From: Candidatus Nanoarchaeia archaeon
GTDB lineage: Archaea; Nanobdellota; Nanobdellia; SCGC-AAA011-G17; JAUYJU01
Length of the DNA stretch: 64,000 bases
Assembly: GCA_030700155.1 (NCBI GenBank)
Contig: JAUYJU010000027.1
Span: 75,484 to 139,483, forward strand
Direction of reading: 5' to 3'
Shown: positions 1-64,000 of the stretch, in pieces
Layout: each line of letters starts with the position of its first letter
Position numbering within the stretch: position 1 is the first letter of the stretch
The notes under the pieces: model-generated
Told to the model about the DNA's origin: nothing
Databases searched by the model: none
Seen by the model: only the letters and a program-made list of their open reading frames with translations
Program-made: the position numbers and the translations under genes

Positions 1-661
1 TATACCTCACAACTACGACTAAAGAATTACTTTCTCTATGTAAAATTTCAAAATCTTTCAGATCATTTTTAATTTCTATTGCTTTAGTATAAATTTTAGT
101 AGCCCTATCGTTTAAAACATCAAGTTTATCTTTCAAATCCAATAACTTTGTAATATCAAAATTTTCTTTAATATTTAATTTCTCATCAGAAGCAATAAAT
201 CCCCCATAACCTAAATTGATTGGTCTAAACTTACCAAAACTTCCGACTATAATGTCTCCATATTGCGCTAATTTCCTGCCTATTGAACCAGAAACATCAT
301 TAATCAATAAGGCACCTTTAATCCTGCATATCTCTTCTATCTCACGCATTGGTTGTTCTGCAAAATAACCAGCTAAGCTAGATAATAAAACAATAGAAGT
401 TTCATCTACAACTTCTCTAAGTTTAGTTAACCATAAAACTCCAAAAGTAGTTTTCAGTTCAACAATTTCGTAATCAGCTTTATTATCCTTAAAGATTAAT
501 CGTCCTCCTTGATCAGGAATGATTAATTTATTAAACATTTTAAAACTATCAGGACTGGCTTCATAACATCTATCTAAGGTTTGGATTATTGCATTTAAAC
601 CAGAACTAACAAGATAAACATTTTTCTTACCTGTAAGTTCTTGTAAAGCCTCTTTTACCAT
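1..661 (-). CDS. PLP-dependent transferase-fold protein (DegT/DnrJ/EryC1/StrS-like); runs off the left edge of the window
   Basis: Not in the ORF track. Manual translation from ATG 661 is open to base 1: MVKEALQELTGKKNVYLVSSGLNAI...LINDVSGSIG...IIVGSFGKFRPINLGYGGFIAS, which matches DegT-type D-x-S and SF-x3-K...GGxI motifs. Confidence 0.65.
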   Translation of the reverse strand, partial: MVKEALQELTGKKNVYLVSSGLNAIIQTLDRCYEASPDSFKMFNKLIIPDQGGRLIFKDNKADYEIVELKTTFGVLWLTKLREVVDETSIVLLSSLAGYFAEQPMREIEEICRIKGALLINDVSGSIGRKLAQYGDIIVGSFGKFRPINLGYGGFIASDEKLNIKENFDITKLLDLKDKLDVLNDRATKIYTKAIEIKNDLKDFEILHRESNSLVVVVRY

Positions 662-682
662 ACACTTATTAAAACTGTAATA

Positions 683-690
683 TTTATAAA
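683..690. promoter_or_regulatory. Palindromic TATA box (TTTATAAA), probably serving both tRNA-Glu (+) and the leaderless CDS at 661 (-)
   Basis: TTTATAAA is its own reverse complement; 25 nt before the tRNA 5' end and 21 nt before ATG 661. Confidence 0.6.
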
Positions 691-715
691 GGTTATAGCG
701 CTCCAACACCACTAT

Positions 716-790
716 GCCCCGATAGTGTAGTCCGGCCAAGCACCTCAGGTTCTCAACCTGGTAACGTGGGTTCAAATCCCGCTCGGGGCG
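716..790 (+). tRNA. tRNA-Glu (CTC)
   Basis: GCCCCGA/TCGGGGC acceptor stem, anticodon arm TCAGG-TT CTC AA-CCTGG, T-loop GGTTCAAATCC; CCA not encoded. Confidence 0.95.
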
Positions 791-829
791 TTCTAAAGAT
801 TTATATATCGAACTAAATTTGATATTATT

Positions 830-1261
830 ATGGCTAACACCACAAGGAGGAAAAATAAAGGTACAGATGCAGAATTGGATAAATTTAAAAATTGGGTTGA
901 AAATCTAAAAAATGCTTCTGAAAATCACATAATTCTTGTTGAAGGAAAATCAGACAAAGAAGCATTAGCTTCATTTGGAATTAAAAGCTCAGCTATTGTA
1001 TACCTTAAAGGACCTTTATACAGTGTAGTTGAGTCAATAGCTAAAAAATCTAAAGAATGCATCCTATTAATGGATTTAGATGCCGAAGGAAGAAAATTAC
1101 AAGAAAGATTATTAACAGATTTACAAGCTAATGGAGTCAAAGTAAATACAAGATTCACTAAATTATTATACACTACGAAAATAAGAAATATCGAAGCTAT
1201 TCCTAAATACATTGAAAAACATCTTACAATAACTCCACGAAAAAGACCTAGTTTTCTATAG
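830..1261 (+). CDS. Small stand-alone TOPRIM-domain protein (primase-like / RNase M5-like)
   Basis: TOPRIM motifs LVEGKSD and LMDLDAEG. Confidence 0.8.
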   Translation: MANTTRRKNKGTDAELDKFKNWVENLKNASENHIILVEGKSDKEALASFGIKSSAIVYLKGPLYSVVESIAKKSKECILLMDLDAEGRKLQERLLTDLQANGVKVNTRFTKLLYTTKIRNIEAIPKYIEKHLTITPRKRPSFL

Positions 1262-1296
1262 AAACAATTAAAAACACTGATTTCTAACTTCTTGTT

Positions 1297-2754
1297 ATGG
1301 CAAAGTTTTACATCACTACGGCTATAGATTATCCAAGTGGAAGTCCGCACTTAGGGCATGCATACGAAAAAATTTGTACGGATATCATAGCTAGATGGAA
1401 GAGACTTAAAGGGGATGATGTATTCTTCTTGACAGGAACTGATGAACATGGTCAAAAAATACAAAAGAAAGCAGAAGAAGCCGGTAAAACTCCAAAACAA
1501 TATGTAGATCAGACAGTTAAAAAATTTCAAGAGCTTTGTAAAAAATTAAATATCTCAAATGATAGATTTATTAGAACTACAGATAAAGATCATGAAAAAG
1601 TAGCTCAAGAATTACTTCAGACAGTTTATGATAAAGGGGATATCTACAAAGGAGAATATGAAGGTTTATACTGTACAGATTGTGAAACTTATTACTTAGA
1701 AAAAGACCTTAATGGAAATAAATGTCCAATTCATGATAAAAAGGTAGAAAATGTAAAGGAAGAAAGTTATTTCTTCAAAATGTCAAAATATCAGGATAAA
1801 TTTTTAAAACATTTAGAAAAAAATCAGGATTTCATCAGACCAGAATCTAAAAGAAATGAAATTATTAACAGAATAAAAGAAGGAGTTCGTGATTTAAGCG
1901 TATCAAGAACTAGTTTTAATTGGGGGGTACCAGTACCTTTTGATAAAAAACATGTTCAATATGTCTGGTTTGATGCATTAAGTAATTATATCTCAGGTAT
2001 AGACTATCCAAATGGTAAAAATTTCAAAAAATATTGGCCGGCAGACATTCATGTGATAGGTAAGGATATTGTATGGCATCACACCATGATCTGGTGCTCA
2101 ATGCTATTATCTGCTGGAATTGATTTGCCAAAAATGGTTTTTGTCCATGGTTTTATTAACTTAAAAGGAGAAAAACTAAGTAAAGCAAAAGGAATAATCG
2201 TAGATCCTATTGAACTAACAAACAAATATGGATCTGATGCATTAAAATATTATCTGATAAAAAATGTCCCATTTGGAGATGATGGAGATTTTTCTGAAGA
2301 AGCTTTGATTAGTTCAGTAAACAATGAACTAGCTAATGATTTAGGTAATCTAGTTTCAAGGTCACTAGCAATGACTGAAAAGTACTATGGTGGAAAAGTT
2401 CCAAAGGGAAAAAATGAACTTAATTTTGATATTAAAAGGATAGAAACACTATTAGACAACTTAGAACTAACTCAAGGATTATCAGAGATATGGAAATTAG
2501 TAAATGAATTAAACAAATATGTTAACGACAAAAAACCTTGGGAAGTTGAAAATAAAGATAACATAATCTACACCATTTTAGATAATATGAGGATAATTTC
2601 AATTTTACTTAGTCCATTTTTACCAGAAACTATAGAAAAAATAAATTGCCAACTTGGAATTAAAACAGGCAAATTAAAAGAAACTAAACCAAATCTTTTA
2701 AAACCTGGAACAAAAACAATCAAAGGAGAAATATTATTTAAAAAACATGAGTGA
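1297..2754 (+). CDS. metG: Methionyl-tRNA synthetase, catalytic and anticodon-binding core
   Basis: FYITTAIDY N-terminus, HLGH (HIGH), GTDEHGQK, YVWFDAL, GKDI, KLSKA (KMSKS variant), Zn knuckle CTDC..CPIH. Confidence 0.97.
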   Translation: MAKFYITTAIDYPSGSPHLGHAYEKICTDIIARWKRLKGDDVFFLTGTDEHGQKIQKKAEEAGKTPKQYVDQTVKKFQELCKKLNISNDRFIRTTDKDHEKVAQELLQTVYDKGDIYKGEYEGLYCTDCETYYLEKDLNGNKCPIHDKKVENVKEESYFFKMSKYQDKFLKHLEKNQDFIRPESKRNEIINRIKEGVRDLSVSRTSFNWGVPVPFDKKHVQYVWFDALSNYISGIDYPNGKNFKKYWPADIHVIGKDIVWHHTMIWCSMLLSAGIDLPKMVFVHGFINLKGEKLSKAKGIIVDPIELTNKYGSDALKYYLIKNVPFGDDGDFSEEALISSVNNELANDLGNLVSRSLAMTEKYYGGKVPKGKNELNFDIKRIETLLDNLELTQGLSEIWKLVNELNKYVNDKKPWEVENKDNIIYTILDNMRIISILLSPFLPETIEKINCQLGIKTGKLKETKPNLLKPGTKTIKGEILFKKHE

Positions 2755-3073
2755 AATTACGTTTAAGGAATGGGAAAACTTTGATTTTAGAGTAGGTCAA
2801 ATTCTCGAAGTAAATGATCACCCTAAAGCCGATAAACTCTATTTACTAAAAGTAGATTTAAGTGAAAAGCAAATTCAATTAGTTGCAGGATTAAAATCTT
2901 TTTATAAACCGAAAGAACTTCTTAATCAAAGAGTAATAGTTTTTGCAAACTTAGAACCTGCAATGATTAGAGGCCAAAAGTCAGAAGGGATGATATTATG
3001 CGCAGAAAAAGATAATATTGTTTCTTTCTTAACACCAGAAAGGGAAGTTCCATTAGGCGCTAAAATCCGTTAA
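2747..3073 (+). CDS. Stand-alone tRNA-binding OB-fold (MetRS C-terminal / Trbp111 / CsaA-like)
   Basis: DFRVGQILEVNDHPKADKLYLLKVDL...NLEPAMIRGQKSEGMIL; overlaps the metG stop. Confidence 0.9.
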   Translation: MSEITFKEWENFDFRVGQILEVNDHPKADKLYLLKVDLSEKQIQLVAGLKSFYKPKELLNQRVIVFANLEPAMIRGQKSEGMILCAEKDNIVSFLTPEREVPLGAKIR

Positions 3074-3654
3074 AGTCTAATAACATAACCGTTAATTTTG
3101 CCAGCATCAGCAATTACATCAAAACCTTCATTGTCATAATAATAATATGTAAAAGGGTAGTGTATTTCTAACCTATCAGGCTTTCCATATTTTCTATAAA
3201 TATCTTCTTTTACACCTTCAATCTTAGAAGCTCCAACTAAATATTTATTGAAAGGTTTTTTCACAATTAAAGAAGTTACAATTCCACCTTCCATATGTAC
3301 AATCAAACCAACACCATCAGTCTCAATTTTATCGCCATACTCCCAATTCAAAACATTAGGCGGATGTATCTGTTGAATATCAGGCTTTCCTAATTTTTCT
3401 AAAACAACTTCAGAAGTATCCCCCAATTTGATACCTAGGATACTTACCCTCATATTATTAAAATCTTTTAAGTTTGCAAAAATATCATTGCCTTTTAATT
3501 CATACTCATTATTTGAACCAAATACTGCAGCGCCAGTAATTTGTCCAACTAAGAATCCCATCACAAGTAATAATACTAATAATACTACTCCAGCAAATAC
3601 AAATTTAAAACCAGTTGCAAATTTACTCTGCTTTTTGTCGTTAGTTTTTTCCAT
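3070..3654 (-). CDS. Membrane-anchored hypothetical protein with two LGKPD/YGKPD-type repeats
   Basis: One N-terminal TM helix; repeated units VLEKLGKPD..WEY and IYRKYGKPD..YYY. Confidence 0.6.
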   Translation of the reverse strand: MEKTNDKKQSKFATGFKFVFAGVVLLVLLLVMGFLVGQITGAAVFGSNNEYELKGNDIFANLKDFNNMRVSILGIKLGDTSEVVLEKLGKPDIQQIHPPNVLNWEYGDKIETDGVGLIVHMEGGIVTSLIVKKPFNKYLVGASKIEGVKEDIYRKYGKPDRLEIHYPFTYYYYDNEGFDVIADAGKINGYVIRL

Positions 3655-3700
3655 TTTGTGAGTTAAGTTGTCACTCCTATAAATAAGTTTTGAAAATTAG

Positions 3701-3776
3701 TGGACCCGAGCGGATTTGAACCGCCGACCTTTCGATTATCAGTCGAATGCTCCAAACCAGGCTAAGCTACGGGTCC
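3701..3776 (-). tRNA. tRNA-Ile (GAT)
   Basis: GGACCCG/CGGGTCC acceptor stem, TTCGA-CT GAT AA-TCGAA anticodon arm, GGTTCAAATCC T-loop. Confidence 0.95.
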
Positions 3777-3820
3777 ATTCAAGAAGTTGACTGATTTTTC
3801 TTTTATAAAGGTTTCTAGCC

Positions 3821-4399
3821 TCAAGAAGCAAGCTCTAAAACACTTTTCAACGCTACAGTTAAAGCAGTAATACCATCATCTCCACCAGTAAAATGTCCTC
3901 TATTATGCTCGACTATTATCTTAGAACCTAATTTTTCTTTAAAAATTTCTTTATCTTCTAAAGGAACCTCTGGATCATTATCAGAAAATATGGCTATAGT
4001 TTTCGGGCAAATTTTCTTTAATTTTTTCATATCAATTGGAATTTCCAACCAAGGTTTAGCAATTTCATGTTCTTCTTTATCCATATCCGTAACTGCAAGA
4101 TTAAAAAAACCTGCAACAAAAACAGCTCCACCAACTTTACTATCTTTGGGTAAGCTTGCTAAATACCTCATAATAGTTTGGCAACCTATACTATGCCCTA
4201 AAAAATAAGTTTCTTCATCAGGTTCGCCTACAATTTCAGAAAGTTTTGAAACCCAGGCGTTAATCTCTGGTTTTTCCTTATTGGGCATTTCAGGTATATT
4301 AATATTAAAAGATTTAGATTCAAGTTCTTCTTTTAACCAGGGGAACCAACCTTCATCAGGATGACCACCCCAACCATGCACTATTATTACTCTTTTCAT
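3821..4399 (-). CDS. Alpha/beta-hydrolase, RBBP9/YdeN family serine hydrolase
   Basis: VHGWGG oxyanion motif, GHSIG nucleophile elbow, SDND and GHF triad residues. Confidence 0.88.
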   Translation of the reverse strand: MKRVIIVHGWGGHPDEGWFPWLKEELESKSFNINIPEMPNKEKPEINAWVSKLSEIVGEPDEETYFLGHSIGCQTIMRYLASLPKDSKVGGAVFVAGFFNLAVTDMDKEEHEIAKPWLEIPIDMKKLKKICPKTIAIFSDNDPEVPLEDKEIFKEKLGSKIIVEHNRGHFTGGDDGITALTVALKSVLELAS

Positions 4400-4408
4400 T
4401 ATTAAAAA

Positions 4409-4482
4409 CGCCGGTGGGAGGATTTGAACCTCCGACCACGCGGTTAACAGCCGCGCACTCCACCAGGCTAAGCTACACCGGC
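4409..4482 (-). tRNA. tRNA-Asn (GTT)
   Basis: GCCGGTG/CACCGGC acceptor stem, CGCGG-CT GTT AA-CCGCG anticodon arm. Confidence 0.95.
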
Positions 4483-4522
4483 ATATGTAATCAAGAATAA
4501 GTCGCTTTTAAAAAGGTTTCCA

Positions 4523-5620
4523 TCAATCAATTAAATCTTTGTTCTTTATCTTTTCTGGAAGATATTTCTCGGAGATAAAACTGATACCCCTGGCACTCAA
4601 AGCCTGAATTTCAGCTTTGGCACCCATTTTCTTCATCATAGTAAACTGACGTTGCCAAGGTTTATTATCAACAAACCAGTCGTATTTCTCAATCTGTTTC
4701 AACCTATTTTTATCGGCCTCTTTAAAAGTAATAAGATGTTTTTGCAGTCCATACTTCTCAATGTCATCAGCAGTAATACCTAAAAACTTAACTCCAGGGA
4801 TAGCAGTTTCTCCAGCTAAGTGAGCTAAACTGATGGATCCAAATTTAATTACTGAATAAATATAAAATCCCCAAGGATCAAAATCAGCTAAAACATAGAT
4901 AGGTAATTTATTTTCAGTATGTAATCTCTGCAATAATCTTCTAACTCCTCTTGTTGTCTGTCCTTGAGAAGCCATGATTATACAGTTATGTTTCTCCCAG
5001 AATTTATCTTCGTGTAATCTTTCCCATACTGCTGCTTTCTCCATATATAAAACAAATTTAGCATCAACTTTTTTAAATTCAATCTCTTCAACATTAGAAG
5101 GAACTGACCAACCTCCACTTCCTAATTTACTCCAATCAATTACATCTCCTCTATCTTTAATTACAACTTTTCCAGCAACACTTCCATTCTTATTGGCATT
5201 TATGTTAATCTGCTCTCTTGAAGCTCCAGTGATTAATTCTAAATCTTCTATTACAGCATCACTTTCTGGCTGATCATCAACTATATTCACTTTAGTTCCA
5301 GGAATAGTTCTTTTAACTTGATAGAATACATCTCTTAAACTTGCGTGTTTTCCTTCTTTTAATAAATTTTTAGCAACTGCAGCAACTTCCATTGTCTGCA
5401 GGAATTTTTTAGCATGAGCAACATTAAAGAAACTTCTTGCACTCATACTATTACCAAGTACCAAAGTTCTGGCTTTTTTATCAAATGTAACGTTACTTAA
5501 CGCCCTAGTCTGGAAAGTAACAGTTGGATCTTTACCTTTACCTATCTCATTTACAATATCCTTTCCTAAATTTGTTAAGTTATCCTTCGGATTTTTCAGT
5601 TGTTTCTTTTTGTTCGTCAT
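4523..5620 (-). CDS. top6A: DNA topoisomerase VI subunit A
   Basis: SLRDVFY catalytic Tyr motif, MEKAAV TOPRIM Glu, LADFDPWG, KAEIQAL; adjacent to top6B. Confidence 0.97.
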   Translation of the reverse strand: MTNKKKQLKNPKDNLTNLGKDIVNEIGKGKDPTVTFQTRALSNVTFDKKARTLVLGNSMSARSFFNVAHAKKFLQTMEVAAVAKNLLKEGKHASLRDVFYQVKRTIPGTKVNIVDDQPESDAVIEDLELITGASREQININANKNGSVAGKVVIKDRGDVIDWSKLGSGGWSVPSNVEEIEFKKVDAKFVLYMEKAAVWERLHEDKFWEKHNCIIMASQGQTTRGVRRLLQRLHTENKLPIYVLADFDPWGFYIYSVIKFGSISLAHLAGETAIPGVKFLGITADDIEKYGLQKHLITFKEADKNRLKQIEKYDWFVDNKPWQRQFTMMKKMGAKAEIQALSARGISFISEKYLPEKIKNKDLID

Positions 5621-8600
5621 TTTGTACTCCCATAATTAAGGGTAATTGTTTTTTCAAAATTTTCATTAAATCTTTTTCTATGTTTGCTTTAGCATTCCCA
5701 GATAGGTTAAATAATGCATTTGCTAACTCCGGGATATATTTTTCAAACAATTGTGCTTTTTCTTTTTGATCTCTTGCTCTAACAGTTTTTCTTATATGAG
5801 AAGATAATTTTCTTCCAGCATCTTGTAAAGAAAGTTTCAATTCTTTTATTATATCAGGATAATGTGCAATTGCCTCTTTACTTTCAGAAGTAAATGGAAC
5901 CCATACCGAAGCTATATGTACCATTAAAACCATTGGAGCACTTGGCAAAGCACCTCTGCTTTGAGAAATTCCATAATTTCTCCAAGCCGTATCTAAAATA
6001 GATTTATTTGATGCGCAGGCAGATTGTTGAAATAATAAAGGAACTCTATTTGCAAACCTATAAACTCTTACTAGATCGTCTTGAGGTAACTCTCCACCAT
6101 AAGCAATTCCAACTTCAATTTGAAACGGATTTCCCCTATAAACTGCTGGCGAACGTGAAACAGCAACATAAAATTCTGCATTAACTTCTTTTTTCAGACC
6201 CTTAATTATCAAATCTTCTCCAATAGGAGATAAAACATTTGTAGGTGGAGCCATAATTTTTACTTGTTTCATTGCCTTAAATAAAGATTCAGCATCTTTT
6301 GTAGGGATATTATTTGGTTTTGAACCGTCGTAAACATTAGCTATCTTACAAATTTCCTTTGCATTATTAGAAGAAATTCTTGAAAAGTCGCTTGATAGGA
6401 AAGATTGAACTGTTCTTGCTTTTGTAAACTTCAGCATAGAAATCAACATTCCTAATTCAATACCATAGGGATGCGGTTTAATTTCTAAGGCTTCTTTTGG
6501 TGGAGCGTCAGTTACTCTTTTAAAAAATTGTTTTTGTTTATCTGGGGGAACAAAAGTTATGGAAACATGGGGATTTGCAACAGCTGTTTGTTTCAAGTAC
6601 TCATCAACACTTTGTTTACCTTTTTGGTATTTTCCTTCTAATTGTATCTCAATCTTAGTTCCATGATCTTTATCCCATTTTACTGTAGTTTCTTTCAAAA
6701 TTTCAGGTTCATTTCTTGCCGTATCAATATGCAATTCGTAATAATGAGCAGGTTCTTTGGGTCCTATTTTTGATGTTATCTTAATAGGTTTTCCTGTAGT
6801 TAACTGTGAATACATAACTGCAGCAGAAATTCCGATTCCTTGCTGTCCACGACTATTATGGCAGGAAATTCCACCAGTTCCTCCAACGAAATTTTCACAT
6901 CTAGGAACTGAGAGATCGTAAACATATTCATAGCCGGTATTAATAATTTCAATCTCTTTAATTTTAACAAAACCCAAATCACCAAATACCATTTCTTGCT
7001 GAAGGACACCTAAAACCTTAGTAACATTATTATCTATTATTCTGGGTCTTATTTTTACATCGCTTCTAGAATAAATATGTGAAGCATTCAAAGCATCTCC
7101 ATAAACACAGATTCTGTACACCAAACTTGTTTTTTTACCCAAACCATTAAACAACCGAGAGTTGTATGTGGAAGTAACGCCATTCATCAAAAACAAATAT
7201 TGTAAACCAAAAGCTAAACTTTTACTAACCGTAGTAAACATCAAACAATTTCTTTGCTTAACCTTATGTCCATCACCTTGACAATAACCATCTATAAAAT
7301 GCTGCCTCAAATTTTTATTTGTTCTAAAAATAAATTCTGGAATTTTCTTATTATGAGCTCCGGCTCCGCAAATATTTCTTATTAATTTAACAAAAATATT
7401 ATTAAATAGTTTAACTCTAATACTTCTATCTCTTGGTTCCAATGAAAAACCCAACCCAAAGATCTTAGCAAACTGCATCACTTCATCAATCAAAGCGTCC
7501 TCATGTTTGCCAAATGTCAAGCCAAGTTGCCGAGTATCAGAATGTCCCTCAGCAATATATAAACCTAAAAATCTCATAAATGCCCTATCCAAACCTAAAG
7601 TAACTGGAATTCTACTCGTCTTTCCATGTTTATAAGTTATTATGCTGCCATGGGCAACTTCATTAATTAATTTTAATTTATAAACCAAATTTATAGGTAA
7701 AAATCCCTTTTCAATATATTGGCGCATACTCTCCTCTAAGATATCTACAGAAGTTCCATTAAATTTAACTTGATAATATTTTCTACTCCTTGTTGTAAGT
7801 TTTTTATGAATAATCCTAGCATTAAATCGTAATTTTTCAACTACATCCTTAATCCCATAAACATACATCCAATTTTTAGAAATATCTTCATAGCAGACAT
7901 AATCTAAAAGATTAATCTCGCTTAAATTTCCAACTTCAGGAAGGTTCTTTGGTACTACTATGTAATCCCCAATTTTAAGTGATCTAGCCTCAATGGACTC
8001 AATTTTTCTAGTTTCTTGGTTGTATGCAAACAAACTATGACAACCAGTTATTTTTACTTCTTTATTGTACTCTGTTTTTATTCTTAATATCTCATTTTCT
8101 CTTTTGTGTCTAATTACATGGCTAACTTTCTGCATTGAATATTTATTAGTTTCTGGATCAAATGCAGGGGCTTCTATATCCGAAAATGAAACATCCTTAA
8201 TCTCCTCTTTAGCATTTAAAATAGAGTCTACAAAATCACCGATGGAGATTATCTCAACTTTACCATTTCGCTTAATAAAGATAGGTTCGTCATGGGTTAA
8301 AGATTGCTTCATTCTATGGAATTTTGAACCATAGAGTAATTTTGCAAAAATCTTAGGAATTTGTTCCTTAACAATTCCAGGACCGTTATCTTCTACAATA
8401 ATATCATACTTATCCTCGGTCCCTACTTGCTCTAAAATTACTTTTATTTCGGGAAGTACACGCATTTCTTCACATGCATCAAGAGAATTGTCTACAGCTT
8501 CTTTAATTGCAGTTAAAAGTGCTTTTCTAGAACTATCAAATCCTAAAAGATGTCTGTTCTTTAAGAAAAATTCAGAAACTGAAATCGATCTCTGTTTTTC

Positions 8601-8630
8601 TGCTAACTCTGCAGCTTTTGTTTTTGTCAT
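5580..8630 (-). CDS. top6B: DNA topoisomerase VI subunit B, intein-containing
   Basis: KEAVDNSLDA, VEDNGPG, KLLYGSKFH..[intein]..SRGQQGIGISAA, RFANRVPL, PFTSESKEAIA. Confidence 0.97.
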   Translation of the reverse strand: MTKTKAAELAEKQRSISVSEFFLKNRHLLGFDSSRKALLTAIKEAVDNSLDACEEMRVLPEIKVILEQVGTEDKYDIIVEDNGPGIVKEQIPKIFAKLLYGSKFHRMKQSLTHDEPIFIKRNGKVEIISIGDFVDSILNAKEEIKDVSFSDIEAPAFDPETNKYSMQKVSHVIRHKRENEILRIKTEYNKEVKITGCHSLFAYNQETRKIESIEARSLKIGDYIVVPKNLPEVGNLSEINLLDYVCYEDISKNWMYVYGIKDVVEKLRFNARIIHKKLTTRSRKYYQVKFNGTSVDILEESMRQYIEKGFLPINLVYKLKLINEVAHGSIITYKHGKTSRIPVTLGLDRAFMRFLGLYIAEGHSDTRQLGLTFGKHEDALIDEVMQFAKIFGLGFSLEPRDRSIRVKLFNNIFVKLIRNICGAGAHNKKIPEFIFRTNKNLRQHFIDGYCQGDGHKVKQRNCLMFTTVSKSLAFGLQYLFLMNGVTSTYNSRLFNGLGKKTSLVYRICVYGDALNASHIYSRSDVKIRPRIIDNNVTKVLGVLQQEMVFGDLGFVKIKEIEIINTGYEYVYDLSVPRCENFVGGTGGISCHNSRGQQGIGISAAVMYSQLTTGKPIKITSKIGPKEPAHYYELHIDTARNEPEILKETTVKWDKDHGTKIEIQLEGKYQKGKQSVDEYLKQTAVANPHVSITFVPPDKQKQFFKRVTDAPPKEALEIKPHPYGIELGMLISMLKFTKARTVQSFLSSDFSRISSNNAKEICKIANVYDGSKPNNIPTKDAESLFKAMKQVKIMAPPTNVLSPIGEDLIIKGLKKEVNAEFYVAVSRSPAVYRGNPFQIEVGIAYGGELPQDDLVRVYRFANRVPLLFQQSACASNKSILDTAWRNYGISQSRGALPSAPMVLMVHIASVWVPFTSESKEAIAHYPDIIKELKLSLQDAGRKLSSHIRKTVRARDQKEKAQLFEKYIPELANALFNLSGNAKANIEKDLMKILKKQLPLIMGVQNDEQKETTEKSEG
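6855..8303 (-). mobile_element. Intein (483 aa) with LAGLIDADG homing endonuclease in Top6B
   Basis: KQ|SLTHDEP...ITGCH (block B)...FLGLYIAEGH and FIDGYCQGDGH (LAGLIDADG)...VYDLSV..ENF..CHN|SRGQQG; removal restores the conserved KFHRMKQSRGQQGIG. Confidence 0.93.
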
Positions 8631-8634
8631 CTAG

Positions 8635-9138
8635 CTATTTTTGCAATTCTATAAATTTATAAACGTTTCCATGTGGAGCACCTTTCAGTAATTTTTCAAC
8701 TGCAAGTTTGCATAACATAACATCTTCAATTCTTCCAAGTAAAGAAACAGTTTTTCCATAAATTGAGATCTTAGTGTGGGTTAATCTTTCTAAAATACTT
8801 CTGGCTTTTCCATCTGTTCCTATCAATCTTGCTTTGATTCTTGTAAATTTAGCTTTTGATTTACCAGTATACTCTTGAATATTTAAAACCTCTAAAGAAT
8901 ATCCATCTTTTAACAAAATTAAAGCGTCTAACGGGTTAAAACCCCTCCCTATAGCCTTCACAACAAAATTCATTAAATAAATAGTTAAAGAATCTTCCCC
9001 TTCAATTAAAACTTCTCCATCTTTTGAAACAGTTAATTTACAATCAGCTGTTTTCTGAAGTTTCTTTTTAGTAGCCCCTTTAACTCCAATCAAAACAGCT
9101 ACTCTATCCTTTGGGATTTTAATTTCTTCAGAATACAT
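8635..9138 (-). CDS. KH-domain pre-rRNA processing protein (Dim2/Pno1/Krr1 family)
   Basis: Two KH GxxG motifs, LIGVKG and LIGTDG; KAIGRGF; GAPHGNVY. Confidence 0.9.
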   Translation of the reverse strand: MYSEEIKIPKDRVAVLIGVKGATKKKLQKTADCKLTVSKDGEVLIEGEDSLTIYLMNFVVKAIGRGFNPLDALILLKDGYSLEVLNIQEYTGKSKAKFTRIKARLIGTDGKARSILERLTHTKISIYGKTVSLLGRIEDVMLCKLAVEKLLKGAPHGNVYKFIELQK

Positions 9139-9139
9139 T

Positions 9140-9484
9140 TTAAAATTCTTCTAATGCTTCCATTTCTTTTACATATCCCCTCTTTTTTAAAAATGATACT
9201 TGATTAGGTTTGTATTTGAATAAAATATCAGCTTTTTCATCTCCACCCAATTCCCACGGTTCAACAAGAACATAATCTCCTTCCCTTACCCATAATCTTC
9301 TCTTCATTCTTCCGGGTATTCTGCAAATTCTATTCTTACCATCAAAACATCTTACTCTCATCCTAGAACCACCAAGTCTCTGATCAACAACACCAATGCA
9401 TTGTTTATCCCTAGGGAGCTTAACTCTTCTAATTTCTTCCTGTATCTGCTCCTGTCTTGCGAATTCTTCTTTCTTCTTGGACAT
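9140..9484 (-). CDS. eif1a: Translation initiation factor aIF-1A
   Basis: VDQRLGGSRMRVRCFDG..CRIPGRMKRRLWVREGDYVLVEPW. Confidence 0.95.
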   Translation of the reverse strand: MSKKKEEFARQEQIQEEIRRVKLPRDKQCIGVVDQRLGGSRMRVRCFDGKNRICRIPGRMKRRLWVREGDYVLVEPWELGGDEKADILFKYKPNQVSFLKKRGYVKEMEALEEF

Positions 9485-9515
9485 TATCTAAAATTAAGAA
9501 AGCGTATTTATAAAG

Positions 9516-11729
9516 CTATCGTACCATATAAGATTGAAATATTGAAGGTTCTTTAGGCTTTAACTTATTATAAACCATCAAAGCAATTACCACTAAAATC
9601 AAGATAACAATAATAGTTATTGCAAGGGGTAACACTATTGACACTTTCTTTGCAGGAGTCCTTACAGGCACTTGTGGAACCGTTTCTCTTGGTTGTTCTC
9701 GTGGTTGTGGTATTGGAACTTCTTCTTTAGTTTCTTCTTTTACTTCAGGTTCCTCCACAGTTTCTTCTACAATCTCTTCAGCTTCTTCACTAACTTTTTC
9801 TTTTGCAGGAATCTCTACAATAACATAAACTTCTGCTTCAATTTGCTCTTGAGGATATTCAATAACTAAAGTTTCAGCCTCGCTTGAAGATTCGTCTAAT
9901 AAATCTACAAATACCCCGTAAGTAGTTAGACCATAACTATGATCATCTTCTTGACTTAATGGAGTTCCACTAAAAGAAGAAATTCCAACTTCATTTCCTA
10001 CTCTTGATTCCATCTGCCATTGTATTGTTTCATCTCCAGAAGCTTCATCTAATTGACTAGATTGAGTAGTTAAAGTAATTGTGAAATTTCCAGGATAATT
10101 ACTAGAACCTAAATCTATTATACCTCCACCTTCAAGAACAATATTAGCTTCTCCACTATTTAAAGAACCATCACCATTTAGATCTATTGCTAAAGGATTT
10201 CCACTATTATCTTGGATATAAACTCTGTAAGTGTTTCCATCAACAACTAAATCAGCAGTTCCCAATTGCCCCGAAGTACTGGAAGTTTGATAAGTAACTT
10301 GTTTTGTTCCAGTAGCTAAATCATCAAATGTCAATGTTTGTGATGCGGTATCTATGGTATTATATCTCAAAATATTAGTATATCCAGTTCGATCATTATC
10401 ATTATTCAATACAAAATAATCATTTATATTTACTATATAATTTGTAGTGTTTGCTGCTTCAATAAAAGTAAGGTTATTGTCATCGTCTCCAAAATTAAAT
10501 GTGCCACCTTTGTTATTTAATAACGGAAAAATATAGTCTCTGCCCCTTCTATTTGTAAAATGCAGCCTATAACTATCATCTCCAGAAGGGTCTAACTTCA
10601 TTGAAGTCTTATCTGGATTGGATAATCCTTCATAAACAACATCCCAAAAAGGGGTAATCATAGCTTCTTTTTGTGGTATTTTTTCTTTCAAACCTTCTCC
10701 AGCACCAATATGTAACTCGTCTCTTGTAACTAATCTATAATTTATTGAAGTAATTTCAAATTCAGTTGAACTTATTTCAGTACCTCTTATTTGAACAAAA
10801 CCATCTGTGATTATTTTTCCATTAATATCAAGACCTTTTACAAAACTAGTATCAGTATAATCACTATCACTAAATGTTACCCTATCAACCTCTATGTAAA
10901 TATCAACTTGGTCTGATCCACCCTCTCCAGCTTCTGAACTTAAAATATTATCAACCAAAATAAAATGACCATTCATTGGAGTTAATTCTCCTTCTTGTAT
11001 GGTTTTTAGTTGAACTCCATTAACTATCAAACTTACTCTTGGGGTTGTGACATCAGTAACAACTGCAACTTCAATTTCATATTCTCTTTCTTCTATTTTA
11101 AACACTTTTTTTTCACCTTCTTTCATTGTCGCTTTTATTGGTGCGCTTGTTAGTTGTATTGTAATCTCATTAGTATCAATATCTATCTTTGTGTTAGTAA
11201 CAGTATAAACTCTTCCAAGAACATTTATAGTTTCATCATCAAGTTCAGATAATTTATTACTTGAAATATCAGACTCAAAACCTTCTTCAAATTCTATTTC
11301 ATACTCAAACATAGCATCGCTAGCATTATTTCCATCATCAACATATATATAATCAGAAATCTTATCGTCTTTAGTGAAGTTTACTATCAATCCATCAAAA
11401 TTATCTGCATCTTCAAATCTCAAATATTGATTATACTTTGTAGTAGCCCCAGAAGTAAAGACTTGTCCTCCTTGCAATAATACGGGAAGATTTTTTTCAG
11501 TCAAGGCAGAATAAATATCACCAAAATTCTCTCTTAATTCTAAAATATCATTGCCTGATTGTAATTTAAACTTAACAGTTTCTCTTTCCTGAGCCTCTTG
11601 TACAACTCTCGCAGTGGGGATTAAAACATCTTTATGTGGGTTGACTATAATCTGTAACGCAAATAGCATAAATAAGTATAAGACAAATACAATAAAAATG
11701 GTACCTAATATGCTTGCCGATTTACTCAT
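9516..11729 (-). CDS. Large acidic S-layer-like surface protein with N- and C-terminal membrane anchors
   Basis: Beta-rich D/E/T/N-rich body resembling DPANN S-layer-type proteins (recognised from memory), DLNGDG loop, E/P-rich linker, C-terminal TM followed by a basic tail. Confidence 0.55.
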   Translation of the reverse strand: MSKSASILGTIFIVFVLYLFMLFALQIIVNPHKDVLIPTARVVQEAQERETVKFKLQSGNDILELRENFGDIYSALTEKNLPVLLQGGQVFTSGATTKYNQYLRFEDADNFDGLIVNFTKDDKISDYIYVDDGNNASDAMFEYEIEFEEGFESDISSNKLSELDDETINVLGRVYTVTNTKIDIDTNEITIQLTSAPIKATMKEGEKKVFKIEEREYEIEVAVVTDVTTPRVSLIVNGVQLKTIQEGELTPMNGHFILVDNILSSEAGEGGSDQVDIYIEVDRVTFSDSDYTDTSFVKGLDINGKIITDGFVQIRGTEISSTEFEITSINYRLVTRDELHIGAGEGLKEKIPQKEAMITPFWDVVYEGLSNPDKTSMKLDPSGDDSYRLHFTNRRGRDYIFPLLNNKGGTFNFGDDDNNLTFIEAANTTNYIVNINDYFVLNNDNDRTGYTNILRYNTIDTASQTLTFDDLATGTKQVTYQTSSTSGQLGTADLVVDGNTYRVYIQDNSGNPLAIDLNGDGSLNSGEANIVLEGGGIIDLGSSNYPGNFTITLTTQSSQLDEASGDETIQWQMESRVGNEVGISSFSGTPLSQEDDHSYGLTTYGVFVDLLDESSSEAETLVIEYPQEQIEAEVYVIVEIPAKEKVSEEAEEIVEETVEEPEVKEETKEEVPIPQPREQPRETVPQVPVRTPAKKVSIVLPLAITIIVILILVVIALMVYNKLKPKEPSIFQSYMVR

Positions 11730-11778
11730 AAAATAACCCCTTTTCAGAATAATCTAACCAAAACATGATATAAATAGT

Positions 11779-12090
11779 TTACTCTTCCTTTAATCTGAAC
11801 AATATAGTTACTCTATACAACAGCTTACTGGTAAATTTATGCTGAGTATAAAGCTGTTTAGACAGGGTTAATTTTCCATCAAAACGCTTTTTAAGCTTTT
11901 TTCCAAGAGCCATTGCAAACCTTCTTGAAGAAATGTAAATATCTATTCCTGTTTTAAGCTCTTCAATTTTAGCTATACGACAACTTTTACTATTTTCTAC
12001 CTCCTCTATGACATATCTAACTAATTTCTCTTTAGCAGGTCTTAATTGAACCTTAGCTTCATAATAATCAGGACGAGGTGGATTGAGCAT
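11779..12090 (-). CDS. Short Nmd3-family protein (C-terminal domain only)
   Basis: YYEAKVQLR..GIDIYISS..LYRVTILFR; located in the usual eif2b-DUF424-nmd3 order. Confidence 0.75.
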   Translation of the reverse strand: MLNPPRPDYYEAKVQLRPAKEKLVRYVIEEVENSKSCRIAKIEELKTGIDIYISSRRFAMALGKKLKKRFDGKLTLSKQLYTQHKFTSKLLYRVTILFRLKEE

Positions 12091-12361
12091 GAGGAACTCC
12101 TTGTATTTTTATTATGTTATTTTCTGATATAACACCGCACTTCAATGCAAATGCAATTGCTTTTTCACCTAAAACATTCAAATTAATAGCCCCTTTCAAA
12201 ATTAAAGAAAGTTTATCTTCGTTTAATTCTTCACCTTTATAGAACTTTTCGCTTACTTTTAGCTCAATTTCACCTTGAGTTAAAGTTTTTCCTATCAAAG
12301 CTTTATCACACAAAGCAATAATATTTCTCTGCTCCGGAGTTTCATGGATTTTGATGTACAT
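12068..12361 (-). CDS. DUF424 family protein
   Basis: IIALCDKALIGKTL..FYKGE..NVLGEKAI..IQGVPHAQ. Confidence 0.85.
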   Translation of the reverse strand: MYIKIHETPEQRNIIALCDKALIGKTLTQGEIELKVSEKFYKGEELNEDKLSLILKGAINLNVLGEKAIAFALKCGVISENNIIKIQGVPHAQSTSS

Positions 12362-12774
12362 CAGATTATTTTTGCCCTTATTGGGTATTTAGCACCACAA
12401 GCCATACACTGCAATGAAGAAACTCTATCTTCTTTTACAATTTTTGTATCTGGTTTACCACATTCTTTGCAAATTACAAAATCTTTGGCATACTGCTCTA
12501 TTTTTTGATTTACAAATGAAGATGATAACTTTCTATTCAAAATTAATCTCTGTCCATCAACACCTGCTGGAACTGCCAACTCTCTTTGTAAATATTTCAA
12601 GACTTGTTGTGGATCTCTTCCAAATAAATCACAAATTTGAAAAAAATTAAGAATTATTGTTTTATTACCCTCAACATGGCCTTTAACTTTTGGAATTTCA
12701 AATCTTTCTGTTCCTGCCTTAACTTCAGGTAATTCTTTCTTAGCTTTCTTTAATAATTCTTCATAGCCTGTCAT
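12361..12774 (-). CDS. eif2b: Translation initiation factor aIF-2 beta
   Basis: ERFEIPK..GNKTIILNF..YLQRELA; C-terminal CKECGKPDT..CMACG Zn ribbon. Confidence 0.95.
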   Translation of the reverse strand: MTGYEELLKKAKKELPEVKAGTERFEIPKVKGHVEGNKTIILNFFQICDLFGRDPQQVLKYLQRELAVPAGVDGQRLILNRKLSSSFVNQKIEQYAKDFVICKECGKPDTKIVKEDRVSSLQCMACGAKYPIRAKII

Positions 12775-12813
12775 GTTCTAGGCTTCAGAAAACGCAGTTT
12801 ATAAAGGTTTTGG

Positions 12814-13482
12814 CTAAATCACCTTATATTTACCAGGTCTAGACTGATATATTTCTCCCTCACTCAATAACTCTTTCAAAACGCCATCAATTTCTTCATC
12901 ACTTAATTTTAAGACTTCTGCAAATTTAGAATAATCAGCACCATCAGGACCTGCATGCTCAACAAGGCTCAAAACTCTATTCCTAATATCAGAACTTGAA
13001 CCAGAAACTTCTTCAACAACAGTCCCTTGCTCAGTTGCAACTTCAATCATCTCTTTTCCATCATCTTTTATTTCTTCCGGTTTTCCATATTCATTTATTA
13101 ATTCTAATTTTCTAACTAATTCCCAATTAGGATTATCCAAAACCTTAACCAATTCTGGTAATATATAACGTTCATCATTATATTCCCTTAATCTTCCAAA
13201 TACGCTCACGATATCCCCGACTTTAATATTTTCCAATAAGCTAAGATCATCTTTGAAAGCCTTTACATTTACAGTTCCAGAGCCATCATCCAATGAAATT
13301 GAAGAAAAACCACTTTCTGGTTTTACAAAAGTATCAACAACTGTAGCAACTATACTCACACGACTAATATTTTTATCTTTAACAATAATAAACTGAGAAC
13401 CGAATTCTCCAGGTTCTTTTTGCATCTGCCCGATACTTAATTGAGATATCCAAATTTTGTAAGCAGGTTTTCTTTGAATCAT
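12814..13482 (-). CDS. RPA32-like OB-fold plus C-terminal winged-helix ssDNA-binding subunit
   Basis: RVSIVATVVD..LDDGSGTVNVKAF..VFGRLREY; C-terminal LLSEGEIYQSRPGKYK; translationally coupled to mcm. Confidence 0.8.
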   Translation of the reverse strand: MIQRKPAYKIWISQLSIGQMQKEPGEFGSQFIIVKDKNISRVSIVATVVDTFVKPESGFSSISLDDGSGTVNVKAFKDDLSLLENIKVGDIVSVFGRLREYNDERYILPELVKVLDNPNWELVRKLELINEYGKPEEIKDDGKEMIEVATEQGTVVEEVSGSSSDIRNRVLSLVEHAGPDGADYSKFAEVLKLSDEEIDGVLKELLSEGEIYQSRPGKYKVI

Positions 13483-15500
13483 ATTTTCTGTATATGCCCT
13501 CTCTTTGGTTCAAAAATATCTCCAGACCTCTTAAGTTTCTCTATAACTTCCTCAATATTTCTCTCTGTCAATCCTTTTTCCATAGCTTCAGCCATAATAT
13601 CCTCAATAGGAATAGTCTTCTTACCTTTAGCTTCAAAAGCATCTATAATCTCTCTTATAACAACCATCTTGTTTCTAGTTGCAGCGGTAATTCCAGTACC
13701 TATCCTATCTATGTCTATCTGTCCGGTTTCTGGGTCAAATCCAACTTGCATCAAACAGTATTTCAACAAATTAATAGCACGTTTAGCATCTTGTCTTGTA
13801 ACTTTATCACTTAATCTTACACGAGCAGAACCTTCAGCAAGACGAACTAAAGCTTCCAACTGTCTTGCGGTAATTGGAATTGCTTTTATTCCTTCGCCTT
13901 CAGTTTCTTGATTTCTTAAATTAACATAAAAAGATTTTATTTCTTCCATTGCACCTTCAGTTAATTTTGGACTAACTTTTTGTTTTACATAAGCAATATA
14001 CTTTTTCATCAAAGCAACAGGTATATCTGGTTCAATCATATCCTGATCTTTTTGGAAACCTAAAATTCTAGTTGCAATTTTATTATCTGTATCTTTATTA
14101 GGGATATCCCTTACTGGAAAAATTAAATCAAAACGATTAATCAAAGTTGGAGGTAAATCAATTTGCGAGGGAATTGGTTGATAAGGATCAAACCTTCCTA
14201 ATTTCGGATTTGCTGCAGCCAATACAGTAGTTTGCGCCCTTAAGGTTGCATTTATATTTGCTTTAGAAATAGTAATTGTCTGTTGTTCTAAAGCCTCATG
14301 CATCGCACTTCTATCTTCAGGTTCCATCTTATCTAACTCGTCAATCATACAATAGCCACCATTAGCTAAAACTAAAGCTCCGCCTTCTAATGCCCAAGTT
14401 TTCAAAAATTCATCTTTCACAACCGCAGCAGTAAGTCCTGCACCAGTGCTGCTCTTACCAGAAACATATCTTGCTTTTGGAGCAATCTTAGTCATAAATA
14501 ATAATAAAGTTGATTTTGCTGCACCAGGATCTCCAACAAGTAAAACATGCATATCTCCCCTTATAATTGTTCCATCAGACTTTACCTTTTTAACTCCCCC
14601 CATCATTTGTAAGATTAATCCTTCTTTAATATCATCATGTCCATAAACTGAAGGAGCGATTGAATTTCTTAATTTATTATAAATCTCAGGATCAGTAGCT
14701 AATTGTTTGATTTTTTCTTCCTCTTCAGGCGTAATCTCCATATCTTCATAAGTTTCTTCTATTGGCTCAATATAATTTGCCTCAACACTTAAATCATATC
14801 TAACTGAAGTTGCACCAGTTTTAGTAGTTATAGGATGTTCTTTAATCAAACCAATAACCCTAATTTTAGCTCCAGGAGTTGTTCTTCTTTCCATAGAAGG
14901 TTCAACTAAATCTTCTTGTAAAAAAATCGGAATTCTTTTTGGTTGTTCTCCTCCTTGTAAGGATTCAGGAGCTTCTTCAATCCAAATTCTTTGAACATCA
15001 ATTAATTCTTTTGACAGCATTTTAAATTGTCCTCTTCTTCCACAAGAACATCTACTAGGTTCTTTGAATTTATCAAAATCATCTTGGACAATTTTAATAA
15101 CATTACCACAAGCAGGGCATTCAAATCTTGCTGATACTGCTCTAGGTCTTACATCAGAAGTCTGTCTTATCAATCCATCAAGTGTGATTAATTTTCTTAA
15201 ATCAGTAGAACGAATATTCTTAATGGAAATTCCTTGAGAAGTTGGTAAGTTAGTAAATCTTGCTCTTATTTTAAGTTCATCTGGAATATCAAATTGTGAA
15301 ATTGCAGATTCAATTGCAGCGATAACTTCAATAGGTTCATTTAATAATTCTTCAGAAAGTTCTGGGTCATATTTAGCTAAATCCGCAAAATCTATAATTA
15401 AAGATCTCTTACCTTGATTAACTAAGTGCACCAACTTCTTTTTATAGTGCGTTTCAATGAAATCATGAAACTTCTCAATCTGATCAGTAGTAGTCACCAA
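13479..15500 (-). CDS. mcm: MCM replicative helicase (no intein)
   Basis: CPACG/CSCG Zn finger, GDPGAAKS Walker A, GLTAAV, IDELDKM, MHEALEQQTITISKA, AAANP, ITARQLEALVRLAE. Confidence 0.97.
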   Translation of the reverse strand: MVTTTDQIEKFHDFIETHYKKKLVHLVNQGKRSLIIDFADLAKYDPELSEELLNEPIEVIAAIESAISQFDIPDELKIRARFTNLPTSQGISIKNIRSTDLRKLITLDGLIRQTSDVRPRAVSARFECPACGNVIKIVQDDFDKFKEPSRCSCGRRGQFKMLSKELIDVQRIWIEEAPESLQGGEQPKRIPIFLQEDLVEPSMERRTTPGAKIRVIGLIKEHPITTKTGATSVRYDLSVEANYIEPIEETYEDMEITPEEEEKIKQLATDPEIYNKLRNSIAPSVYGHDDIKEGLILQMMGGVKKVKSDGTIIRGDMHVLLVGDPGAAKSTLLLFMTKIAPKARYVSGKSSTGAGLTAAVVKDEFLKTWALEGGALVLANGGYCMIDELDKMEPEDRSAMHEALEQQTITISKANINATLRAQTTVLAAANPKLGRFDPYQPIPSQIDLPPTLINRFDLIFPVRDIPNKDTDNKIATRILGFQKDQDMIEPDIPVALMKKYIAYVKQKVSPKLTEGAMEEIKSFYVNLRNQETEGEGIKAIPITARQLEALVRLAEGSARVRLSDKVTRQDAKRAINLLKYCLMQVGFDPETGQIDIDRIGTGITAATRNKMVVIREIIDAFEAKGKKTIPIEDIMAEAMEKGLTERNIEEVIEKLKRSGDIFEPKRGHIQKI

Positions 15501-15567
15501 AGTAATTTTTCCTCAGGGGTCTTTAAAATAGGAAAATGAATTTATATAGATTTATAGGCTTGGATAG

Positions 15568-16122
15568 CTATTTTCTCTTAAGCTTATGGAGATTCTTAAC
15601 CAATAAATCAACAGCCTCTCTCAATTTAGTCTCAGACCTTGTTCCAGTGCAAACAATTTTACCATTACTAAAAAGCAAAAAGGTAGCCCTTGTTCCAGGT
15701 AGTTTATAGACTAATCCAGGAAACTGTTCAGGTTCATATTCGGTATTTTCAAGTTCCATAGCTAATGAATTCAAATTTAAATCCATTCCAATAGAACCAG
15801 AAGCCACCATATTTTGAACCTTAATTTGTGGAGCCTTAGTAATCTTGATTTTTATCTTCTCAAGATTTTGTATAATCTTTCCAACAGCTTCTTTTACCTT
15901 GCCCATTGATTTAGCACCAGTGCAAACAATTTTACCAGAACTAAAAATCAAAGCAGAAGTCTTAGGTTCTTTTATTCTCATTACTAATCCAGGAAACTGT
16001 TCAGGGTTATATTCTGTATTAGGCAAAGCTTCAGCTAATTTTATTAAAGGAATATCTTTTTCTAGGGATGCAGAAGCCACTATGTTTTGAATTTTAATCT
16101 CAGCTTTAGATCTTTTTGCCAT
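15568..16122 (-). CDS. tbp: TATA-box-binding protein
   Basis: Two repeats NIVAS..YNPEQFPGL..LIFSSGKIVCTG. Confidence 0.98.
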   Translation of the reverse strand: MAKRSKAEIKIQNIVASASLEKDIPLIKLAEALPNTEYNPEQFPGLVMRIKEPKTSALIFSSGKIVCTGAKSMGKVKEAVGKIIQNLEKIKIKITKAPQIKVQNMVASGSIGMDLNLNSLAMELENTEYEPEQFPGLVYKLPGTRATFLLFSNGKIVCTGTRSETKLREAVDLLVKNLHKLKRK

Positions 16123-16200
16123 AAATAACCCCCAAATATACTTAGTTATTTATAAAGGCAGAAAGGTTTATAAATCTATTTAAAAAGCCTCAAAAGTCTT

Positions 16201-16590
16201 CTAGAGCTTGGATTCAATGGTTTTAACCATTTCTTCCACTTCAGAGATCCATACTTCTTCATCATAATCGGACTTTTTAGTATATAATGCAGCCCAATAC
16301 ATATCTTCCAATCCCTTTTTCACAAATTGAGGAAGTTCTATCTCCCAAAGTAATCTCCTAGCAATATCGGCATTATATTCTCCAGACAATCTTAAGTTAA
16401 GGTATACTTCTCTAAAAGAATCGTAAGTTAAAAAATTCTCTACTTTACCATCTTTCCTATATTTTCTTAATATATAAGAAACATTTCTCCAATGCTGACC
16501 TTCCTCAGAGAGAATTTTTAACCTTTCAACATCTTTAGCTTTTTCAGGTAATTTACTAAACCAAGACGCCCTACGTCCCTCTTTTGCCAT
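16201..16590 (-). CDS. Hypothetical protein
   Basis: 129-aa ORF with upstream TATA-like element; no recognised motif. Confidence 0.55.
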   Translation of the reverse strand: MAKEGRRASWFSKLPEKAKDVERLKILSEEGQHWRNVSYILRKYRKDGKVENFLTYDSFREVYLNLRLSGEYNADIARRLLWEIELPQFVKKGLEDMYWAALYTKKSDYDEEVWISEVEEMVKTIESKL

Positions 16591-16638
16591 AAACTTTAAA
16601 AATAAATACTATTTTTATAGATTTATCTAGTAGAAACC

Positions 16639-19542
16639 TTATTTTACATTAAATGAGATTTCAAATTCATAATCCCTTATTTTCTCTTTACTACTATGTT
16701 TATACTTTCCATTAATATCAAAAGTCAAACTTTCAGCACCAACTTTATTTTTAATATCTAATTCGAATTTACTCAAGTCAACCTTAGAAGCTATAGCTAA
16801 TACTATTCTATCCTCCTTCTTCAAGCCTGCATTTTTTCTCAAAGCCTGAACTTTCCTCATAACCTCTCTTGCATAACCTTCTTGTTCTAATTCAGGAGTT
16901 GATTTTTCGTCTAACTTTACAAAAAAGTCTCCTTTTTTTACTTTTATTTCTTTGACATTGGTTTGTCTTTTTATTATTTCAACTAAATCCTTTATTGAAT
17001 TAGGTTCTTTTAAAGAAATTTCAGCAGAAGCTAAAGGCCATCTAATTCCTTGTTTTATTTTCTCTCTTTCAGCTAATATTCCCTGTATAACTTCTTTAAC
17101 AATTTCAAAATTACTTTCTAGTTTCTCATCAATTAATTTATTATCTGATTTAGGCCAATCTTCTAAATGAACAGAATCTTTCTTCAGTCCAAAATCTTTA
17201 ATATTTTGGTATATTTTTTCAGTAACATAGGGGCATATTGGAGCTAATAATTTCAAACAAATTGAAATTGTTTCAAACATTACATAACTTACTGCTTCAT
17301 CTCCATTGTCTGCTCTTTCCCTAATCCACTGAATATATTCTCTACTTAGATTATTGGTTATAAATCTGGTTAATTCTCTTGTGCCTACATGATATTCAAA
17401 TTTCTCAACATTATCTTGGTAATTTTTCATCATAGAATTCAATCTAGAAATTAACCATTTATCTTCAACTTCTTTCAAAGTCACTTTCTTAATCTTATCA
17501 GTTTGGTCTAAAAGATAATTGTGCAAATTCCAAAATATGTTCAACACACTCCAGACTTCTTTCTTTATTGTATCTACATTAAATTTCTGAGTTTCATAAG
17601 GAGCAGTATCCATCATATAATACAATCTTGTTGAATCTGCCCCATAAGTCTCTAAACATGCTTTAGCAGTAACTACATTACCTAAAGATTTACTCATCTT
17701 TTCTCCTTTAGAATCCAAAACCCAACCAGGCATGGACACAGTTTCATAAGGTTGTTTATTCTGAACAGCAACTCCAGTAAACATCAAAGAATAAAACCAT
17801 CCTCTTATCTGATCTTGTGATTCATTAATTCTTGAAACTGGGTAATGTTCATCAAATAGTTTCTTATTTTCAAATGGATATCCTAAAGAAGCCCAAGGAG
17901 CTATTCCAGAATCAAACCATACATCAAAGATTTCATTAATTCTATCTGCAGGTTTTTTACACTCACTACATTTAACCTGAACTTTACTTGCATTATGTAA
18001 ATCAAAATTATCTTTTACTTCTTTTGTAGCATGTTTTTGTAAATCTTTCAATGAACCCATAACATTTAACTGTCCACATTCACATTTCCATAAAGGAATT
18101 GGTATTCCCCAATACCTTTGTCTTGAAAAATTCCAATCATCAGCATTAGCAACCCAATTAGCAAATCTTTCACGTGCAAATTCAGGATACCAATTAACCT
18201 CTTCATTGTATTTCAGCATTTTATCTTTTATCATATCAACTTTGAAGAACCATTGATTACTTAATCTAAATATCAAAGGAGCTTTACATCTCCAGCAAAC
18301 AGGATAACTATGGCTTATTTTTTCATGATGTAATAAATTTCCAGTTCTATCTAAAGTCTCTATAATATCATCATCAGCTTTCTTTACAAATACGCCTTTG
18401 AATTCTCCTGCATCATCAGTATATTTACATTCATCATCTAAAGGGCTAGGAGAAGGCAAATTATAGTGATTTCCAACTTCATTGTCAGTTTTACCATGTC
18501 CAGGAGCAATATGGACTAATCCAGTTCCATCAGCAACGTTTACAAAGTCTTCAAATACATCTCCACCTTTAGTTCCCTTCTTAATTGCCATCTTAGAAGC
18601 AACTCTCTCTTTTAATATTGGAATTGACATGTAAACTCTATGAGCTTTAGAATTTTTTTCTAATTCTTTTTGAGTTGGAACATCAATCACAGATTCGTAT
18701 TCAAGTCCATCTAACTTTTTACCTTTGAATTCTTCTAAGATTTTAAAACCTAATTCTAATTTTTCTAAAAGCTCTAACCTTGCTTTAGCTAAAATTAAAA
18801 CTCCTTTTGCAGTTTCAACTTTTACATAATCTTCATTAGGATGAGCAGCAACAGCCACATTAGAAATCAAAGTCCAAGGAGTTGTTGTAAAGACTAATAA
18901 AAATTCATTTTTACCTTTAACTTTAAATTTAATATAAATACTTGGATCAGTCATCATTTTATAAGAATCAGTAGTCTCATAACCAGCCAAAGCAGTTTGA
19001 CATGAAGGACACCAGAAAACTGGACGTTTTCCTTCGTAAACCATTCCTTTATCAAACATTTGTTTAAAAGTCCACCAAGCAGATTCTAAGTAAGAATTAT
19101 TATAAGTAAAATAAGGATCTTTCCAAACATACCAAGAACCTAAGTTATCATAAACTTCCATCCATAATTTCATGTTAGTAGTTGCATTTTCTCTGCATTC
19201 TTTGTTAAACTTATCAACACCATATTTAACAATCTCTTGTTTAGACTTAAAATTCAATTTTTTCTCAACCATATTTTCAATAGGCAATCCATGCGTATCA
19301 AATCCTGGTTGGAATAGAACATCATAACCTTGCATAAAAGCTAGTTTTACATGTAGGTCTTTGTAAACCGTATTTCTTATGTGCCCAACATGAGGAATAT
19401 AATTAGCATAGGGTGGCCCATCTAACAGAAAAAAGCTTTTTTTACCTTTATTCTTAGACATGACCTTTTCAGAAAGCTTGATCTTCTTCCAAAAAGCCTT
19501 TACTTCCTTTTCTATTTCATTAAAGCTAAACATCACTATCAT
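16639..19542 (-). CDS. ileS: Isoleucyl-tRNA synthetase (archaeal/eukaryote type)
   Basis: LDGPPYAN, PHVGH, GFDTHGLPIE, WTTTPWT-like FTTTPWTL, GTGLVHIAPGHG, SRQRYWGIPIP, DQIRGWF, KMSKS. Confidence 0.97.
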   Translation of the reverse strand: MIVMFSFNEIEKEVKAFWKKIKLSEKVMSKNKGKKSFFLLDGPPYANYIPHVGHIRNTVYKDLHVKLAFMQGYDVLFQPGFDTHGLPIENMVEKKLNFKSKQEIVKYGVDKFNKECRENATTNMKLWMEVYDNLGSWYVWKDPYFTYNNSYLESAWWTFKQMFDKGMVYEGKRPVFWCPSCQTALAGYETTDSYKMMTDPSIYIKFKVKGKNEFLLVFTTTPWTLISNVAVAAHPNEDYVKVETAKGVLILAKARLELLEKLELGFKILEEFKGKKLDGLEYESVIDVPTQKELEKNSKAHRVYMSIPILKERVASKMAIKKGTKGGDVFEDFVNVADGTGLVHIAPGHGKTDNEVGNHYNLPSPSPLDDECKYTDDAGEFKGVFVKKADDDIIETLDRTGNLLHHEKISHSYPVCWRCKAPLIFRLSNQWFFKVDMIKDKMLKYNEEVNWYPEFARERFANWVANADDWNFSRQRYWGIPIPLWKCECGQLNVMGSLKDLQKHATKEVKDNFDLHNASKVQVKCSECKKPADRINEIFDVWFDSGIAPWASLGYPFENKKLFDEHYPVSRINESQDQIRGWFYSLMFTGVAVQNKQPYETVSMPGWVLDSKGEKMSKSLGNVVTAKACLETYGADSTRLYYMMDTAPYETQKFNVDTIKKEVWSVLNIFWNLHNYLLDQTDKIKKVTLKEVEDKWLISRLNSMMKNYQDNVEKFEYHVGTRELTRFITNNLSREYIQWIRERADNGDEAVSYVMFETISICLKLLAPICPYVTEKIYQNIKDFGLKKDSVHLEDWPKSDNKLIDEKLESNFEIVKEVIQGILAEREKIKQGIRWPLASAEISLKEPNSIKDLVEIIKRQTNVKEIKVKKGDFFVKLDEKSTPELEQEGYAREVMRKVQALRKNAGLKKEDRIVLAIASKVDLSKFELDIKNKVGAESLTFDINGKYKHSSKEKIRDYEFEISFNVK

Positions 19543-19618
19543 CTCAATTTAGAGGATTTATATAAGTTATTGTTCTATACAAAAACATATAAATGCCGGT
19601 TCTCTAGACCATCTTACT

Positions 19619-20569
19619 ATGAAGATTTGGACTGAAAAGTTTAGGCCTCAGGATTTCTCTGAAGTAGTTGGTCAGGAGCATATAGTTTCAAGAATTAAGG
19701 CTTTTGTAGAACAAAAAAACATGCCTCATTTATTATTTGCGGGCCCTGCAGGAGTAGGTAAAACAACTTTATCTTTAATCATAGCAAAAAAATTATTTGG
19801 AGAATTATGGAGGAATAATTTCCTAGACCTTAACGCTTCTGACGACAGAGGTATTGACATAGTTAGATCGCAAATAAAAGACTTTGCAAGGACTAAAGCC
19901 ATAGGAGATGTTCCTTTCAGAATTATTTATTTAGATGAATGTGATTCACTAACAAGAGAAGCACAACAAGCATTAAGAAGAACCATGGAAAATTTCTCAG
20001 ACTCATGCAGATTTATTTTATCTTGTAATTATTCTTCAAAGATACTTGATCCAATACAATCAAGATGTTCAATATTCAGATTCAAACCGTTAGAAAAGAA
20101 AGATATTCAAAAATTGATAGAAAGAATAGCAAAAGAAGAAAAAATTAAAGTTGATGCAAAAGCAATAGATGCTCTATTTGAAGTTTCAAATGGAGATTGC
20201 AGAAAATTAGAAAATATTCTTCAAAGTTGCTCTGCAATAGATAAAAACATAACTGAAGAATTAATCTACAAATTAGTTGCTGCAGCAGAACCTAAAGAAA
20301 TTAATGAAGTACTTGCAACGGCAGTTAATGGAGATTTCATAAAGTCAAGAAACAAATTATTAGATATAATGTTAAAACATGGTCTATCAGGATTAGATAT
20401 AATAAAACAAATACAAAAAGAAATTTGGAATTTAGATGCTAGTGATAAGGCAAAAGTAGCTATGACTGAAAAATGTGGAGAAATTGAATTCAGGATGGTA
20501 GAAGGCTCTGATGAGTTCCTACAATTAGAAGCACTATTAGCTAGTTTTACTGTAATAAAAGGAGAATAA
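19619..20569 (+). CDS. rfcS: Replication factor C small subunit
   Basis: WTEKFRP, GPAGVGKTT, LNASDDRG, LDECD, AQQALRR, IQSRC. Confidence 0.97.
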   Translation: MKIWTEKFRPQDFSEVVGQEHIVSRIKAFVEQKNMPHLLFAGPAGVGKTTLSLIIAKKLFGELWRNNFLDLNASDDRGIDIVRSQIKDFARTKAIGDVPFRIIYLDECDSLTREAQQALRRTMENFSDSCRFILSCNYSSKILDPIQSRCSIFRFKPLEKKDIQKLIERIAKEEKIKVDAKAIDALFEVSNGDCRKLENILQSCSAIDKNITEELIYKLVAAAEPKEINEVLATAVNGDFIKSRNKLLDIMLKHGLSGLDIIKQIQKEIWNLDASDKAKVAMTEKCGEIEFRMVEGSDEFLQLEALLASFTVIKGE

Positions 20570-20851
20570 ATGGTAAAAGAAGTTCGTGCATCACATATAT
20601 TAATAAAAACAGAAGAAAAAGCCAAAGAAATCTTAGGGAGATTAAGATTAGGCGAAAGTTTTGAAAAATTAGCAATTGAAAATTCTTTATGTCCATCAAA
20701 AAAACGCGGTGGAGACCTTGGTTGGTTTGGGAGACAGAAAATGGTAAGGGAATTTGAAATAGCAGCTTTTAATTTAAAGAAAGGTGAAATCTCTCAACCA
20801 ATAAAAACTCAATTCGGCTGGCACATAATTAAGTTGGTAGACTCAAAATGA
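20570..20851 (+). CDS. ppiC: Parvulin-type peptidyl-prolyl cis-trans isomerase
   Basis: VRASHILIK..SLCPSKKRGGDLGWF..MVREFE..TQFGWHII. Confidence 0.92.
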   Translation: MVKEVRASHILIKTEEKAKEILGRLRLGESFEKLAIENSLCPSKKRGGDLGWFGRQKMVREFEIAAFNLKKGEISQPIKTQFGWHIIKLVDSK

Positions 20852-22017
20852 AAACCTGGGTAGATAAATACAAACCTGAAACATTAAAAGATATAGAAGG
20901 CCATAACCTTTCTCTGGCTAAATTAAAAGAAATTATTAGTACGAAAGGGATAGCTTTAGTCCACGGACTAACCGGAACTGGAAAAACTTCTTCAATTTAT
21001 GCTTTAGCTAAAGATCTTAATCTAGAAGTTATGGAACTAAATGCCTCAGATATAAGAAACAAAAGTAGCATAGAAAGTATAGTTGGAAATGCATTAGGTC
21101 AAATGAGCTTATTTTCAAGGGGGAAACTAATTTTATTAGACGAAATAGATGGTTTAAGCGGACAGCAAGATAGAGGAGGCGCCACTACTTTAGCCAAACT
21201 TCTTTCAGATAACCAATTTCCAATAATAATGACTGCAAATGATCCTTGGGATGCTAAACTAGCCCCAATAAGAAAAAAATCAGAAGTAATTGAGTTCAAA
21301 ACTCCATCTCATATAACCGTTTTCAATGTTCTTAAAAAAGTTTGTAAAGGAGAGGGAATAATTTTTGAAGAAACAATACTTAAGGATTTAGCAAGAAGGG
21401 CAGGCGGTGATATCCGTGGGGCAATAAATGATTTACAATCACTGACTTCAAATAAAGAACTAAATAAAGAACATTTAGAAAAGTTAGATGACAGAAAAAA
21501 AGAAGAATCCATATTCAATGCATTAAGATTAATCTTTAAAGCAAATAACACCTCAGACGTCTTAGGTGCTTTAGACACAACGGGATTAGATTTTGATGAA
21601 GCAATGTTATGGATAGATGAAAATCTTCCTTTAGAATATTCCGGAGAGGACTTGGCAGAAGCTTATGATAAGTTATCTTTAGCAGACGTCTATAAAGGAA
21701 GAATAAGAAGAAGAATGTACTGGAGATTATTAGTTTACAGAATAAATTTCATGACAGCGGGAGTCAACGCAGCTAAAGAAGTTAAAGAAAAAGGCTTCGT
21801 TAACTATAAAAGAACTTCAAGAATACTAAAACTTTGGCAAGCTAATATGAAATATGCTAAAAGAAAAGCAATAGCACAAAAACTAGCTAAAGACTTCAAT
21901 GTCTCAACTAAAAGAATGGTAAAAGAAGTTATTCCTTATCTAAAGATTATGTATCAAAACGGACAAGATTTAGAATTAAACTTAGAACCAGAAGAAGTTG
22001 AGTGGTTAAGGGCTTAG
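20848..22017 (+). CDS. rfcL: Replication factor C large subunit
   Basis: WVDKYKP, GTGKTS, ELNASD, LDEIDG, GDIRGAINDLQ, WIDENL, ADVYKGR. Confidence 0.93.
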   Translation: MKTWVDKYKPETLKDIEGHNLSLAKLKEIISTKGIALVHGLTGTGKTSSIYALAKDLNLEVMELNASDIRNKSSIESIVGNALGQMSLFSRGKLILLDEIDGLSGQQDRGGATTLAKLLSDNQFPIIMTANDPWDAKLAPIRKKSEVIEFKTPSHITVFNVLKKVCKGEGIIFEETILKDLARRAGGDIRGAINDLQSLTSNKELNKEHLEKLDDRKKEESIFNALRLIFKANNTSDVLGALDTTGLDFDEAMLWIDENLPLEYSGEDLAEAYDKLSLADVYKGRIRRRMYWRLLVYRINFMTAGVNAAKEVKEKGFVNYKRTSRILKLWQANMKYAKRKAIAQKLAKDFNVSTKRMVKEVIPYLKIMYQNGQDLELNLEPEEVEWLRA

Positions 22018-22227
22018 TTATCTTATTTCTATGCCAAAGAATGTTTTTGAAAAAAGATTATTCATTGCAAAAAGTATGGAAATAACACTAAGGTGAACAA
22101 GGTTACTCTGTGTAAATAAGCCAAAGGTTTGTAATACTGTTGTTAATTCATTAAAGATAAAGATAACAACTATCAAAAAAGTCATACTTCCAACAGTGAA
22201 GCTAAGGAGGCGTTCCATCTCAATCAC
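22018..22227 (-). CDS. Small two-TM hypothetical protein
   Basis: Hydrophobic 69-aa ORF; GTG start overlaps the stop of the upstream micro-ORF. Confidence 0.5.
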   Translation of the reverse strand: MIEMERLLSFTVGSMTFLIVVIFIFNELTTVLQTFGLFTQSNLVHLSVISILFAMNNLFSKTFFGIEIR

Positions 22228-22331
22228 ATAATATTAAATATCTTTAAGATTAAATAAAGTATCAAAAGCCATATAATCAACCTAGTCCAATTATCCGCAT
22301 TAATCCAAGGGTTTATTTTTTTTCTATCCAT
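22224..22331 (-). CDS. 35-aa single-TM micro-protein (not in ORF track)
   Basis: Manual translation MDRKKINPWINADNWTRLIIWLLILYLILKIFNIM*; similar to the upstream 42-aa ORF. Confidence 0.5.
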   Translation of the reverse strand: MDRKKINPWINADNWTRLIIWLLILYLILKIFNIM

Positions 22332-22339
22332 ATTAGCAA

Positions 22340-22468
22340 TCAACCAATTAATCTAAATACTTTCATTAATATAAATATCATAAATAAATTAATAATCAAT
22401 CTGATCCACTTTTCAGTATTAGTTAGCTCAACCCTTTCAACTTTTAAATAAACCATATACACAATCAT
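22340..22468 (-). CDS. 42-aa single-TM micro-protein (not in ORF track)
   Basis: AAGGAG SD then MIVYMVYLKVERVELTNTEKWIRLIINLFMIFILMKVFRLIG*. Confidence 0.55.
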   Translation of the reverse strand: MIVYMVYLKVERVELTNTEKWIRLIINLFMIFILMKVFRLIG

Positions 22469-22520
22469 CAAAACTCCTTAATAAGTCTTTCCACAAATAT
22501 TCCGGAAATCTTTCGAATAA

Positions 22521-23363
22521 TTAGATAATTTTAATCTTGTTTATTTCTTGTAACCTTTTATTAGCATCTATGGAAGAAGAGAATAATTTCCAAAAGATTC
22601 TAGATAGCCATTGCGTCCAATCTTTATTATAAATAGTATAAAAAATAAACAAAGTTTGTTCTAATTCGCGTTGTTTTCCAGTTGGTTCTTGTATTTGTTT
22701 TATTCTAAAAGCATCGCTGTCTGTAATAATTGCTCTAATGGGGTGTTCACAATGTCTAATCTCAATTAACTCTTTTCCATGTTTATAATTCAAAGACAAC
22801 AATTTTTCAATATTATCTTTTCCAATTATATCCACGCGGCATAATATCTTAATGGGAATATTTTTCTTAATTAATTTTTCAAATATTTCCATCATGTCAA
22901 CATCCCCATTTTTTAAATTAGTAAATGACAAATTACCTGAAAAAATAAGCATTTGTTTTTGTGTAGCAAGCATAAAATCAGAAAGTTCCCTCAAGTTTGT
23001 TAAATTTGGTTCGCCTCTTTTTTCAGCAGTAACTTTTTTGTCGGGATCTAAAACATGTTGATAAATATCAAAAGCTGCAAAATCGTCTTTAGTTTTTCCG
23101 CTTAGTATTTCCTTTTCCAACTTTTCCTGGAAAACAGAACTGCTAGCCTTCTCAACACTAGCCCAATAAACAATCTTCAACGCACCTCTAGTTCCACCCC
23201 TAAAAACTCTTGTAGAAATAGTTCCAAAGTTTTTCTCTATTTCCTCAATATACCTATCTGCAGTTCTCCAATTCTTATCAATATGCCTGGCTATCTCCTG
23301 AACGCTTCTAGGTTGAGAATAGACAAACTCCTCTATTCTTTTAATAATCCCTGAGTCTAACAT
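22521..23363 (-). CDS. Putative transcription regulator: N-terminal HTH plus TrmB/PLD-like C-terminal domain
   Basis: PRSVQEIARHIDKNWRTADRYIEEI HTH; C-terminal MLIFSGNLSF..IKILCR..RAIITD resembles a TrmB effector/PLD-like fold. Confidence 0.6.
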   Translation of the reverse strand: MLDSGIIKRIEEFVYSQPRSVQEIARHIDKNWRTADRYIEEIEKNFGTISTRVFRGGTRGALKIVYWASVEKASSSVFQEKLEKEILSGKTKDDFAAFDIYQHVLDPDKKVTAEKRGEPNLTNLRELSDFMLATQKQMLIFSGNLSFTNLKNGDVDMMEIFEKLIKKNIPIKILCRVDIIGKDNIEKLLSLNYKHGKELIEIRHCEHPIRAIITDSDAFRIKQIQEPTGKQRELEQTLFIFYTIYNKDWTQWLSRIFWKLFSSSIDANKRLQEINKIKII

Positions 23364-23470
23364 ACTTAGGCTATATTTCTCAAATATTTAATCTTTTTGA
23401 TAGGTACAACACCATTGACAAAAAAGTGTAAGAAATAATCATATAGTTTACAACACCCTAAGGTTATGGG

Positions 23471-24298
23471 GTGGTTTTTATGACCGAAACAGAACTTGAA
23501 ACTGATTACTTCAACGAAGCTATTGCTTCTCAATCTAAAAGGTTAATATACGATGAAAAAGGAACAAGGGCAATTCTTGAAAAGAAACTGTCGCAGCCAC
23601 TTTTACCTTACGAAAGAACACAGGTAAATGAGTTTGCTACAAAGTATGCTTGCACATGGTTTGTCAAAGAACTAGCCAAAAAATACAAAATAATCTCCAA
23701 TGACATCTACCGCTTAAAAAGAGGAATAATCCATAATGAAGAAACAATTACTGTGCCTTCAATTTGGAACATTAATGTGCGAAAAATGCAAGATAGCATA
23801 AAAACAATGGACTTTGAAGTAGAAGATAAATATCGTGGAAGGAAAAATATTTACAAAGTTAGTGCTGAAATACCTGAATTCACAGATGAAGCAAAAAATG
23901 CTTACATCGAAGCCTTAACTTTAAGCTCTAAGTTATATACCCGAGCTTTAAAGGATCCACTTTTAAGCAGCATACTTCTTAGTGACGTTGACGAGAAAAT
24001 TCCTCTGCCACATAAAGATGTAAACTATTTTATGATATGGTCTCCAGATAAACTAGAAACAATATTGCACCAACAAATTTTACCAAAGCCTTTACCAAAG
24101 CCAGTAGATCCTGCATTAATCTTAGAGTATGGAGGAAAAGATAAGGCCATTGGCGCAACAAGTTTTATTGTACATAAATGGGAATCTGCAAACGAACTTT
24201 CAATTGACGCTTTGCTTAAAGAATTCAGCATTAGTAAACCAAGTGATCTAGAAAGCGTAGTTGATGAAGAAAAGTTTGAAGACGAAGTTCCATTTTGA
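23471..24298 (+). CDS. Hypothetical protein, possibly virus-derived, with acidic ...EDEVPF tail
   Basis: 275-aa ORF with GGGGTG SD; PKPVDPALILEY..FIVHKW segment. Confidence 0.55.
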   Translation: MVFMTETELETDYFNEAIASQSKRLIYDEKGTRAILEKKLSQPLLPYERTQVNEFATKYACTWFVKELAKKYKIISNDIYRLKRGIIHNEETITVPSIWNINVRKMQDSIKTMDFEVEDKYRGRKNIYKVSAEIPEFTDEAKNAYIEALTLSSKLYTRALKDPLLSSILLSDVDEKIPLPHKDVNYFMIWSPDKLETILHQQILPKPLPKPVDPALILEYGGKDKAIGATSFIVHKWESANELSIDALLKEFSISKPSDLESVVDEEKFEDEVPF

Positions 24299-24368
24299 AC
24301 TTCTTTTTTTATTTTTATATGACTAAAGAAGAGAAAAATAATAGAACGGGCGATAGTAGATGTAACTA

Positions 24369-25214
24369 TTAGAACTTCATACTCTCTAATCTTTCAACTC
24401 TTTTATTCAAAGGAGGATGAGTACTAAATAAACTAACCATAGCACCAGCAGTAAAAGGATTCACAATATATAAGGAAGCAATTGCCCTATTTCCTTTTTT
24501 CATAGGTCTTAATTTAACTCCATTATGCAATTTCTTCAAAGCATTTGACAAAGAATGTGGATCTTTCAAGATTTTAGCTCCAGTTGAATCTGCTAAATAT
24601 TCTCTAGATCTTGAAATAGCTAATTGTATCAAAATAGCAGCAATTGGAGCAAGTATACTTAATAATAAAAGTGAAACTAAATTTGATCTTCCATTGTCAT
24701 CTCTTCCACCACCAAATATTGCAGCCCATCTTGCCATGTGCGCTAGATAAACAATAACTCCGGCAATTGATGCAGCAATAGTTCCAACCAAAACATCTCT
24801 ATTCTTAGCATGAGAAATCTCATGTGCTAATACTCCTTCTAACTCTTTCTCGCTTAACAACTGCATTATTCCTTGTGTTACAGCAACAACATAATGTTTA
24901 GGTCCACGACCAGTACAAAATGCATTCGGAGTCATTGAAGGAACTAAAGCAACTTTCAAAGGTAAAGGCATATTAGCTTTTTTACAAATGTTCTCAATCA
25001 TTTTATGCAATTTTGGAGCATCTTTTTTACTTAATTCTTTAGCCCCACTCATTGCTAAAACAATTTTATCTGAAAAAAAGTATTGAATGAAATTAAATCC
25101 AAAACCAAAAATCAATGCTATTGTCAACCCACTTCTTCCAAAGAAAGAACCAACTAACAAAAACAACCCCATTAACACTCCCAAAAGCAATGTAGTCTTA
25201 ATTTGATTCCACAT
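24369..25214 (-). CDS. htpX: HtpX-like M48 membrane zinc metalloprotease (likely start ATG 25214, not 25253)
   Basis: PNAFCTG, HEISH (HExxH), SRSREYLAD, FSTHPP..RVERL. Confidence 0.93.
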   Translation of the reverse strand: MWNQIKTTLLLGVLMGLFLLVGSFFGRSGLTIALIFGFGFNFIQYFFSDKIVLAMSGAKELSKKDAPKLHKMIENICKKANMPLPLKVALVPSMTPNAFCTGRGPKHYVVAVTQGIMQLLSEKELEGVLAHEISHAKNRDVLVGTIAASIAGVIVYLAHMARWAAIFGGGRDDNGRSNLVSLLLLSILAPIAAILIQLAISRSREYLADSTGAKILKDPHSLSNALKKLHNGVKLRPMKKGNRAIASLYIVNPFTAGAMVSLFSTHPPLNKRVERLESMKF

Positions 25215-25260
25215 ACCTAACAGAAAGCCATATATATTTAAAAAGGTTTTCATAGTAATA

Positions 25261-26580
25261 ATGGCATACGATATAGTTATAGGTAGAACAAAAGAAGAGG
25301 TTGAAAAGTATGGTACAAAAGGTACTGTTTTCGTAGGAAAAACTTATGTAAAAGTAGGACCTTATACCTCTCTATCGAATAATCTACATTTAGATATGTC
25401 TAATCCTCACGTAATGATGATATGTGGTAAGAGGGGATCTGGCAAATCATATTCTGCATCAGTTATCGCAGAAGAAATGGCAAGACTACCTCAAGAAATT
25501 AAGAAAAATCTTTCAGTTTTGTTCTTTGATACTTTAGGAGTTTTCTGGACTATGAAAAAACCAAATACGAGACAACAAGATTTACTTTTAGAATGGGGAT
25601 TAAAACCAGAAGGAATGGAAATTGATATTTACACTCCAAAGGGGCATTTTCAAAATTATAAGGAGGCAGGAATTCCAACAGATTATTCATTCACAATAAA
25701 AACCTCCGAGTTAACCCCTTCAGATTGGTCTTCAGTTTTTGGAGTTAAACTAAATGAACCTTTAGGAATCTTAATTGAAAGGGCAATTGGTGAATTAATG
25801 GAAAAGTCAGACGAATTTTCAATCAAAGATATAATAAACTTCATTGAAAATGATACAAAATCAAAACCAGAAGATAAAAATGCAGCAATAAACAGATTTT
25901 TAGCAGCAGACAAATGGGGATTATTCGAAGCGCATGGAACTCCAATTAATGAATTAATAAAACCTGGAAAAGTTACAGTTCTTGATATTAGTGCTTATAC
26001 AGAATCTTCAGGTTCATGGAGTATAAAGGGTTTAGTAATTGGATTAATCTCTAGAAAATTACTAATAGAAAGAATATCTCAAAGAAAAAAAGAAGAATTA
26101 GAATCCATGGAAAAACTTGGAAAAATGTTTTTGGAACAAAAAGATCTTGAAAGTCCAATGGTTTGGATAATGTTAGATGAAGCACATGAATTTTTACCTA
26201 AAGAAGGAGAAACTCCAGCATCATCAGCCTTAGTTCAATTACTAAGAGAAGGTCGTCAGCCAGGAATTTCAATGGTCCTAGTTACTCAACAACCTGGAGA
26301 AATACATAAAGACGTTTTAACGCAATCAGATGTAATTCTTTCACATAGGTTAACAGCAAAAGCGGATATTGACGCATTAAATCAGATGATGCAGTCTTAT
26401 TTACTAGCAGACATAAATACTTACCTTAATGAACTGCCAAGATTACCTGGTTCAGCAATAATTTTAGATGATAAGGCTGAAAGGATTTATCCTATGAGAA
26501 TACATCCAAAAAGAAGTTGGCATGGTGGAGAAGCTCCTTCAGCACTAAGGGAAGGCAAAAAGCCAGAATTAAAGTTATAA
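25261..26580 (+). CDS. HerA/FtsK-superfamily ATPase (DUF87-type)
   Basis: GKRGSGKS Walker A, LDEAHEF Walker B, REGRQPG, VTQQPG. Confidence 0.85.
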   Translation: MAYDIVIGRTKEEVEKYGTKGTVFVGKTYVKVGPYTSLSNNLHLDMSNPHVMMICGKRGSGKSYSASVIAEEMARLPQEIKKNLSVLFFDTLGVFWTMKKPNTRQQDLLLEWGLKPEGMEIDIYTPKGHFQNYKEAGIPTDYSFTIKTSELTPSDWSSVFGVKLNEPLGILIERAIGELMEKSDEFSIKDIINFIENDTKSKPEDKNAAINRFLAADKWGLFEAHGTPINELIKPGKVTVLDISAYTESSGSWSIKGLVIGLISRKLLIERISQRKKEELESMEKLGKMFLEQKDLESPMVWIMLDEAHEFLPKEGETPASSALVQLLREGRQPGISMVLVTQQPGEIHKDVLTQSDVILSHRLTAKADIDALNQMMQSYLLADINTYLNELPRLPGSAIILDDKAERIYPMRIHPKRSWHGGEAPSALREGKKPELKL

Positions 26581-26587
26581 TAGTAGT

Positions 26588-26610
26588 AGAGTTAATCTTA
26601 TAACTCTTTA
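26588..26610 (+). terminator. Inverted repeat AGAGTTA/TAACTCT followed by a T run: terminator or operator
   Basis: 7-bp stem at 26588-26607 just after the ATPase stop; also overlaps a TATA-like CTTATAA for the next gene. Confidence 0.3.
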
Positions 26611-26626
26611 ATTAAAAAATAAAATC

Positions 26627-27013
26627 ATGAGTTTATTAGAAGATTATGTGGATTTACCTGGAGAAGCTAAGGAGATTATGGAACCGATTAGAGAAATAGT
26701 TCTAAAAAGAGGTTTAAGATTCATAATTACAGACCTACCTAAAAGACCATTCGCAACAATACATGCAGACATTGTTGGAGATTTGGATCCAAGTCAATTT
26801 GAAATTATGGCGGAAGATTTCAGATTAAAGGCAAACCTTTTTAGTAAAACAAAACATTATGATTCTAGAATAATTATTTATGCTAGTTATGTTTTGACAA
26901 AAAATAGAACAGTTATTGAACTTGCTTACTCTCCCAAAGCAAGAAGTCATGTTGATTTAGACCAGTATATTAAAACTGGAGAAATAACTAATAGAAAACT
27001 TTTAGAATTTTAA
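26627..27013 (+). CDS. Hypothetical protein
   Basis: 128-aa ORF; no recognised motif. Confidence 0.55.
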   Translation: MSLLEDYVDLPGEAKEIMEPIREIVLKRGLRFIITDLPKRPFATIHADIVGDLDPSQFEIMAEDFRLKANLFSKTKHYDSRIIIYASYVLTKNRTVIELAYSPKARSHVDLDQYIKTGEITNRKLLEF

Positions 27014-27787
27014 GTCCAAACAAACTCTATAAACTCTAGGTGCATAAGCTCCACATTTAAACAATCTCTTAACATTATATTTTTTCTTCAATTTAGTAAA
27101 ATCGTCTTCATGTGAAAAAGTGTAAAAATGTATAACTCCGCCTTTTTTCAAATATTTTTTAGCTAAATTCAAATATTTATGTGCAAATTTTGGGTAAGCC
27201 ATAATAATCCTATCAAATTTCTCTTTAAGTTTAGGTAGGGTAGTTGTAACATTGCCTTTAATCAGATGAACATTCCTAGCCTTATTCATGCAAACGTTTT
27301 CCAAGCCATATTTATGCGCACTGGGATTGATTTCAACGCCATAAATCTCTTTAGCTTTTGAATTTCTAGAAATAACTAAAGGGTAAACACTGATGCCTGA
27401 AAACATAACAAGAATTTTTTCATTTTTCTTTACTAGTCTAGATATCCTCAGTCTTTCTTCAGATAATCTTGGAGAAAAATAACATTTCTCAACATCTAAT
27501 TTCATTCTAACTCCGCTCTCAACATGAACTGTTTCCTTTCTTTTCTCCCCACCGATAATCTTAAGCTTCTGAGTCCTGTATCTTCCAGTATGGATTCCAG
27601 ATTTTTTGGCAACAACCTTGACATTATTTACATTTTTTAGTATAGCATCAGCAATCAGCTTGTCTTTCCCTTTCAAATTCCTAATCTCAACGATAGCAAT
27701 GTCTCCAATAACATCAAAAGAACTAGGTAATTTATCAAAATCTTTCTTGCTTAGCTTTCCTTTTAATTTTTCTTTTAACAAACTCAT
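27002..27787 (-). CDS. trm5: Trm5/Tyw2 (Met-10+) family SAM-dependent tRNA methyltransferase
   Basis: SFDVIGDIAI, HVESG..KLDVEKCYFSPRL..ER, MFSGI, GVEINP. Confidence 0.85.
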   Translation of the reverse strand: MSLLKEKLKGKLSKKDFDKLPSSFDVIGDIAIVEIRNLKGKDKLIADAILKNVNNVKVVAKKSGIHTGRYRTQKLKIIGGEKRKETVHVESGVRMKLDVEKCYFSPRLSEERLRISRLVKKNEKILVMFSGISVYPLVISRNSKAKEIYGVEINPSAHKYGLENVCMNKARNVHLIKGNVTTTLPKLKEKFDRIIMAYPKFAHKYLNLAKKYLKKGGVIHFYTFSHEDDFTKLKKKYNVKRLFKCGAYAPRVYRVCLDLKF

Positions 27788-28308
27788 TTTTTAGTGAATT
27801 CCTCTACAAATTTGTTTATTTCTTTGGTACCATTTAAATGAATGGTTATTTTATTATGTTTCTTAATATAAGAATCATGCAACTTACGAGGCCTATACCC
27901 CCAAGTATCTTTTTTAGAACTAACTGAATATTGATAATTGTGTTTTAACATCCTAAAATAATCCCTCCAATTCTCATTAAAATTGCCCTTTCTTTTAAAT
28001 CTCCTACTAATCACACGATAAACTGAAATTAAAAATGGAATCTCTAAACAAATCACAAGATGACTCCTTTTTATTCCAGACTCCACCCACTTTGAATAAA
28101 CACCTTCAATAATCCATTTTTTCTTCTTGGTTAAATTTTTAAGTAATTTTTCACATTCTTCATACGATCTGATTACAGTATATTTTCTAGCATAAAAGAT
28201 ATCATCAAGGTCATAATAAGGTATTTTTAATTTTTTAGATAGCTTTTTAGCAAGGGTGGATTTTCCTGAACCCATGGTACCTATAATATAAATTCGATCT
28301 TTTTTCAT
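27784..28308 (-). CDS. P-loop kinase, adenylate-kinase-like / FlaR topology-modulation family
   Basis: IYIIGTMGSGKSTLA, DLDDIF, WIIEGVY. Confidence 0.75.
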   Translation of the reverse strand: MKKDRIYIIGTMGSGKSTLAKKLSKKLKIPYYDLDDIFYARKYTVIRSYEECEKLLKNLTKKKKWIIEGVYSKWVESGIKRSHLVICLEIPFLISVYRVISRRFKRKGNFNENWRDYFRMLKHNYQYSVSSKKDTWGYRPRKLHDSYIKKHNKITIHLNGTKEINKFVEEFTKK

Positions 28309-29333
28309 TTAAACCAGCTATCCAATTTACTATTTCCTTTTGCAGCTTTAACATTTATCAATTTAGACAATGAACTCTCAACCCTTTCATCAGAAAAGTT
28401 ATGCCTCTCAACTAAAATTTCTTTAATTTTATCAATATCTACATTGCCCCAACTTAAATTATATTTTTTTTCAACAGGCATTTGTTTAAACAAAGAATAA
28501 ATCTCTTTCCAATTAAAATCAGCATTCAAATCATTAAATATCTTCTCAAAATCCTTGGCATTTTTAGCTATTTTAACCAGTTTTAAAGCCTTTTTAGGAC
28601 CAATTCCTTTAATACCTCCAGGATTATAATCAGTTCCAACTAAAATACCTAAAACAATTAACTGATCTTGATTTATCTCTAAATTTTTTAGTAATTCAGT
28701 TAATTCAACAAGTTCTGGGCTTATTCCCATGGTTTTTCCAGAAGCCAATTTCTTTCTTTGTGAGATCGTTAGATTGGTTATAGTCCTAGGACAACCATGA
28801 AGCATAGGATCTGCATCAGAAGTTGCAGCAGCCCATATATCTCCTTTAGCACACATAAAAGATAATTGAGCATCAGCTTCAGACGGTGCTTGTATTCCAG
28901 GTAATCCTAATGCAGCAATCAATTCTTTAGCTTCTTCAACCATTTTGGAAGTCAATCTCATAGACTGTTTAGAATATTTCATCATAGCCATTATATCTTC
29001 CTCTTCTTCAGCTTCTCTTAATTTCTCTTCAGCGCTTAATTTTCTCTCTTCACGTTCAGCAGTAGTTCCAAACTTCAAAGCAGGAGGTTTTCCATCAAAC
29101 ACATAACAAATTTTAACTCCTCTTGCCATCAGATTAGTAGTCCTAGAAAACAATCCAACTAAATGAGAAGTAATATTTCCATGATTATCAGTCAAAGGAG
29201 TACCATCAGCTTGCCTTATTGAAGCTAAAAATTGATAAGCGGCATTAGAAAAGTCTACTCCAATCTTCTTTCCACTTAAATCATCAAACTCAATTTTCTT
29301 TTTTGGAAGTAATTCACTAAGCTTTATGCCCAT
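28305..29333 (-). CDS. fen: Flap endonuclease 1
   Basis: YQFLASIRQ, VFDG..PALK, APSEADAQ, SDAD, LVGTDYN.GGIKGIGPKKAL; C-terminal PIP box NSKLDSWF. Confidence 0.97.
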   Translation of the reverse strand: MGIKLSELLPKKKIEFDDLSGKKIGVDFSNAAYQFLASIRQADGTPLTDNHGNITSHLVGLFSRTTNLMARGVKICYVFDGKPPALKFGTTAEREERKLSAEEKLREAEEEEDIMAMMKYSKQSMRLTSKMVEEAKELIAALGLPGIQAPSEADAQLSFMCAKGDIWAAATSDADPMLHGCPRTITNLTISQRKKLASGKTMGISPELVELTELLKNLEINQDQLIVLGILVGTDYNPGGIKGIGPKKALKLVKIAKNAKDFEKIFNDLNADFNWKEIYSLFKQMPVEKKYNLSWGNVDIDKIKEILVERHNFSDERVESSLSKLINVKAAKGNSKLDSWFK

Positions 29334-29409
29334 GCAAACATGGTTGATTCAACAGTTTAAATAATTTACCACAATCTTTATATTGAAGTTAAATTGTAAA
29401 AAATTAAAG

Positions 29410-30072
29410 ATGGTGATACAGCAAATTTCTTTAGATCATCCAGGAGGATTTTATCACTATAGGGTCCATAACCTTAAGGCCAATCAATTATGCAATGGTG
29501 TTTCTCCTTTTAAACCCCTTAAAAATTATTTGGAAAATATGTTTAGTGCATGTCCAAATAACCTGTTTGGTAATGGACCAAGAAGTTCTGCTTTAAAGTT
29601 TCCTTTAGAAGATGTTAATGTAATAGAGATAATAGGTCATGAAATTTCAGAGCTAGCTAGAATAGGTTTAGAAGCAAACAAAGAACGTTATAAGACAGCT
29701 CATTCTCAAGTCCAGGTTTTCATGCTTGAAAATGATAAGAATACAATAGCCATGGAAGTTCCTATCTGGTTAAATCATTTAGAAATGGAAAACTATCAGC
29801 AAATTTTTGATACTAAAAATTCTTTGACTGGTCATATAGATGTTTTAAGAATTGAAGGAGATAAAGTTTGGGTGTGGGATTACAAGCCTAAAGCAAATAA
29901 AGAAAAATACGCTTCAACTCAGGTTTATTTCTATGCATTAATGTTAAGTAAAAGAACTGGCATCCCTTTAGAGCATTTCAGATGCGGTTATTTTGATGAT
30001 ACCTATGCCTACATGTTTAAACCAAGGGTTAACAAATGGAATGGAGCTTCTAAACTAAGTTCTTTCTTTTAA
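29410..30072 (+). CDS. PD-(D/E)XK nuclease-family protein (likely start ATG 29410)
   Basis: LTGHIDVL..VWDYKP..QVYFYALML (RecB-like motifs II-IV); TATA CTTTATAT about 25 nt upstream. Confidence 0.75.
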   Translation: MVIQQISLDHPGGFYHYRVHNLKANQLCNGVSPFKPLKNYLENMFSACPNNLFGNGPRSSALKFPLEDVNVIEIIGHEISELARIGLEANKERYKTAHSQVQVFMLENDKNTIAMEVPIWLNHLEMENYQQIFDTKNSLTGHIDVLRIEGDKVWVWDYKPKANKEKYASTQVYFYALMLSKRTGIPLEHFRCGYFDDTYAYMFKPRVNKWNGASKLSSFF

Positions 30073-30107
30073 TAATCTTTATAAAGCCTCTTTCTCTAAG
30101 TCAATTT

Positions 30108-32540
30108 ATGAAGGTTCAATTTTATCCAACTGATGTAGATACTATAGAGTATCAAGGAGAACAAGCAATTAGAATATTTGGAAGAACAATAGATAACAAA
30201 AGAATCTGTATTCTGGATCAGACCTTCAAGCCTTATTTCTGGGCAATTCCAAAACATGCACATAAAATTACCCAAGTAAAATGGGATATCTCAGATATGA
30301 ATGGAGTTAAAGAAGCTCAAACAGTAAAAAAGAAGATTTTAAGGCAAGAAATAGAAGCTATAAAAGTTACAGCTCTAGACTCAAAAGATGTTCCAACATT
30401 AAGATCTGAAGTAAAACGCCACGGAAGCATAAAAGAAGTTCGTGAATCTGATGTTCCTTTCTATAGACGTTACTTAATAGACAAAGGTATACACACTCTA
30501 AACCTATGTGAAGTAGAAGGAGAAGAACTAGAATTAAATCTAGATGTAGAATTAGTAATGCAAGCTAAAACAATCAAAGAAGTAGATGATAAGCCTTTAG
30601 ATAAGCCAAGAACTTTATCAATAGACATTGAAACTTATAACCCGCAAAAAATTCCAAGAGAAGACAAAGATCCAATAGTAATGATTGCTTTTGCAGGGGA
30701 TGATGGTTTTAAAAAAGTAATAACCTGGAAAGATTTTCCTAAAAAACCAGATTATGTTGAAGTTCTTAATTCAGAAGAACAGATGTTAGAAAGATTCAAG
30801 CAAGTAATTCAAGAATATGCTCCAGATTATTTAGTTACTTATTTTGGAGACGGTTTTGATTTCCCTTACATAAGCAAAAGAGCAAAACTCCACAAAGTTT
30901 CATTAGACATAAACTGGGATTACACTCCCCTAAAAGTAAATGTAAGACACGATATTCCAACCGCAAAAACAAAAGGTCTAGTTCACATAGATATTTTTAA
31001 ATTCATAAGCAGAACAATGGCCGGTGGCTTAGACACAGAAAGATACGATCTAAATTCAGTAGCACAAGAACTTTTAGGTGAAGGAAAAACAGGAGCAAAG
31101 GTTGAAGAATTAGCAAACGTATGGGACAATCAACCTGAAAGATTAAAAGAATTTGCAGAATATAATCTACAAGACACAGAAATTACTCTAAAAATTTTCC
31201 AGAAGGTACTTCCAGGACTAAATGAGTTTGTAAGATTAGTTGGTCAGCCTATTTACGAAGTTTGCAGAATGAGTTATGGGCAAATAGTTGAATGGTATTT
31301 GATGAGAAAAGCTTTTTTAAAAGACGAATTAGCTCCAGATAGACCAAAATCCGCTGAAATAACAGGAAGATTAGATCAAAAATTTGAAGGAGCTTTTGTT
31401 TTCGAGCCGGTTCCGGGAATTTACGAAAACATAGCTGTTTTCGACTTTAAATCACTATATCCAACAATCATTGCAACACATAAGTTAGACTCTTCAACTT
31501 TATCAGAAAAAGGAGTAGGAACTCCTGCGCCAGAAACAGAAATCTCAGGAAAAAAAGTTAAATTTTATTTTGATGAAAAAAAAGAAGCTTTCATTCCAGA
31601 AGAAATCAAAGAACTAATAGAAGTTAAAGGTCGTGTTTCAGATCAGTTAAAAAAAGATCCTGAAAATGCAACACTAAAAGGAAGAAGATATGCATTGAAA
31701 GTTTTAGCCAATTCAGTCTATGGTTATCTTAGTTTTAGTGGGTCAAAATGGTACTGTATAGAGGCAGGAGCATCAACTGCGGCATACGCTCGCCAGTATA
31801 TTAAAAATGCAATGAAAGAAGCAGAAGAACAAAAATTTAAAGTAATTTATGGAGACACTGATAGTTTACTGATTGTTTTAGAAAATAAAACAAAGGAAGA
31901 CGCAATTAAGTTCCAAAAATCAATAAATAAAAATCTCCCGGGATTAATGGAATTAGAATTAGAAGGGATTTTTCCAAGAGGAATTTTTGTAGGAATAAAG
32001 AGTGGAGAAAAAGGAGCAAAGAAAAAATATGCTTTATTAAAAGATAATGGAAAGATAAAGATAACTGGTTTTGAAACAATAAGGGGAGACTGGAGTATAT
32101 TAGCTAAAGAAACTCAAAATGAATTGTTAAATATAATATTAAAAGAAAATGACAAAGAAAAAGCAATAAAATATGTAAAAGAAATAATTCAAGAAGTAAA
32201 AACTGGAAAAATGCCTCTAGAAAAAATGATAATTTCCCGTCAATTAAGAAAAGATCTTTCAGATTATGAAGCAGTTGGTCCTCACGTTGCAATTGCAAAA
32301 AAAATGCAGGAAAAAGGAATTCCAGTTGGACCTGGAACTATAATTCAATTCGTAGTCAATGAAGGTAATGGGATAATAAGAGAACGCGCTAAATTACCTG
32401 AAGAATCAACCAAATACGATGTTGACTACTACCTAAAAAACCAGGTTTTACCTGCAGTAGACCCTATAATGAGTGTTTTAGGCTATACCAAAAAGGATTT
32501 AATAGAGGGAAACTCTCAAAGTACATTAGGAGATTATTAA
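30108..32540 (+). CDS. polB: Family B DNA polymerase with 3'-5' exonuclease
   Basis: Exo DIETY, TYFGDGFDFPY, YNLQD; Pol DFKSLYPTII, KVLANSVYGY, YGDTDS, KKKYA; PIP QSTLGDY. Confidence 0.97.
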   Translation: MKVQFYPTDVDTIEYQGEQAIRIFGRTIDNKRICILDQTFKPYFWAIPKHAHKITQVKWDISDMNGVKEAQTVKKKILRQEIEAIKVTALDSKDVPTLRSEVKRHGSIKEVRESDVPFYRRYLIDKGIHTLNLCEVEGEELELNLDVELVMQAKTIKEVDDKPLDKPRTLSIDIETYNPQKIPREDKDPIVMIAFAGDDGFKKVITWKDFPKKPDYVEVLNSEEQMLERFKQVIQEYAPDYLVTYFGDGFDFPYISKRAKLHKVSLDINWDYTPLKVNVRHDIPTAKTKGLVHIDIFKFISRTMAGGLDTERYDLNSVAQELLGEGKTGAKVEELANVWDNQPERLKEFAEYNLQDTEITLKIFQKVLPGLNEFVRLVGQPIYEVCRMSYGQIVEWYLMRKAFLKDELAPDRPKSAEITGRLDQKFEGAFVFEPVPGIYENIAVFDFKSLYPTIIATHKLDSSTLSEKGVGTPAPETEISGKKVKFYFDEKKEAFIPEEIKELIEVKGRVSDQLKKDPENATLKGRRYALKVLANSVYGYLSFSGSKWYCIEAGASTAAYARQYIKNAMKEAEEQKFKVIYGDTDSLLIVLENKTKEDAIKFQKSINKNLPGLMELELEGIFPRGIFVGIKSGEKGAKKKYALLKDNGKIKITGFETIRGDWSILAKETQNELLNIILKENDKEKAIKYVKEIIQEVKTGKMPLEKMIISRQLRKDLSDYEAVGPHVAIAKKMQEKGIPVGPGTIIQFVVNEGNGIIRERAKLPEESTKYDVDYYLKNQVLPAVDPIMSVLGYTKKDLIEGNSQSTLGDY

Positions 32541-33410
32541 ATGAAATTTGATCAAGACTACATTGAAGCTGGAAAAATTTCAGAAAAAGCTAGAGAGTAT
32601 GGTAAAAAGTTAATCAAAGAAGGGGCTAAAGCTCGTGATGTTGCAAATGCAGTTGAAGCAAAAATAATTGAATTAGGTGGAAAACCTTCATTCCCAGTTG
32701 ATATTTCTATAAATGGTATGGCAGCTCACGCTTGTCCAGGTCCAGAAGATGAAACAATTTTTCAAAAAGGAGATTTAGTAAAACTTGATATGGGTGCTCA
32801 TGTCAATGGAAAAGTTACAGATACAGCAGTTACAGTAGAAGTTTCAACAAATAACTGGGAAAAATTAATTGAAGCTTCTGCAAAAGCTTTGGAAAATGCA
32901 GAAAAACTTCTAAAACCAGGTGTAAAAATAAATGAAATAGGAAAAGTAATTTCTGAAACCATAAAATCCTATGGTTACAAACCAATTATAAACTTAAATG
33001 GTCATGGAATTGGTGAATATGAAGTTCACACTAAACCAACAATACCAAATTATGACAATGGCGATACAACAGAATTAAAAGAAGGTCAAACTATTGCCAT
33101 AGAACCTTTTGCAACTGTTGGTGTAGGTTTAGTAAAGGAAGGTAAACCCTCAGGAATTTATGAAATATTAAATCTAAGACCAACAAGGTCTCAAGCAGCA
33201 CGTAAAGTCCTAGAATTTATACAAAAAAATTATCAAACTTTGCCATTCTGTACAAGATGGTTATCAAAAATACCAGGTTACAAATTCGCATTAAGAACTT
33301 TAGAGCAAGAAAAAATAATTTACCAATTTGCTGAGTTACCAGAAAAATCAAACGGAATTACAAGTCAGGCAGAACATTCTTTTATGATTGGTCATGGAAG
33401 ATTAACCTAG
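32541..33410 (+). CDS. map: Methionine aminopeptidase type II
   Basis: AAHACP, KLDMGAHVNGKVTDTA, NLNGHGI..HTKP, AIEPF, AEHS. Confidence 0.96.
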   Translation: MKFDQDYIEAGKISEKAREYGKKLIKEGAKARDVANAVEAKIIELGGKPSFPVDISINGMAAHACPGPEDETIFQKGDLVKLDMGAHVNGKVTDTAVTVEVSTNNWEKLIEASAKALENAEKLLKPGVKINEIGKVISETIKSYGYKPIINLNGHGIGEYEVHTKPTIPNYDNGDTTELKEGQTIAIEPFATVGVGLVKEGKPSGIYEILNLRPTRSQAARKVLEFIQKNYQTLPFCTRWLSKIPGYKFALRTLEQEKIIYQFAELPEKSNGITSQAEHSFMIGHGRLT

Positions 33411-33434
33411 GTAATTAAGCAATAGCAGATTCTA

Positions 33435-34742
33435 TCAACAAAAATCTTCAGTTACATAAGCTTTATTATCAGAAGATATAGCAATACCAATTCCTTGTCT
33501 ATCATAGGTTTGCGTTAATATATTATTACGATGACCAGTGCTACTCATCCAACCATCCACGATACATTTCGCCAAATTAGATAATTCTTTAGTATTTCCG
33601 CAACCCTCAACATCAAAAGCTATTGGAGTAAGCATTATATTTTCAGCGATGCCATCAGTATAATAGCGAACATAAGTTTTCTTGCATAAATAATTCGCTC
33701 TTTTAGCTCTATCTGTTGGATCAAAACCCTTAAGATCATCGTGACTGAAAAAACCATTAATAGCCATATCTTCACTGTGCAGTCTTGCTATCTCCGCTAA
33801 GTTATCATCTAATGATAAAGATTTAAGACCATATATTTTTCTTTGCTCATTTATTAACGTATGTACCTCCAATTCTAAATCAGCTATATCTACCTCAAGG
33901 TTTGATGGTTGTAAATAATCTTTTGCAGAATCTGAAAAATTATTTAAGGAATTGATAAGATTAGGTCCTAAATTAATTAATAAAAACAAAATAAAACCAG
34001 CTAAAATTAAATCTCCAACATTAAATGAGTTGCTAGGAGAAATATAATTTTTAGAATGCCACAAATTTCTTTTTCTTCTAGGATAATCATCAAAATCGTC
34101 ATCCATCGAGTCAATTTTAGTTCTCTTTGAAATAAGGTTATTAGTTCCCCTACTCAAAAGTCTATTTAATGCACGACCATATTCTTCCTTTTTAGTTTCG
34201 TTTTCAGCTTCCCAAAAAGGTATATATTTTGGACATGGGTGACCATCCTTTCTCCACTCATCCATAAATAATTTATCTTCTTTACTTGTTCCTTTAAATC
34301 TAGGCATACCAGGTATTTTAGGATGCAAATGTTTCTGGCAAAATTTTTTATTACATATCTCACAATTACTTACTTCTGTTTCTTTCCTACATGGATGATA
34401 TTCGCAAAAGTCAAAACTGGGTTGTAATTTTTCAAACTTATTTACTAAATTATTCTTCTCTGAATCATAATTGGAGTCTATTCGCTTACTTCTTCTCTCA
34501 AAACCCTTAATACCTTTCTTTTTGTTAAAAAAAGTTTTTAATTCACCAATATCTGCCATATACATAATCTTATCTTTAAATTTTTGAACTAGAGGGTGCT
34601 TTCTAGATTTATAATTTTCCAAACCATCGCAATTATGTTTTTCTGGTTGAATATCATATAAACAGAATATGTCTTGACAAAATTTACAGTAACTTATCTC
34701 TAATTCTGGTTTATTCTTATTACAATGGGTACATTTTTTCAT
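33435..34742 (-). CDS. AN1-like Zn-finger(s) + TM + CAP (SCP/PR-1) domain protein
   Basis: CTHC..CKFC..FC..KHNC and CEIC..FCQKH..HPC; TM LILAGFILFLLINLG; CAP motifs INEQR, ARLHSEDM..FFSH, AENI, WMSSTGHRNNIL, TEDFC. Confidence 0.85.
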   Translation of the reverse strand: MKKCTHCNKNKPELEISYCKFCQDIFCLYDIQPEKHNCDGLENYKSRKHPLVQKFKDKIMYMADIGELKTFFNKKKGIKGFERRSKRIDSNYDSEKNNLVNKFEKLQPSFDFCEYHPCRKETEVSNCEICNKKFCQKHLHPKIPGMPRFKGTSKEDKLFMDEWRKDGHPCPKYIPFWEAENETKKEEYGRALNRLLSRGTNNLISKRTKIDSMDDDFDDYPRRKRNLWHSKNYISPSNSFNVGDLILAGFILFLLINLGPNLINSLNNFSDSAKDYLQPSNLEVDIADLELEVHTLINEQRKIYGLKSLSLDDNLAEIARLHSEDMAINGFFSHDDLKGFDPTDRAKRANYLCKKTYVRYYTDGIAENIMLTPIAFDVEGCGNTKELSNLAKCIVDGWMSSTGHRNNILTQTYDRQGIGIAISSDNKAYVTEDFC

Positions 34743-34764
34743 TTTTCATCAGACGTACACCCTT

Positions 34765-37056
34765 TTACCCCAGATAATTAACAGAATCTCCTCTTACTTG
34801 CGCACTTCTGGCTTTTCTCAAATAATTTTCTTCAATTTCCTGATACTTCTTAGCATCATTCTCAGTAATTGAAGGTTTAACTTTTTCAAGAGCTCTTTCA
34901 AAATCGCCCATGGTTACTTTTTCAGCAGCCATATCAATTCTTAATGCCAATAAAGCAGCTTCCCTACATAATGACTCAATATCTGAACCCGCATAATTCT
35001 GAGTTTTCTGTATTAAAGTGTTAAAGTCCACATCTGAATTCAGAGGCATATCTCTAGTGTGTATCTTAAAGATAGCTTCTCTTGATTGAGCATCTGGTAA
35101 ATGTGTAGAAATTATCCTGTCAAATCTTCCAGGTCTTAATAAAGCTGGATCAACCATATCAGGTCTATTAGTAGCTCCAATAACTACAACTCCAGTTAAT
35201 TCTTCAAGTCCATCCATCTCAGTCAATAACTGATTTACAACTCTTTCAGTTGATTTTGAATTTGAATCTGCTCCTCTTCTAGTTGCAATAGCATCTATCT
35301 CATCAAAGAAAATTATTGTAGGTGCACACTGTCTTGCTTTTCTAAATACTTCTCTAATACCTTTCTCAGAATCTCCAACCCATTTACTAATCAACTCAGG
35401 TCCTTTAACAGAGATAAAATTAGACTCGGATTCTGTAGCTACTGCTTTAGCTAACATAGTTTTTCCAGTTCCTGGAGGACCATACATTAAAATTCCTCTT
35501 GGGGGTTTAACTCCTAATCTCTTAAATACTTCTGGATTTTTCAATGGCCATTCAACAGCCTCTTTCAAATCTTGTTTAAGTTCTTCAAGTCCACCAACTT
35601 CACTCCATAAAACATTTGGACTTTCAATTAAAACTTCTCTTAAAGCAGAAGGTCTTACTAATCTTAAAGAATCTTTGAAATCTTCCATAGTAACTCTCAG
35701 ATTATCCAAAATTGAATCAGGAACAACGTCAGCACTAGCCTTTAATTCAGGTAATACTTTTCTAAGTACATTCATAGCAGCTTCTTTACATAAAGCCTGT
35801 AAATCAGCTCCAACAAATCCATGAGTTATTGCAGCCAAATGAGATAAATCAACATCTTTAGTTAATGGCATGTTTCTTGTATGAATTTTTAAAATACCTA
35901 ATCTTCCTTTTTTATTTGGAACTCCAATTGTAACTTCTCTGTCAAATCTTCCAGGTCTTCTTAATGCGGGATCTATTGAGTTTGGTCTATTAGTAGCTCC
36001 AATAACTACAACCCTACCACGAGATTTTAAACCATCCATAGTCGCAAGTAATTGTGCAACCATTCTTCTTTCTACTTCTCCATAAGTATCTTCTCTTTTT
36101 GGAGCAATAGCATCTATCTCATCAATAAAAATAATAGAAGGTGCATTTTTCTCAGCTTCTTCAAATATTTCTCTTATTCTTTTTTCAGATTCTCCATAGT
36201 ATTTAGATGTGATTTCAGGCCCATTAATCAATAAAAAGTTTGCATCAGCTTCATTAGCTACAACTCTTGCCAATAAAGTTTTACCTGTACCAGGCGGACC
36301 GTGTAATAAAACTCCTTTTGGAGGATCGATTCCTAATCTTTCAAATATTTCTGGGTGTTTTAAAGGCAATTCAACCATTTCCCTTACTTTTTTAACTTCT
36401 TCTTCTAATCCACCAATATCTTCATAAGTAACATCAGGAACTTTTCCTTCTTCACTTATCTCAACAGCTTTAGAAGATACTTTGATTTCAGTATTCTCAG
36501 TTATAATCACAGCTTGTTTAGGGGCTGTATCTGCAACGACAAATTTCAGACCACCAAAACCAAAGTTAGTCATAAATCCTTCTTCAAATACATTAAAAAT
36601 TTCTTCAAATGGACTTCCTGAAAAAGTTTTTCTTCTTCTTTTAGCTCCACCTAATGCAATTATATCTCCTTTCATAACTGCTCTTCCTAAAAGTCCCCTA
36701 TGGAAAACTTCAGGAGTAGCTTGAACCATAACACCTTGCTGCGCCGGAGCAATAGTAATCACTCTTGATTCTTTAACATCAGCTTTTCTTACAGCAACTT
36801 GTTCTCCAATACCAGTTCTAGCATTTCTTCTTAAAATTCCATCCATTCTAATTATTTCTTGACCAATATCAGACGGATAAGCGCGATCAACAATACCTAC
36901 AGTTTTTCTTCCACCTTCAATTTCAACTATGTCTCCAGGTTTAACCCCAATATGTCTCATAGTTTGAGAATCAATTCTAACAATACCTTTGTAAGCTTCT
37001 TCTTGTAAAGCTTCCATTACTTTTAATTTTGTATCTTTGGGGTCAATTGTTTTCAT
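34765..37056 (-). CDS. cdc48: CDC48/VAT AAA+ ATPase
   Basis: Double-psi N domain (YKGIVRID), two AAA modules [25 protein letters not shown]. Confidence 0.97.
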
Positions 37057-37400
37057 CTTTTACTCCTTGAAAAAAATAAGGATAATCTATCCGGTTCTTC
37101 AAAAGCTAATCTCACCATTTTATCAAATTCTCTTTCCATAGTCTCATGGAACTCAATTATTTCACGCGGTATTGAGATTGCATATGAATTCCCAACAAGC
37201 CTTAACTTAACATTAAACTCTTTCTTCTTTAATTCTCTAAAATTTCTAAGTTCCTGCAAATCTCCAGGGTGTTCATATCTTGTATTACATTTAGAACAAT
37301 TCCAGGATCTTATTTTATAACCTTCTTTTACTATATAACCTTTATCGGTCTTTAGATTACATTTTTCACACATGATTGTTGCGTTAGATAAATCTGCCAT
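37053..37400 (-). CDS. Zn-ribbon plus AbrB/MazE-like domain protein (likely start ATG 37400)
   Basis: CEKC..CSKC; VKLRLVGNSYAISIPREI; overlaps the cdc48 start. Confidence 0.75.
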   Translation of the reverse strand: MADLSNATIMCEKCNLKTDKGYIVKEGYKIRSWNCSKCNTRYEHPGDLQELRNFRELKKKEFNVKLRLVGNSYAISIPREIIEFHETMEREFDKMVRLAFEEPDRLSLFFSRSKR

Positions 37401-37497
37401 TTTAGTATATACTGGTTGTATACACAAGAGGTATATAAATATTTCGCTTAAAAATCATAGTAGTAAACTTTAAAAAAGATAACATTTCAAAGTATTT

Positions 37498-37647
37498 ATG
37501 CAAATATCTTATTGTGATTATTGTAAAAAAGAAATAAAAGATTATACAGAAGAAATAAACCTTCTAACTGTAAAGGATGAAGATATAGATGTCTGTAAAA
37601 CTTGTTTGGATAAAGTTTTAGACGCAATTAATAAACTTAAGAATTAA
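37498..37647 (+). CDS. 49-aa CxxC..CxxC zinc-finger micro-protein (not in ORF track)
   Basis: Manual translation MQISYCDYCKKEIKDYTEEINLLTVKDEDIDVCKTCLDKVLDAINKLKN*; TATA-like CTTTAAAA upstream. Confidence 0.65.
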   Translation: MQISYCDYCKKEIKDYTEEINLLTVKDEDIDVCKTCLDKVLDAINKLKN

Positions 37648-38414
37648 TTAAAAGTTGTATCCTTTATAGCTTTAGCAGACTTTTCAATATAACTCTTAAC
37701 TTCCTCAAAATCCAAAAAAGATTCAGAAAAAGTTTCTACTCTTAATTTGCCTTCAGCATCAATACTAAATGGTTTTTCATAAGCTTTTGCAATCTCATCA
37801 AATCTTGCAGCAACATTATCTCCAGATAATCCACCAGCAATTCCAACAATAGCCTCCGGTAAAGCCTCACTTATAACTTGCATTAACTCTGAACACTTAA
37901 CTAAATCAAAATCCAAACCTTTACCCCCAGAAGGGTCAATTAATACATAATCCACTAAACCAGAATACTTCCTCAAATTTTGATGATAATCTCCAGATTC
38001 AATCGCCTGTTTAGGCATTTGAAGAATAATCTTTTTATCATTAAAATGATTCTTAATCTTATAAACCTCATTTACTTCAGGCCACGCAGAATTTATTTGT
38101 AAACCCCAATCAACCGGCACAGCAAAGTGCAACTGACAAATCTCATCATACAATCTCTCTGGTTTAGCCATATAATGATGTAAAACTGGTAAAAATTCTC
38201 TATGGACTAAATTAATAAGGTGGGTAATCTCTTTTACTGCGGGAGAGGTTTTTCCACCTACTCGCCAGTCCATAAGGCGTTTAGTAGAAGTAACAAATCC
38301 AAACATGGCAGTATAATTAGTATCTTTCAAATTTCTCTTAAACAACTCAGAAACGCATTCTACCTCTTTTTCAATCTTAAATCCAGTAATCCCAATATAA
38401 GGTTTATTTTCCAA
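37644..38414 (-). CDS. TrpF (phosphoribosylanthranilate isomerase)-like TIM-barrel protein
   Basis: IGITG N-terminal strand, VLIDPSGGKG, GIAGGLSGDNV, SIDAEGKLR phosphate-binding-type motifs. Confidence 0.6.
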   Translation of the reverse strand: MENKPYIGITGFKIEKEVECVSELFKRNLKDTNYTAMFGFVTSTKRLMDWRVGGKTSPAVKEITHLINLVHREFLPVLHHYMAKPERLYDEICQLHFAVPVDWGLQINSAWPEVNEVYKIKNHFNDKKIILQMPKQAIESGDYHQNLRKYSGLVDYVLIDPSGGKGLDFDLVKCSELMQVISEALPEAIVGIAGGLSGDNVAARFDEIAKAYEKPFSIDAEGKLRVETFSESFLDFEEVKSYIEKSAKAIKDTTFN

Positions 38415-38517
38415 TTACAACTTCCCCCTTCACCTCAATCAATATTGATTATAACTTTATAAGGATTTATCTTTTACTATCTAAATATTTAAATAGATAC
38501 AAAGAATTTTTTGTGTA

Positions 38518-39345
38518 ATGATAGCAGACATCCTGTTAACAATTCTAGCATTAGTTGGATTAACTATAGCTTCAATAGTAGATCTAAAAAAAAGAGAAAT
38601 TCCAAACTGGACGAACTTCTCAATGATAGCAATTGCATTAGCAATCAGACTGATGCATTCTTCACTAACGTCAGAATGGTTTTATTTTCTATACGGAATT
38701 TTAGGGTTTATAATTATGTTAATAACAGGAAATCTAATGTATTACACAGGTCAATGGGGCGGCGGAGACTCAAAATTATTATTCGCATTAGGGGCAATCT
38801 ATGGAACAAAACCTTATTTCCTAAAGGATTTTCCAGCACCATTTTTAATAATATTATTCATCGCAATCCTATTCACAGGGGCAATCTACAGTTTAATTTA
38901 TAGTTTAGTTTTGGCAATAAAAAATAGAAAAGAATTCATAAAAGAATTAATAAATATCAACAAAAAATTAAGAAGATTAAGATTAACAATTACTATTCCC
39001 TCAATATTAATTATAATCCTATCTTTACTATTTTTATCAAAGGAGACTGCAATACCTTTGGCAGCTTTCGCAGCAATGTTAATTATAATTACCTACTGGA
39101 TAATCTATGCAAAAGCCGTCGAAACAGCTTGTTTAGTTAAAACAATATCAATTTCTAAACTTACAGAAGGAGATTGGATAGTGGATAAAGATATTAAAAC
39201 TAGATTTAAAATAGTTAAAACAGGAGTAACATTAACTCAAATAGTTAAATTAAAAGAAGAAAATATTAAGCAAGTAACAATTAAAAACGGAGTTCCGTTT
39301 GCACCATCTTTTTTAATAGCACTAATTATAATCTTAATAATTTAA
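38518..39345 (+). CDS. Prepilin/preflagellin peptidase (A24; PibD/FlaK-like)
   Basis: SIVDLKKREIP and GGGDSKL aspartates; multiple TMs; C-terminal LTEGDWI..GVPFAPSF. Confidence 0.88.
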   Translation: MIADILLTILALVGLTIASIVDLKKREIPNWTNFSMIAIALAIRLMHSSLTSEWFYFLYGILGFIIMLITGNLMYYTGQWGGGDSKLLFALGAIYGTKPYFLKDFPAPFLIILFIAILFTGAIYSLIYSLVLAIKNRKEFIKELININKKLRRLRLTITIPSILIIILSLLFLSKETAIPLAAFAAMLIIITYWIIYAKAVETACLVKTISISKLTEGDWIVDKDIKTRFKIVKTGVTLTQIVKLKEENIKQVTIKNGVPFAPSFLIALIIILII

Positions 39346-39971
39346 GGTAGTCTCTCTTCTTCATCATCTTTCACAACTTCAACTTTGGCTTTCTTCTCAA
39401 TTTTCTCTTTTTTCTCAAATTTTATCTTGCCTTTTAATTGTTTATACATTTCATCCAAATGTTCAGCCCCAACTTCATCTGCTTTCCATAAAAAGTCCAA
39501 ACCATCATCTTCATATCTTGGAATTACATAGACCGCTACATGGGATATTCTTTGCCCAGAACCAGGTCCATTAAGAACAATGATATTTGTTCCAGCACAT
39601 TTTAATTCATCAAATAACAAAGAAGCAACTTTATTTGCAATTTTAAATATATGAGCAACTTCATCATCACTCATCTGACCAGTTACAACATAATGTTTTT
39701 TTGGTATTACTAAAGCATGACCTCTTGTAGCAGGTCTAATATCCAAAAGAGCAATCACTTTATCATCCTCATAAAGTTTTTTAGCTTCAATCTTTCCTTC
39801 AGCTACAGAACAAAATATACAACCTTGCTGTTTCTCTTGTAAAAATGCTAACTGCTCAGGACTTAAAGTTTTGGCAAATTCCTGTAATTTAATACGCTGC
39901 TCTTCTGCAGGTAATTTAGAAATATCATTTAAAGTTTTAATTTGTTTTGGAGTTAGTGGATTTTCACTCAT
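39342..39971 (-). CDS. HIT-family protein with N-terminal extension and degenerate histidine triad
   Basis: CIFC, LLDIRPATRGHALVIPKKH, NG..GQ..HVAVYVIPR. Confidence 0.8.
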   Translation of the reverse strand: MSENPLTPKQIKTLNDISKLPAEEQRIKLQEFAKTLSPEQLAFLQEKQQGCIFCSVAEGKIEAKKLYEDDKVIALLDIRPATRGHALVIPKKHYVVTGQMSDDEVAHIFKIANKVASLLFDELKCAGTNIIVLNGPGSGQRISHVAVYVIPRYEDDGLDFLWKADEVGAEHLDEMYKQLKGKIKFEKKEKIEKKAKVEVVKDDEEERLP

Positions 39972-40243
39972 CCTATACCCCTTCTGACATCTTCTACACT
40001 TACGCTAGCAACATTTTCTAATCCAGACAAAGCTTCTTCAATATCATCGCTAGTGCCTTTATCCTCATTTCTTGAAAATGTAATAAGAACGGCTTTTAAA
40101 CCAAAAGCAACTGGCTCTTCTTTAGATTCCATAACATTGCCTTCATGTTCAGAAATTATTAATTTAGCTTCCTCAGTTAATTGTGATAAATCAACTTCAG
40201 GATTAGCAGGCATTATTTTTAAGGTAACATAAACTATTGCCAT
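39968..40243 (-). CDS. ef1b: Translation elongation factor aEF-1 beta
   Basis: LKIMPANPEVDL..EPVAFGLKA..IEEAL..VASV. Confidence 0.93.
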   Translation of the reverse strand: MAIVYVTLKIMPANPEVDLSQLTEEAKLIISEHEGNVMESKEEPVAFGLKAVLITFSRNEDKGTSDDIEEALSGLENVASVSVEDVRRGIG

Positions 40244-40244
40244 T

Positions 40245-40421
40245 TTAATTAGGTCCTGTGAATTTACATTTAGAGCAAGTATATTTTGCAGCTATTGTTC
40301 TGCAGTCAATACATCTTACAATATTTACCTCGCTGCAACTAGGGCATTTGAAAATTGTACTGCCTTTTAGATTAACCAATTTCTTATTACAACTGTTGCA
40401 GTTACATGGTGCTTCTAACAT
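40245..40421 (-). CDS. Small Zn-ribbon RNA-binding protein (DUF1610 / HVO_2753-like)
   Basis: CNSC..FKCPSC..RCIDCR..YTCSKCKFTGPN; conventional position upstream of ef1b. Confidence 0.85.
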   Translation of the reverse strand: MLEAPCNCNSCNKKLVNLKGSTIFKCPSCSEVNIVRCIDCRTIAAKYTCSKCKFTGPN

Positions 40422-40476
40422 GAACACTAATTCATAACTAAATATTTATAAAGCTTTCCTATGATATTACTATCGT

Positions 40477-40563
40477 GGGCGAGTAGTATAGCTTGGACAG
40501 TACGCGACCTTGCGGACAAGGGGTAAAAAGGTTGTAACCGAGGTTCAAATCCTCGCTCGCCCG
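40477..40563 (+). tRNA. tRNA-Arg (GCG) with a 13-nt intron at 37/38 (40516-40528)
   Basis: GGGCGAG/CTCGCCC acceptor, CGAGG-TTCAAAT-CCTCG T arm; removing ACAAGGGGTAAAA gives CGACC-TT GCG GA-GGTTG; TTGC pairs with intron GTAA as the BHB central helix. Confidence 0.85.
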
Positions 40564-40567
40564 TATC

Positions 40568-40587
40568 TTCAAGTCCTCCTAGGGGCG
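40568..40587 (+). repeat. Orphan tRNA 3' fragment (att-like scar)
   Basis: TTCAAGT CCTCC TAGGGGC G parses as T-loop + 3' T-stem + 3' acceptor strand + discriminator; differs from all four tRNAs in the window. Confidence 0.5.
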
Positions 40588-40631
40588 TTAAATTTATAAG
40601 CAAAGATTCTTTCTTAAGTTTAGGTGATAAG

Positions 40632-41042
40632 ATGATTTCATGGAATGTAAACTATTTAGCGGTTTTCGTGACTGCAATAATCAGCATGGCAATAGGCATG
40701 TTTTGGTATTCTCAAAAAGCATTGGGTACGCAATGGATAGAATTAAGCAAAATCAAAATTGATAAAAAGAAAATGGAAGGCATGGGACAAAAGATGTTCA
40801 TTGCTTTCATAGCGGCATTAATAACTAGTTTTGTTCTAGCTAACTTCATAAAATTCACAGAAGCTGCAAATTTAGTTTCTGGGGCTCAGACAGGATTATT
40901 AATCTGGTTTGGATTTATTGCACCTGTGCAATTAGGAATTGTCCTTTGGGAAAGCAAACCCATTAAACTTTTCTTGATTAATACTGGTTGTTCTTTAGTT
41001 AACTTAGCTATAATTGGTGCCATTTTAGCAGTCTGGATGTAA
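40632..41042 (+). CDS. DUF1761-family membrane protein
   Basis: NYLAVFVTAIISMAIGMFWYS..GTQW; LWESKPIKLFLINTG; four TMs. Confidence 0.8.
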   Translation: MISWNVNYLAVFVTAIISMAIGMFWYSQKALGTQWIELSKIKIDKKKMEGMGQKMFIAFIAALITSFVLANFIKFTEAANLVSGAQTGLLIWFGFIAPVQLGIVLWESKPIKLFLINTGCSLVNLAIIGAILAVWM

Positions 41043-41068
41043 AACCAGACTTTTATTTAATTTTTAAA

Positions 41069-41395
41069 ATGAAAGATAAATTAAAAGAATCAATAGATCA
41101 CTTGCTTTCTTTAAAAGAAGGTTGGGATGATGCAGATGCTAAACCCATACAAAAAGCAACTATAGACAAAGCATTAAGTTATATGCCCAAAATTCTAGAA
41201 AAAATTAAAGAATTGTGGGATTTAGAATTAAAAGTGGAATATTTTTCGCCAGTTCAAGATGGGAGTATAGATATTGAATTACGTAAGGACCCAGACTATC
41301 ACATTTTATTTAACATTCCACCAGAAAAATTAACACCCACTTATTCTGGACAATTAACAGATGAGACTACCCATTATTACGGGGATTTAAAATAA
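41069..41395 (+). CDS. Hypothetical protein (L.EGWD....PI..P..DGSI type)
   Basis: LLSLKEGWDDADAKPI..SPVQDGSIDIE pattern recalled from accessory-region proteins. Confidence 0.55.
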   Translation: MKDKLKESIDHLLSLKEGWDDADAKPIQKATIDKALSYMPKILEKIKELWDLELKVEYFSPVQDGSIDIELRKDPDYHILFNIPPEKLTPTYSGQLTDETTHYYGDLK

Positions 41396-41409
41396 AAAGA
41401 AAAGTTGAC

Positions 41410-43938
41410 TTAAACGTCAACTATACCTTGTCCTGTTACCATAAAGACTGCTTCTCCGTCTGGCAAGGCAGGAGCGTCCACTAGCTTAGCAACTCTTGTT
41501 CCTTTCTTACCACGTCTTAAATAAATACGATAAGTAGAGTTGTGTACAACAAATCCATTTGCGATATAATTCTCAAACATTGGAACGCTTATATCGTACA
41601 ACGGCTCGCTATTTGGCAAAACTTTTACGCTTCTTACTTTTTCAAGTCTTACCTCGCCAATTAAAAGTTTCTTAATCAGGTTAACTTTCTCAACGCAAGA
41701 TTCTGGCACTTTTGTTTCAGCTAATGCAGCAATAACTCTTTCTAAACTGCTTCGTGAAACAAATTTATACTCAGCAGGTCTACTCTTTATGGTATGGGAT
41801 ATGGATATTCCACATTCTTTCAACAAAGTGATTATCTCTTCTCTTGCTAAAGGTATGATCTCTTTATTGTAAGTATTTTCACAATGAATCATCCATTTTT
41901 CCATTAAGTTTTGTTTATCAGATGCAGTTACACCTATCTCCTTTGCAAACGAATAAAAGTCTTTATTATCAAATAATAAAACCTCGATTATTTGTCCACT
42001 TTTTCTATTGGAGACTGTACGTCTGGATCTTATTCCAAATCTCAATAGTAGCATTTGTATAAAATTCAGAAGTTGTCCGTCTTTTTGACCAATAGTTGCT
42101 CTTGGTCTATTTTTGCTAACGTAACCTTCAGCATCCATAAAGCCTTTTATGAATGCCCTTACAACGTCTTTGGGAGACTTTGAGACAAACAAAAACAATT
42201 TCTCAGTCACCTGTTCCATAAGCATTGCTACTGCCTTACTATTGACAGCAAGTTGATAGCAATTTTTATCCTTAACTTTAGAGATTGAGCAGTCGATATT
42301 AAAAAGTTGCTGACAAATGTCACGATAATGCTCAACTACTTCCAACCTTTGGTCCCTGAATCTTACAGATCTTGAAGAAATATTTCCATCTCCAATGCAG
42401 TAACCTAAAACCTGTGCAAACTCTTCAGTCAAGTTGGCAGGCAAAGTTACATGACGATATTTACAAGTCTCAAATTGTTCAATGTACTCATAAACTTCCT
42501 GACTTACTCCTTGTTCAACAAGTTGTTCTACAACTTCTTGGCCAGTTGGATATCCTTGATTAAGAACTCTTCTGAATTGTCTCGGAGTAATAGAAAGTTC
42601 TTTGCATACGTCTACTCTTCTCAAGCCTTTTTTCTCTAATTCTTCTTTTATAAGGGCTGCACCTTCTCTAGTTATCCTTATCAAATCTTTTTGTTCAATA
42701 ACTGGAAGTTTCTGATACTTACAATCTAGTTCTATGGATTTTAAGTGCATTAAGTAATCCCCTTCATTAATATCTTTAGCCTTTACTTCTGCAACATCAA
42801 ATCCATCTAATTTAAAGAACCTATGTTCTCCAGAAGCCTTAATTCTATTGCCGGTATCAATTTCGTACACTTCAGAGATATCTTTTCTTTTAGAACCCCA
42901 ATCACAATAACCGAAGTTAGATTTCATCTCATTGAAATTAATAGTTGGTAATATGCCGGGTCCAGATATCTTACTTATGGGAGTTATTGTTCCGTCTCCT
43001 AACTGAATTAAAGTATCAGCACTTACACAATTATGTGCCACGATATGACCCCCAATAGCTTCTGTTGGATCTCCAAAGAAAGTATCTGGCTTAGCCATAA
43101 CTTGATTTGTTAGATAAATGGCTAAATCATAAGTATTTGCTAATTTCAACAAAGCATGCATATGTTTATTCAGCTTCTGCTGTCTGTCAGCCAACGTACC
43201 ACGACCAACAAACTCACTTCTAAAATGACCCATCAGAGAATCAACAATTACTAATTTAATTGGAACCCCTTGTTTTATTAGTTCTTCAACTTTCTCAACT
43301 AATAACATCTGATGATCTGAATTAAATGCACGAACACCTTTAACATTTTTCAGAACTTGTTCAGTGTCTAATCCTTTTACTTCAGCAAGTTGCTTAACAA
43401 ATTCTGGTCTTAAAGTACCTTCAGTATCTATAACCGCAACTGCACCTTCAGCACCACCTTTATCTTTAGGTAATTGTACATTAACCATTAATTGATGACC
43501 TATCGAAGTTTTTCCAGAACCATAAGCACCAAAGCACTCAGTTATAGCTCCAGTCTCAACACCTCCGCCTAATAAAGCATCAATAGCCTTGCTTCCAGTT
43601 GAAATCTTGGTTACGTTCTGTCTTTTTTGCAGTAAGTCTAATCCACTTTCAAAACCCATATTTAGATTTTGTCTTGCAGATTGAATTATTTTTCTTGCAG
43701 TTGCTTCTGTAACGCCAGCAATATCAACTAATTCTCCTGCACTTGCAACGGCAATTGTAAGCAAAGTATCAAATCCTGCATCTTTTAATTTTTCGGCTGT
43801 TGCAGCACCAACTCCGGGCAAATCTTGAACAGTAAATTCTTTCTTTTTCTCTTTTTTAACTTCTACAACAGTTTCAGTTTGAATGGATTCAGTTGTAGTT
43901 TGTTCTTCAGTCTCTTTTTTCTTACTCATTGTCTTCAT
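41410..43938 (-). CDS. radA: DNA repair/recombination protein RadA, intein-containing
   Basis: N-terminal HhH DLPGVG, GAYGSGKTS Walker A, IDTEGTLRPE, VDSLMGHFRSEF.GRGTLADRQQKL, TNQV, GGHIVAHN..STYRIYLRRG. Confidence 0.97.
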   Translation of the reverse strand: MKTMSKKKETEEQTTTESIQTETVVEVKKEKKKEFTVQDLPGVGAATAEKLKDAGFDTLLTIAVASAGELVDIAGVTEATARKIIQSARQNLNMGFESGLDLLQKRQNVTKISTGSKAIDALLGGGVETGAITECFGAYGSGKTSIGHQLMVNVQLPKDKGGAEGAVAVIDTEGTLRPEFVKQLAEVKGLDTEQVLKNVKGVRAFNSDHQMLLVEKVEELIKQGVPIKLVIVDSLMGHFRSEFVGRGTLADRQQKLNKHMHALLKLANTYDLAIYLTNQVMAKPDTFFGDPTEAIGGHIVAHNCVSADTLIQLGDGTITPISKISGPGILPTINFNEMKSNFGYCDWGSKRKDISEVYEIDTGNRIKASGEHRFFKLDGFDVAEVKAKDINEGDYLMHLKSIELDCKYQKLPVIEQKDLIRITREGAALIKEELEKKGLRRVDVCKELSITPRQFRRVLNQGYPTGQEVVEQLVEQGVSQEVYEYIEQFETCKYRHVTLPANLTEEFAQVLGYCIGDGNISSRSVRFRDQRLEVVEHYRDICQQLFNIDCSISKVKDKNCYQLAVNSKAVAMLMEQVTEKLFLFVSKSPKDVVRAFIKGFMDAEGYVSKNRPRATIGQKDGQLLNFIQMLLLRFGIRSRRTVSNRKSGQIIEVLLFDNKDFYSFAKEIGVTASDKQNLMEKWMIHCENTYNKEIIPLAREEIITLLKECGISISHTIKSRPAEYKFVSRSSLERVIAALAETKVPESCVEKVNLIKKLLIGEVRLEKVRSVKVLPNSEPLYDISVPMFENYIANGFVVHNSTYRIYLRRGKKGTRVAKLVDAPALPDGEAVFMVTGQGIVDV
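41539..43029 (-). mobile_element. Intein (497 aa) with LAGLIDADG endonuclease and an HTH-like insertion in RadA
   Basis: AHN|CVSADT..ASGEH..QVLGYCIGDGN..FIKGFMDAEG..LYDISV..ENYIANGFVVHN|STY; removal leaves a 345-aa RadA. Confidence 0.93.
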
Positions 43939-44182
43939 CCTCCCTATCTACTAAGAACAATTCTTGTTGCAGATTATGCAAAATAGCTTGTATCTTAGGT
44001 ATATCCGAACGTCTAAAATTAAAAGTTTCAGATCTCCAAACATCATCACCTTTCTTTTTATAGCTCCTAGTTAAAGTTGCGGTCTTAAACTCAACCTCAG
44101 TACCATTATCCAGGGTCCTTGCATTAGCCCAAATGCAACCTTCTATTGCACCTGACCTCCATTTTTTAATTGGCTTGTTCAT
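43922..44182 (-). CDS. Small conserved hypothetical protein upstream of radA, possibly nucleic-acid-binding (likely start ATG 44182)
   Basis: GGAGGT SD; IKKWRSGAIEGCIWAN..TLTRSYK..WRSETF beta-rich pattern. Confidence 0.7.
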   Translation of the reverse strand: MNKPIKKWRSGAIEGCIWANARTLDNGTEVEFKTATLTRSYKKKGDDVWRSETFNFRRSDIPKIQAILHNLQQELFLVDREDEDNE

Positions 44183-45308
44183 CTTTATTACCTCCAAGAT
44201 TGTGATTTGTAATCACATACTTCAAATTTGGTTGCATTGTACACATTACGATCCCAAATTCTATCAGCTTAGTTAGAATCAATTGTTCACTCAGCGATTC
44301 ATAATAAAATATTTCTATTAATTTTATTCCCTTTTCTTTACATCTTTTTTTAGTTTCTATATCTCGTGCAAATTGCTTTTTTAATCCAGTTAAATCCCCA
44401 TGAAAAAATTTAACAAATTCAAAATGCTGTATACCTTGGTATTCAAAAGCAATTTTCAAATTGGGTAAGAATATATCTAATTCATAACCATCTAAAGCTT
44501 CTCTATCGCGATATAATATAGTTTCGCCTAAGAATAATTCTCGAACATATTTCAATAATTCCAATTCCCTACTATATCCTTTACCTATGACCGGCAGTTT
44601 TAATAATTGCCTTCGTTCATTTTCTAGTCTCCTAACTCTTTGATAATTTAATTTATCAGTCTCTAATTTTCTAGCACGATTTTTAATTCTCCATAACTTA
44701 TTCATTTCTTTTTTCCTGGCGTGATTATTCATAACCCATCTTGAATATCTTTTCTTTACGCCCTCTTTATTAATTTCTGCCCATTTTTTCTTATATTGTT
44801 TTTTAGAACCTATTGCACAAGTGTCACATCTTAAGATTGTAGGGCTTCGTCCAGTTAAATTAAGATTACATTCAACGCACTTTTTATTTTTCTTTAAATT
44901 TAGAAACTTATTTGCCTTCGTCTTAATTGCACCTATAGATCTCTTTAATTTTTTAGCTAATATCTCATCTTCAATAAAAGAATAATTCTCTCTTAAGTAT
45001 TCATAATCCGCTTCAGTCCATAAGTTTTTAGGTTTTGAACCATTTTTTACTGCTTCTCTCAAATACAGCTTAAATTTCATATCCTTACTACGAATTTCAG
45101 AACAAGGTTTACATCTCAATGCATTAAGTAAAGAAGTTATATCCTTACTGCACATTAAACATTCTTTATATTTTTTTAGACCCATACCCCTATTAGCCTT
45201 GGCTCTAATAGCAAATATAGATCTATTAAGCTCTTTAGATAAAGTAAAATCATCTAAATAGGGATAATTTTTCTTCAGAAAATCCAATTCAAGTTTAGTC
45301 CATTTCAT
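44166..45308 (-). CDS. Free-standing putative endonuclease: 2x (HTH-like + C4 Zn finger) repeats, basic helical linker, C-terminal DUF559/Vsr-like nuclease
   Basis: WTKLELDFLKKNY..LNRSIFAIRAKANR..CLMC..CKPC and WTEADYEYLRENY..LKRSIGAIKTKANK..CVEC..CDTC; ELDIFLP..AFEYQGIQH..RD....C...GIKLIEI. Confidence 0.75.
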   Translation of the reverse strand: MKWTKLELDFLKKNYPYLDDFTLSKELNRSIFAIRAKANRGMGLKKYKECLMCSKDITSLLNALRCKPCSEIRSKDMKFKLYLREAVKNGSKPKNLWTEADYEYLRENYSFIEDEILAKKLKRSIGAIKTKANKFLNLKKNKKCVECNLNLTGRSPTILRCDTCAIGSKKQYKKKWAEINKEGVKKRYSRWVMNNHARKKEMNKLWRIKNRARKLETDKLNYQRVRRLENERRQLLKLPVIGKGYSRELELLKYVRELFLGETILYRDREALDGYELDIFLPNLKIAFEYQGIQHFEFVKFFHGDLTGLKKQFARDIETKKRCKEKGIKLIEIFYYESLSEQLILTKLIEFGIVMCTMQPNLKYVITNHNLGGNKDEQAN

Positions 45309-45409
45309 ATTTTGCTTTCCTTTCGGATCTTTTTCAATGGCGAAAAACAGATTTTGCTTTCGCGACTCCCTTTGGGAGTATAAACTAATAAGTAGAGCTT
45401 ACTTATAAA
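45309..45409 (-). promoter_or_regulatory. TATA box overlapped by an inverted repeat, plus a structured 5' leader for the endonuclease/radA operon
   Basis: TTTATAAG at 45402-45409 (-); stems at 45388-45406, 45365-45379, 45356-45363, 45330-45347, 45318-45327. Confidence 0.5.
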
Positions 45410-45501
45410 GACTTATACCGCATCTGGCAAGGTGGCAACGGTTAGAAAATATATTTTATAGAATATAATTATTTAAATTATAAGCTTGAAATAAAGTTAC
45501 A

Positions 45502-45891
45502 ATGCAAAAAAAAGAGGTTAAAGAAGCTATTGAAGAAATCCAGTTTCATATGGCAAAAGCAAAAGGTATTATTATTTACTTTAGAAAAAGTTCTATAAAA
45601 CATTTACAAAAAGAGCCTATTGAAAAGTTTAGGCTGCCGAAGAAAGAATTAAAAGAATTAAATATATTATTTGAGAATGTAATCAAGATTTCAAATAAAC
45701 TTCTTGACAACCTCAAAAATGACAAAGAATTATCAGACATTTTTAAAAAAAGTGCAATGGATCTTGCAGCAACAGAAAGAGAATTAAGTATAAGGTTACT
45801 TTCAAAAACTGATTCTCTGGATGTGCTTATGGGTGGAGAAGCAGCGGACAAACTGGAAGAGATTTACGAATTAACAAAAGTTATGGGTTAA
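45502..45891 (+). CDS. All-helical hypothetical protein
   Basis: 129 aa, K/E/L/I-rich amphipathic helices. Confidence 0.55.
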   Translation: MQKKEVKEAIEEIQFHMAKAKGIIIYFRKSSIKHLQKEPIEKFRLPKKELKELNILFENVIKISNKLLDNLKNDKELSDIFKKSAMDLAATERELSIRLLSKTDSLDVLMGGEAADKLEEIYELTKVMG

Positions 45892-45892
45892 A

Positions 45893-46258
45893 ATGGCAAT
45901 TACTCCTGAATTAAGAATACCACTTAAAATAATTGAAAATTCTGTTTTAAACTCATTAAATAGGATAGAAAAAATAAGGACAACTTTTTTAGATAAAATT
46001 GAAGTTATGGTAGAAATTGTTGGTATTCAAGAAAATATACATAAAATCAAAAAAGCCCTAGTCAAGGCAGTTGAATTAACTATTGATAAAAAAATGACAA
46101 AAATTATAAAAAGTTTAAATGTAGCGAATAGATTAGCAAATGAAATTATTTTGCGTATAGGTCCTTTAGAAGGAGAAGCATTTGCCAAGGAACTTGTAGT
46201 TTTAGAAAAAAGATTCATTGAAATGACTAACAATTTAAAGGAAACGTATAAAAATTAA
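45893..46258 (+). CDS. All-helical hypothetical protein, paralogue of the downstream ORF
   Basis: IIENSVLNSLNRIEK and IIKSLNVANRL resemble motifs in 46260-46649. Confidence 0.55.
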   Translation: MAITPELRIPLKIIENSVLNSLNRIEKIRTTFLDKIEVMVEIVGIQENIHKIKKALVKAVELTIDKKMTKIIKSLNVANRLANEIILRIGPLEGEAFAKELVVLEKRFIEMTNNLKETYKN

Positions 46259-46259
46259 A

Positions 46260-46649
46260 ATGGATAAAAAAACAACACAAGTATTACAAATAGAATTGAT
46301 GCTTATAGAAACTTCTGCAACAGTTATAGAAAAAAACGCAACTGAAAGTTTGAAACGTATTGAAAAATCAGTAATAAATAGAGAAGAAATATATCAACTT
46401 GCAGATTTTATATTAGAAAAATCAAAAAATATAGGAACAGCAATAACTAATATTCTTAAACTTGAAGATGTACCTGAATTTATTATTAAGGAGTTAAAGA
46501 GTGCAAATTTTCTACTCCACCAGATAGGGGAAAGAGTAGAAACAATTTACCCCGAAGAAAAAGAAGAGAATTTTAGGATAATTATTGAAGATATATTATC
46601 CTTTGCTTATAAAATAATCCAAAGAGTAGAACCTTTAATAGCAAAATAA
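46260..46649 (+). CDS. All-helical hypothetical protein
   Basis: VIEKNATESLKRIEK and IIKELKSANFL. Confidence 0.55.
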   Translation: MDKKTTQVLQIELMLIETSATVIEKNATESLKRIEKSVINREEIYQLADFILEKSKNIGTAITNILKLEDVPEFIIKELKSANFLLHQIGERVETIYPEEKEENFRIIIEDILSFAYKIIQRVEPLIAK

Positions 46650-47045
46650 TTAGTATCTTGAAGTTCTTGTTACTGTTCTTCCATTGTAATCATAAGAATA
46701 AGTATTGGTATATCTTGGAGTTGTATAAGAATCTCTTGAAGAAGTATAATCTGAAGTTCTTGCAGGCCTATAATATCTACTTCCTAAACATCTAACAGAA
46801 TATCCTCTACCAGCATATCTGTTATAATAAGTCCTGCTTGCATCTCTTCTTGAACACCCATCATAATATCTATCATAATCATCATGATAAGCTGGTCCTA
46901 CTGAACCTCTAAACTCTATTTCTTTTTCAAAAGTATTTCCATTAGAAGTTGTGCTATAAGTCCTTTCATAATAGTACAAAGCATCAACACTGGCAAAGCT
47001 AATTAAAAATAAAATTACAAAACTTAAAATTAATCTTTTCTTCAT
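46650..47045 (-). CDS. Secreted Tyr/Arg/Thr/Ser-rich low-complexity protein
   Basis: Signal peptide MKKRLILSFVILFLISFASVDA; mature part rich in Y/R/T/S with two Cys. Confidence 0.6.
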   Translation of the reverse strand: MKKRLILSFVILFLISFASVDALYYYERTYSTTSNGNTFEKEIEFRGSVGPAYHDDYDRYYDGCSRRDASRTYYNRYAGRGYSVRCLGSRYYRPARTSDYTSSRDSYTTPRYTNTYSYDYNGRTVTRTSRY

Positions 47046-47716
47046 TTTCTACCTTCGAAAATTTTTGCGCGACGTACCCCAAGGTCGGAACCCGAGTACT
47101 GCGGATACCTGAAGCAACCCAGGCCAGCCCAAACGGAATACGCACCAAACAACGCGACAGTTCCAACTCTTGGACAACCATAATATAAATCCCCTTTCTT
47201 TATTTTATTCTTTGGAAATCCTTGTGAGGTTGGATTCTTTAACCAAGACTCTAAATTAATCCCTGGAAGTCTATCTTCCATCAAGCAACCTTCTAAAGGT
47301 TCAGTAACTTGAGTTAATTTCCCAGATGAATCAAATTTAGGATAAGTTATTGTTCCTTCTTCAAATTTAGCATCTATCCATTCCCCCCTATAATGACCTC
47401 TAACTTCAAATATATCGCTTCTAATAGCTTCAACAACTTTTTTGGGAATCTTTTTTCTAGCGCAATTATACATTGGTTTATCAGAAAATAATAAGTTTGC
47501 AAAATCAACCCAAATATTTAGTGGTAACATAAATGCCTCTTCTTCCGGTAACTTACGCTTTAGATAATCCCAACTTAGATCAACACAACTTCTTGCAATA
47601 TCAATTTGTAAATCTGGATATTGATAAGCTCCTTTAGTTCTTTCATGAAGATGTATAGCTATAGATAATCTAGCTTCACTCAAATAATCTTTTAAAATCG
47701 TTTGACTATCTACCAT
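47042..47716 (-). CDS. Probable DGR target protein (C-type-lectin-fold variable protein, AvpA-like)
   Basis: C-terminus PRVGTVALFGAYSVWAGLGCFRYPQYSGSDLGVRRAK fits the archaeal DGR variable-region pattern; own TATA TTTATAAA at 47740-47747. Confidence 0.8.
   Translation of the reverse strand: MVDSQTILKDYLSEARLSIAIHLHERTKGAYQYPDLQIDIARSCVDLSWDYLKRKLPEEEAFMLPLNIWVDFANLLFSDKPMYNCARKKIPKKVVEAIRSDIFEVRGHYRGEWIDAKFEEGTITYPKFDSSGKLTQVTEPLEGCLMEDRLPGINLESWLKNPTSQGFPKNKIKKGDLYYGCPRVGTVALFGAYSVWAGLGCFRYPQYSGSDLGVRRAKIFEGRK
47066..47158 (-). repeat. DGR variable repeat (VR) core
   Basis: Hand count on the coding strand: 56/93 G+C and only 8 A; NNT/NNC codons alternate with fixed codons; ends GGGGTACGTCGCGC (IMH-like). 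Confidence 0.72.
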
Positions 47717-47720
47717 ATAT

Positions 47721-48218
47721 CTAGATTATCCAAGATATATTTATAAAATTATGCTTTACTACTAATACTACATCAAGTAAAACAAGCAAAACAAATAAAA
47801 CAGATTCTAAAATTCCTCCAGTGGTTATCGGTCCTGAAATCTTAAATCTAGATATTGGATAAAGAAAATCTATTCCACTTTTAGTAAACATATCTCCCAA
47901 TAAATGTGAAAAATAACCAATAGCTAAAGCCAACCCAATAAATCCAAATCCAAAATAATCAAAAATTAAATACAATCCGATTACTGGGAAAATAGAATGA
48001 AATATTCCCCTATGACTAACTACCCAAGAAATCATCCATGAGAAAGGGAAAAACAATTTAGAAATTTTGCTTTTAGGATGATCAATATCTGGAAATGAAC
48101 TGGCAATAGCAACAATAACTACAAATAACCATCTAGGACCAGTAAATATTTCATTAATAAAACTTAAACTAAAAAGCCCAACAAACAGTCCCAAAGCAAA
48201 ATGCGTTCTAAACATCAA
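47721..48218 (-). CDS. YdjM/LexA-binding-like inner-membrane metal-dependent hydrolase
   Basis: RTH, PDIDHP, HRGIFHS, YFSHLLGDMFT..G. Confidence 0.85.
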   Translation of the reverse strand: MMFRTHFALGLFVGLFSLSFINEIFTGPRWLFVVIVAIASSFPDIDHPKSKISKLFFPFSWMISWVVSHRGIFHSIFPVIGLYLIFDYFGFGFIGLALAIGYFSHLLGDMFTKSGIDFLYPISRFKISGPITTGGILESVLFVLLVLLDVVLVVKHNFINISWII

Positions 48219-49212
48219 TTTTAATCACTTTAGCAAGCTCGTCTGCAATCTGTTTAGGATCTACTTCTTCAACCCTAGAAGTCATAAATTCAATTCTATT
48301 AAACATCTCATTCTTATTCGCTCTTCCAAAGATAAGAAATTGCTTTCCAAGTAAATCGTTTTTAATAGTCTCAAAATTAGCAGTTTTCACAACCCCTGTA
48401 TTCATGCCTAAAATTTTTTCAGCTTGATCCCTGAAAGCAACGCATCTTAAATTAGCAGTTCCATCATCTAAAAAGAAGTTCAAAACAGCAGCTTCTCCTT
48501 TTTCAGTTTCACCATGTTGTTTACAAATTGCTTTTCCATTTTCTAGAGTAACTTTTTTTCCACATTGAGTGCAATTATCATAAAACCTCGGTTCAAATAT
48601 TTGAGTAATAGTTCCTATGACACCTGCAGCATCTCCTGAATTAAGATCTTTCAATAACTTTCTCTCAAAGTTAGGAGCACTTCCAGCTTCTTTTACAGTT
48701 CCAATAGTTATTCCCTCAGGATTAACTTCAATTTCACCTTGATTTCCAACATTAACTTCATTAAAACCATTATTATTCTTAACATAACCATTCTTTACCC
48801 TTACAACAACATCTTCTTTTATATCTCCATTTTCCATCTTAGAAATCAAATTTGTATCCCACATAACTACCCTGACTCTTCCAGTTTCATCTCCTATCAA
48901 AAAACTAGCAACTTTTCCAGATCTTCCATTCTTATTAAACTCAAATACTCTATACAATTTCAAAACCTTGCCAGCAACAATAACAGACCTCATTCCAGAA
49001 ACCAATCTCTCAATTTTAATCTCTCTTTTATTTAAAGGATCAAGTAATTTAACACCTAATTCATTAGCAACAATATGCGCGGCACCCTCTTTAGAAATAA
49101 GATCTGATAATTTTGTTAATTTTTCCTTGACTTTTTCTTTAATTTGGTCTTCGGAAAGGCCTTTTTCCTCTTTTATTTTACCCACAATTTCGTCATAAGA
49201 CAATTGTAACAT
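48208..49212 (-). CDS. rpa: Replication protein A large subunit (OB-folds + Zn finger)
   Basis: GKVASFLIGDETGRVRVVMW; CTQC..CKQH; LDDGTANLRCVAF. Confidence 0.88.
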   Translation of the reverse strand: MLQLSYDEIVGKIKEEKGLSEDQIKEKVKEKLTKLSDLISKEGAAHIVANELGVKLLDPLNKREIKIERLVSGMRSVIVAGKVLKLYRVFEFNKNGRSGKVASFLIGDETGRVRVVMWDTNLISKMENGDIKEDVVVRVKNGYVKNNNGFNEVNVGNQGEIEVNPEGITIGTVKEAGSAPNFERKLLKDLNSGDAAGVIGTITQIFEPRFYDNCTQCGKKVTLENGKAICKQHGETEKGEAAVLNFFLDDGTANLRCVAFRDQAEKILGMNTGVVKTANFETIKNDLLGKQFLIFGRANKNEMFNRIEFMTSRVEEVDPKQIADELAKVIKIDV

Positions 49213-49240
49213 TAAATCCCCCTCTTAATTTCAAATTATT

Positions 49241-50050
49241 TTATCTCGCTGATATTTTTAAAAACGGTGACTTATTTAAATCTATCGCAAATCTATAGTC
49301 TATATTACCGATAAACGCAGTATCTACTTTTGAGTTAACTATAAAAATTACAACTCCATCTTCTTTATCAAAAGACCACTTGAAATCTCTCTCTAAATCA
49401 GGTTTTATTTTATCCTTACATAAGTTATAGGCAGATTTTTCAGGATTGAACAACAAATTCTCTTTTCCAACAGCACTTCTTATACAACTCATAAAATTCT
49501 CTTCATATAATTGCGAGATAATTCGCTTATAATCCTCCAAATAAGTATTTATTTTTACCTTAAAATTTGGTTTGATTTCATAATTTACTTTATAATCAGC
49601 AGTTTTTCTTAATTTTAATGGTTGATTTGATTCTCCAATAATGAAAGCGTCGTCTTTCTCGTATATCAGGCTAAATTTAGAAAATTCAGGCACTACAAAA
49701 TAATTTTTTTCTGTTAATTTCTTGAATTCTTCAGCGAACTGTTTTTCAAAAACACCATTATAGGCTTGGATTGGATCACATTCATTGATTAAAGTCCAGC
49801 TTTCACAATCAACAACACCATTTTCAGCTAAACTTTTAACAGTATTATATCCTGCAAACTTAGCCAACTGATCAATGTAAAACATTTTTTGTTCTCCTTC
49901 TATTTGTAATTTAACAATGTCTGTTTGTAATATTCCAAGTGTTACTGTTGCCGGTTGATTTGCAGCAGAATAGACAGCAAAAGCTGCGTAAATCATTAAA
50001 ATAATTCCAAAGATATTCACTAATGGGAGTAATATTCCTTTTTTATTCAT
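49241..50050 (-). CDS. Pilin-like protein with class III signal peptide
   Basis: MNKKG|ILLPL followed by a hydrophobic helix and a soluble domain. Confidence 0.65.
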   Translation of the reverse strand: MNKKGILLPLVNIFGIILMIYAAFAVYSAANQPATVTLGILQTDIVKLQIEGEQKMFYIDQLAKFAGYNTVKSLAENGVVDCESWTLINECDPIQAYNGVFEKQFAEEFKKLTEKNYFVVPEFSKFSLIYEKDDAFIIGESNQPLKLRKTADYKVNYEIKPNFKVKINTYLEDYKRIISQLYEENFMSCIRSAVGKENLLFNPEKSAYNLCKDKIKPDLERDFKWSFDKEDGVVIFIVNSKVDTAFIGNIDYRFAIDLNKSPFLKISAR

Positions 50051-50054
50051 ATTC

Positions 50055-50558
50055 TCACTCTAATCTATAAAAATCGATTTTAATTGGTTTTTCACTTTCA
50101 TAATTAGGTATCAACTGTTCAGCATACCAAGCCGAATCCTTTCCAGAGAGACTTATAAATTTTTGAACATCATTTACTGTATAACTATATCCACTATAAA
50201 TCTCTTCAAAATTATGTATCTCAAATAATTGTTTGCCTTCACTATCTAAAACAAACATAATCCATTCAAAATCCGGTTTAAAATTAGCTTCTGTATACAT
50301 TTTAAAAAGTTCAAAATCATTAGTATTTACAGAATCAGCAACTAAATCAGAAACAGTTTTTTCATCGTTAACATATGTCATCATATAAACTAATAGCTCC
50401 TCTCTTGCCTCTATCTCAGGTCCAAATCTGCCTATAACTTCTTGTTTATCCCCACCATAGAACAAGCTTAGTAGAGCAAATATTATAACAGCAACTGCAA
50501 TAAATAATATACTTGTAAATATATCAGCAAATTCTTCCTGGCCTTTTTTGTTAAGCAT
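50055..50558 (-). CDS. Pilin-like protein (likely start ATG 50558)
   Basis: MLNKKG|QEEFADIF followed by a hydrophobic helix. Confidence 0.65.
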   Translation of the reverse strand: MLNKKGQEEFADIFTSILFIAVAVIIFALLSLFYGGDKQEVIGRFGPEIEAREELLVYMMTYVNDEKTVSDLVADSVNTNDFELFKMYTEANFKPDFEWIMFVLDSEGKQLFEIHNFEEIYSGYSYTVNDVQKFISLSGKDSAWYAEQLIPNYESEKPIKIDFYRLE

Positions 50559-51009
50559 TTTGTAGCACCGCATTTATCTTGAGTTTTCCTTTTTGAAACC
50601 CTTCCTCATAAACTAGGATATTTTTTTCATAATTAAGACATTCATAATTCTTAAAATCACAAAGCCTCTTATTCACAAGATGAACTTTCTCATTATTATA
50701 AACACTCAGGGTTTTATCACCATAAGTTAACGCAAATTCTGCAGAAAATCTGCTCAATCTTATACATTCATCAAAAGTTTTTGTGTTAAATTTTTTAACA
50801 TCAATAATTAATGGTCTTTCCCTCACATCTTCATAAGCAAAACAAGAGTAGAGTGCTTTCTTCACTAAAGTATTTATTTCAATTTCACCAGCATTTACTT
50901 CTCTACTAACATCCAAAGCTAGAATCATCAAAATCATTCCAGTAACAAATAATAAATAAAAGATTCTAGCAATCATATATACGGTTTCTTTGGTAGTAAT
51001 TGCTGGCAT
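50551..51009 (-). CDS. Minor pilin-like protein (likely start ATG 51009)
   Basis: MPA|ITTKE (Glu at +5) then a TM helix; no basic leader; paired Cys. Confidence 0.55.
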   Translation of the reverse strand: MPAITTKETVYMIARIFYLLFVTGMILMILALDVSREVNAGEIEINTLVKKALYSCFAYEDVRERPLIIDVKKFNTKTFDECIRLSRFSAEFALTYGDKTLSVYNNEKVHLVNKRLCDFKNYECLNYEKNILVYEEGFQKGKLKINAVLQNA

Positions 51010-51010
51010 T

Positions 51011-51355
51011 TTAGATTTTTGTAATCTCCAGATCATAAGATCCTATTTTTTTTATATTAATATTATAATCCGTAGGTGCATAACTGTAGAGCACAGGAGT
51101 TTCTTTTCTTACAGCCACAGTTCCTTCAGCAACAGCAACATTAAACTCATATTTCATTGGATAATAAACAGTTACTTTTCCAGTGTCATATAAATTAATA
51201 GCCATTGCTATATCTCTAGAAATATAAGTCTGATGAAAAACTTCTCCTTTTGCTTCTCCATTTATTTTGCCAAATAAAGTAACAATAATAATGGCAGCAA
51301 ATATCATAAAAGCTATGTAAATTATAGTTCTCTCTTCCACACCTCTTTTATTCAT
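51011..51355 (-). CDS. Pilin-like protein (likely start ATG 51355)
   Basis: MNKRG|VEERT followed by a hydrophobic helix. Confidence 0.65.
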   Translation of the reverse strand: MNKRGVEERTIIYIAFMIFAAIIIVTLFGKINGEAKGEVFHQTYISRDIAMAINLYDTGKVTVYYPMKYEFNVAVAEGTVAVRKETPVLYSYAPTDYNINIKKIGSYDLEITKI

Positions 51356-51360
51356 CAACA

Positions 51361-52062
51361 TTATACAAGTTCTGCTTTCAGTTTACTATATCTTTCAATA
51401 TTAGCTTTAATCTGTTCATTAGTAGCATGTTCATTTATATAAACATAAATCGCATCTTCACCTTTAAAGACCTCTAAGTAAAGTCTTGTAGAACCCAAAT
51501 CAGGTTCTCCGATATCACATTCGCTCCCATATAAAAAAAGAGCTTCATATTCTTGATTTCCAGTTAAAGGATGTTTAACACTCATTTTTGCACCAGCAAA
51601 TCCACCTTGCATGGAGTCATCACTTGGTGCTAAAAAAATAATTTTTTCATCAAAATCTAAACAATCCTCTGGTGGATGCTGATCTCTATCAAAATCCCCT
51701 CCCGCTTTAGTTGCAGTATGTAAACATAAGCCAGCTTTCCCAAAAAGTTGAGGTGGTTTAGTTGCTGGTTCACCAGTACACATAGTTACTTCCAAATCCC
51801 TATTATGATTATATCCAACTAAAATTAACCCATCTTGCAAATAAAAAGCACGTGGATTTTCTAAATTAGAAATAAATGGTTCAGCTTTCTCAATTAATGC
51901 TCCTACGGCAGCCCACAAACCATGAAAATTATTTACAGAACCTTCATCAACAACAAATTCAAACAACCCCATAAAACCCATGCCAATGGCAAGTGAAGCA
52001 AGAGTTATTATAACTCCTAAAATTATCCCAATAATTGCTGAAGGAGTTAAGTTTATAGCCAT
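51361..52062 (-). CDS. Pilin/adhesin-like membrane-anchored protein
   Basis: N-terminal hydrophobic helix without a basic leader; Cys-containing exported domain; own TATA at 52086-52093. Confidence 0.55.
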   Translation of the reverse strand: MAINLTPSAIIGIILGVIITLASLAIGMGFMGLFEFVVDEGSVNNFHGLWAAVGALIEKAEPFISNLENPRAFYLQDGLILVGYNHNRDLEVTMCTGEPATKPPQLFGKAGLCLHTATKAGGDFDRDQHPPEDCLDFDEKIIFLAPSDDSMQGGFAGAKMSVKHPLTGNQEYEALFLYGSECDIGEPDLGSTRLYLEVFKGEDAIYVYINEHATNEQIKANIERYSKLKAELV

Positions 52063-52102
52063 TAGATAATAAACTCAAAAAGAACTATATAAAGTTTTAG
52101 TC

Positions 52103-52483
52103 TTAAGCTGCAGGTTGAACAGTTTCTTGAGCTTTACAAATATCTCCACAAGTTACTCCAAGCTCTTCACAAAAAACTCCAATTTCGTCATCGCCTTCTA
52201 CTTTACCATCATTATCCCTATCTATATCAAAATCAGCTGTACAAAATGCAGATTTTGAAGGATCAGGTAACAATTTAGCTTGATCACATCTCTGATGGCA
52301 AGTCTCAACTGCAATTACTTCACTAGTACCGGCAGTTGTTCCATAGAAAACTTCTCTTACAGTTTTTGTTAGACCCGCTGTTCCACCTAAAAAGAATGTA
52401 ACAACAACGATTAACACAAGAACTACCAAAATACCAAGAATTACAGTATTTAATGTCAGATCTACACCCTTTTTATTCATCAT
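52103..52483 (-). CDS. Candidate major pilin
   Basis: MNKKG|VDLTLNTVILGILVVLVLIVVV; six Cys; DRDNDG loop; own TATA at 52504-52511. Confidence 0.72.
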   Translation of the reverse strand: MMNKKGVDLTLNTVILGILVVLVLIVVVTFFLGGTAGLTKTVREVFYGTTAGTSEVIAVETCHQRCDQAKLLPDPSKSAFCTADFDIDRDNDGKVEGDDEIGVFCEELGVTCGDICKAQETVQPAA

Positions 52484-52718
52484 ATATTCTAAGTTTTAAC
52501 GTATTTATAAAGGTTATGGTGGGAATTAAAAGAAAAATAGCCATAGGCTCAATATCTAAAGGTGGTAAATCTTCAGGAATAACATTTTCTCGCAATTCAC
52601 TTAATTTTTGTGTCTGAGACCTGAATTGGGTACTAAAAATAAATATAACTGCTAATAAAACAATTAAAACAATCATCCATTTTACAACGGTTTCGAATTG
52701 CATGCCTTTTTTATCCAT
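52473..52718 (-). CDS. Short pilin-like protein
   Basis: MDKKG|MQFETVVKWMIVLIVLL. Confidence 0.65.
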   Translation of the reverse strand: MDKKGMQFETVVKWMIVLIVLLAVIFIFSTQFRSQTQKLSELRENVIPEDLPPLDIEPMAIFLLIPTITFINTLKLRIYDE

Positions 52719-52719
52719 T

Positions 52720-52842
52720 TTAACCTACATTGAACCAATTCAAAAAGATTTCTTTTAAAACATTTATTTCCTTTACAATAAAAAATAAAGCTATAACAAC
52801 AATTACCATAATTACTATCTTTGCAACAGTTTCAAATTCCAT
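52720..52842 (-). CDS. 40-aa micro-pilin-like ORF without leader (not in ORF track)
   Basis: GGAGGT SD; MEFETVAKIVIMVIVVIALFFIVKEINVLKEIFLNWFNVG*; resembles the mature N-terminus MQFETVVK of the next gene. Confidence 0.6.
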   Translation of the reverse strand: MEFETVAKIVIMVIVVIALFFIVKEINVLKEIFLNWFNVG

Positions 52843-52985
52843 TAAAATAACCTCCATATCTTAGAGGCAATATCCATTGCTCTTTCCCTCATAGCATAAA
52901 CAAATAGTATAGCCACTATCAAAACAAGTAACATAATCATCAGCATTCCAATATTATCCCAAATCCAATTAGCTTTTTTATCCAT
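52842..52985 (-). CDS. 47-aa micro-pilin-like ORF (not in ORF track)
   Basis: MDKKA|NWIWDNIGMLMIMLLVLIVAILFVYAMRERAMDIASKIWRLF*. Confidence 0.65.
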   Translation of the reverse strand: MDKKANWIWDNIGMLMIMLLVLIVAILFVYAMRERAMDIASKIWRLF

Positions 52986-52986
52986 T

Positions 52987-54012
52987 TTAATTCACAATTA
53001 TATCACATAACTTTGTTTCAACTTCATTATCTCCATCTTTTATTTTAATTTTTTGGTCAAATGCCCCCTCAGAAGGTAAAACAGAAATTCCACCAACACC
53101 TTTACATTTTGGACAATCAGCAAATGCTTTTGAAGCTGAAGTATAAATCGCATAACCTCCAGAGAATGCTGCAAATGCTGCACCTCCGCCCATCGCAGCA
53201 ATCATACCATAACCAGCAGAAGTTGCTCCAAATACAGCTAAAGTCAATCCACCTGTTAAGATAGCAGATCCAACTAAAACAATTCCTCCAGCAATAGCTA
53301 AACCATAAACATTAGCAGAAGATTTTGATTCTGGTTTATACATATTTACTAACACAGACGTACCTGGTAAAATTATTGAAGTTTCATCTGCATTTTTAGC
53401 CGCTTCCAAATCTCCTCTCTCAGCCCTATAAAATAATTCATAGTAACTATCTTCTTTTCCACTTGGAGAGTGAGTCATTAAATAAGAGGTCATACCTTTA
53501 ATCGACCTTTGATTTACAATTTCTTTAATCTTAGTTTCATCCATGCCTGGTTTAATTCCGCTAGTCATCCAAGCTTTCAAATCGTCATCAAATAAAACAG
53601 TATCACAAATTAAACAATAAGATAATCCATCATCATCCCAATTTGAAAAGGGGTCTATTTTTCCAGCACCAACTTTATTCCAGCAACTTAACATGGCATC
53701 TGCAATAATTTGATGCGCTGCATCTTGATCTATTTTATCACCAGTAACAACATCGGCTTTCTTAATCATTAATTCATTTCTTGAGCAATCTAACTTCACT
53801 GTTGGTCTACCTGTGCCTTTTACAGTCGGTATATCCTTGCTTCTAGAAGCAGCTTCAATGCTTTGTCTGCAACTAAATTCTTCTCCTTTTCCACCAACGC
53901 CCTCATACAGAAAAACTACAACCAATATTAAAACAACTGCGCTAATTAAAACAATTATTAACATCCCAACATTTTCAAATTCCCATGCACCTTTTTTATT
54001 TAAGTATGACAT
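52987..54012 (-). CDS. Large pilin-like protein with Cys-rich domain and an internal Gly/Ala-rich hydrophobic hairpin
   Basis: NKKG|AWEFE (Glu at +5); C..S; CW; YCLIC; C-terminal GLAIAGG..GGYAIY hydrophobic segment. Confidence 0.7.
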   Translation of the reverse strand: MSYLNKKGAWEFENVGMLIIVLISAVVLILVVVFLYEGVGGKGEEFSCRQSIEAASRSKDIPTVKGTGRPTVKLDCSRNELMIKKADVVTGDKIDQDAAHQIIADAMLSCWNKVGAGKIDPFSNWDDDGLSYCLICDTVLFDDDLKAWMTSGIKPGMDETKIKEIVNQRSIKGMTSYLMTHSPSGKEDSYYELFYRAERGDLEAAKNADETSIILPGTSVLVNMYKPESKSSANVYGLAIAGGIVLVGSAILTGGLTLAVFGATSAGYGMIAAMGGGAAFAAFSGGYAIYTSASKAFADCPKCKGVGGISVLPSEGAFDQKIKIKDGDNEVETKLCDIIVN

Positions 54013-54094
54013 TTTTAATAATCATGTAAGCTAAGATGACAAAAACTAATACCAATATTAGAACTACTATTTCTTGCATCTGCCCCTTTTTCAT
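53996..54094 (-). CDS. 32-aa micro-pilin-like ORF (not in ORF track)
   Basis: MKKG|QMQEIVVLILVLVFVILAYMIIKNVILK*; first ORF after a TATA-like CCTTAAAT near 54118-54125. Confidence 0.6.
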   Translation of the reverse strand: MKKGQMQEIVVLILVLVFVILAYMIIKNVILK

Positions 54095-54167
54095 TATTTA
54101 ACATCTCTTTCCTTGATATTTAAGGTTTTCCAATAAATTTAAATATACACTAAGGCCTATTTCAAAT

Positions 54168-54755
54168 ATGCCTAAAAAGAGTATTTCTAGAAAGGATGGT
54201 ATTAAAGAGATTACAAAATTAGAGAGAGAACAGATACAACTAGAAAAACAACAGTTACAAGAACAAAAAAAGATGCAAGTTCTTGAAAAAAGACAGTTAG
54301 AAGAGCTTGCAAAATTGGAAAAATTAGAAAAAGAGATAAGGTCAGAAGTAAGACCTCATCCCCTAAGAGATATAACTTATAGAGATTTAATAAAAGCAAC
54401 TATAGGTTCAATTGTAGGTATGGTTGCTCACTTCACTTTTATAGAAGGAGTCCATATAGCAGAAACAATTACAATTGCAAGAGCATCTATACTTTACCTT
54501 TTATCTTTCTTCCTTGGCGGTTCATTGTTGTACCTAACAGGTTTTAGAAAAGTTAAACAAAAATTAGTTTTAAAGATACTTCCTCTAAGATTAACAGTAA
54601 TCTATTTAACTGCGTTAGTCTGGATAGTTTTAGTGTTATTCACATTCGGAATTGTAGATTTAACAACACAATTCAATGAGATATATAAACAAGTCGCTGT
54701 AATCTCTATAATAGCAGTTATTGGAGCATCAGCAGCTGATTTAATTGGAGAATAA
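54168..54755 (+). CDS. DUF2391-like four-TM protein with N-terminal coiled coil
   Basis: Q/E/K-rich N-terminus; RDLIKATIGS; C-terminal IGASAADLI. Confidence 0.65.
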   Translation: MPKKSISRKDGIKEITKLEREQIQLEKQQLQEQKKMQVLEKRQLEELAKLEKLEKEIRSEVRPHPLRDITYRDLIKATIGSIVGMVAHFTFIEGVHIAETITIARASILYLLSFFLGGSLLYLTGFRKVKQKLVLKILPLRLTVIYLTALVWIVLVLFTFGIVDLTTQFNEIYKQVAVISIIAVIGASAADLIGE

Positions 54756-54756
54756 A

Positions 54757-55050
54757 ATGATAACAGCAGAATTACAAAAGATAAAACAATTGAAAAAAAG
54801 TTTTCACGATGAGTTACTGGAACTTTTAGCAGCAATAATTAGGATTATTGAAACTAAGGGAGAAGTCAACGAAGCTTATATCAACAAAGCAAAAAAAGCA
54901 GCAGAGGGTTTAAGGAAAATATACCAACTAGAAGAAAATACAATAAAAGAAAGAACATTAAAATTACTTCTAATCTATCTCAAAAGAAAAGATATAGAAA
55001 AATTAGAAAGTGAATTATCTAATATTCTCGATATAATAAAAAAATATTAA
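54757..55050 (+). CDS. Helical hypothetical protein (likely start ATG 54757)
   Basis: GGAG SD at 54747-54750; K/E/L-rich. Confidence 0.5.
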   Translation: MITAELQKIKQLKKSFHDELLELLAAIIRIIETKGEVNEAYINKAKKAAEGLRKIYQLEENTIKERTLKLLLIYLKRKDIEKLESELSNILDIIKKY

Positions 55051-55475
55051 ATTGGTAACTTCAAAGTTCCAGCAACAAAGGGTTCTAAGAATGGCCAAAT
55101 ATAAGGTGAAGTTGTTATCAAAATTGCAATAACAAAACTATGTGCCCATGTTTCTCCTATAGAAGGTCCTAAACCACTTGATTTTATTACCGCAGCTGCT
55201 GCATGAACTTTAACCATAGCAAGTAAACCAATTGCAATTCTTATTATTAATATATTAGAAAGGATAGGTATTGTTTCTAATCCAGGGATCACTGAATAGA
55301 TAAAATCAACATTCATAGCTAAAAACACAAAGAACATTGTAACCAATAATGCATGCCACCCATGTTTTAACCAATGACTTCCTCTAAAAGCTTCATCTTT
55401 ATGAACTAAAAACATCTCATATAATCCAATTACTAATCCAATGTATACTGCAGGTAAAAAAATAAATTCAGCCAT
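55047..55475 (-). CDS. Multi-TM membrane protein of the pilus locus
   Basis: FIFLPAVYIGLVIGLYE..HKDEAFRGSHW; four hydrophobic segments. Confidence 0.65.
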   Translation of the reverse strand: MAEFIFLPAVYIGLVIGLYEMFLVHKDEAFRGSHWLKHGWHALLVTMFFVFLAMNVDFIYSVIPGLETIPILSNILIIRIAIGLLAMVKVHAAAAVIKSSGLGPSIGETWAHSFVIAILITTSPYIWPFLEPFVAGTLKLPI

Positions 55476-55479
55476 TATC

Positions 55480-55695
55480 TCACTCCTTAAATCCTAGCAT
55501 TTTAGCTATTTTATTTCTCTCTCCATTCCCTGAAGAAAACAATCCAATCAAAGCAACTAATACACCAAGAACCATTAAAGTATATTGGTAATTTTGTCCT
55601 GAAGTTGGAATCATACTAGGTACTAATCCTGGAAATAGTGGCAAAGCTGCTACAATCACTACCAACACTCCTAAAATAAATATTAATTTATTCAT
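55480..55695 (-). CDS. Small two-TM protein
   Basis: 71 aa, two hydrophobic helices, translationally coupled to neighbours. Confidence 0.6.
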   Translation of the reverse strand: MNKLIFILGVLVVIVAALPLFPGLVPSMIPTSGQNYQYTLMVLGVLVALIGLFSSGNGERNKIAKMLGFKE

Positions 55696-56312
55696 TTTGA
55701 ACCTTTCAACCCGAATTTTTTAATTCCCCCTATAATCAATGCTACTATTGCAATTATAAAGACACCACCCATAAAATCAGATTGTGTAAACCTATTCAAT
55801 AAATCACTAATAAATCCAACATTTCCAAAATAACTGGATAACATATTAGCCAACCATATCACGCTTATAGCTGCTAAGGATCCAGCAATTAAATTACTTT
55901 TAACTAGATTATCTTTAACGATTCTAAACACAAGCAAACCACATAAGATAATCAATACTGTTACAGCCCAAGGTCCAGCAATATCTAATAATTTAAAATT
56001 TTGTCTTGCTTCAAATAATAATAAAGAAGCCGTCATAAACAATCCAATTCCAATATACAAAGGTTTGTGACTTTCTTCTTTGAAAACCATGCTTCCTAAT
56101 CCAAAAAATATAAATCCAAAGATTATAGCATCAATAAATAAGTGATATTTATCATAGATAGATTCAAAATCAAAACCACTTCCAAAACCACCATAATACC
56201 AAGGCTTATATTGTGGTTGTGGATACTGTTCATATTCATAAGGATAATATTCAGCGCTTACACTTCCTATTAAAAGAACTAAAAATAATAAATAAATCCA
56301 GCCTCTTTTCAT
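55692..56312 (-). CDS. Multi-TM protein; paralogue of the N-terminal domain of 56338-58497
   Basis: Shared VSAEYYP, SIY..FIDA.I, YIG..LF, AG.W, GG.KKFGLK. Confidence 0.7.
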   Translation of the reverse strand: MKRGWIYLLFLVLLIGSVSAEYYPYEYEQYPQPQYKPWYYGGFGSGFDFESIYDKYHLFIDAIIFGFIFFGLGSMVFKEESHKPLYIGIGLFMTASLLLFEARQNFKLLDIAGPWAVTVLIILCGLLVFRIVKDNLVKSNLIAGSLAAISVIWLANMLSSYFGNVGFISDLLNRFTQSDFMGGVFIIAIVALIIGGIKKFGLKGSK

Positions 56313-56337
56313 ATCTAGAACTACAGTTTAAAGGTAT

Positions 56338-58497
56338 TTAAAGCTTTCGCGGTTCTGGTCTTAATTCAGCTAATGCGTCTCTTAATTTCTCAGAGGCAAT
56401 CTTAACTCTTTCTAATTCAATATAAAATTCATGGAAAGTTTGTTTAAATTTAGAAACTATGATTCCAATGTCTTTTATTTGTTCGTAAATTTTTTGTTTT
56501 TGTTTTTCGTCTAAAGCATCATCTGCTTTCAATAAAGGAACCAACTCTATAAAGAACCTATCTGGATTAATTAGTAACTGTTCCATTTTATCTGCTAAGT
56601 CAGGACTCTTGTTTCTTAATCTATTTATCATTGAATAAATTTTATTAGCTGTTCTCCTAAACTTTCTTATTTCCTCAAATTTTAGATTAACACTTCTATA
56701 AGCGCCTGCAAAGTCCTCAAGTATTTTAACGTATTTTCCTTCACCTTGAAATCTTCGCAGGTACTTCATAACTATAGCTTCCACCCCATGCAATGCTTCT
56801 TCAACACCCTTCAAGTATCCTATAGAGGGTGCATCCTTCCTCATCCATCTGATTATAAAATCTTCCCTATTCTTCTCAGAAAAATATTTTCTTGTGGGCG
56901 TTAAAAATTCTAAAAAAGACTCTAATCTTTTTTTAGCCTTTATTTTCTCTTCTTCAAATTCTGGGCTAATTAAGTCAGGTCTAGCTCTCATTATAGTTTT
57001 TCCTTCTGCAAGTTCTTTTGACACAACAAATTTCCCTTTTTTGGGTCTTTCCCAAATTATTTTCTTTACAACTCCAGTTTTCGGTTCAACAAGATCAACA
57101 TAACTTACTCTTTCCCAGGGAATCTTCCTTACAACTCCAGTTTTTGCTTCCTCAACTTCAATCCATTTTTCTCTTTCAGTAGGCATCTTTCTTACATGAC
57201 CAACTTTTTCTACACCTTCATCAATATATCTAGCACGAATAACATCAATACTCTTAACGGTACCTACAGGCCCCAAACCTGCTCTCTCTTTTTTCTCACC
57301 TTCAAACCATTTTCTCGTGAAAACCTCATGATTCTCATAACGCATTCCAAACGGTTCTTTCTTCATCAAATCGTCCCAAGCTTGAGCAAGAATATTTGAA
57401 ACAAGGGGTTTAGAAACTTCTTCCTTCTTTGTTAAAATTCTAGTTTTAGCTTCGCCAATTCTTTGAATTTGATCCTGTAACTGTTTAATTTGCTCTTGAA
57501 GAACAGAAACTTCAGGACTTCTTTGTTCTCTGGCTTTTCTATATTTCTCAGCCAAAATTTTGTATCTCTCCTTAAGAATTTCTGCTTGATTCTCTAATTT
57601 GAAGTTAGCTCTATCAAAAGATTCACTTAACTCTTTTTCTTTTTCTTTTGCTTCGACAACATTAGCTTCAATTTGTTGCCTTAATTTCTCAATTTCATCT
57701 AACAATTTCTTTTTCTCTTCTTCAGTTTGAGCTTTAAGTTCTTGTTTTATTTTTTCAATTATTAAATTTGTTCTTTGTTGTATTTCCTCTTCAAGTTTAG
57801 TTTTCTCTTCTTCAGTTTCTCCTCTAGCCGGTAAATCATCATACAATTCTTCAGGTGGTTTAACTGTAGGTGTAATAGACTCAAATTCAGCATCACTAAC
57901 CCCAGGTCCACGAGTTGGTTCAGGTCTTGCAGCACTAGCTTTCAATCCAAATTTCTTAACTCCTCCAATCAACAACAAAATAACTGCAACTAAAAATCCC
58001 CACCTATGTATTCCAGATCTTAAAAAAGATTCAAGAAAACCAGCCCCACTCCAAAAAGTAGCAAGTCCTTCCAAAAATATTAAGCTAAGTAAGACTGTCA
58101 ATCCAGCAATAACCCATTTATTTTCAACAGCACTTGATATAAGTGAGTATGAAGACAATATTACAAGTAAAAAGATTAAAAACACCGTCCAAGAACCAGC
58201 AACTTCTAATAAACTAAATCCACTTACAGATTGAAATAACAACAAACCTAAGGTCAAAAACAAAGCAAGACCAATATACATTATTTTCTTTCCATGGTCT
58301 TCAGCTTCACCTGCTTTAGGACCAAACACCATTTTAGTCAATCCTAAAAAGATAAATAAGTAAATAACAGCATCAATAAACACTCCAAATCTTAAATAAA
58401 TTGAGCCAAAGTCAACAGCACCAAGAACAGGATAATATTCAGCACTCACTAAAGGAATACTCAATAAAAATAAACCTAAATACAGCCCTTTTTTCAT
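56338..58497 (-). CDS. Multi-TM N-domain + long coiled coil + helical cytoplasmic domain protein
   Basis: Signal peptide, about 5-6 TMs, E/K/Q-rich heptads, internal 21-aa tandem repeat. Confidence 0.7.
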   Translation of the reverse strand: MKKGLYLGLFLLSIPLVSAEYYPVLGAVDFGSIYLRFGVFIDAVIYLFIFLGLTKMVFGPKAGEAEDHGKKIMYIGLALFLTLGLLLFQSVSGFSLLEVAGSWTVFLIFLLVILSSYSLISSAVENKWVIAGLTVLLSLIFLEGLATFWSGAGFLESFLRSGIHRWGFLVAVILLLIGGVKKFGLKASAARPEPTRGPGVSDAEFESITPTVKPPEELYDDLPARGETEEEKTKLEEEIQQRTNLIIEKIKQELKAQTEEEKKKLLDEIEKLRQQIEANVVEAKEKEKELSESFDRANFKLENQAEILKERYKILAEKYRKAREQRSPEVSVLQEQIKQLQDQIQRIGEAKTRILTKKEEVSKPLVSNILAQAWDDLMKKEPFGMRYENHEVFTRKWFEGEKKERAGLGPVGTVKSIDVIRARYIDEGVEKVGHVRKMPTEREKWIEVEEAKTGVVRKIPWERVSYVDLVEPKTGVVKKIIWERPKKGKFVVSKELAEGKTIMRARPDLISPEFEEEKIKAKKRLESFLEFLTPTRKYFSEKNREDFIIRWMRKDAPSIGYLKGVEEALHGVEAIVMKYLRRFQGEGKYVKILEDFAGAYRSVNLKFEEIRKFRRTANKIYSMINRLRNKSPDLADKMEQLLINPDRFFIELVPLLKADDALDEKQKQKIYEQIKDIGIIVSKFKQTFHEFYIELERVKIASEKLRDALAELRPEPRKL

Positions 58498-58528
58498 GTT
58501 ATAACCTTAATTTTCAAGATTTATAAAG

Positions 58529-60667
58529 CTATATACCTGCAGATACACCAACGCCAACTGCGCCGGCAAGTAAATTAAAGATTATTATACCTATCAAACA
58601 AATTACACTATATATTGATAAACTCCATACTAAATTTTTTCCTAAAGAATAACCAGTTCCAACTCTATCTACTCCTTTTTCAATGCCGCTAGCCAAAAAA
58701 GTCAAAATCATTCCAATCTGAACAACATATAATCCAACAACAATCTGGAATTGATACCCGGGAATAACATCTTGAATATTTAATACTCCACCCAATGCAG
58801 CCAATCCACCAAGACCTTCACCAGCACCACCTAAAGTAGCAAATTGTGTACTTAATTTATTAATTATAGTAACTACCATTGAACTGACACCAACAACAAT
58901 ACCTGCAATCAAAGGAGTCAAAAAACTTATTTGTGATTTCATCGAACTTATTACTTCAGCAAGCAAATCTTTCAACCTATCATTAACTTGCCTTATTCTC
59001 TCAACATATTTGGATATAGTAAGTAAAGAATTTGAAACTATCATTGGACCCTTTCTAGCACTTTGAATTAAAACCTTCATTGAACTTTCAATTAATTTAC
59101 TTGGAAAATTTATTATCGCTCCTCTTTGTTTATCAAAGATAGCATATTCAACACCAACACCCATTCTTCTTACATTACTATCTACTCTTGCAAAAAACTC
59201 CCCACTTGGAGTTCCTTTCATATTTTCCGCAACATAACCAAATGCACTCTCAACAGGAATTCCATCAGCAACTCTATTTCCTAACTGAAATAGAGCACCA
59301 GCAAACTCTCTCTCAAGTTCATCCATTTTTTTCTTAATTTTGATTAATTTTTCATATCTTCTTTTATAATAAGTTCCGATTCCAACTGCAGCCCCCATAG
59401 GAACAAACAAACTTAATATCAAAGCACCAGCCCCATAAGGACCGTTGCCTTGCTGATAATCCAAAAATAATCCTCCAGGGACTACAAAATCAAAACCTGG
59501 ATTTAAAATATGTACATACCATGGGAAAAATCCAATAACAAAGAAAGGAATTGCATAAATCAAACCAACAATCCAAGGTTTAACTTCCATACCCATAAAC
59601 TTTGTTTTTTCAAATTTTTTATAATCGGGATGTTCTCTTAAAATATCTGATTCCCCGTAACCTGTAGGCCTTTTTGATAATAAATTAAGACCCATAAACA
59701 TTACAAATAAGGGTAAAACAAGGTTATACAATATGGCTATATGCCACCATTTAATCAAACCACCTAAAAAACTCCCAATTAAAGGAAAAACAACCAATCC
59801 CAAAATAGGTAAAACAACCCCAAGCATGTGCAATGCAGTTATTGGAGATTGCAATTCATGTGCATATCTCAACATTTTATCATAAGTTCCTTCTAACATA
59901 ACTTGCAAGGCTTTCTCAAGCATAGAAATTCTTCTTTCTTCATTTGATTCTTGCAAACTTCCTTGAATTAAATGAAAAGCTTCAATGAATTCTAAATTCC
60001 ATCCTCTCCATGATTCCAAATAATCATCTAAACTATCTTTTATTGTAACAAATTTTCCAGTTTGAATATTCCAAAAAATTCTTTTGAAATCCAAGTTTAA
60101 TGGCGGGCCAATATGTTCAGAAGCAAATTTTATTGCATGTTCTAAATTTGAAGTATGTCTCATGTACATAACTATATACAAAATAGACAAAACCATTTGG
60201 TTACTTGCAGCCAATCTCCATCTGTTAGCTAAATGATGTGGAATGCTTCCAAGTGGTTTTATTAAAACAGCCCCACCAACAATTAATACTAAAGGTAAAA
60301 AGATTTTAAACTGTCCTAATAAAAAAGTAAAAATTCCAACAAATAATCCAATTGAAATTAATAACAAAGAAGCAAATACTCCAAAACTTACAGCACCAGC
60401 AGGTGTTACAGAAATGTGAGCAATCCTTATGCTTTCATCTAATCTCTTTTGTTCTTCTTTTGAAGGCGTTATTCTAATAATTTTTTCAGAAAAATTACAA
60501 AGTTTTTCATAAAGTGTAATTTCACCTTCCAAAGCTTCTTCTCTGAAAACCTGATATTCACGAGAAACAGTTTTTGTTGGTTTTACAAATTCTTTACTAT
60601 CTAGTTCTCTTTCAAATCGTTTTTGATATTTTTCTAAAACGTCCCTTACTTCTTTTTTATCTGCCAT
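58529..60667 (-). CDS. Type II/IV secretion membrane platform protein (TadB/TadC-like, two T2SSF-type halves)
   Basis: Repeated soluble-domain/TM-cluster architecture; ELEREFAGALFQLGNRVADGIPVE; coupled to the ATPase. Confidence 0.85.
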   Translation of the reverse strand: MADKKEVRDVLEKYQKRFERELDSKEFVKPTKTVSREYQVFREEALEGEITLYEKLCNFSEKIIRITPSKEEQKRLDESIRIAHISVTPAGAVSFGVFASLLLISIGLFVGIFTFLLGQFKIFLPLVLIVGGAVLIKPLGSIPHHLANRWRLAASNQMVLSILYIVMYMRHTSNLEHAIKFASEHIGPPLNLDFKRIFWNIQTGKFVTIKDSLDDYLESWRGWNLEFIEAFHLIQGSLQESNEERRISMLEKALQVMLEGTYDKMLRYAHELQSPITALHMLGVVLPILGLVVFPLIGSFLGGLIKWWHIAILYNLVLPLFVMFMGLNLLSKRPTGYGESDILREHPDYKKFEKTKFMGMEVKPWIVGLIYAIPFFVIGFFPWYVHILNPGFDFVVPGGLFLDYQQGNGPYGAGALILSLFVPMGAAVGIGTYYKRRYEKLIKIKKKMDELEREFAGALFQLGNRVADGIPVESAFGYVAENMKGTPSGEFFARVDSNVRRMGVGVEYAIFDKQRGAIINFPSKLIESSMKVLIQSARKGPMIVSNSLLTISKYVERIRQVNDRLKDLLAEVISSMKSQISFLTPLIAGIVVGVSSMVVTIINKLSTQFATLGGAGEGLGGLAALGGVLNIQDVIPGYQFQIVVGLYVVQIGMILTFLASGIEKGVDRVGTGYSLGKNLVWSLSIYSVICLIGIIIFNLLAGAVGVGVSAGI

Positions 60668-62985
60668 TACTTCTTTTTCAATTCATTCTTGACCCAGTCT
60701 TCCCATCTGCTGGCAATCATCTTAGAATCTAAAGCTCCAACTTCTATCCTTACATCATCTGAAATCCTATGGAAAGCATCATTAGAGGCTACAACAAAAG
60801 GTGCTTCCAATATTTTCTTATTATTCAGTTTATTAGAATATCCAACAAGCATTTCCTTAAGTTTAGCACGTAATAAAACATTATTCCAAATAGAATCCCA
60901 ATCTCCTGCCCATTCTTTTACATTAGTTGCAACAGCTTTCAAAGTTTCACTCTCTCCATTTATTAGGGCATCAGTAGGTTCCAAAATATCTTTCTCTGGA
61001 TTATACTTCATTAAATCTACAAAACCATTTTCAGCTAAAGGATCATCAACCCAATGTTTCCTTACTTCTGTTATTTGGGTTATTCTTTTTTTTCTATGCA
61101 ACCCATCAGGAGTTTTTATTGGATTTGCAACAACAATTAAATCAGTAGCTTTAAAACTTGTCTTGGGAACCTCTAAATCATTTACAACTCTATCATAAAC
61201 TCCATAAGGACTTGCACCATGTATTGTTCCAGCTACAACATTTGCTAATGCACCTACACGCATTGCTTCATAAAGCGCTTTTGCTTCCAATGATCTGACT
61301 TCTCCGACAATTAAGCTTGAATCACCTAAACGCAATGAAGTTCTTATTCCTTCATCAGCAGCTAACTCTCCACCAACCATAGTCAATGCAGCACGAACTT
61401 TCATCTGTTGTATATTATATCCTAAATCTCTCAAAGATTTAACTGGTAATTCTAAAGTGTCTTCAATAGTCAAAACTCTGTATCGCCTCATAATCTCAAC
61501 CAAAATGCTTCCTAAAAAAGAAGTTTTTCCAGAAGATCTTGTTCCAGCAACAAGTATAGTTCTTGCACCATCAATCATAAAGCTCATCAACCCAGCGCCC
61601 AAGGGATCTATCATTCCATTCTGAATAAATAGTGGCAAAGTCCATGGATTATCTCTGTGTCTTCTCAAGGCATAAGCAAGCCCAGTTGGAGACAAAGGTT
61701 TTGTCATTACCGCAACTCTTGCTCTTGCTCCAGGTATTGCTAATTCCGTATCTAAAACTGGGTTAGCTTCATCTAAGGGTCTTCCACTTATTAATCTAAA
61801 TTTAGAAGCCCATGATTCTGCATCTTCAACAGACGGAATAATATTTGTTGCACATTCATCATAATCCTGATGTACTATATACATAGGAGAAGCACCTGCA
61901 GGACCATTAATAGTTATATCTTGGATTTTTGGGTCTTGTAATAAAATCTCAATCAATCCAAATCCAACAGTATATCTAACTAAAATACTGGCAAGTTCAT
62001 GTATCTTAGAATAAGGTAAATTTATCCTTTTAGTCTCAGCTAATTCAGTAATTAAATCTCTTCCAATATTGAAAAAAGTTCTCCTCATCTTTGAGGGATC
62101 TAAAAATTCTTCTTCTCTTGGTTTATGTTCAGCAAGAACTTGTTTTGCTAAATCAAGTAGAGCATATTCATCTTCACTTAACTTGAATTCTGGAGGATTA
62201 ACATGATAAAGAGTTTTAATATCTCCGGGAATTTTATACAAATTAATTTCAGCTTCTCCAACCGTATAGAAATCAACTTGTTCTCCATCAATTGGTGTTT
62301 CAGCCATTAACCTGGTGTACATAAAATCAGGAGTAATCACAGGTCTGAAAACTTCTTTATACAAACCCCTATCACCGATAGAATATCCGTCAAGATTATC
62401 TTCAACTTTTTTAATCAAAGAGGTTTGTCCAAGTAGGGTATACAAATACATTAAATTTCCAAGGTAGGTTTGTCTTGACTCAATTACCCTGGAATCAATA
62501 TCACCTTTAAGATGAATTTTTTCTTCTCTAATCAATCTCTTTAATTCTACATAGGCTCCAACAGGATCTGTTCTTAATAAATTAAAAACAATATAATTTA
62601 CAGCATTAGCCCTCAATTGTAAAAACCTTGGATCAAGTCCACCTAACGCATTTGGACCAAAAACTTTTTTTTGCCTCACTACATGATCATAAAGTTGTGC
62701 AATTTCAACAAGCATTTGAGTTTGTTCATAGTCATAAGCATAATTTCTTCTTTGTTTAAAAATAATTCTTGAGACTTGTGGAACATTAACTAATCTATCT
62801 ATAGCAAAACCCATAACTGCAGAACTATCTTCAACTGATGGCGAGTAAGGCCATTTTAAAGAATTTACCCTCATTATTTCCTCTCCACCCTCTTCCACTA
62901 ATTCATAATCTCGTTGCTCAGTTTTTTCTTCAGAAACAGATTCCTTTCTATCTACCTCTTCTTTTTTAGCCATAATTAAGTTCAA
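60667..62985 (-). CDS. Type IV pilus / type II secretion assembly ATPase (VirB11/TadA-like) with long N-terminal extension
   Basis: AGTRSSGKTS Walker A, TIEDTLEL Asp box, LRLGDSSLIVGEVR Walker B, GTIHG His box. Confidence 0.92.
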   Translation of the reverse strand: MNLIMAKKEEVDRKESVSEEKTEQRDYELVEEGGEEIMRVNSLKWPYSPSVEDSSAVMGFAIDRLVNVPQVSRIIFKQRRNYAYDYEQTQMLVEIAQLYDHVVRQKKVFGPNALGGLDPRFLQLRANAVNYIVFNLLRTDPVGAYVELKRLIREEKIHLKGDIDSRVIESRQTYLGNLMYLYTLLGQTSLIKKVEDNLDGYSIGDRGLYKEVFRPVITPDFMYTRLMAETPIDGEQVDFYTVGEAEINLYKIPGDIKTLYHVNPPEFKLSEDEYALLDLAKQVLAEHKPREEEFLDPSKMRRTFFNIGRDLITELAETKRINLPYSKIHELASILVRYTVGFGLIEILLQDPKIQDITINGPAGASPMYIVHQDYDECATNIIPSVEDAESWASKFRLISGRPLDEANPVLDTELAIPGARARVAVMTKPLSPTGLAYALRRHRDNPWTLPLFIQNGMIDPLGAGLMSFMIDGARTILVAGTRSSGKTSFLGSILVEIMRRYRVLTIEDTLELPVKSLRDLGYNIQQMKVRAALTMVGGELAADEGIRTSLRLGDSSLIVGEVRSLEAKALYEAMRVGALANVVAGTIHGASPYGVYDRVVNDLEVPKTSFKATDLIVVANPIKTPDGLHRKKRITQITEVRKHWVDDPLAENGFVDLMKYNPEKDILEPTDALINGESETLKAVATNVKEWAGDWDSIWNNVLLRAKLKEMLVGYSNKLNNKKILEAPFVVASNDAFHRISDDVRIEVGALDSKMIASRWEDWVKNELKKK

Positions 62986-63066
62986 ATATTCTTCATTTAA
63001 ATACTTTGCCTAGAGAAAGCTATTTAAATGCCTTAGAATACTAATATCTTATAAAAAGAGGTTAAA

Positions 63067-63435
63067 ATGGTTAATGGTGTTACTATAGAACAAGATGTCT
63101 CTTCTGTACTATCAGATGTTGTAAGCAGATTAAGGATTCTTGAAAGCAGATACGAATTATTTGGTGAAAGACTTCTTGTAGTTAATCGAAATATGATTCA
63201 AGAATACAAAAAAATGAGTATTGATTTACAGGATTTAAAGGAAGATATTAAAAAATTAAAAGTAGAAAACTTCAAAGTTAAAGAAACTATAAGACAAATG
63301 TTCAATGAACTTCAATATTTTGCAAAGAAAGATGAAATAAAAGCTTTGGAAAAATATATCAAGATATGGGATCCAATGAAATTCTGCACTGAGGAAGATG
63401 TTAAGCTAATTATTAAAAGAACGAGGGATGAATAA
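63067..63435 (+). CDS. Coiled-coil hypothetical protein divergent from the pilus ATPase
   Basis: SRLRILESRY..FAKKDEIKALEKYIKIWDP; GAGG SD. Confidence 0.65.
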   Translation: MVNGVTIEQDVSSVLSDVVSRLRILESRYELFGERLLVVNRNMIQEYKKMSIDLQDLKEDIKKLKVENFKVKETIRQMFNELQYFAKKDEIKALEKYIKIWDPMKFCTEEDVKLIIKRTRDE

Positions 63436-64000
63436 TGGCGGAAATTCCTGAACCACCAAAAAGAATACAACAAGCAGCCGCAAGTAGTGAAATGGCTAAT
63501 GCAATGCAAGGTTCAGAAGAAATGCCAGAGTTCTCGCCACAATCATTTGAAGAAACACCATTAGATATGCCTCAAAGAAAACAAAGTTCAGATTTGCAGC
63601 CTTATTCTTTGGAAGATTTAAGTGCTGAAGCAGAAACCTCGGAAGAACAGCCAAGTTTCATGCCAGCAAATATTCCACAGGAAGCTCAAGAAGGTCTTCC
63701 AAGAGAAACAGAAGAATTCATCCAAGAAATAGTTGAATCGGTTATTTCAGAAAAATGGGAAAAGGTTAGCGAAGAAATTGGAGATTTATCTGCTTGGCAA
63801 GATCGCGTTAATACCGATTTACAATCCATAAAGCAAGAAATTTTAAGGGTAGAATCAAGACTTGATAATTTACAGACTGCAATTGTTGGAAGAATTGGAG
63901 AGTATGATTCTCACATTAAAAGTGTAGGAACAGAGGTTAAAGCTATAGAAGATGTATTAAGCAAAATAATGCAACCTTTAAGCACAAATATAAAAGAGTT
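63435..64000 (+). CDS. Acidic-linker + coiled-coil protein, truncated by the window end (not in ORF track)
   Basis: Manual translation MAEIPEPPKRIQQ...QEIVESVISEKWEKV..GRIGEYDSHIKSVGTEVKAIEDVLSKIMQPLSTNIKE, open to base 64000; start overlaps the previous stop. Confidence 0.7.
   Translation, partial: MAEIPEPPKRIQQAAASSEMANAMQGSEEMPEFSPQSFEETPLDMPQRKQSSDLQPYSLEDLSAEAETSEEQPSFMPANIPQEAQEGLPRETEEFIQEIVESVISEKWEKVSEEIGDLSAWQDRVNTDLQSIKQEILRVESRLDNLQTAIVGRIGEYDSHIKSVGTEVKAIEDVLSKIMQPLSTNIKE

Follow-up and report, generated by a model that had tools for sequence, protein, structure and literature searches.

The question raised by this locus is whether the G+C-rich end of an otherwise AT-rich gene, found in a 64-kb stretch of DNA (64,000 nt, hereafter the window) from a Candidatus Nanoarchaeia archaeon, is the variable region (VR) of a DGR target whose template repeat (TR) and reverse transcriptase (RT) lie elsewhere, and if so whether that region is still being rewritten. 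No prokaryotic system other than DGRs is known to hypervary proteins in a targeted manner, and DGRs are believed to play a central part in the adaptation of ultra-small symbiotic archaea and bacteria to hosts and viruses. DGRs of DPANN archaea and non-adjacent DGR targets have both been documented already (PMC5758913, PMC8144416, PMC5006420). The gene and its parts are as follows.

47042..47716, minus strand: target gene (224 aa, ATG to TGA), taken from the ORF list
47159..47716, minus strand: scaffold-coding part, residues 1-186, of ordinary AT-rich composition (G+C 0.321)
47079..47158, minus strand: putative VR of 80 nt, made up of codons 187-212 and a further GG and collinear with the TRs of relatives
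47057..47083, minus strand: IMH-like element CTTGGGGTACGTCGCGCAAAAATTTTC, 27 nt, at and past the 3' boundary of TR homology, encoding LGVRRAKIF

The original prediction assigned a G+C-rich, A-poor end to the gene at 47042-47716, and its figures proved exact. Read on the coding strand, the 93 nt from 47158 to 47066 have a G+C content of 0.602 (60.2%) and contain exactly 8 A; the rest of the target gene has a G+C content of 0.321 and is 36.6% A. Among all 93-nt segments of the 64 kb (mean G+C 0.321, sd 0.050) this one lies 5.6 sd out. A G+C content of 0.59 or more is reached by just 0.014% of such segments, and 8 or fewer coding-strand A per 93 nt are seen nowhere in the window other than at this gene end. 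Islands with a G+C content of at least 0.55 number four in the 64 kb: three are tRNA genes (715-791, 4408-4483 and 40476-40564), and the fourth, at 47051-47179, is the 3' end of the target gene and the sole non-tRNA island in a window of 32% G+C. In the 78-nt core of the VR, 65% of third codon positions are G or C and 0% are A; for the 240 nt of the ORF that directly precede the core, the corresponding figures are 19% and 41%. Because A is lost at synonymous third positions, the depletion is a nucleotide-level one that goes beyond amino-acid choice.

Six homologues of the target protein were found, along with 1109 representative clusters at E ≤1e-3, and the family comprises more than 1000 clusters at 50% identity. 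The related loci that were retrieved (referred to by L numbers) all derive from Nanoarchaeota, Woesearchaeota and Pacearchaeota. In L003, L006/L005 and L025 the target proteins are full-length homologues of the window protein and adjoin a TR and an RT; by BLASTP, the window protein is 38% identical (E 3e-35) to the 262-aa ORF at the junction of L006 and L005, 32% identical to the L025 target (266 aa) and, within the core, 45% identical to the L003 target (287 aa). In a neighbour-joining tree it clusters with L001, L018, L017 and the TR-linked L005a. The cassette in these relatives consists of a TR followed directly by the RT, and is located 0.3-4.7 kb downstream of one to four target genes. 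L006 and L005 are consecutive 8-kb tiles of one contig, and all four targets there must therefore lie within 4.7 kb of their single TR. RTs were identified by motif and local HMM beside homologous targets in L003, L005, L007, L009, L011, L012, L013, L021 and L025, with the motifs LGN(L/Y)TSQ and YVDD (ORFs with GNLTSQ/YVDDF). The cassette RT corresponds to phrog_1423, "Reverse transcriptase" (E 9.5e-122), and PF00078 was present in 120/120 listed RT homologues, of more than 7900.

An adenine-tolerant scan inside the retrieved loci located TRs in L003, L005, L007 and L011, and cognate TR/VR pairs are available for L003, L005/L006 (four VRs), L007, L011 and L025. Over 80 nt, the paired VRs and TRs of the relatives disagree at 8-16 of the TR adenines and at 0-1 positions with another base, and in L025 the mismatches are adenine-only across the first 66 nt. 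Differences confined almost entirely to TR adenines are the signature of adenine-mutagenic reverse transcription and cDNA replacement of the VR.

The window segment aligns codon for codon with the VRs that have cognate TRs. It keeps the relatives' frame and fixed codons, its variable bases fall on adenine columns, and 17-19 of the 21-24 adenines in the family TRs are replaced by another base in it. Comparison with four template repeats of relatives predicts 13 variable codons between 47152 and 47084 (L189, G191, Y193, V195, W196, G198, G200, F202, R203, Y204, Y207, G209 and D211). The alternation of NNY and fixed codons described in the original prediction is real in the window VR, with the correction that TTT (F190), there listed as variable, is a fixed codon for a Phe that is near-invariant (at least 90% of 104 family members). 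Across 19 VRs, which is a comparison between homologues and not of variation within a population, the 21 columns that are adenine in the TR, every one of them at codon position 1 or 2, have an entropy of 1.46 bits, and the 54 non-A ones have 0.44 bits. A search pattern built from the fixed bases of the window VR and two homologues matched 15 sites spread over 11 contigs from related MAGs. The proposal that the segment is a DGR-type VR is thus supported at the sequence level by full-length homologues that adjoin a TR and RT in related DPANN archaea and by the adenine-only character of their TR/VR mismatches.

The boundary of the VR is marked by a change of sequence. TR/VR alignments end at CTYGG, after which the VRs continue with GGTACG and the TRs with AATA; six TRs (L003, L005, L007, L011, L021 and L025) read CTYGGAATA where the window VR has CTTGGGGTACGTCGCGCAAAAATTTTC. 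The same 22-26 nt flank is present in L001, L017, L014 and ten metagenome loci, and the loci that bear it include cassette-linked VRs (L025, and L021 with two VRs, a TR and an RT) as well as an unrelated 281-aa protein (L030). Across CTYGGGGTACGTCGCGCAAAAATTT, the window flank and that of L025, which adjoins a TR and RT, have one difference (CTT vs CTC). Its occurrence in L025, L021 and unrelated proteins argues that the flank is a cis element of a retroelement lineage. Two consecutive CGN Arg codons are kept in the element, and CGN makes up 12% of Arg codons in the window.

By analogy with Bordetella phage BPP-1 (Mtd VR, IMH/IMH*), CTTGGGGTACGTCGCGCAAAAATTTTC would act as the IMH that marks the VR as recipient. 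The two systems share adenine-specific mutagenesis and a GC-rich 3' recipient element that differs from its post-TR counterpart, in this family GGGGTACG... as opposed to GGAATA.... The downstream hairpin/cruciform of BPP-1 has a parallel in many family members, in which the recipient element is followed by a GC hairpin of 5-6 bp (GAA or GTTA loop) that compensatory changes preserve, but the window-type flank lacks it and has just an A5T4 palindromic tract. The systems differ in that the ORF and gene lists of the inspected archaeal cassettes show no avd gene, whether next to the VR, TR and RT or in the gaps separating them, and in that the target is a cellular protein here and a phage tail fibre there. 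By sequence, moreover, the scaffold is not an FGE-type CLec, as neither the window protein (E ≤0.1) nor the 104 family members (E ≤0.01) matched FGE-sulfatase (PF03781) or DUF1566 in the domain that bears the VR.

No TR or RT had been noticed by eye in the 64 kb, and systematic scans gave the same answer. An ungapped adenine-tolerant scan with three VR definitions and a search with two consensus TR patterns (up to 3 mismatches) detected no TR in the window, and gapped blastn-short with the VR and the predicted TR detected none in the window or in L020. A motif scan of the window yielded no RT, and an HMM built from four cassette RTs found none either when run on the window and on L020 in all six frames, where its best E values were 0.016-0.07 and its scores 8 bits or less. 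The "YLDDF" of the ORF at 44166-45308 was considered as an RT motif and rejected, that ORF having no Pfam RT match. The 5.8 kb past the right window edge, available from a Logan contig, contained neither TR nor RT; at the left edge the corresponding contig, of 2.5 kb, lay within the window. Neither was thus found in the ~70 kb around the target gene, 47 kb to one side of it and 17 + 5.8 kb to the other.

A cognate TR of the window VR would be expected to match GCGNNGTTTNNTGCGNNTTCCNNTNGGGCTNNCCTG...CTTGGAATA, or the pattern GCGNNGTTTNNTGCGNNTTCCNNTNGGGCTNNCCTGNNTTGCNNCNGGNNTCCG and then ...CTTGGAATA. A window-specific TR/VR pattern had zero matches in JGI metagenome contigs and IMG/VR, which indicates that the organism of the window is absent from those sets. 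A scan of GTDB genomes retrieved neither the window's genome nor any TR, its pattern having required the VR-type end GGGGTNCG, which TRs, ending in GGAATA, could not match. When the predicted TR-encoded peptide was used as a protein query, four small TR ORFs of other genomes came up, none of which fits the window VR. The idea of a remote (trans) target stands as far as a DGR-type VR without TR or RT in the window is concerned, and the cognate TR was not found in the collections searched.

With a probability of roughly 0.6, the window gene is a non-adjacent target whose VR is overwritten, now or until very recently, from a TR-RT cassette elsewhere in the genome. In such a system, cDNA from the cassette would replace the window VR, which the IMH-like element would mark as recipient, and some 13 variable residues, encoded by AAY-, AGG- and GAT-derived codons, would allow on the order of 10^11-10^13 combinations. 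The product would be a small variable ligand-binding protein belonging to a DPANN-specific family of DGR targets. On this account the locus would be a non-adjacent target, well supported but rather ordinary, of a mutagenesis system that is already known. The case for activity of the window copy rests on composition and on the intact IMH-like element. The window VR has a GC3 of 0.65 and an A3 of 0.00, and TR-linked VRs have values of 0.50-0.69 and 0-0.04, respectively; how decay looks is shown by the orphan homologue L018, the VR of which has drifted to a GC3 of 0.31. No variation within the population is visible: a second assembly of the same sequencing run, the only independent one, is identical over 13.8 kb including the VR, consensus assemblies being of a kind that does not reveal minority VR variants.

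A less probable reading, though the strongest of the competitors, is that the gene descends from a DGR target whose cognate TR-RT has gone, leaving a frozen VR, which would now change as any coding sequence does, and a protein with one fixed binding site. The ~70 kb free of TR and RT around the gene fit this. The closest homologues of the window protein (L001, L002, L017 and L018) all lack an adjacent cassette and sit in housekeeping contexts (by SerRS, by PolD DP2, and within the S19-L22-S3-L29 ribosomal operon), an arrangement that fits a clade that lost its DGR equally well. L018 is drifting toward AT, the 90% protein cluster of the target has a single member and thus contains no protein variant, and AvpA homologues without a DGR have been reported from Woesearchaeota (PMC5006420). 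Against an old fossil stand the synonymous sites of the window VR, which are indistinguishable from those of TR-linked VRs, and the 27-nt IMH-like element, which is intact and retains its rare CGN codons. The AT pressure of the genome would erode both the VR composition and the IMH-like element once homing stopped, so that any orphaning would need to be recent. It is on the synonymous-site composition of the VR that ongoing or recent homing from a remote DGR is favoured over an old fossil.

A wider scheme, which we regard as rather doubtful, would make the window gene one member of a cassette-less target clade dispersed in DPANN core regions, with one DGR, elsewhere in the genome or on another replicon within the symbiotic consortium, diversifying a dispersed regulon of binding proteins in trans and a mobile IMH landing pad recruiting genes to it. 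Such cassette-less targets occur within a ribosomal-protein operon, next to replication genes and, around one type-IV-pilus-like cluster, at three different insertion points; all carry the same ~24-nt IMH-like flank, which also ends unrelated protein scaffolds.

It is improbable that a DGR acting in trans on this gene resides on a different replicon (for instance a virus, a plasmid or the symbiont's host), with the IMH-like element serving as a shared landing pad. The distribution of the 22-26-nt flank, which recurs on the VRs of three or more unrelated protein scaffolds and in numerous MAGs and metagenomes, would be expected of such an arrangement, as would the many flank-bearing loci without TR or RT in the retrieved DNA, but many of these RT-less loci are merely short contigs. 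Every TR-RT found is on an archaeal-looking contig beside cellular genes (in L003, for example, ribosomal protein and GlmS-like genes), and remote targets are not expected of phage-borne DGRs (PMC5758913). The suggestion that the DGR might reside on a virus finds no support in three IMG/VR scans: the family VR pattern and the generic TR pattern, like the window-specific TR pattern, had zero matches among the viral contigs.

That the segment is unrelated to DGRs, being a compositional accident, a horizontally acquired fragment, a structured RNA or an effect of a Gly/Ala/Arg-rich protein, can be dismissed: no TR was found that would prove the DGR link of the window copy and the segment is indeed rich in Gly, Ala and Arg, but A is depleted at synonymous third positions, the alignment to VRs with cognate TRs holds codon for codon, homology to DGR targets spans the whole protein beyond the island, and Rfam gave no match at E ≤1 over 46600-47800, on which ground the structured-RNA explanation was rejected.

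The 224-aa target protein has no signal peptide or TM segment that could be seen by eye. Searches with Pfam returned nothing for it at E ≤0.1, and the 104 family members are likewise without a Pfam match; NCBIfam and PHROG models also gave no match to the target protein. Near-invariant columns of the family consensus define the motifs PWRxEWLDA, LMxDKxPGI, NxTxQGLP and LYYWxPR in the scaffold part. A CLec fold has paired N- and C-terminal beta-strands, two helices about perpendicular to each other and an antiparallel sheet of four strands that bears the VR. The confident AlphaFold2 model (pLDDT 95.9, pTM 0.92) is compatible with it in the order of its secondary-structure elements: beta, alpha, alpha, (insert helix), beta x4, ..., beta-beta (VR), beta. 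Foldseek against the PDB gave a best E of 0.14 and no match at E ≤0.001; among the top 34 matches were five C-type-lectin-like domains (CLEC12A, CLEC-2, LLT1 and mincle) at ranks 2, 4, 20, 26 and 34, with TM-scores of 0.26-0.48 normalised to the target. Profiles of 7 and of 104 family members matched no PDB chain at E ≤0.3, and no AvpA-like chain at E ≤10; AvpA was absent among the 50 PDB Foldseek matches listed. The earlier designation of the product as a CLec-type protein is therefore weakly indicated by these lectin-like matches, and it is not borne out by sequence matches to solved structures or by AvpA motifs. On the favoured reading, the variable residues would form a binding surface on a domain that may be C-type-lectin-like, made up of two of its beta-strands and of loops.

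AvpA and AvpA-like proteins are DGR variable proteins of Nanoarchaeota and Woesearchaeota in the DPANN (Handa et al. 2016, PMC5006420), and the window protein resembles them in several respects. Both are small (about 200-260 aa), single-domain DPANN proteins without a signal peptide and with the VR near the C-terminus, and both have about 12-13 variable, mostly AAY-derived residues around a fixed aromatic (F190 here, F185 in AvpA). In both, a non-variable IMH encodes the last beta-strand and some homologues lack a DGR. The window family nevertheless has no detectable sequence similarity to AvpA: the AvpA motifs GXXVVVYAH, HPXXXPFXG and RFXGV are absent, by reading, from the window protein and the family consensus, which have PWRxEWLDA, NxTxQGLP, LYYWxPR and LGVR instead, and the tail after the VR is about 12 residues here and 46 in AvpA.

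Non-adjacent and remote DGR targets have been documented (PMC5758913, PMC8144416). In the survey of Wu et al. (2018), 73 non-adjacent targets belonged to 45/372 DGRs, and for 10 DGRs the distance to a target exceeded 100 kb, the remote ones occurring in lineage 4 and its neighbours only and not in the CPR/DPANN set (PMC5758913). The window gene would be comparable to the TvpA paralogues of Treponema denticola and the targets of Wu et al., in which the gene with the VR is remote from the TR-RT and several targets depend on a single TR; in the present family, four targets share one TR in L006/L005. The difference is that there the TR is known and targets were assigned by A-to-N-only differences, whereas here the assignment draws on homology, composition and the IMH-like element. 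Metagenome surveys detect RT-adjacent targets only, a limitation stated in PMC8144416, and cassette-less targets would hence be missed systematically. The present locus shows that such targets can be recognised without their TR, three signs being sufficient: the VR is homologous to VRs linked to a cassette, its synonymous sites are GC-rich and free of A, and an IMH-like element specific to the lineage is present. The target family, for all its more than 1000 clusters, is without a Pfam, NCBIfam or PHROG model. If the window copy is active, it offers a defined locus at which trans-homing in DPANN archaea could be measured from read data.

The neighbouring features on the same strand are the following.

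46650..47045, minus strand: downstream gene, 131 aa, whose start overlaps the target stop codon (ATGA)
47721..48218, minus strand: upstream gene for a YdjM-like membrane protein (Pfam PF04307, E 2.3e-27)
47736..47748, minus strand: TATA-like box TTTTATAAATATA, from sequence reading only

The 131-aa downstream protein has an N-terminal hydrophobic, signal-like segment followed by Tyr/Arg/Ser/Thr-rich low-complexity sequence, and has no Pfam, NCBIfam or PHROG match; its gene may be co-translated with the target. In cassette-type loci the corresponding region is the site of the TR, and TR scans there were negative. The YdjM-like gene stops 4 nt before the target start codon, and RPA, YdjM, target and 131-aa genes possibly form one operon. 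The TATA box that had been ascribed to the gene, TTTTATAAATATA, is centred ~26 nt upstream of the target ATG within the 3' end of the upstream ORF, and could be the target's own promoter for a leaderless mRNA, AT-rich octamers being common at 32% G+C. Strict synteny of the target with the pilus cluster was rejected, the position of the target differing in three genomes. In the window itself the pilin-like gene array is present ~1.5 kb from the target gene, as had been stated, and the position of the target at the end of a string of pilin and pilus-assembly genes suggests a link to cell-cell attachment.

The 224-aa ORF at 47042-47716 on the minus strand was confirmed, and near its 3' end it carries a compositional anomaly confined to a single segment. 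On the coding strand the 93 nt from 47158 to 47066 have a G+C content of 0.602 and contain 8 adenines, exactly as the original prediction had stated, against a G+C content of 0.321 and 36.6% A in the remainder of the gene. Across the 64 kb, 93-nt windows have a mean G+C of 0.321 (sd 0.050) and only 0.014% of them reach 0.59; three of the four islands with a G+C content of at least 0.55 are tRNA genes and the fourth is this segment, and nowhere else in the window does the coding-strand adenine count drop to 8 or below in 93 nt. No Rfam match was found over the target region at E ≤ 1. Third codon positions in the 78-nt core of the variable region (VR) are 65% G/C and 0% A, versus 19% G/C and 41% A in the 240 nt directly upstream in the same ORF, so the anomaly lies at the nucleotide level and does not reflect amino acid choice alone.

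The protein has no match in Pfam, NCBIfam or PHROG. The first homologue search returned six proteins of 36-42% identity, each on a single contig, and a profile search extended these to 1109 representative clusters at E ≤ 1e-3, 371 of them at E ≤ 1e-30; no relevant Pfam family was found in the 104 members scanned. Two homologues on long contigs (loci L001 and L002), from genomes of ~31% G+C, have the same GC-rich, adenine-poor C-terminal segment. A degenerate pattern made from the fixed bases of three VRs matched 15 sites in GTDB species-representative genomes, on 11 contigs and in 12 stretches, all of them in MAGs labelled Nanoarchaeota, Woesearchaeota, Pacearchaeota or "archaeon"; it had no match in IMG/VR.

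When these loci were scanned for a template repeat (TR), allowing mismatches wherever the candidate template has adenine, L003, L007 and L011 each proved to have a TR some 290-380 nt downstream of the VR, and in L005 a single TR serves four VRs. Cognate TR/VR pairs, compared over 80 nt, disagree at 8-16 positions where the TR has adenine and at 0-1 where it has another base. The ORF directly 3' of each TR contains the motifs PLGN(L/Y)TSQFFAN and YVDDF and matches phrog_1423, "Reverse transcriptase" (RT), at E 9.5e-122; its family has more than 7900 members, with PF00078 in all 120 among the matches listed. These loci are textbook diversity-generating retroelement (DGR) cassettes with the layout target(VR)-TR-RT, and the ORF and gene lists of those examined include no avd gene. 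One Woesearchaeota contig is covered by the consecutive tiles L006 and L005; its sole TR is preceded by four paralogous targets, at 4.7, 3.7, 2.9 and 0.4 kb upstream, and the ORF at the junction of the tiles is homologous to the window protein over the full length (38% identity, E 3e-35). A further full-length homologue with an adjoining TR and RT is found at the metagenome locus L025, with mismatches only at adenines over the first 66 nt. In the L025 cassette (2326-3505) the TR has an 18-nt insertion relative to its own VR, and two TR-encoded peptides, P0278 and P0279, contain the same "KS..(E/K)..D" insert. The L025 RT occupies two reading frames (2466-2831 and 2732-3505), through either decay of the cassette or a sequencing error.

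Codon by codon, the window VR (47158-47079) is collinear with the VRs and TRs of these relatives. Twenty-one columns have adenine in at least three of the four TRs, all at codon positions 1-2, and among 19 VRs their mean entropy is 1.46 bits, versus 0.44 bits at the 54 non-A columns. Of the 21-24 adenines in the family TRs, 17-19 face a different base in the window VR, the outcome that would be expected of heavy A-to-N mutagenesis. The variable codons predicted by comparison with the TRs number 13: L189, G191, Y193, V195, W196, G198, G200, F202, R203, Y204, Y207, G209 and D211. The alternation of NNY and fixed codons noted originally fits this pattern, but F190, which had been listed as variable, is a nearly invariant aromatic in the family and may be analogous to F185 of the archaeal variable protein AvpA (PMC5006420). 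Positions 196 and 203 alternate among R, G and W (AGG/GGG/TGG) across homologues; L189 (TTG) needs a template with AAG, not AGG, and the L025 TR has exactly AAG at the equivalent codon.

Homology between TR and VR ends at CTYGG, followed by GGTACG... in VRs and AATA... in TRs, as would be expected if these were the IMH and IMH* known from the Bordetella phage DGR and from archaeal DGRs (PMC5006420). The window flank (47083-47057) reads CTTGGGGTACGTCGCGCAAAAATTTTC, and nearly identical stretches of 24-26 nt occur in L001, L017 and L014, despite proteins only 37-42% identical. The flank retains two consecutive CGN Arg codons in genomes with a CGN share of 12% among Arg codons, which points to constraint at the DNA level. 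A scan of JGI metagenome contigs for CTYGGGGTACGTCGYGCAAAAA gave ten loci, among them L025, described above, L021, with two VRs, a TR, the start of an RT and a target of a different, shorter protein family, and L030, with an unrelated 281-aa protein whose sole common stretch with the window protein is LGVRRAKIF. These loci make the flank a cis element of this retroelement lineage, one validated in complete cassettes. The element CTCGGGGTACGTCGTGCAAAAATTTT, which encodes LGVRRAKIF, ends at least two other protein scaffolds in the JGI loci (L021, L022, L024, L026, L027 and L030), one of them a short family of ~124-175 aa (…KAEWLEDL…YYWAPT.RENAA.R…) and the other the 281-aa protein of L030, which suggests that it is portable between target genes. 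Other family members have a second flank type, GGGGTACG followed by a GC hairpin of 5-6 bp whose loop is GAA or GTTA, 3' of the VRs in L003, L007, L009-L013, L019, L004:5402-6175 and L006. This hairpin, which resembles the hairpin/cruciform of the Bordetella phage DGR, is kept by compensatory changes (CGTGCC-GTTA-GGCACG versus CGCGCC-GTTA-GGCGCG; GCTGC-GAA-GCAGC versus GCAGC-GAA-GCTGC); the window-type flank has an A5T4 palindromic tract instead.

To judge from sequence, the window locus appears to work like published DGR systems: the core of the original prediction, a DGR target, is upheld by homology to validated targets, the adenine columns and the IMH-like element, while hypervariability, action in trans and a fold of the C-type-lectin (CLec) kind are points that we infer. 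The absence of a TR or RT from the 64 kb, originally noted by eye, also held, as adenine-tolerant scans, mismatch-tolerant consensus patterns and gapped blastn recovered only the VR itself and an HMM of four cassette RTs had no match in any frame. A Logan contig from run SRR13727534 reaching 5.8 kb past the right edge of the window likewise contains no TR or RT, so that 47 kb to one side of the gene and about 23 kb to the other are free of a cassette. The window-specific TR/VR pattern had no match in JGI metagenome contigs or IMG/VR, nor did a generic TR pattern in IMG/VR, and a protein search with a predicted TR peptide gave four small TR ORFs of other genomes, none of which fits the window VR. 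A tree of the conserved core puts the window protein with the homologues at L001, L018 and L017, and also with the TR-linked L005a; no cassette adjoins the closest homologues at L001 (beside SerRS), L002 (beside the PolD large subunit) or L018, nor was one found in the available DNA of L017. The L018 homologue (P0005, 277 aa; L018:953-1786 on a 2987-bp Logan contig from run SRR12113420) is inserted in a ribosomal-protein operon, in the order S19-L22-target-S3-L29, where start and stop codons overlap. Published work covers DGRs of Nanoarchaeota-related archaea, the CLec-fold protein AvpA and its DGR-less homologues (PMC5006420) and, for bacteria, non-adjacent and remote targets (PMC5758913); such targets are an acknowledged blind spot of metagenome surveys (PMC8144416). 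The window locus is best filed with these known systems, as a cassette-less target whose product belongs to a large protein family that lacks a Pfam, NCBIfam or PHROG model.

We put at about 0.6 the probability that this non-adjacent target is serviced by a DGR currently or was until very recently. That the VR is instead a recently orphaned fossil is a lesser possibility, though a real one: the Logan assembly of run SRR13727534, the same run that underlies the window, agrees with it at every base of 13.8 kb that include the VR, and the 90% protein cluster of the target holds no variant protein, which argues weakly against activity because consensus assemblies hide minority variants. Against a fossil, synonymous sites of the window VR (GC3 0.65, A3 0.00) fall within the range of TR-linked VRs (GC3 0.50-0.69, A3 0-0.04) and far from the gene's own background (GC3 0.19, A3 0.41). 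The orphan VR of L018, still A-poor, has drifted to GC3 0.31 and looks like a decaying orphan, so decay is visible when it happens. This composition and the intact IMH-like element favour recent maintenance of the window VR. Location of the DGR on another replicon is improbable. That the target has no relation to a DGR can be set aside as very improbable.

By sequence, the target falls outside both the AvpA and the FGE-type families of targets; AvpA motifs are absent, and sequence profiles had no match among solved structures. AlphaFold2, given a 104-sequence alignment, returned a confident single-domain model (pLDDT 95.9, pTM 0.92) in which the VR forms two strands (187-192 and 197-203) plus loops and the IMH-encoded LGV/RRAK forms the last strands. 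Foldseek found no PDB match at E ≤ 0.001 (best 0.14), and C-type-lectin-like domains are among the top 34 (CLEC12A twice, CLEC-2, LLT1 and mincle; target-normalised TM 0.26-0.48). The best structural match across the libraries, ahead of every PDB hit, is part of a large, uncharacterised phage protein (BFVD A0A8S5P140_2, Myoviridae sp. ctrCp2; E 5.7e-3, prob 0.99, TMq 0.50 over 280 columns). A CLec-like core interrupted by large inserts would be plausible; in AvpA such a core was recognised only after crystallography. No signal peptide or TM segment was seen by eye in the target.

The target is the penultimate gene of a tightly packed minus-strand string, given here in order from the ATPase.

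Genes of the minus-strand string
60667-62985, minus strand, T2SSE-type ATPase
58529-60667, minus strand, T2SSF-like protein
next, minus strand, two large membrane proteins
49241-54012, minus strand, at least six genes with class-III-signal-peptide-like N-termini (MNKKG..., MLNKKGQ...)
next, minus strand, RPA-like OB-fold protein, then YdjM-like protein
47042-47716, minus strand, target
46650-47045, minus strand, 131-aa ORF

The 131-aa ORF overlaps the target stop codon (ATGA) and may be translationally coupled to it; its product, with no family match, has a hydrophobic signal-like N-terminus followed by Tyr/Arg/Ser/Thr-rich low complexity (YYYERTY..., DRYYDG..., RYYRPART...). A type-IV-pilus-like cluster (window 49241-62985 and 63067-64000, together with L020, the Logan contig that runs past the right edge of the window) is conserved in L001:12300-20335 and in L017. 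The L001 and L017 targets occupy two other insertion points of this cluster, where the window genome has no such gene, so that three genomes have three target positions, all in or beside it. This recurrence is suggestive of a functional link, although shared ancestry with local rearrangement could also account for it.

Directly downstream of the target operon, on the opposite strand (45502-46649, plus strand), are three consecutive small ORFs of 129, 121 and 129 aa, helical and Glu/Lys/Ile-rich by eye and without significant family matches, which may be paralogues. At 41410-43938 (minus strand) a RadA/Rad51 recombinase gene is split by an intein that carries a homing-endonuclease domain of LAGLIDADG type (Pfam: Rad51 1e-80, LAGLIDADG_3 6e-22, Intein_splicing 2.8e-19). 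An 89-nt tRNA-like gene at 40476-40564 (plus strand), given a four-base "anticodon" (cgga) but no amino acid identity by ARAGORN and scoring 46.9 bits against the Rfam tRNA model, is probably an archaeal tRNA that contains an intron or is atypical in some other way.

What the first reader, a model, noticed from the sequence alone, without database searches (positions are those of the whole stretch)
52473..54094. Hidden array of ultra-short pilin-like peptides (28-43 aa mature) interleaved with larger pilins
Seen: three ORFs below the ORF-caller cutoff: 53996-54094 (MKKG|QMQEIVV..., 28 aa after the cleavage site), 52842-52985 (MDKKA|NWIWD...) and 52720-52842 (MEFETVAK..., strong GGAGGT SD, no leader). 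All are butted or overlapping with their neighbours. They share N-terminal motifs with adjacent genes (EFETVAK vs QFETVVK; WDNIGMLMI vs FENVGMLII). Established: [KR][GA]|hydrophobic is the class III signal cleaved by A24 peptidases, and one is encoded at 38518. Inference: these are headless pilins made only of the alpha-1 helix. They could be initiation, stop or spacer subunits, or membrane-retained regulators of a DPANN attachment filament. Standard annotation would miss them.
Basis: partly seen in the sequence, partly recalled or inferred. Interest (0 to 1): 0.75.

Follow-up and report, generated by a model that had tools for sequence, protein, structure and literature searches.

The report
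Headless pilin-like micro-proteins in DPANN pilus operon
Three tiny genes (32, 47 and 40 codons) inside an archaeal type IV pilus operon are real and conserved, and each encodes only the membrane helix of a pilin with no head domain; this resembles the known head-less Tad/Flp pilins but is smaller, and its role is unknown.

Summary
On the minus strand, three micro-ORFs sit butted against or overlapping larger pilin-like genes: U (53996-54094, 32 aa), D1 (52842-52985, 47 aa) and D2 (52720-52842, 40 aa).

They are real genes. The same three ORF types occupy the same positions in about 20 related DPANN loci whose large neighbour is only 30-48% identical. dN/dS is 0.03-0.34. SD-like or TATA-like signals are conserved upstream. 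D1 belongs to a discrete ~50-aa family with 740 representative clusters.

Each protein is a leader ([KR][KR]G/A) plus a ~20-residue hydrophobic helix plus a short amphipathic tail, so it corresponds to pilin helix alpha-1 only. The operon has a T2SSE ATPase and a PilC-like platform upstream, and an A24 peptidase lies 14 kb away.

- D1, D2 and the 81-aa ORF are already annotated proteins in NCBI. Only U is missed.
- The 81-aa "pilin" is a truncated remnant of a ~480-aa gene.
- D2 lost its leader only in this clade.
- Some U homologues have no K/R-G motif.

Head-less pilins are already known (Tad/Flp, 40-60 aa). I rate this a new variant of a known kind. The function (minor or priming subunit versus membrane-retained partner) is inferred, not shown.

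The parts
53996..54094 (-). U: 32-aa micro-protein. MKKG leader, 18-residue hydrophobic helix, KNVILK tail. First cistron of the pilin block.
   Evidence: ORF. A homologous 32-44 aa ORF lies immediately upstream of, or overlapping, the 341-aa homologue in 18 loci. dN/dS is 0.05 for L007 vs L017. The sequence is not in the protein collection, so it was not called, and it was not called in L017 either.
54116..54123 (-). TATA-like box TTAAATAT centred about 26 nt upstream of the U start codon (candidate promoter giving a leaderless or short-leader mRNA)
   Evidence: Read directly from the sequence. The same CCTTAAATAT sits at the same distance in L007 and L017, and AAAAGATTTAAATA lies upstream of U in L002, L004 and L005. 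Its role as a promoter is inferred from the archaeal TATA consensus, not tested.
52987..54012 (-). 341-aa pilin-like protein. Class III-like N-terminus (LNKKG|AWEFEN), 51-residue N-terminal helix, Cys-rich alpha/beta domain, Gly-rich hydrophobic segment at ~230-292.
   Evidence: 20 homologues at 30-48% identity with 8 invariant Cys. AF2 gives helix 8-58, pLDDT 71, and residues 230-292 below 50. No PDB fold match. No Pfam family.
52842..52985 (-). D1: 47-aa micro-protein. MDKKA leader, D at +5, TM helix, basic amphipathic tail.
   Evidence: Conserved directly after the 341-aa homologue in 11 loci. Profile search finds 35 proteins of 43-60 aa. Exhaustive search finds 740 clusters. dN/dS 0.11-0.34. 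AF2 predicts a single helix, pLDDT 83. Already in NCBI/nr as P0029.
52720..52842 (-). D2: 40-aa leaderless micro-protein (MEFETVAK...). Its start overlaps the D1 stop (TAATG), with GGAGGT upstream.
   Evidence: Orthologues in 10 loci; leaderless in the window, L007, L017 and L008, with a K/R-G leader in L001, L009, L018, L022, L006 and L012. dN/dS 0.03-0.33. A GGAG-like SD is conserved in all 10 loci. The 40-aa form is in NCBI/nr as P0057.
52473..52718 (-). 81-aa ORF: truncated orthologue of a ~470-530-aa pilin-like protein. In effect a fourth alpha-1-only product, made by deletion.
   Evidence: Its first ~55 residues align with the N-termini of the 472-527-aa proteins at the same position in L001, L006, L009, L017, L018 and L022, and with a 144-aa form in L008. 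tblastn finds no remnant of the rest in the window.
52103..52483 (-). 126-aa pilin-like protein, the most likely major pilin of the locus
   Evidence: Class III-like N-terminus MMNKKG|VDLTLNT. 69% identical to the L017 orthologue, against ~45% for the 341-aa protein. Duplicated in L022. This assignment is inferred.
49241..52062 (-). Five further genes of the same operon (233, 116, 161, 172 and 269 aa). The 116-, 172- and 269-aa genes have a K/R-G + TM N-terminus.
   Evidence: The same gene order is found in L017, L018 and L022.
58529..62985 (-). Assembly ATPase (60667-62985) and PilC/TadC-like platform (58529-60667)
   Evidence: Pfam T2SSE E 7.8e-14. T2SSF hit is weak, E 0.009. In relatives these genes are contiguous with the pilin block.
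38518..39345 (+). A24 prepilin peptidase
   Evidence: Pfam PF01478, E 4.6e-15. In L023 an A24 peptidase lies inside the homologous operon.

Best explanation
U, D1 and D2 are translated, selected genes. Each encodes a single-helix membrane protein that corresponds to helix alpha-1 of a type IV pilin and has no head domain. They are head-less paralogues of the larger pilin-like genes beside them, and they are fixed parts of a T4P-like machine that is widespread in DPANN (Woesearchaeota/Nanoarchaeota-type) archaea.

Proposed mechanism (inferred):
1. They are co-transcribed from a promoter just upstream of U and translated by coupling, using overlapping stops and starts and SD motifs embedded in the preceding gene.
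2. They are too short for co-translational targeting, so they insert into the membrane after release from the ribosome.
3. U and D1 are cut after the conserved Gly/Ala by the A24 peptidase. D2 in this clade is already made in a 'mature-like' form.
4. Through their alpha-1 helices they pack with the alpha-1 helices of the large-headed subunits (341 aa; ~480 aa in relatives). They act as low-abundance minor or priming subunits that fill core positions of the filament or its base without adding a head.

The 126-aa protein, not the micro-proteins, is the likely major pilin.

Shown: the genes are real, conserved and under purifying selection; they have leader + TM + tail architecture; they are syntenic with ATPase, platform and peptidase; they are paralogous to neighbours' N-termini.

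Inferred: cleavage, topology, incorporation into a filament, and role.
For: - Positional conservation in about 20 loci whose 341-aa neighbour is only 30-48% identical.
- dN/dS for the unsaturated pair L007/L017: U 0.05, D1 0.27, D2 0.03. Window vs relatives: 0.16-0.34.
- D1 family: 35 proteins of 43-60 aa. 740 representative clusters, and the matches end at the protein C-terminus, so it is a stand-alone family rather than fragments.
- Gly before the cleavage site is nearly invariant in D1. That is the hallmark of an A24 site rather than a mere positive-inside flank. D or E sits at +5 in most D1.
- AF2 predicts D1 as one continuous helix. The 341-aa neighbour has a 51-residue N-terminal helix.
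- The D1 and D2 profiles are related (hhalign 92.5%).
- In L024 a 50-aa gene is an obvious head-less copy of the adjacent 118-aa major-pilin-like gene.
- The D2 N-terminus resembles the N-terminus of its own genome's downstream large protein more than those of other genomes (52.4 vs 40.2, permutation p 4.5e-4).
- Class III-like N-termini cluster strongly: 8 contiguous hits against 0.4 expected in the whole window.
- Machinery: ATPase, platform and A24 peptidase are present. The peptidase lies inside the operon in L023.
- SD-like motifs are conserved upstream of D1 and D2, and a TATA-like box upstream of U.
- Precedent: Tad pilins are 40-60-residue helices without a head and still build pili (PMC10710030). 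M. maripaludis pilins are 54-63 aa when mature (PMC3875500).
Against: - There is no evidence of translation, cleavage or filament incorporation.
- The K/R-G leader is missing in D2 of this clade and in 4 of 18 U homologues, so processing cannot be essential for all of them.
- A K or R follows the TM directly in almost every sequence, and leaderless D2 has an acidic N-flank. The positive-inside rule therefore does not clearly give the N-in prepilin topology.
- Mature U (28 aa) is too short and too hydrophobic to present a polar filament surface.
- The 341-aa partner has a second hydrophobic Gly-rich segment that might keep it in the membrane.
- No curated pilin model (Flp_Fap, Class_IIIsignal, Pilin_N) matches. 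The best was PF04021 at E 7.4 for one D1 member.
Confidence: 0.5

Rival explanations
1. The micro-proteins stay in the membrane and never enter a filament. They are small single-pass partners or regulators of the assembly platform or of the 341-aa / ~480-aa membrane proteins. For example, they could stabilise those proteins' TM helices, gate subunit entry, or compete for the peptidase or platform.
For: - Basic residues flank the TM on both sides and the N-flank is acidic in leaderless D2.
- Some U and D2 lack the K/R-G motif.
- U is always translationally coupled to the 341-aa gene, and that protein carries an extra Gly-rich hydrophobic segment which could anchor it.
- Mature U is essentially only a TM helix.
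Against: - The near-invariant Gly at -1 and the acidic +5 residue in D1 are what a peptidase and assembly substrate needs. A mere anchor does not need them.
- The proteins are clear paralogues of pilin N-termini.
- Tad pilins show that helix-only subunits can polymerise (PMC10710030).
Confidence: 0.3
2. One micro-protein, most plausibly D1, is the major subunit of a thin Tad/Flp-like helix-only pilus. The larger class III proteins would then be minor pilins or tip adhesins.
For: - Mature D1 (42-46 aa) falls in the Tad size range of 40-60 residues (PMC10710030).
- It has a conserved charged amphipathic tail that could form a polar surface.
- The family is very widespread.
- AF2 predicts one continuous helix.
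Against: - D1 has no promoter or intergenic spacer of its own. It sits 1 nt after the 341-aa gene.
- It occurs as a single copy per locus.
- The 126-aa gene is the best conserved pilin (69% identity), is duplicated in L022 and has its own upstream spacer in relatives.
- There is no Flp G/xxxxEY motif and no PF04964 hit.
Confidence: 0.12
3. The micro-ORFs are non-functional: chance ORFs, decaying 5' duplicates of neighbouring pilin genes, or mere uORFs whose peptide sequence is irrelevant.
For: - Short ORFs of this size are common by chance in any frame.
- The neighbouring 81-aa ORF really is a truncation remnant.
- U overlaps the 341-aa start, as a regulatory uORF would.
Against: - The ORFs are kept in frame, with the same architecture and position, across loci that are saturated at synonymous sites.
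- dN/dS is 0.03-0.34.
- There are 740 D1 clusters of constant length.
Confidence: 0.03

Closest known systems
Tad/Flp pilins (type IVc pilins; e.g. Caulobacter crescentus PilA, PDB 8U1K; Pfam PF04964 Flp_Fap)
   Same: Both have a class III-type leader followed by a single continuous alpha-helix with no globular head. Tad pilins are 40-60 mature residues, and D1 (42) and D2 (39-40) are at the lower edge of that range. Both are assembled by an archaeal-type ATPase/platform system, and Tad is thought to derive from archaeal pili (PMC10710030).
   Different: - No Flp motif (G/xxxxEY) and no PF04964 hit.
- Three distinct families per locus, interleaved with 300-500-aa pilin-like genes, rather than one abundant first gene.
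- U is far shorter (28 aa mature).
- D2 is leaderless here.
- A head-bearing 126-aa protein is the likelier major pilin.
Small Methanococcus maripaludis pilins (MMP1685/EpdE major pilin, MMP1283/EpdD; Pfam PF04021 Class_IIIsignal / DUF361)
   Same: Both are very small archaeal class III signal proteins. Those of M. maripaludis are 67-76 aa as precursors and 54-63 aa when mature. They serve as major or essential minor pilins and are processed by a dedicated A24 peptidase (PMC3875500).
   Different: - The window proteins are 20-30 residues shorter.
- They lack the conserved Q+1 / E+5 DUF361 signature. The only PF04021 hit was E 7.4 for one D1 member.
- They are encoded inside the operon, between large genes.
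Bacterial minor-pilin priming sets (FimU-PilVWXE / GspHIJK) and Tad pseudopilins TadE/TadF
   Same: Both are operon-encoded sets of several different class III proteins next to the major pilin. The bacterial sets are thought to prime assembly and form the tip. This knowledge comes from the T4P literature (e.g. PMC5979040 abstract).
   Different: All known minor pilins carry a globular domain, and the micro-proteins have none. There is no sequence or fold relationship.
Geobacter sulfurreducens PilA-N (61-aa alpha-1-only pilin paired with PilA-C)
   Same: Both are alpha-1-only polypeptides encoded next to a gene for a larger partner (discussed in PMC10710030).
   Different: Here the downstream large proteins keep their own alpha-1 helix, so this is duplication or truncation rather than fission of one pilin into helix plus head.

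Membership tests
Type IV pilin-like (class III signal peptide) proteins | Short basic leader ending in Gly/Ala at -1 | tested here: inconclusive
   - U: MKKG| is present. Among homologues, 14 of 18 have K/R-G.
- D1: MDKKA| in the window and KKG| in nearly all 34 family members.
- D2: absent in the window, L007, L017 and L008; present in 6 more distant orthologues.
Type IV pilin-like (class III signal peptide) proteins | About 20 hydrophobic residues directly after the cleavage site, forming the N-terminal half of a long alpha-1 helix | tested here: met
   TM segments of 18-22 residues in all three. AF2 predicts D1 as a continuous helix 12-46, pLDDT 83.
Type IV pilin-like (class III signal peptide) proteins | Cleavage by an A24 prepilin peptidase | not testable with these tools
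   Only the gene is shown: PF01478 at 38518-39345, and an A24 peptidase inside the homologous operon in L023.
Type IV pilin-like (class III signal peptide) proteins | Genomic association with a secretion ATPase (PilB/FlaI family) and a PilC/TadC platform | tested here: met
   T2SSE at 60667-62985 and a T2SSF-like gene at 58529-60667. The same linkage is seen in L017, L018, L022, L023 and L024.
Type IV pilin-like (class III signal peptide) proteins | Polymerisation into, or incorporation in, a filament | not testable with these tools
   No multimer prediction or experimental data were available.
Tad/Flp pilins (PF04964) | Flp motif: G/xxxxEY followed by a hydrophobic stretch; match to the Flp_Fap profile | tested here: not met
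   No Tyr at +6. There is no PF04964 hit at E<=10 for any of the 21 D1/D2 sequences, nor for U.
Tad/Flp pilins (PF04964) | Mature length 40-60 residues with no C-terminal domain | tested here: inconclusive
   D1 at 42 aa and D2 at 39-40 aa are borderline. U at 28 aa is outside the range (range from PMC10710030).
Archaeal Class_IIIsignal / DUF361 pilins (PF04021) | Conserved Q at +1 and E at +5 (QxSxEx) and a match to the profile | tested here: not met
   U has Q+1 but E+4. D1 has N+1/D+5. The only hit is PF04021 at E 7.4 for one D1 member.

The most novel reading that the evidence does not exclude
DPANN T4P-like machines need a dedicated set of head-less alpha-1-only subunits. These would include the shortest pilin-like protein known (28 residues mature) and a naturally leaderless one that bypasses the prepilin peptidase. 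They would act as core 'spacers' or primers, so that very bulky head-bearing subunits (340-530 aa) can be stacked at the tip or base of the attachment pilus. This would be a new principle of T4P architecture. It would also show how pilins shrink (the 81-aa truncation in this window) or arise from helix-only precursors.
Probability: 0.2. Interest if true: 0.75.

Novelty: new variant of a known kind. Interest (0 to 1): 0.5.

Why it matters
DPANN archaea live attached to host cells, and their pili are thought to mediate that contact. The subunits of those pili are essentially uncharacterised.

This work defines three conserved micro-protein families (U, D1, D2) as fixed parts of a widespread DPANN T4P-like operon. 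D1 alone has about 740 sequence clusters. None of the three has a Pfam or NCBIfam model.

If they are built into the filament or its priming complex, they push the lower size limit of pilin-like subunits from about 40 residues down to about 28. They would also include a natural leaderless pilin, and they would give a testable model for how large adhesin-type subunits are accommodated.

Practically, the 32-aa U gene is missed by current annotation, and all three families are labelled only 'hypothetical protein'.

Tried and rejected
- Exact look-up of the 341-aa protein found no contig.
- A single-sequence scan of genome contigs found nothing.
- The full 19-sequence alignment was too divergent for the search for related loci. 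The 9-sequence alignment worked.
- Pfam and NCBIfam scans of all operon proteins and of every D1/D2 member gave only sub-threshold hits to unrelated TM families such as EssA, PEF-CTERM, DUF6480 and ODV-E18. I rejected these as hydrophobic noise.
- PDB sequence searches with the D1 profile and the 126-aa protein gave only chance TM hits.
- Foldseek of the 341-aa model against PDB gave nothing below E 0.24, so the head domain could not be classified.
- tblastn of the L017 479-aa protein against the window found no remnant of the lost ectodomain.
- I considered the longer 45-aa start for D2 (52857) and rejected it. The 40-aa start overlaps the D1 stop, has the SD, is the conserved start in L007, L017 and L008, and is the form deposited in NCBI.
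- I considered U as a pure regulatory uORF and rejected it because the peptide sequence is under purifying selection.
- Charge-based topology prediction was inconclusive.
- Literature searches found no description of DPANN micro-pilins.
- I ran no further search on the U family, because the verdict would not change.
Full report
**1. What is in the sequence**

The region lies in a minus-strand operon running from 54094 down to 49241. In transcription order the genes are:
- U, 32 aa, 53996-54094
- a 341-aa protein, 52987-54012
- D1, 47 aa, 52842-52985
- D2, 40 aa, 52720-52842
- an 81-aa ORF, 52473-52718
- a 126-aa protein, 52103-52483
- five more genes of 233, 116, 161, 172 and 269 aa

All junctions are tight. 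U overlaps the 341-aa gene by 17 nt. There are 1-nt gaps on either side of D1/D2, and a TAATG stop/start overlap between D1 and D2 with GGAGGT upstream. The 81-aa ORF overlaps the 126-aa gene by 11 nt.

Upstream on the same strand are a T2SSE-family ATPase (60667-62985, E 7.8e-14) and a PilC/TadC-like membrane protein (58529-60667, weak T2SSF hit). An A24 prepilin peptidase is at 38518-39345 (E 4.6e-15).

**2. Is it more than chance?**

A 32-codon ORF on its own is not remarkable in 32% GC DNA, but its architecture and conservation are.

A six-frame scan for a [KR][GA] within the first 13 residues followed by a strongly hydrophobic 17-mer gave 12 hits in the 64-kb window. Eight of them form one contiguous block at 49241-54094, including U and D1. 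Shuffled sequence gave 0.4 hits.

The 341-aa protein has 20 database homologues at 30-48% identity. I recovered about 20 loci that encode them, from genome and metagenome collections and by exact look-up.
- In 18 of these loci a 32-44-aa ORF with the same build lies immediately upstream of, or overlapping, the homologue (the U family).
- In 11 loci a 46-51-aa ORF follows it directly (D1).
- In 10 loci a 39-49-aa ORF follows that (D2).

For the pair L007/L017, which is close enough that synonymous sites are not saturated, dN/dS is 0.05 (U), 0.27 (D1) and 0.03 (D2). The window against its relatives gives 0.16-0.34.

**3. Expression signals (sequence only)**

- D2 is preceded by a GGAG-type Shine-Dalgarno motif in all 10 loci. 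The motif is embedded in the D1 codons for K-E-L/V.
- D1 is preceded by GGTGA, which is formed by the invariant terminal L/I-V-N-stop codons of the 341-aa family.
- U is preceded by TTAAATAT (54116-54123), centred about 26 nt upstream of its ATG. The same CCTTAAATAT is at the same distance in L007 and L017, and a BRE/TATA-like AAAAGATTTAAATA lies upstream of U in L002, L004 and L005.

This fits U being the first cistron of a leaderless or short-leader mRNA. That is an inference from the archaeal promoter consensus, not a measurement.

**4. Are they 'hidden'?**

Only partly. The exact 47-aa, 40-aa and 81-aa sequences of this contig (233,749 nt) are already proteins in NCBI/nr. The 32-aa U is not, nor is its L017 counterpart (gene table). 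Gene calling is inconsistent: L018 and L019 have the same layout, but the micro-genes are called only in L019.

A profile of D1 finds 35 proteins of 43-60 aa, all unnamed or 'hypothetical protein' from Nanoarchaeota-type MAGs. An exhaustive HMM search of 1.84 billion representatives finds 740 clusters at E<=1e-3 and 65 at E<=1e-10. Nearly all of the top 150 are 43-73 aa, and the match runs to the C-terminus. D1 is therefore a discrete, widespread micro-protein family and not a fragment of something larger. No Pfam or NCBIfam model covers U, D1 or D2.

**5. What the proteins are**

Each is a short basic leader, about 5-8 polar or acidic residues, an 18-22-residue hydrophobic helix, and a 6-18-residue amphipathic tail that often ends in F/L-x-G.

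In D1 the Gly (Ala in the window) before the putative cleavage site and the preceding Lys are nearly invariant, and an Asp/Glu sits at +5 in most members. A peptidase and assembly substrate would require these features. A mere positive-inside flank would not.

AF2 predicts D1 as one continuous helix (residues 12-46, pLDDT 83). It predicts the 341-aa neighbour as a 51-residue N-terminal helix followed by an alpha/beta domain. The micro-proteins thus correspond to helix alpha-1 and nothing else.

Paralogy with the larger genes is visible directly:
- The D1 and D2 profiles align (hhalign 92.5%).
- In L024 a 50-aa gene is an evident head-less copy of the adjacent 118-aa major-pilin-like gene.
- The D2 N-terminus resembles that of the large protein just downstream in its own genome more than those in other genomes (mean local score 52.4 vs 40.2, permutation p 4.5e-4). 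This suggests gene conversion or co-evolution. It is only suggestive, because shared lineage composition could contribute.

**6. Corrections and complications**

(a) D2 has a K/R-G leader in the more distant loci (MNKG|DFEISK, MKKG|AIEMEM and others). In the window, L007, L017 and L008 it starts M-E/H-F/W-E-T, right at the equivalent of +1. The leaderless form is therefore a derived state that is nevertheless maintained (dN/dS 0.03).

(b) Four of 18 U homologues lack K/R-G, as does the 34-aa one in L023.

(c) The 81-aa ORF is the N-terminal ~55 residues of a protein that is 472-527 aa at the same position in L001, L006, L009, L017, L018 and L022, and 144 aa in L008. It is a truncation product, in effect a fourth alpha-1-only ORF, and it shows one route by which such genes arise.

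(d) The 341-aa protein is not a textbook pilin. It has eight invariant Cys, a variable Gly/Ala-rich hydrophobic stretch (~230-292, pLDDT below 50) that may be a further membrane segment, and no fold match in PDB.

(e) Almost every micro-protein has a K/R directly after the TM, and leaderless D2 has an acidic N-flank. The positive-inside rule therefore does not unambiguously give prepilin topology.

**7. Most likely mechanism**

I commit to the following. The micro-proteins are alpha-1-only, pilin-like minor subunits of the T4P-like machine. They insert post-translationally, since they are shorter than or about as long as the ribosomal exit tunnel (general knowledge). Where a K/R-G/A site exists they are processed by the A24 peptidase. 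They then pack through alpha-1 with the large-headed subunits, as part of the priming or tip complex or the filament base. I put this at about 0.5.

The 126-aa protein is the better candidate for the major pilin. It is 69% identical to its L017 orthologue, is duplicated in L022, and has its own upstream spacer in relatives.

Rivals:
- Membrane-retained partners or regulators, 0.3.
- A Tad-like helix-only major pilin (D1), 0.12.
- Non-functional ORFs, about 0.03.

That U, D1 and D2 are real genes specifying selected peptides I hold at above 0.95.

**8. Comparison with what is known**

Head-less pilins are established. Tad/Flp pilins are 40-60 residues, lack a C-terminal domain and still form pili with archaeal-type helix packing (PMC10710030). 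The M. maripaludis major pilin and EpdD are 54-63 aa when mature (PMC3875500).

The window proteins work like these in architecture, but they fail the family tests. They have no Flp motif or PF04964 match, and no DUF361/PF04021 signature.

They differ in several ways. There are three distinct families per locus, interleaved with 300-500-aa class III proteins. They are smaller (28-42 aa mature). One is leaderless.

Surveys of archaeal T4P/TFF systems (PMC4858521; bioRxiv 10.64898/2026.04.22.720090) do not mention such genes in the passages my term searches returned. Neither do the DPANN papers I checked. Absence from the held library is not proof of absence.

**9. Verdict**

This is a new variant of a known kind.

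Interest is moderate (0.5). The conservation is striking and the families are unannotated. The concept has clear precedent, however, and the function is not established.

Noticed in passing
window 52473-52718: The 81-aa ORF is a truncated orthologue of a 472-527-aa class III protein found at this position in most relatives (144 aa in L008). The window lineage has lost the whole ectodomain.
   Followed up: yes
window 52987-54012 (residues ~230-292 of the 341-aa protein): A Gly/Ala-rich hydrophobic low-complexity segment of variable length lies between a Cys-rich domain and a small C-terminal CxxC beta-domain. There are eight invariant Cys. AF2 confidence in the segment is below 50 and the head has no PDB fold match. 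It may be an extra membrane hairpin in a 'pilin-like' protein.
   Followed up: partly
window 54168-55475: A divergently oriented gene group splits the ATPase/platform genes from the pilin block in the window and in L017. It comprises a 195-aa DUF2391 membrane protein and a 101-aa ORF on the + strand, and a 142-aa membrane protein on the - strand. Other relatives carry a PIN toxin (L018) or MNT/HEPN-type genes (L022) upstream of the pilin block, between the platform gene and the ~206-216-aa membrane-protein gene. This looks like an insertion hot-spot.
   Followed up: no
L023 10106-10948: In a distant DPANN relative, a 280-aa protein with a class III-like N-terminus (MNKRG|DIPITIL...) carries an SLT lytic transglycosylase domain (PF01464). 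It sits in the same operon as an A24 peptidase. A murein-cleaving enzyme on a pilin-like anchor in an archaeon hints at interaction with bacterial cell walls.
   Followed up: no
L018 1-3058 and L024 1-3896: The T2SSE assembly ATPase of these relatives is interrupted by an intein with a LAGLIDADG homing endonuclease (PF14890, PF14528).
   Followed up: no
window 40476-40564: ARAGORN reports an 89-nt tRNA with an undetermined 4-base anticodon (cgga). It is possibly an intron-containing archaeal tRNA that was mis-parsed.
   Followed up: no
window 47721-49212 and the same position in L017, L018, L020, L021, L024: An RPA-like OB-fold ssDNA-binding protein lies directly downstream of the pilin operon in these five otherwise divergent loci. 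In the window, L017 and L024 a YdjM-family membrane protein follows it. The reason for this linkage is unknown.
   Followed up: no
window 55480-56312 and 56338-58497: Three further membrane proteins of 71, 206 and 719 aa lie between the platform gene and the pilin block. The 719-aa one has a long coiled-coil-like, charged region. The 71-aa and 206-aa genes have counterparts in L006, L012, L013, L017 and L022 (the ~206-aa gene also in L018), and a ~717-aa counterpart of the 719-aa gene is seen in L006 and L013. None has a Pfam family. They are probably machine components.
   Followed up: no
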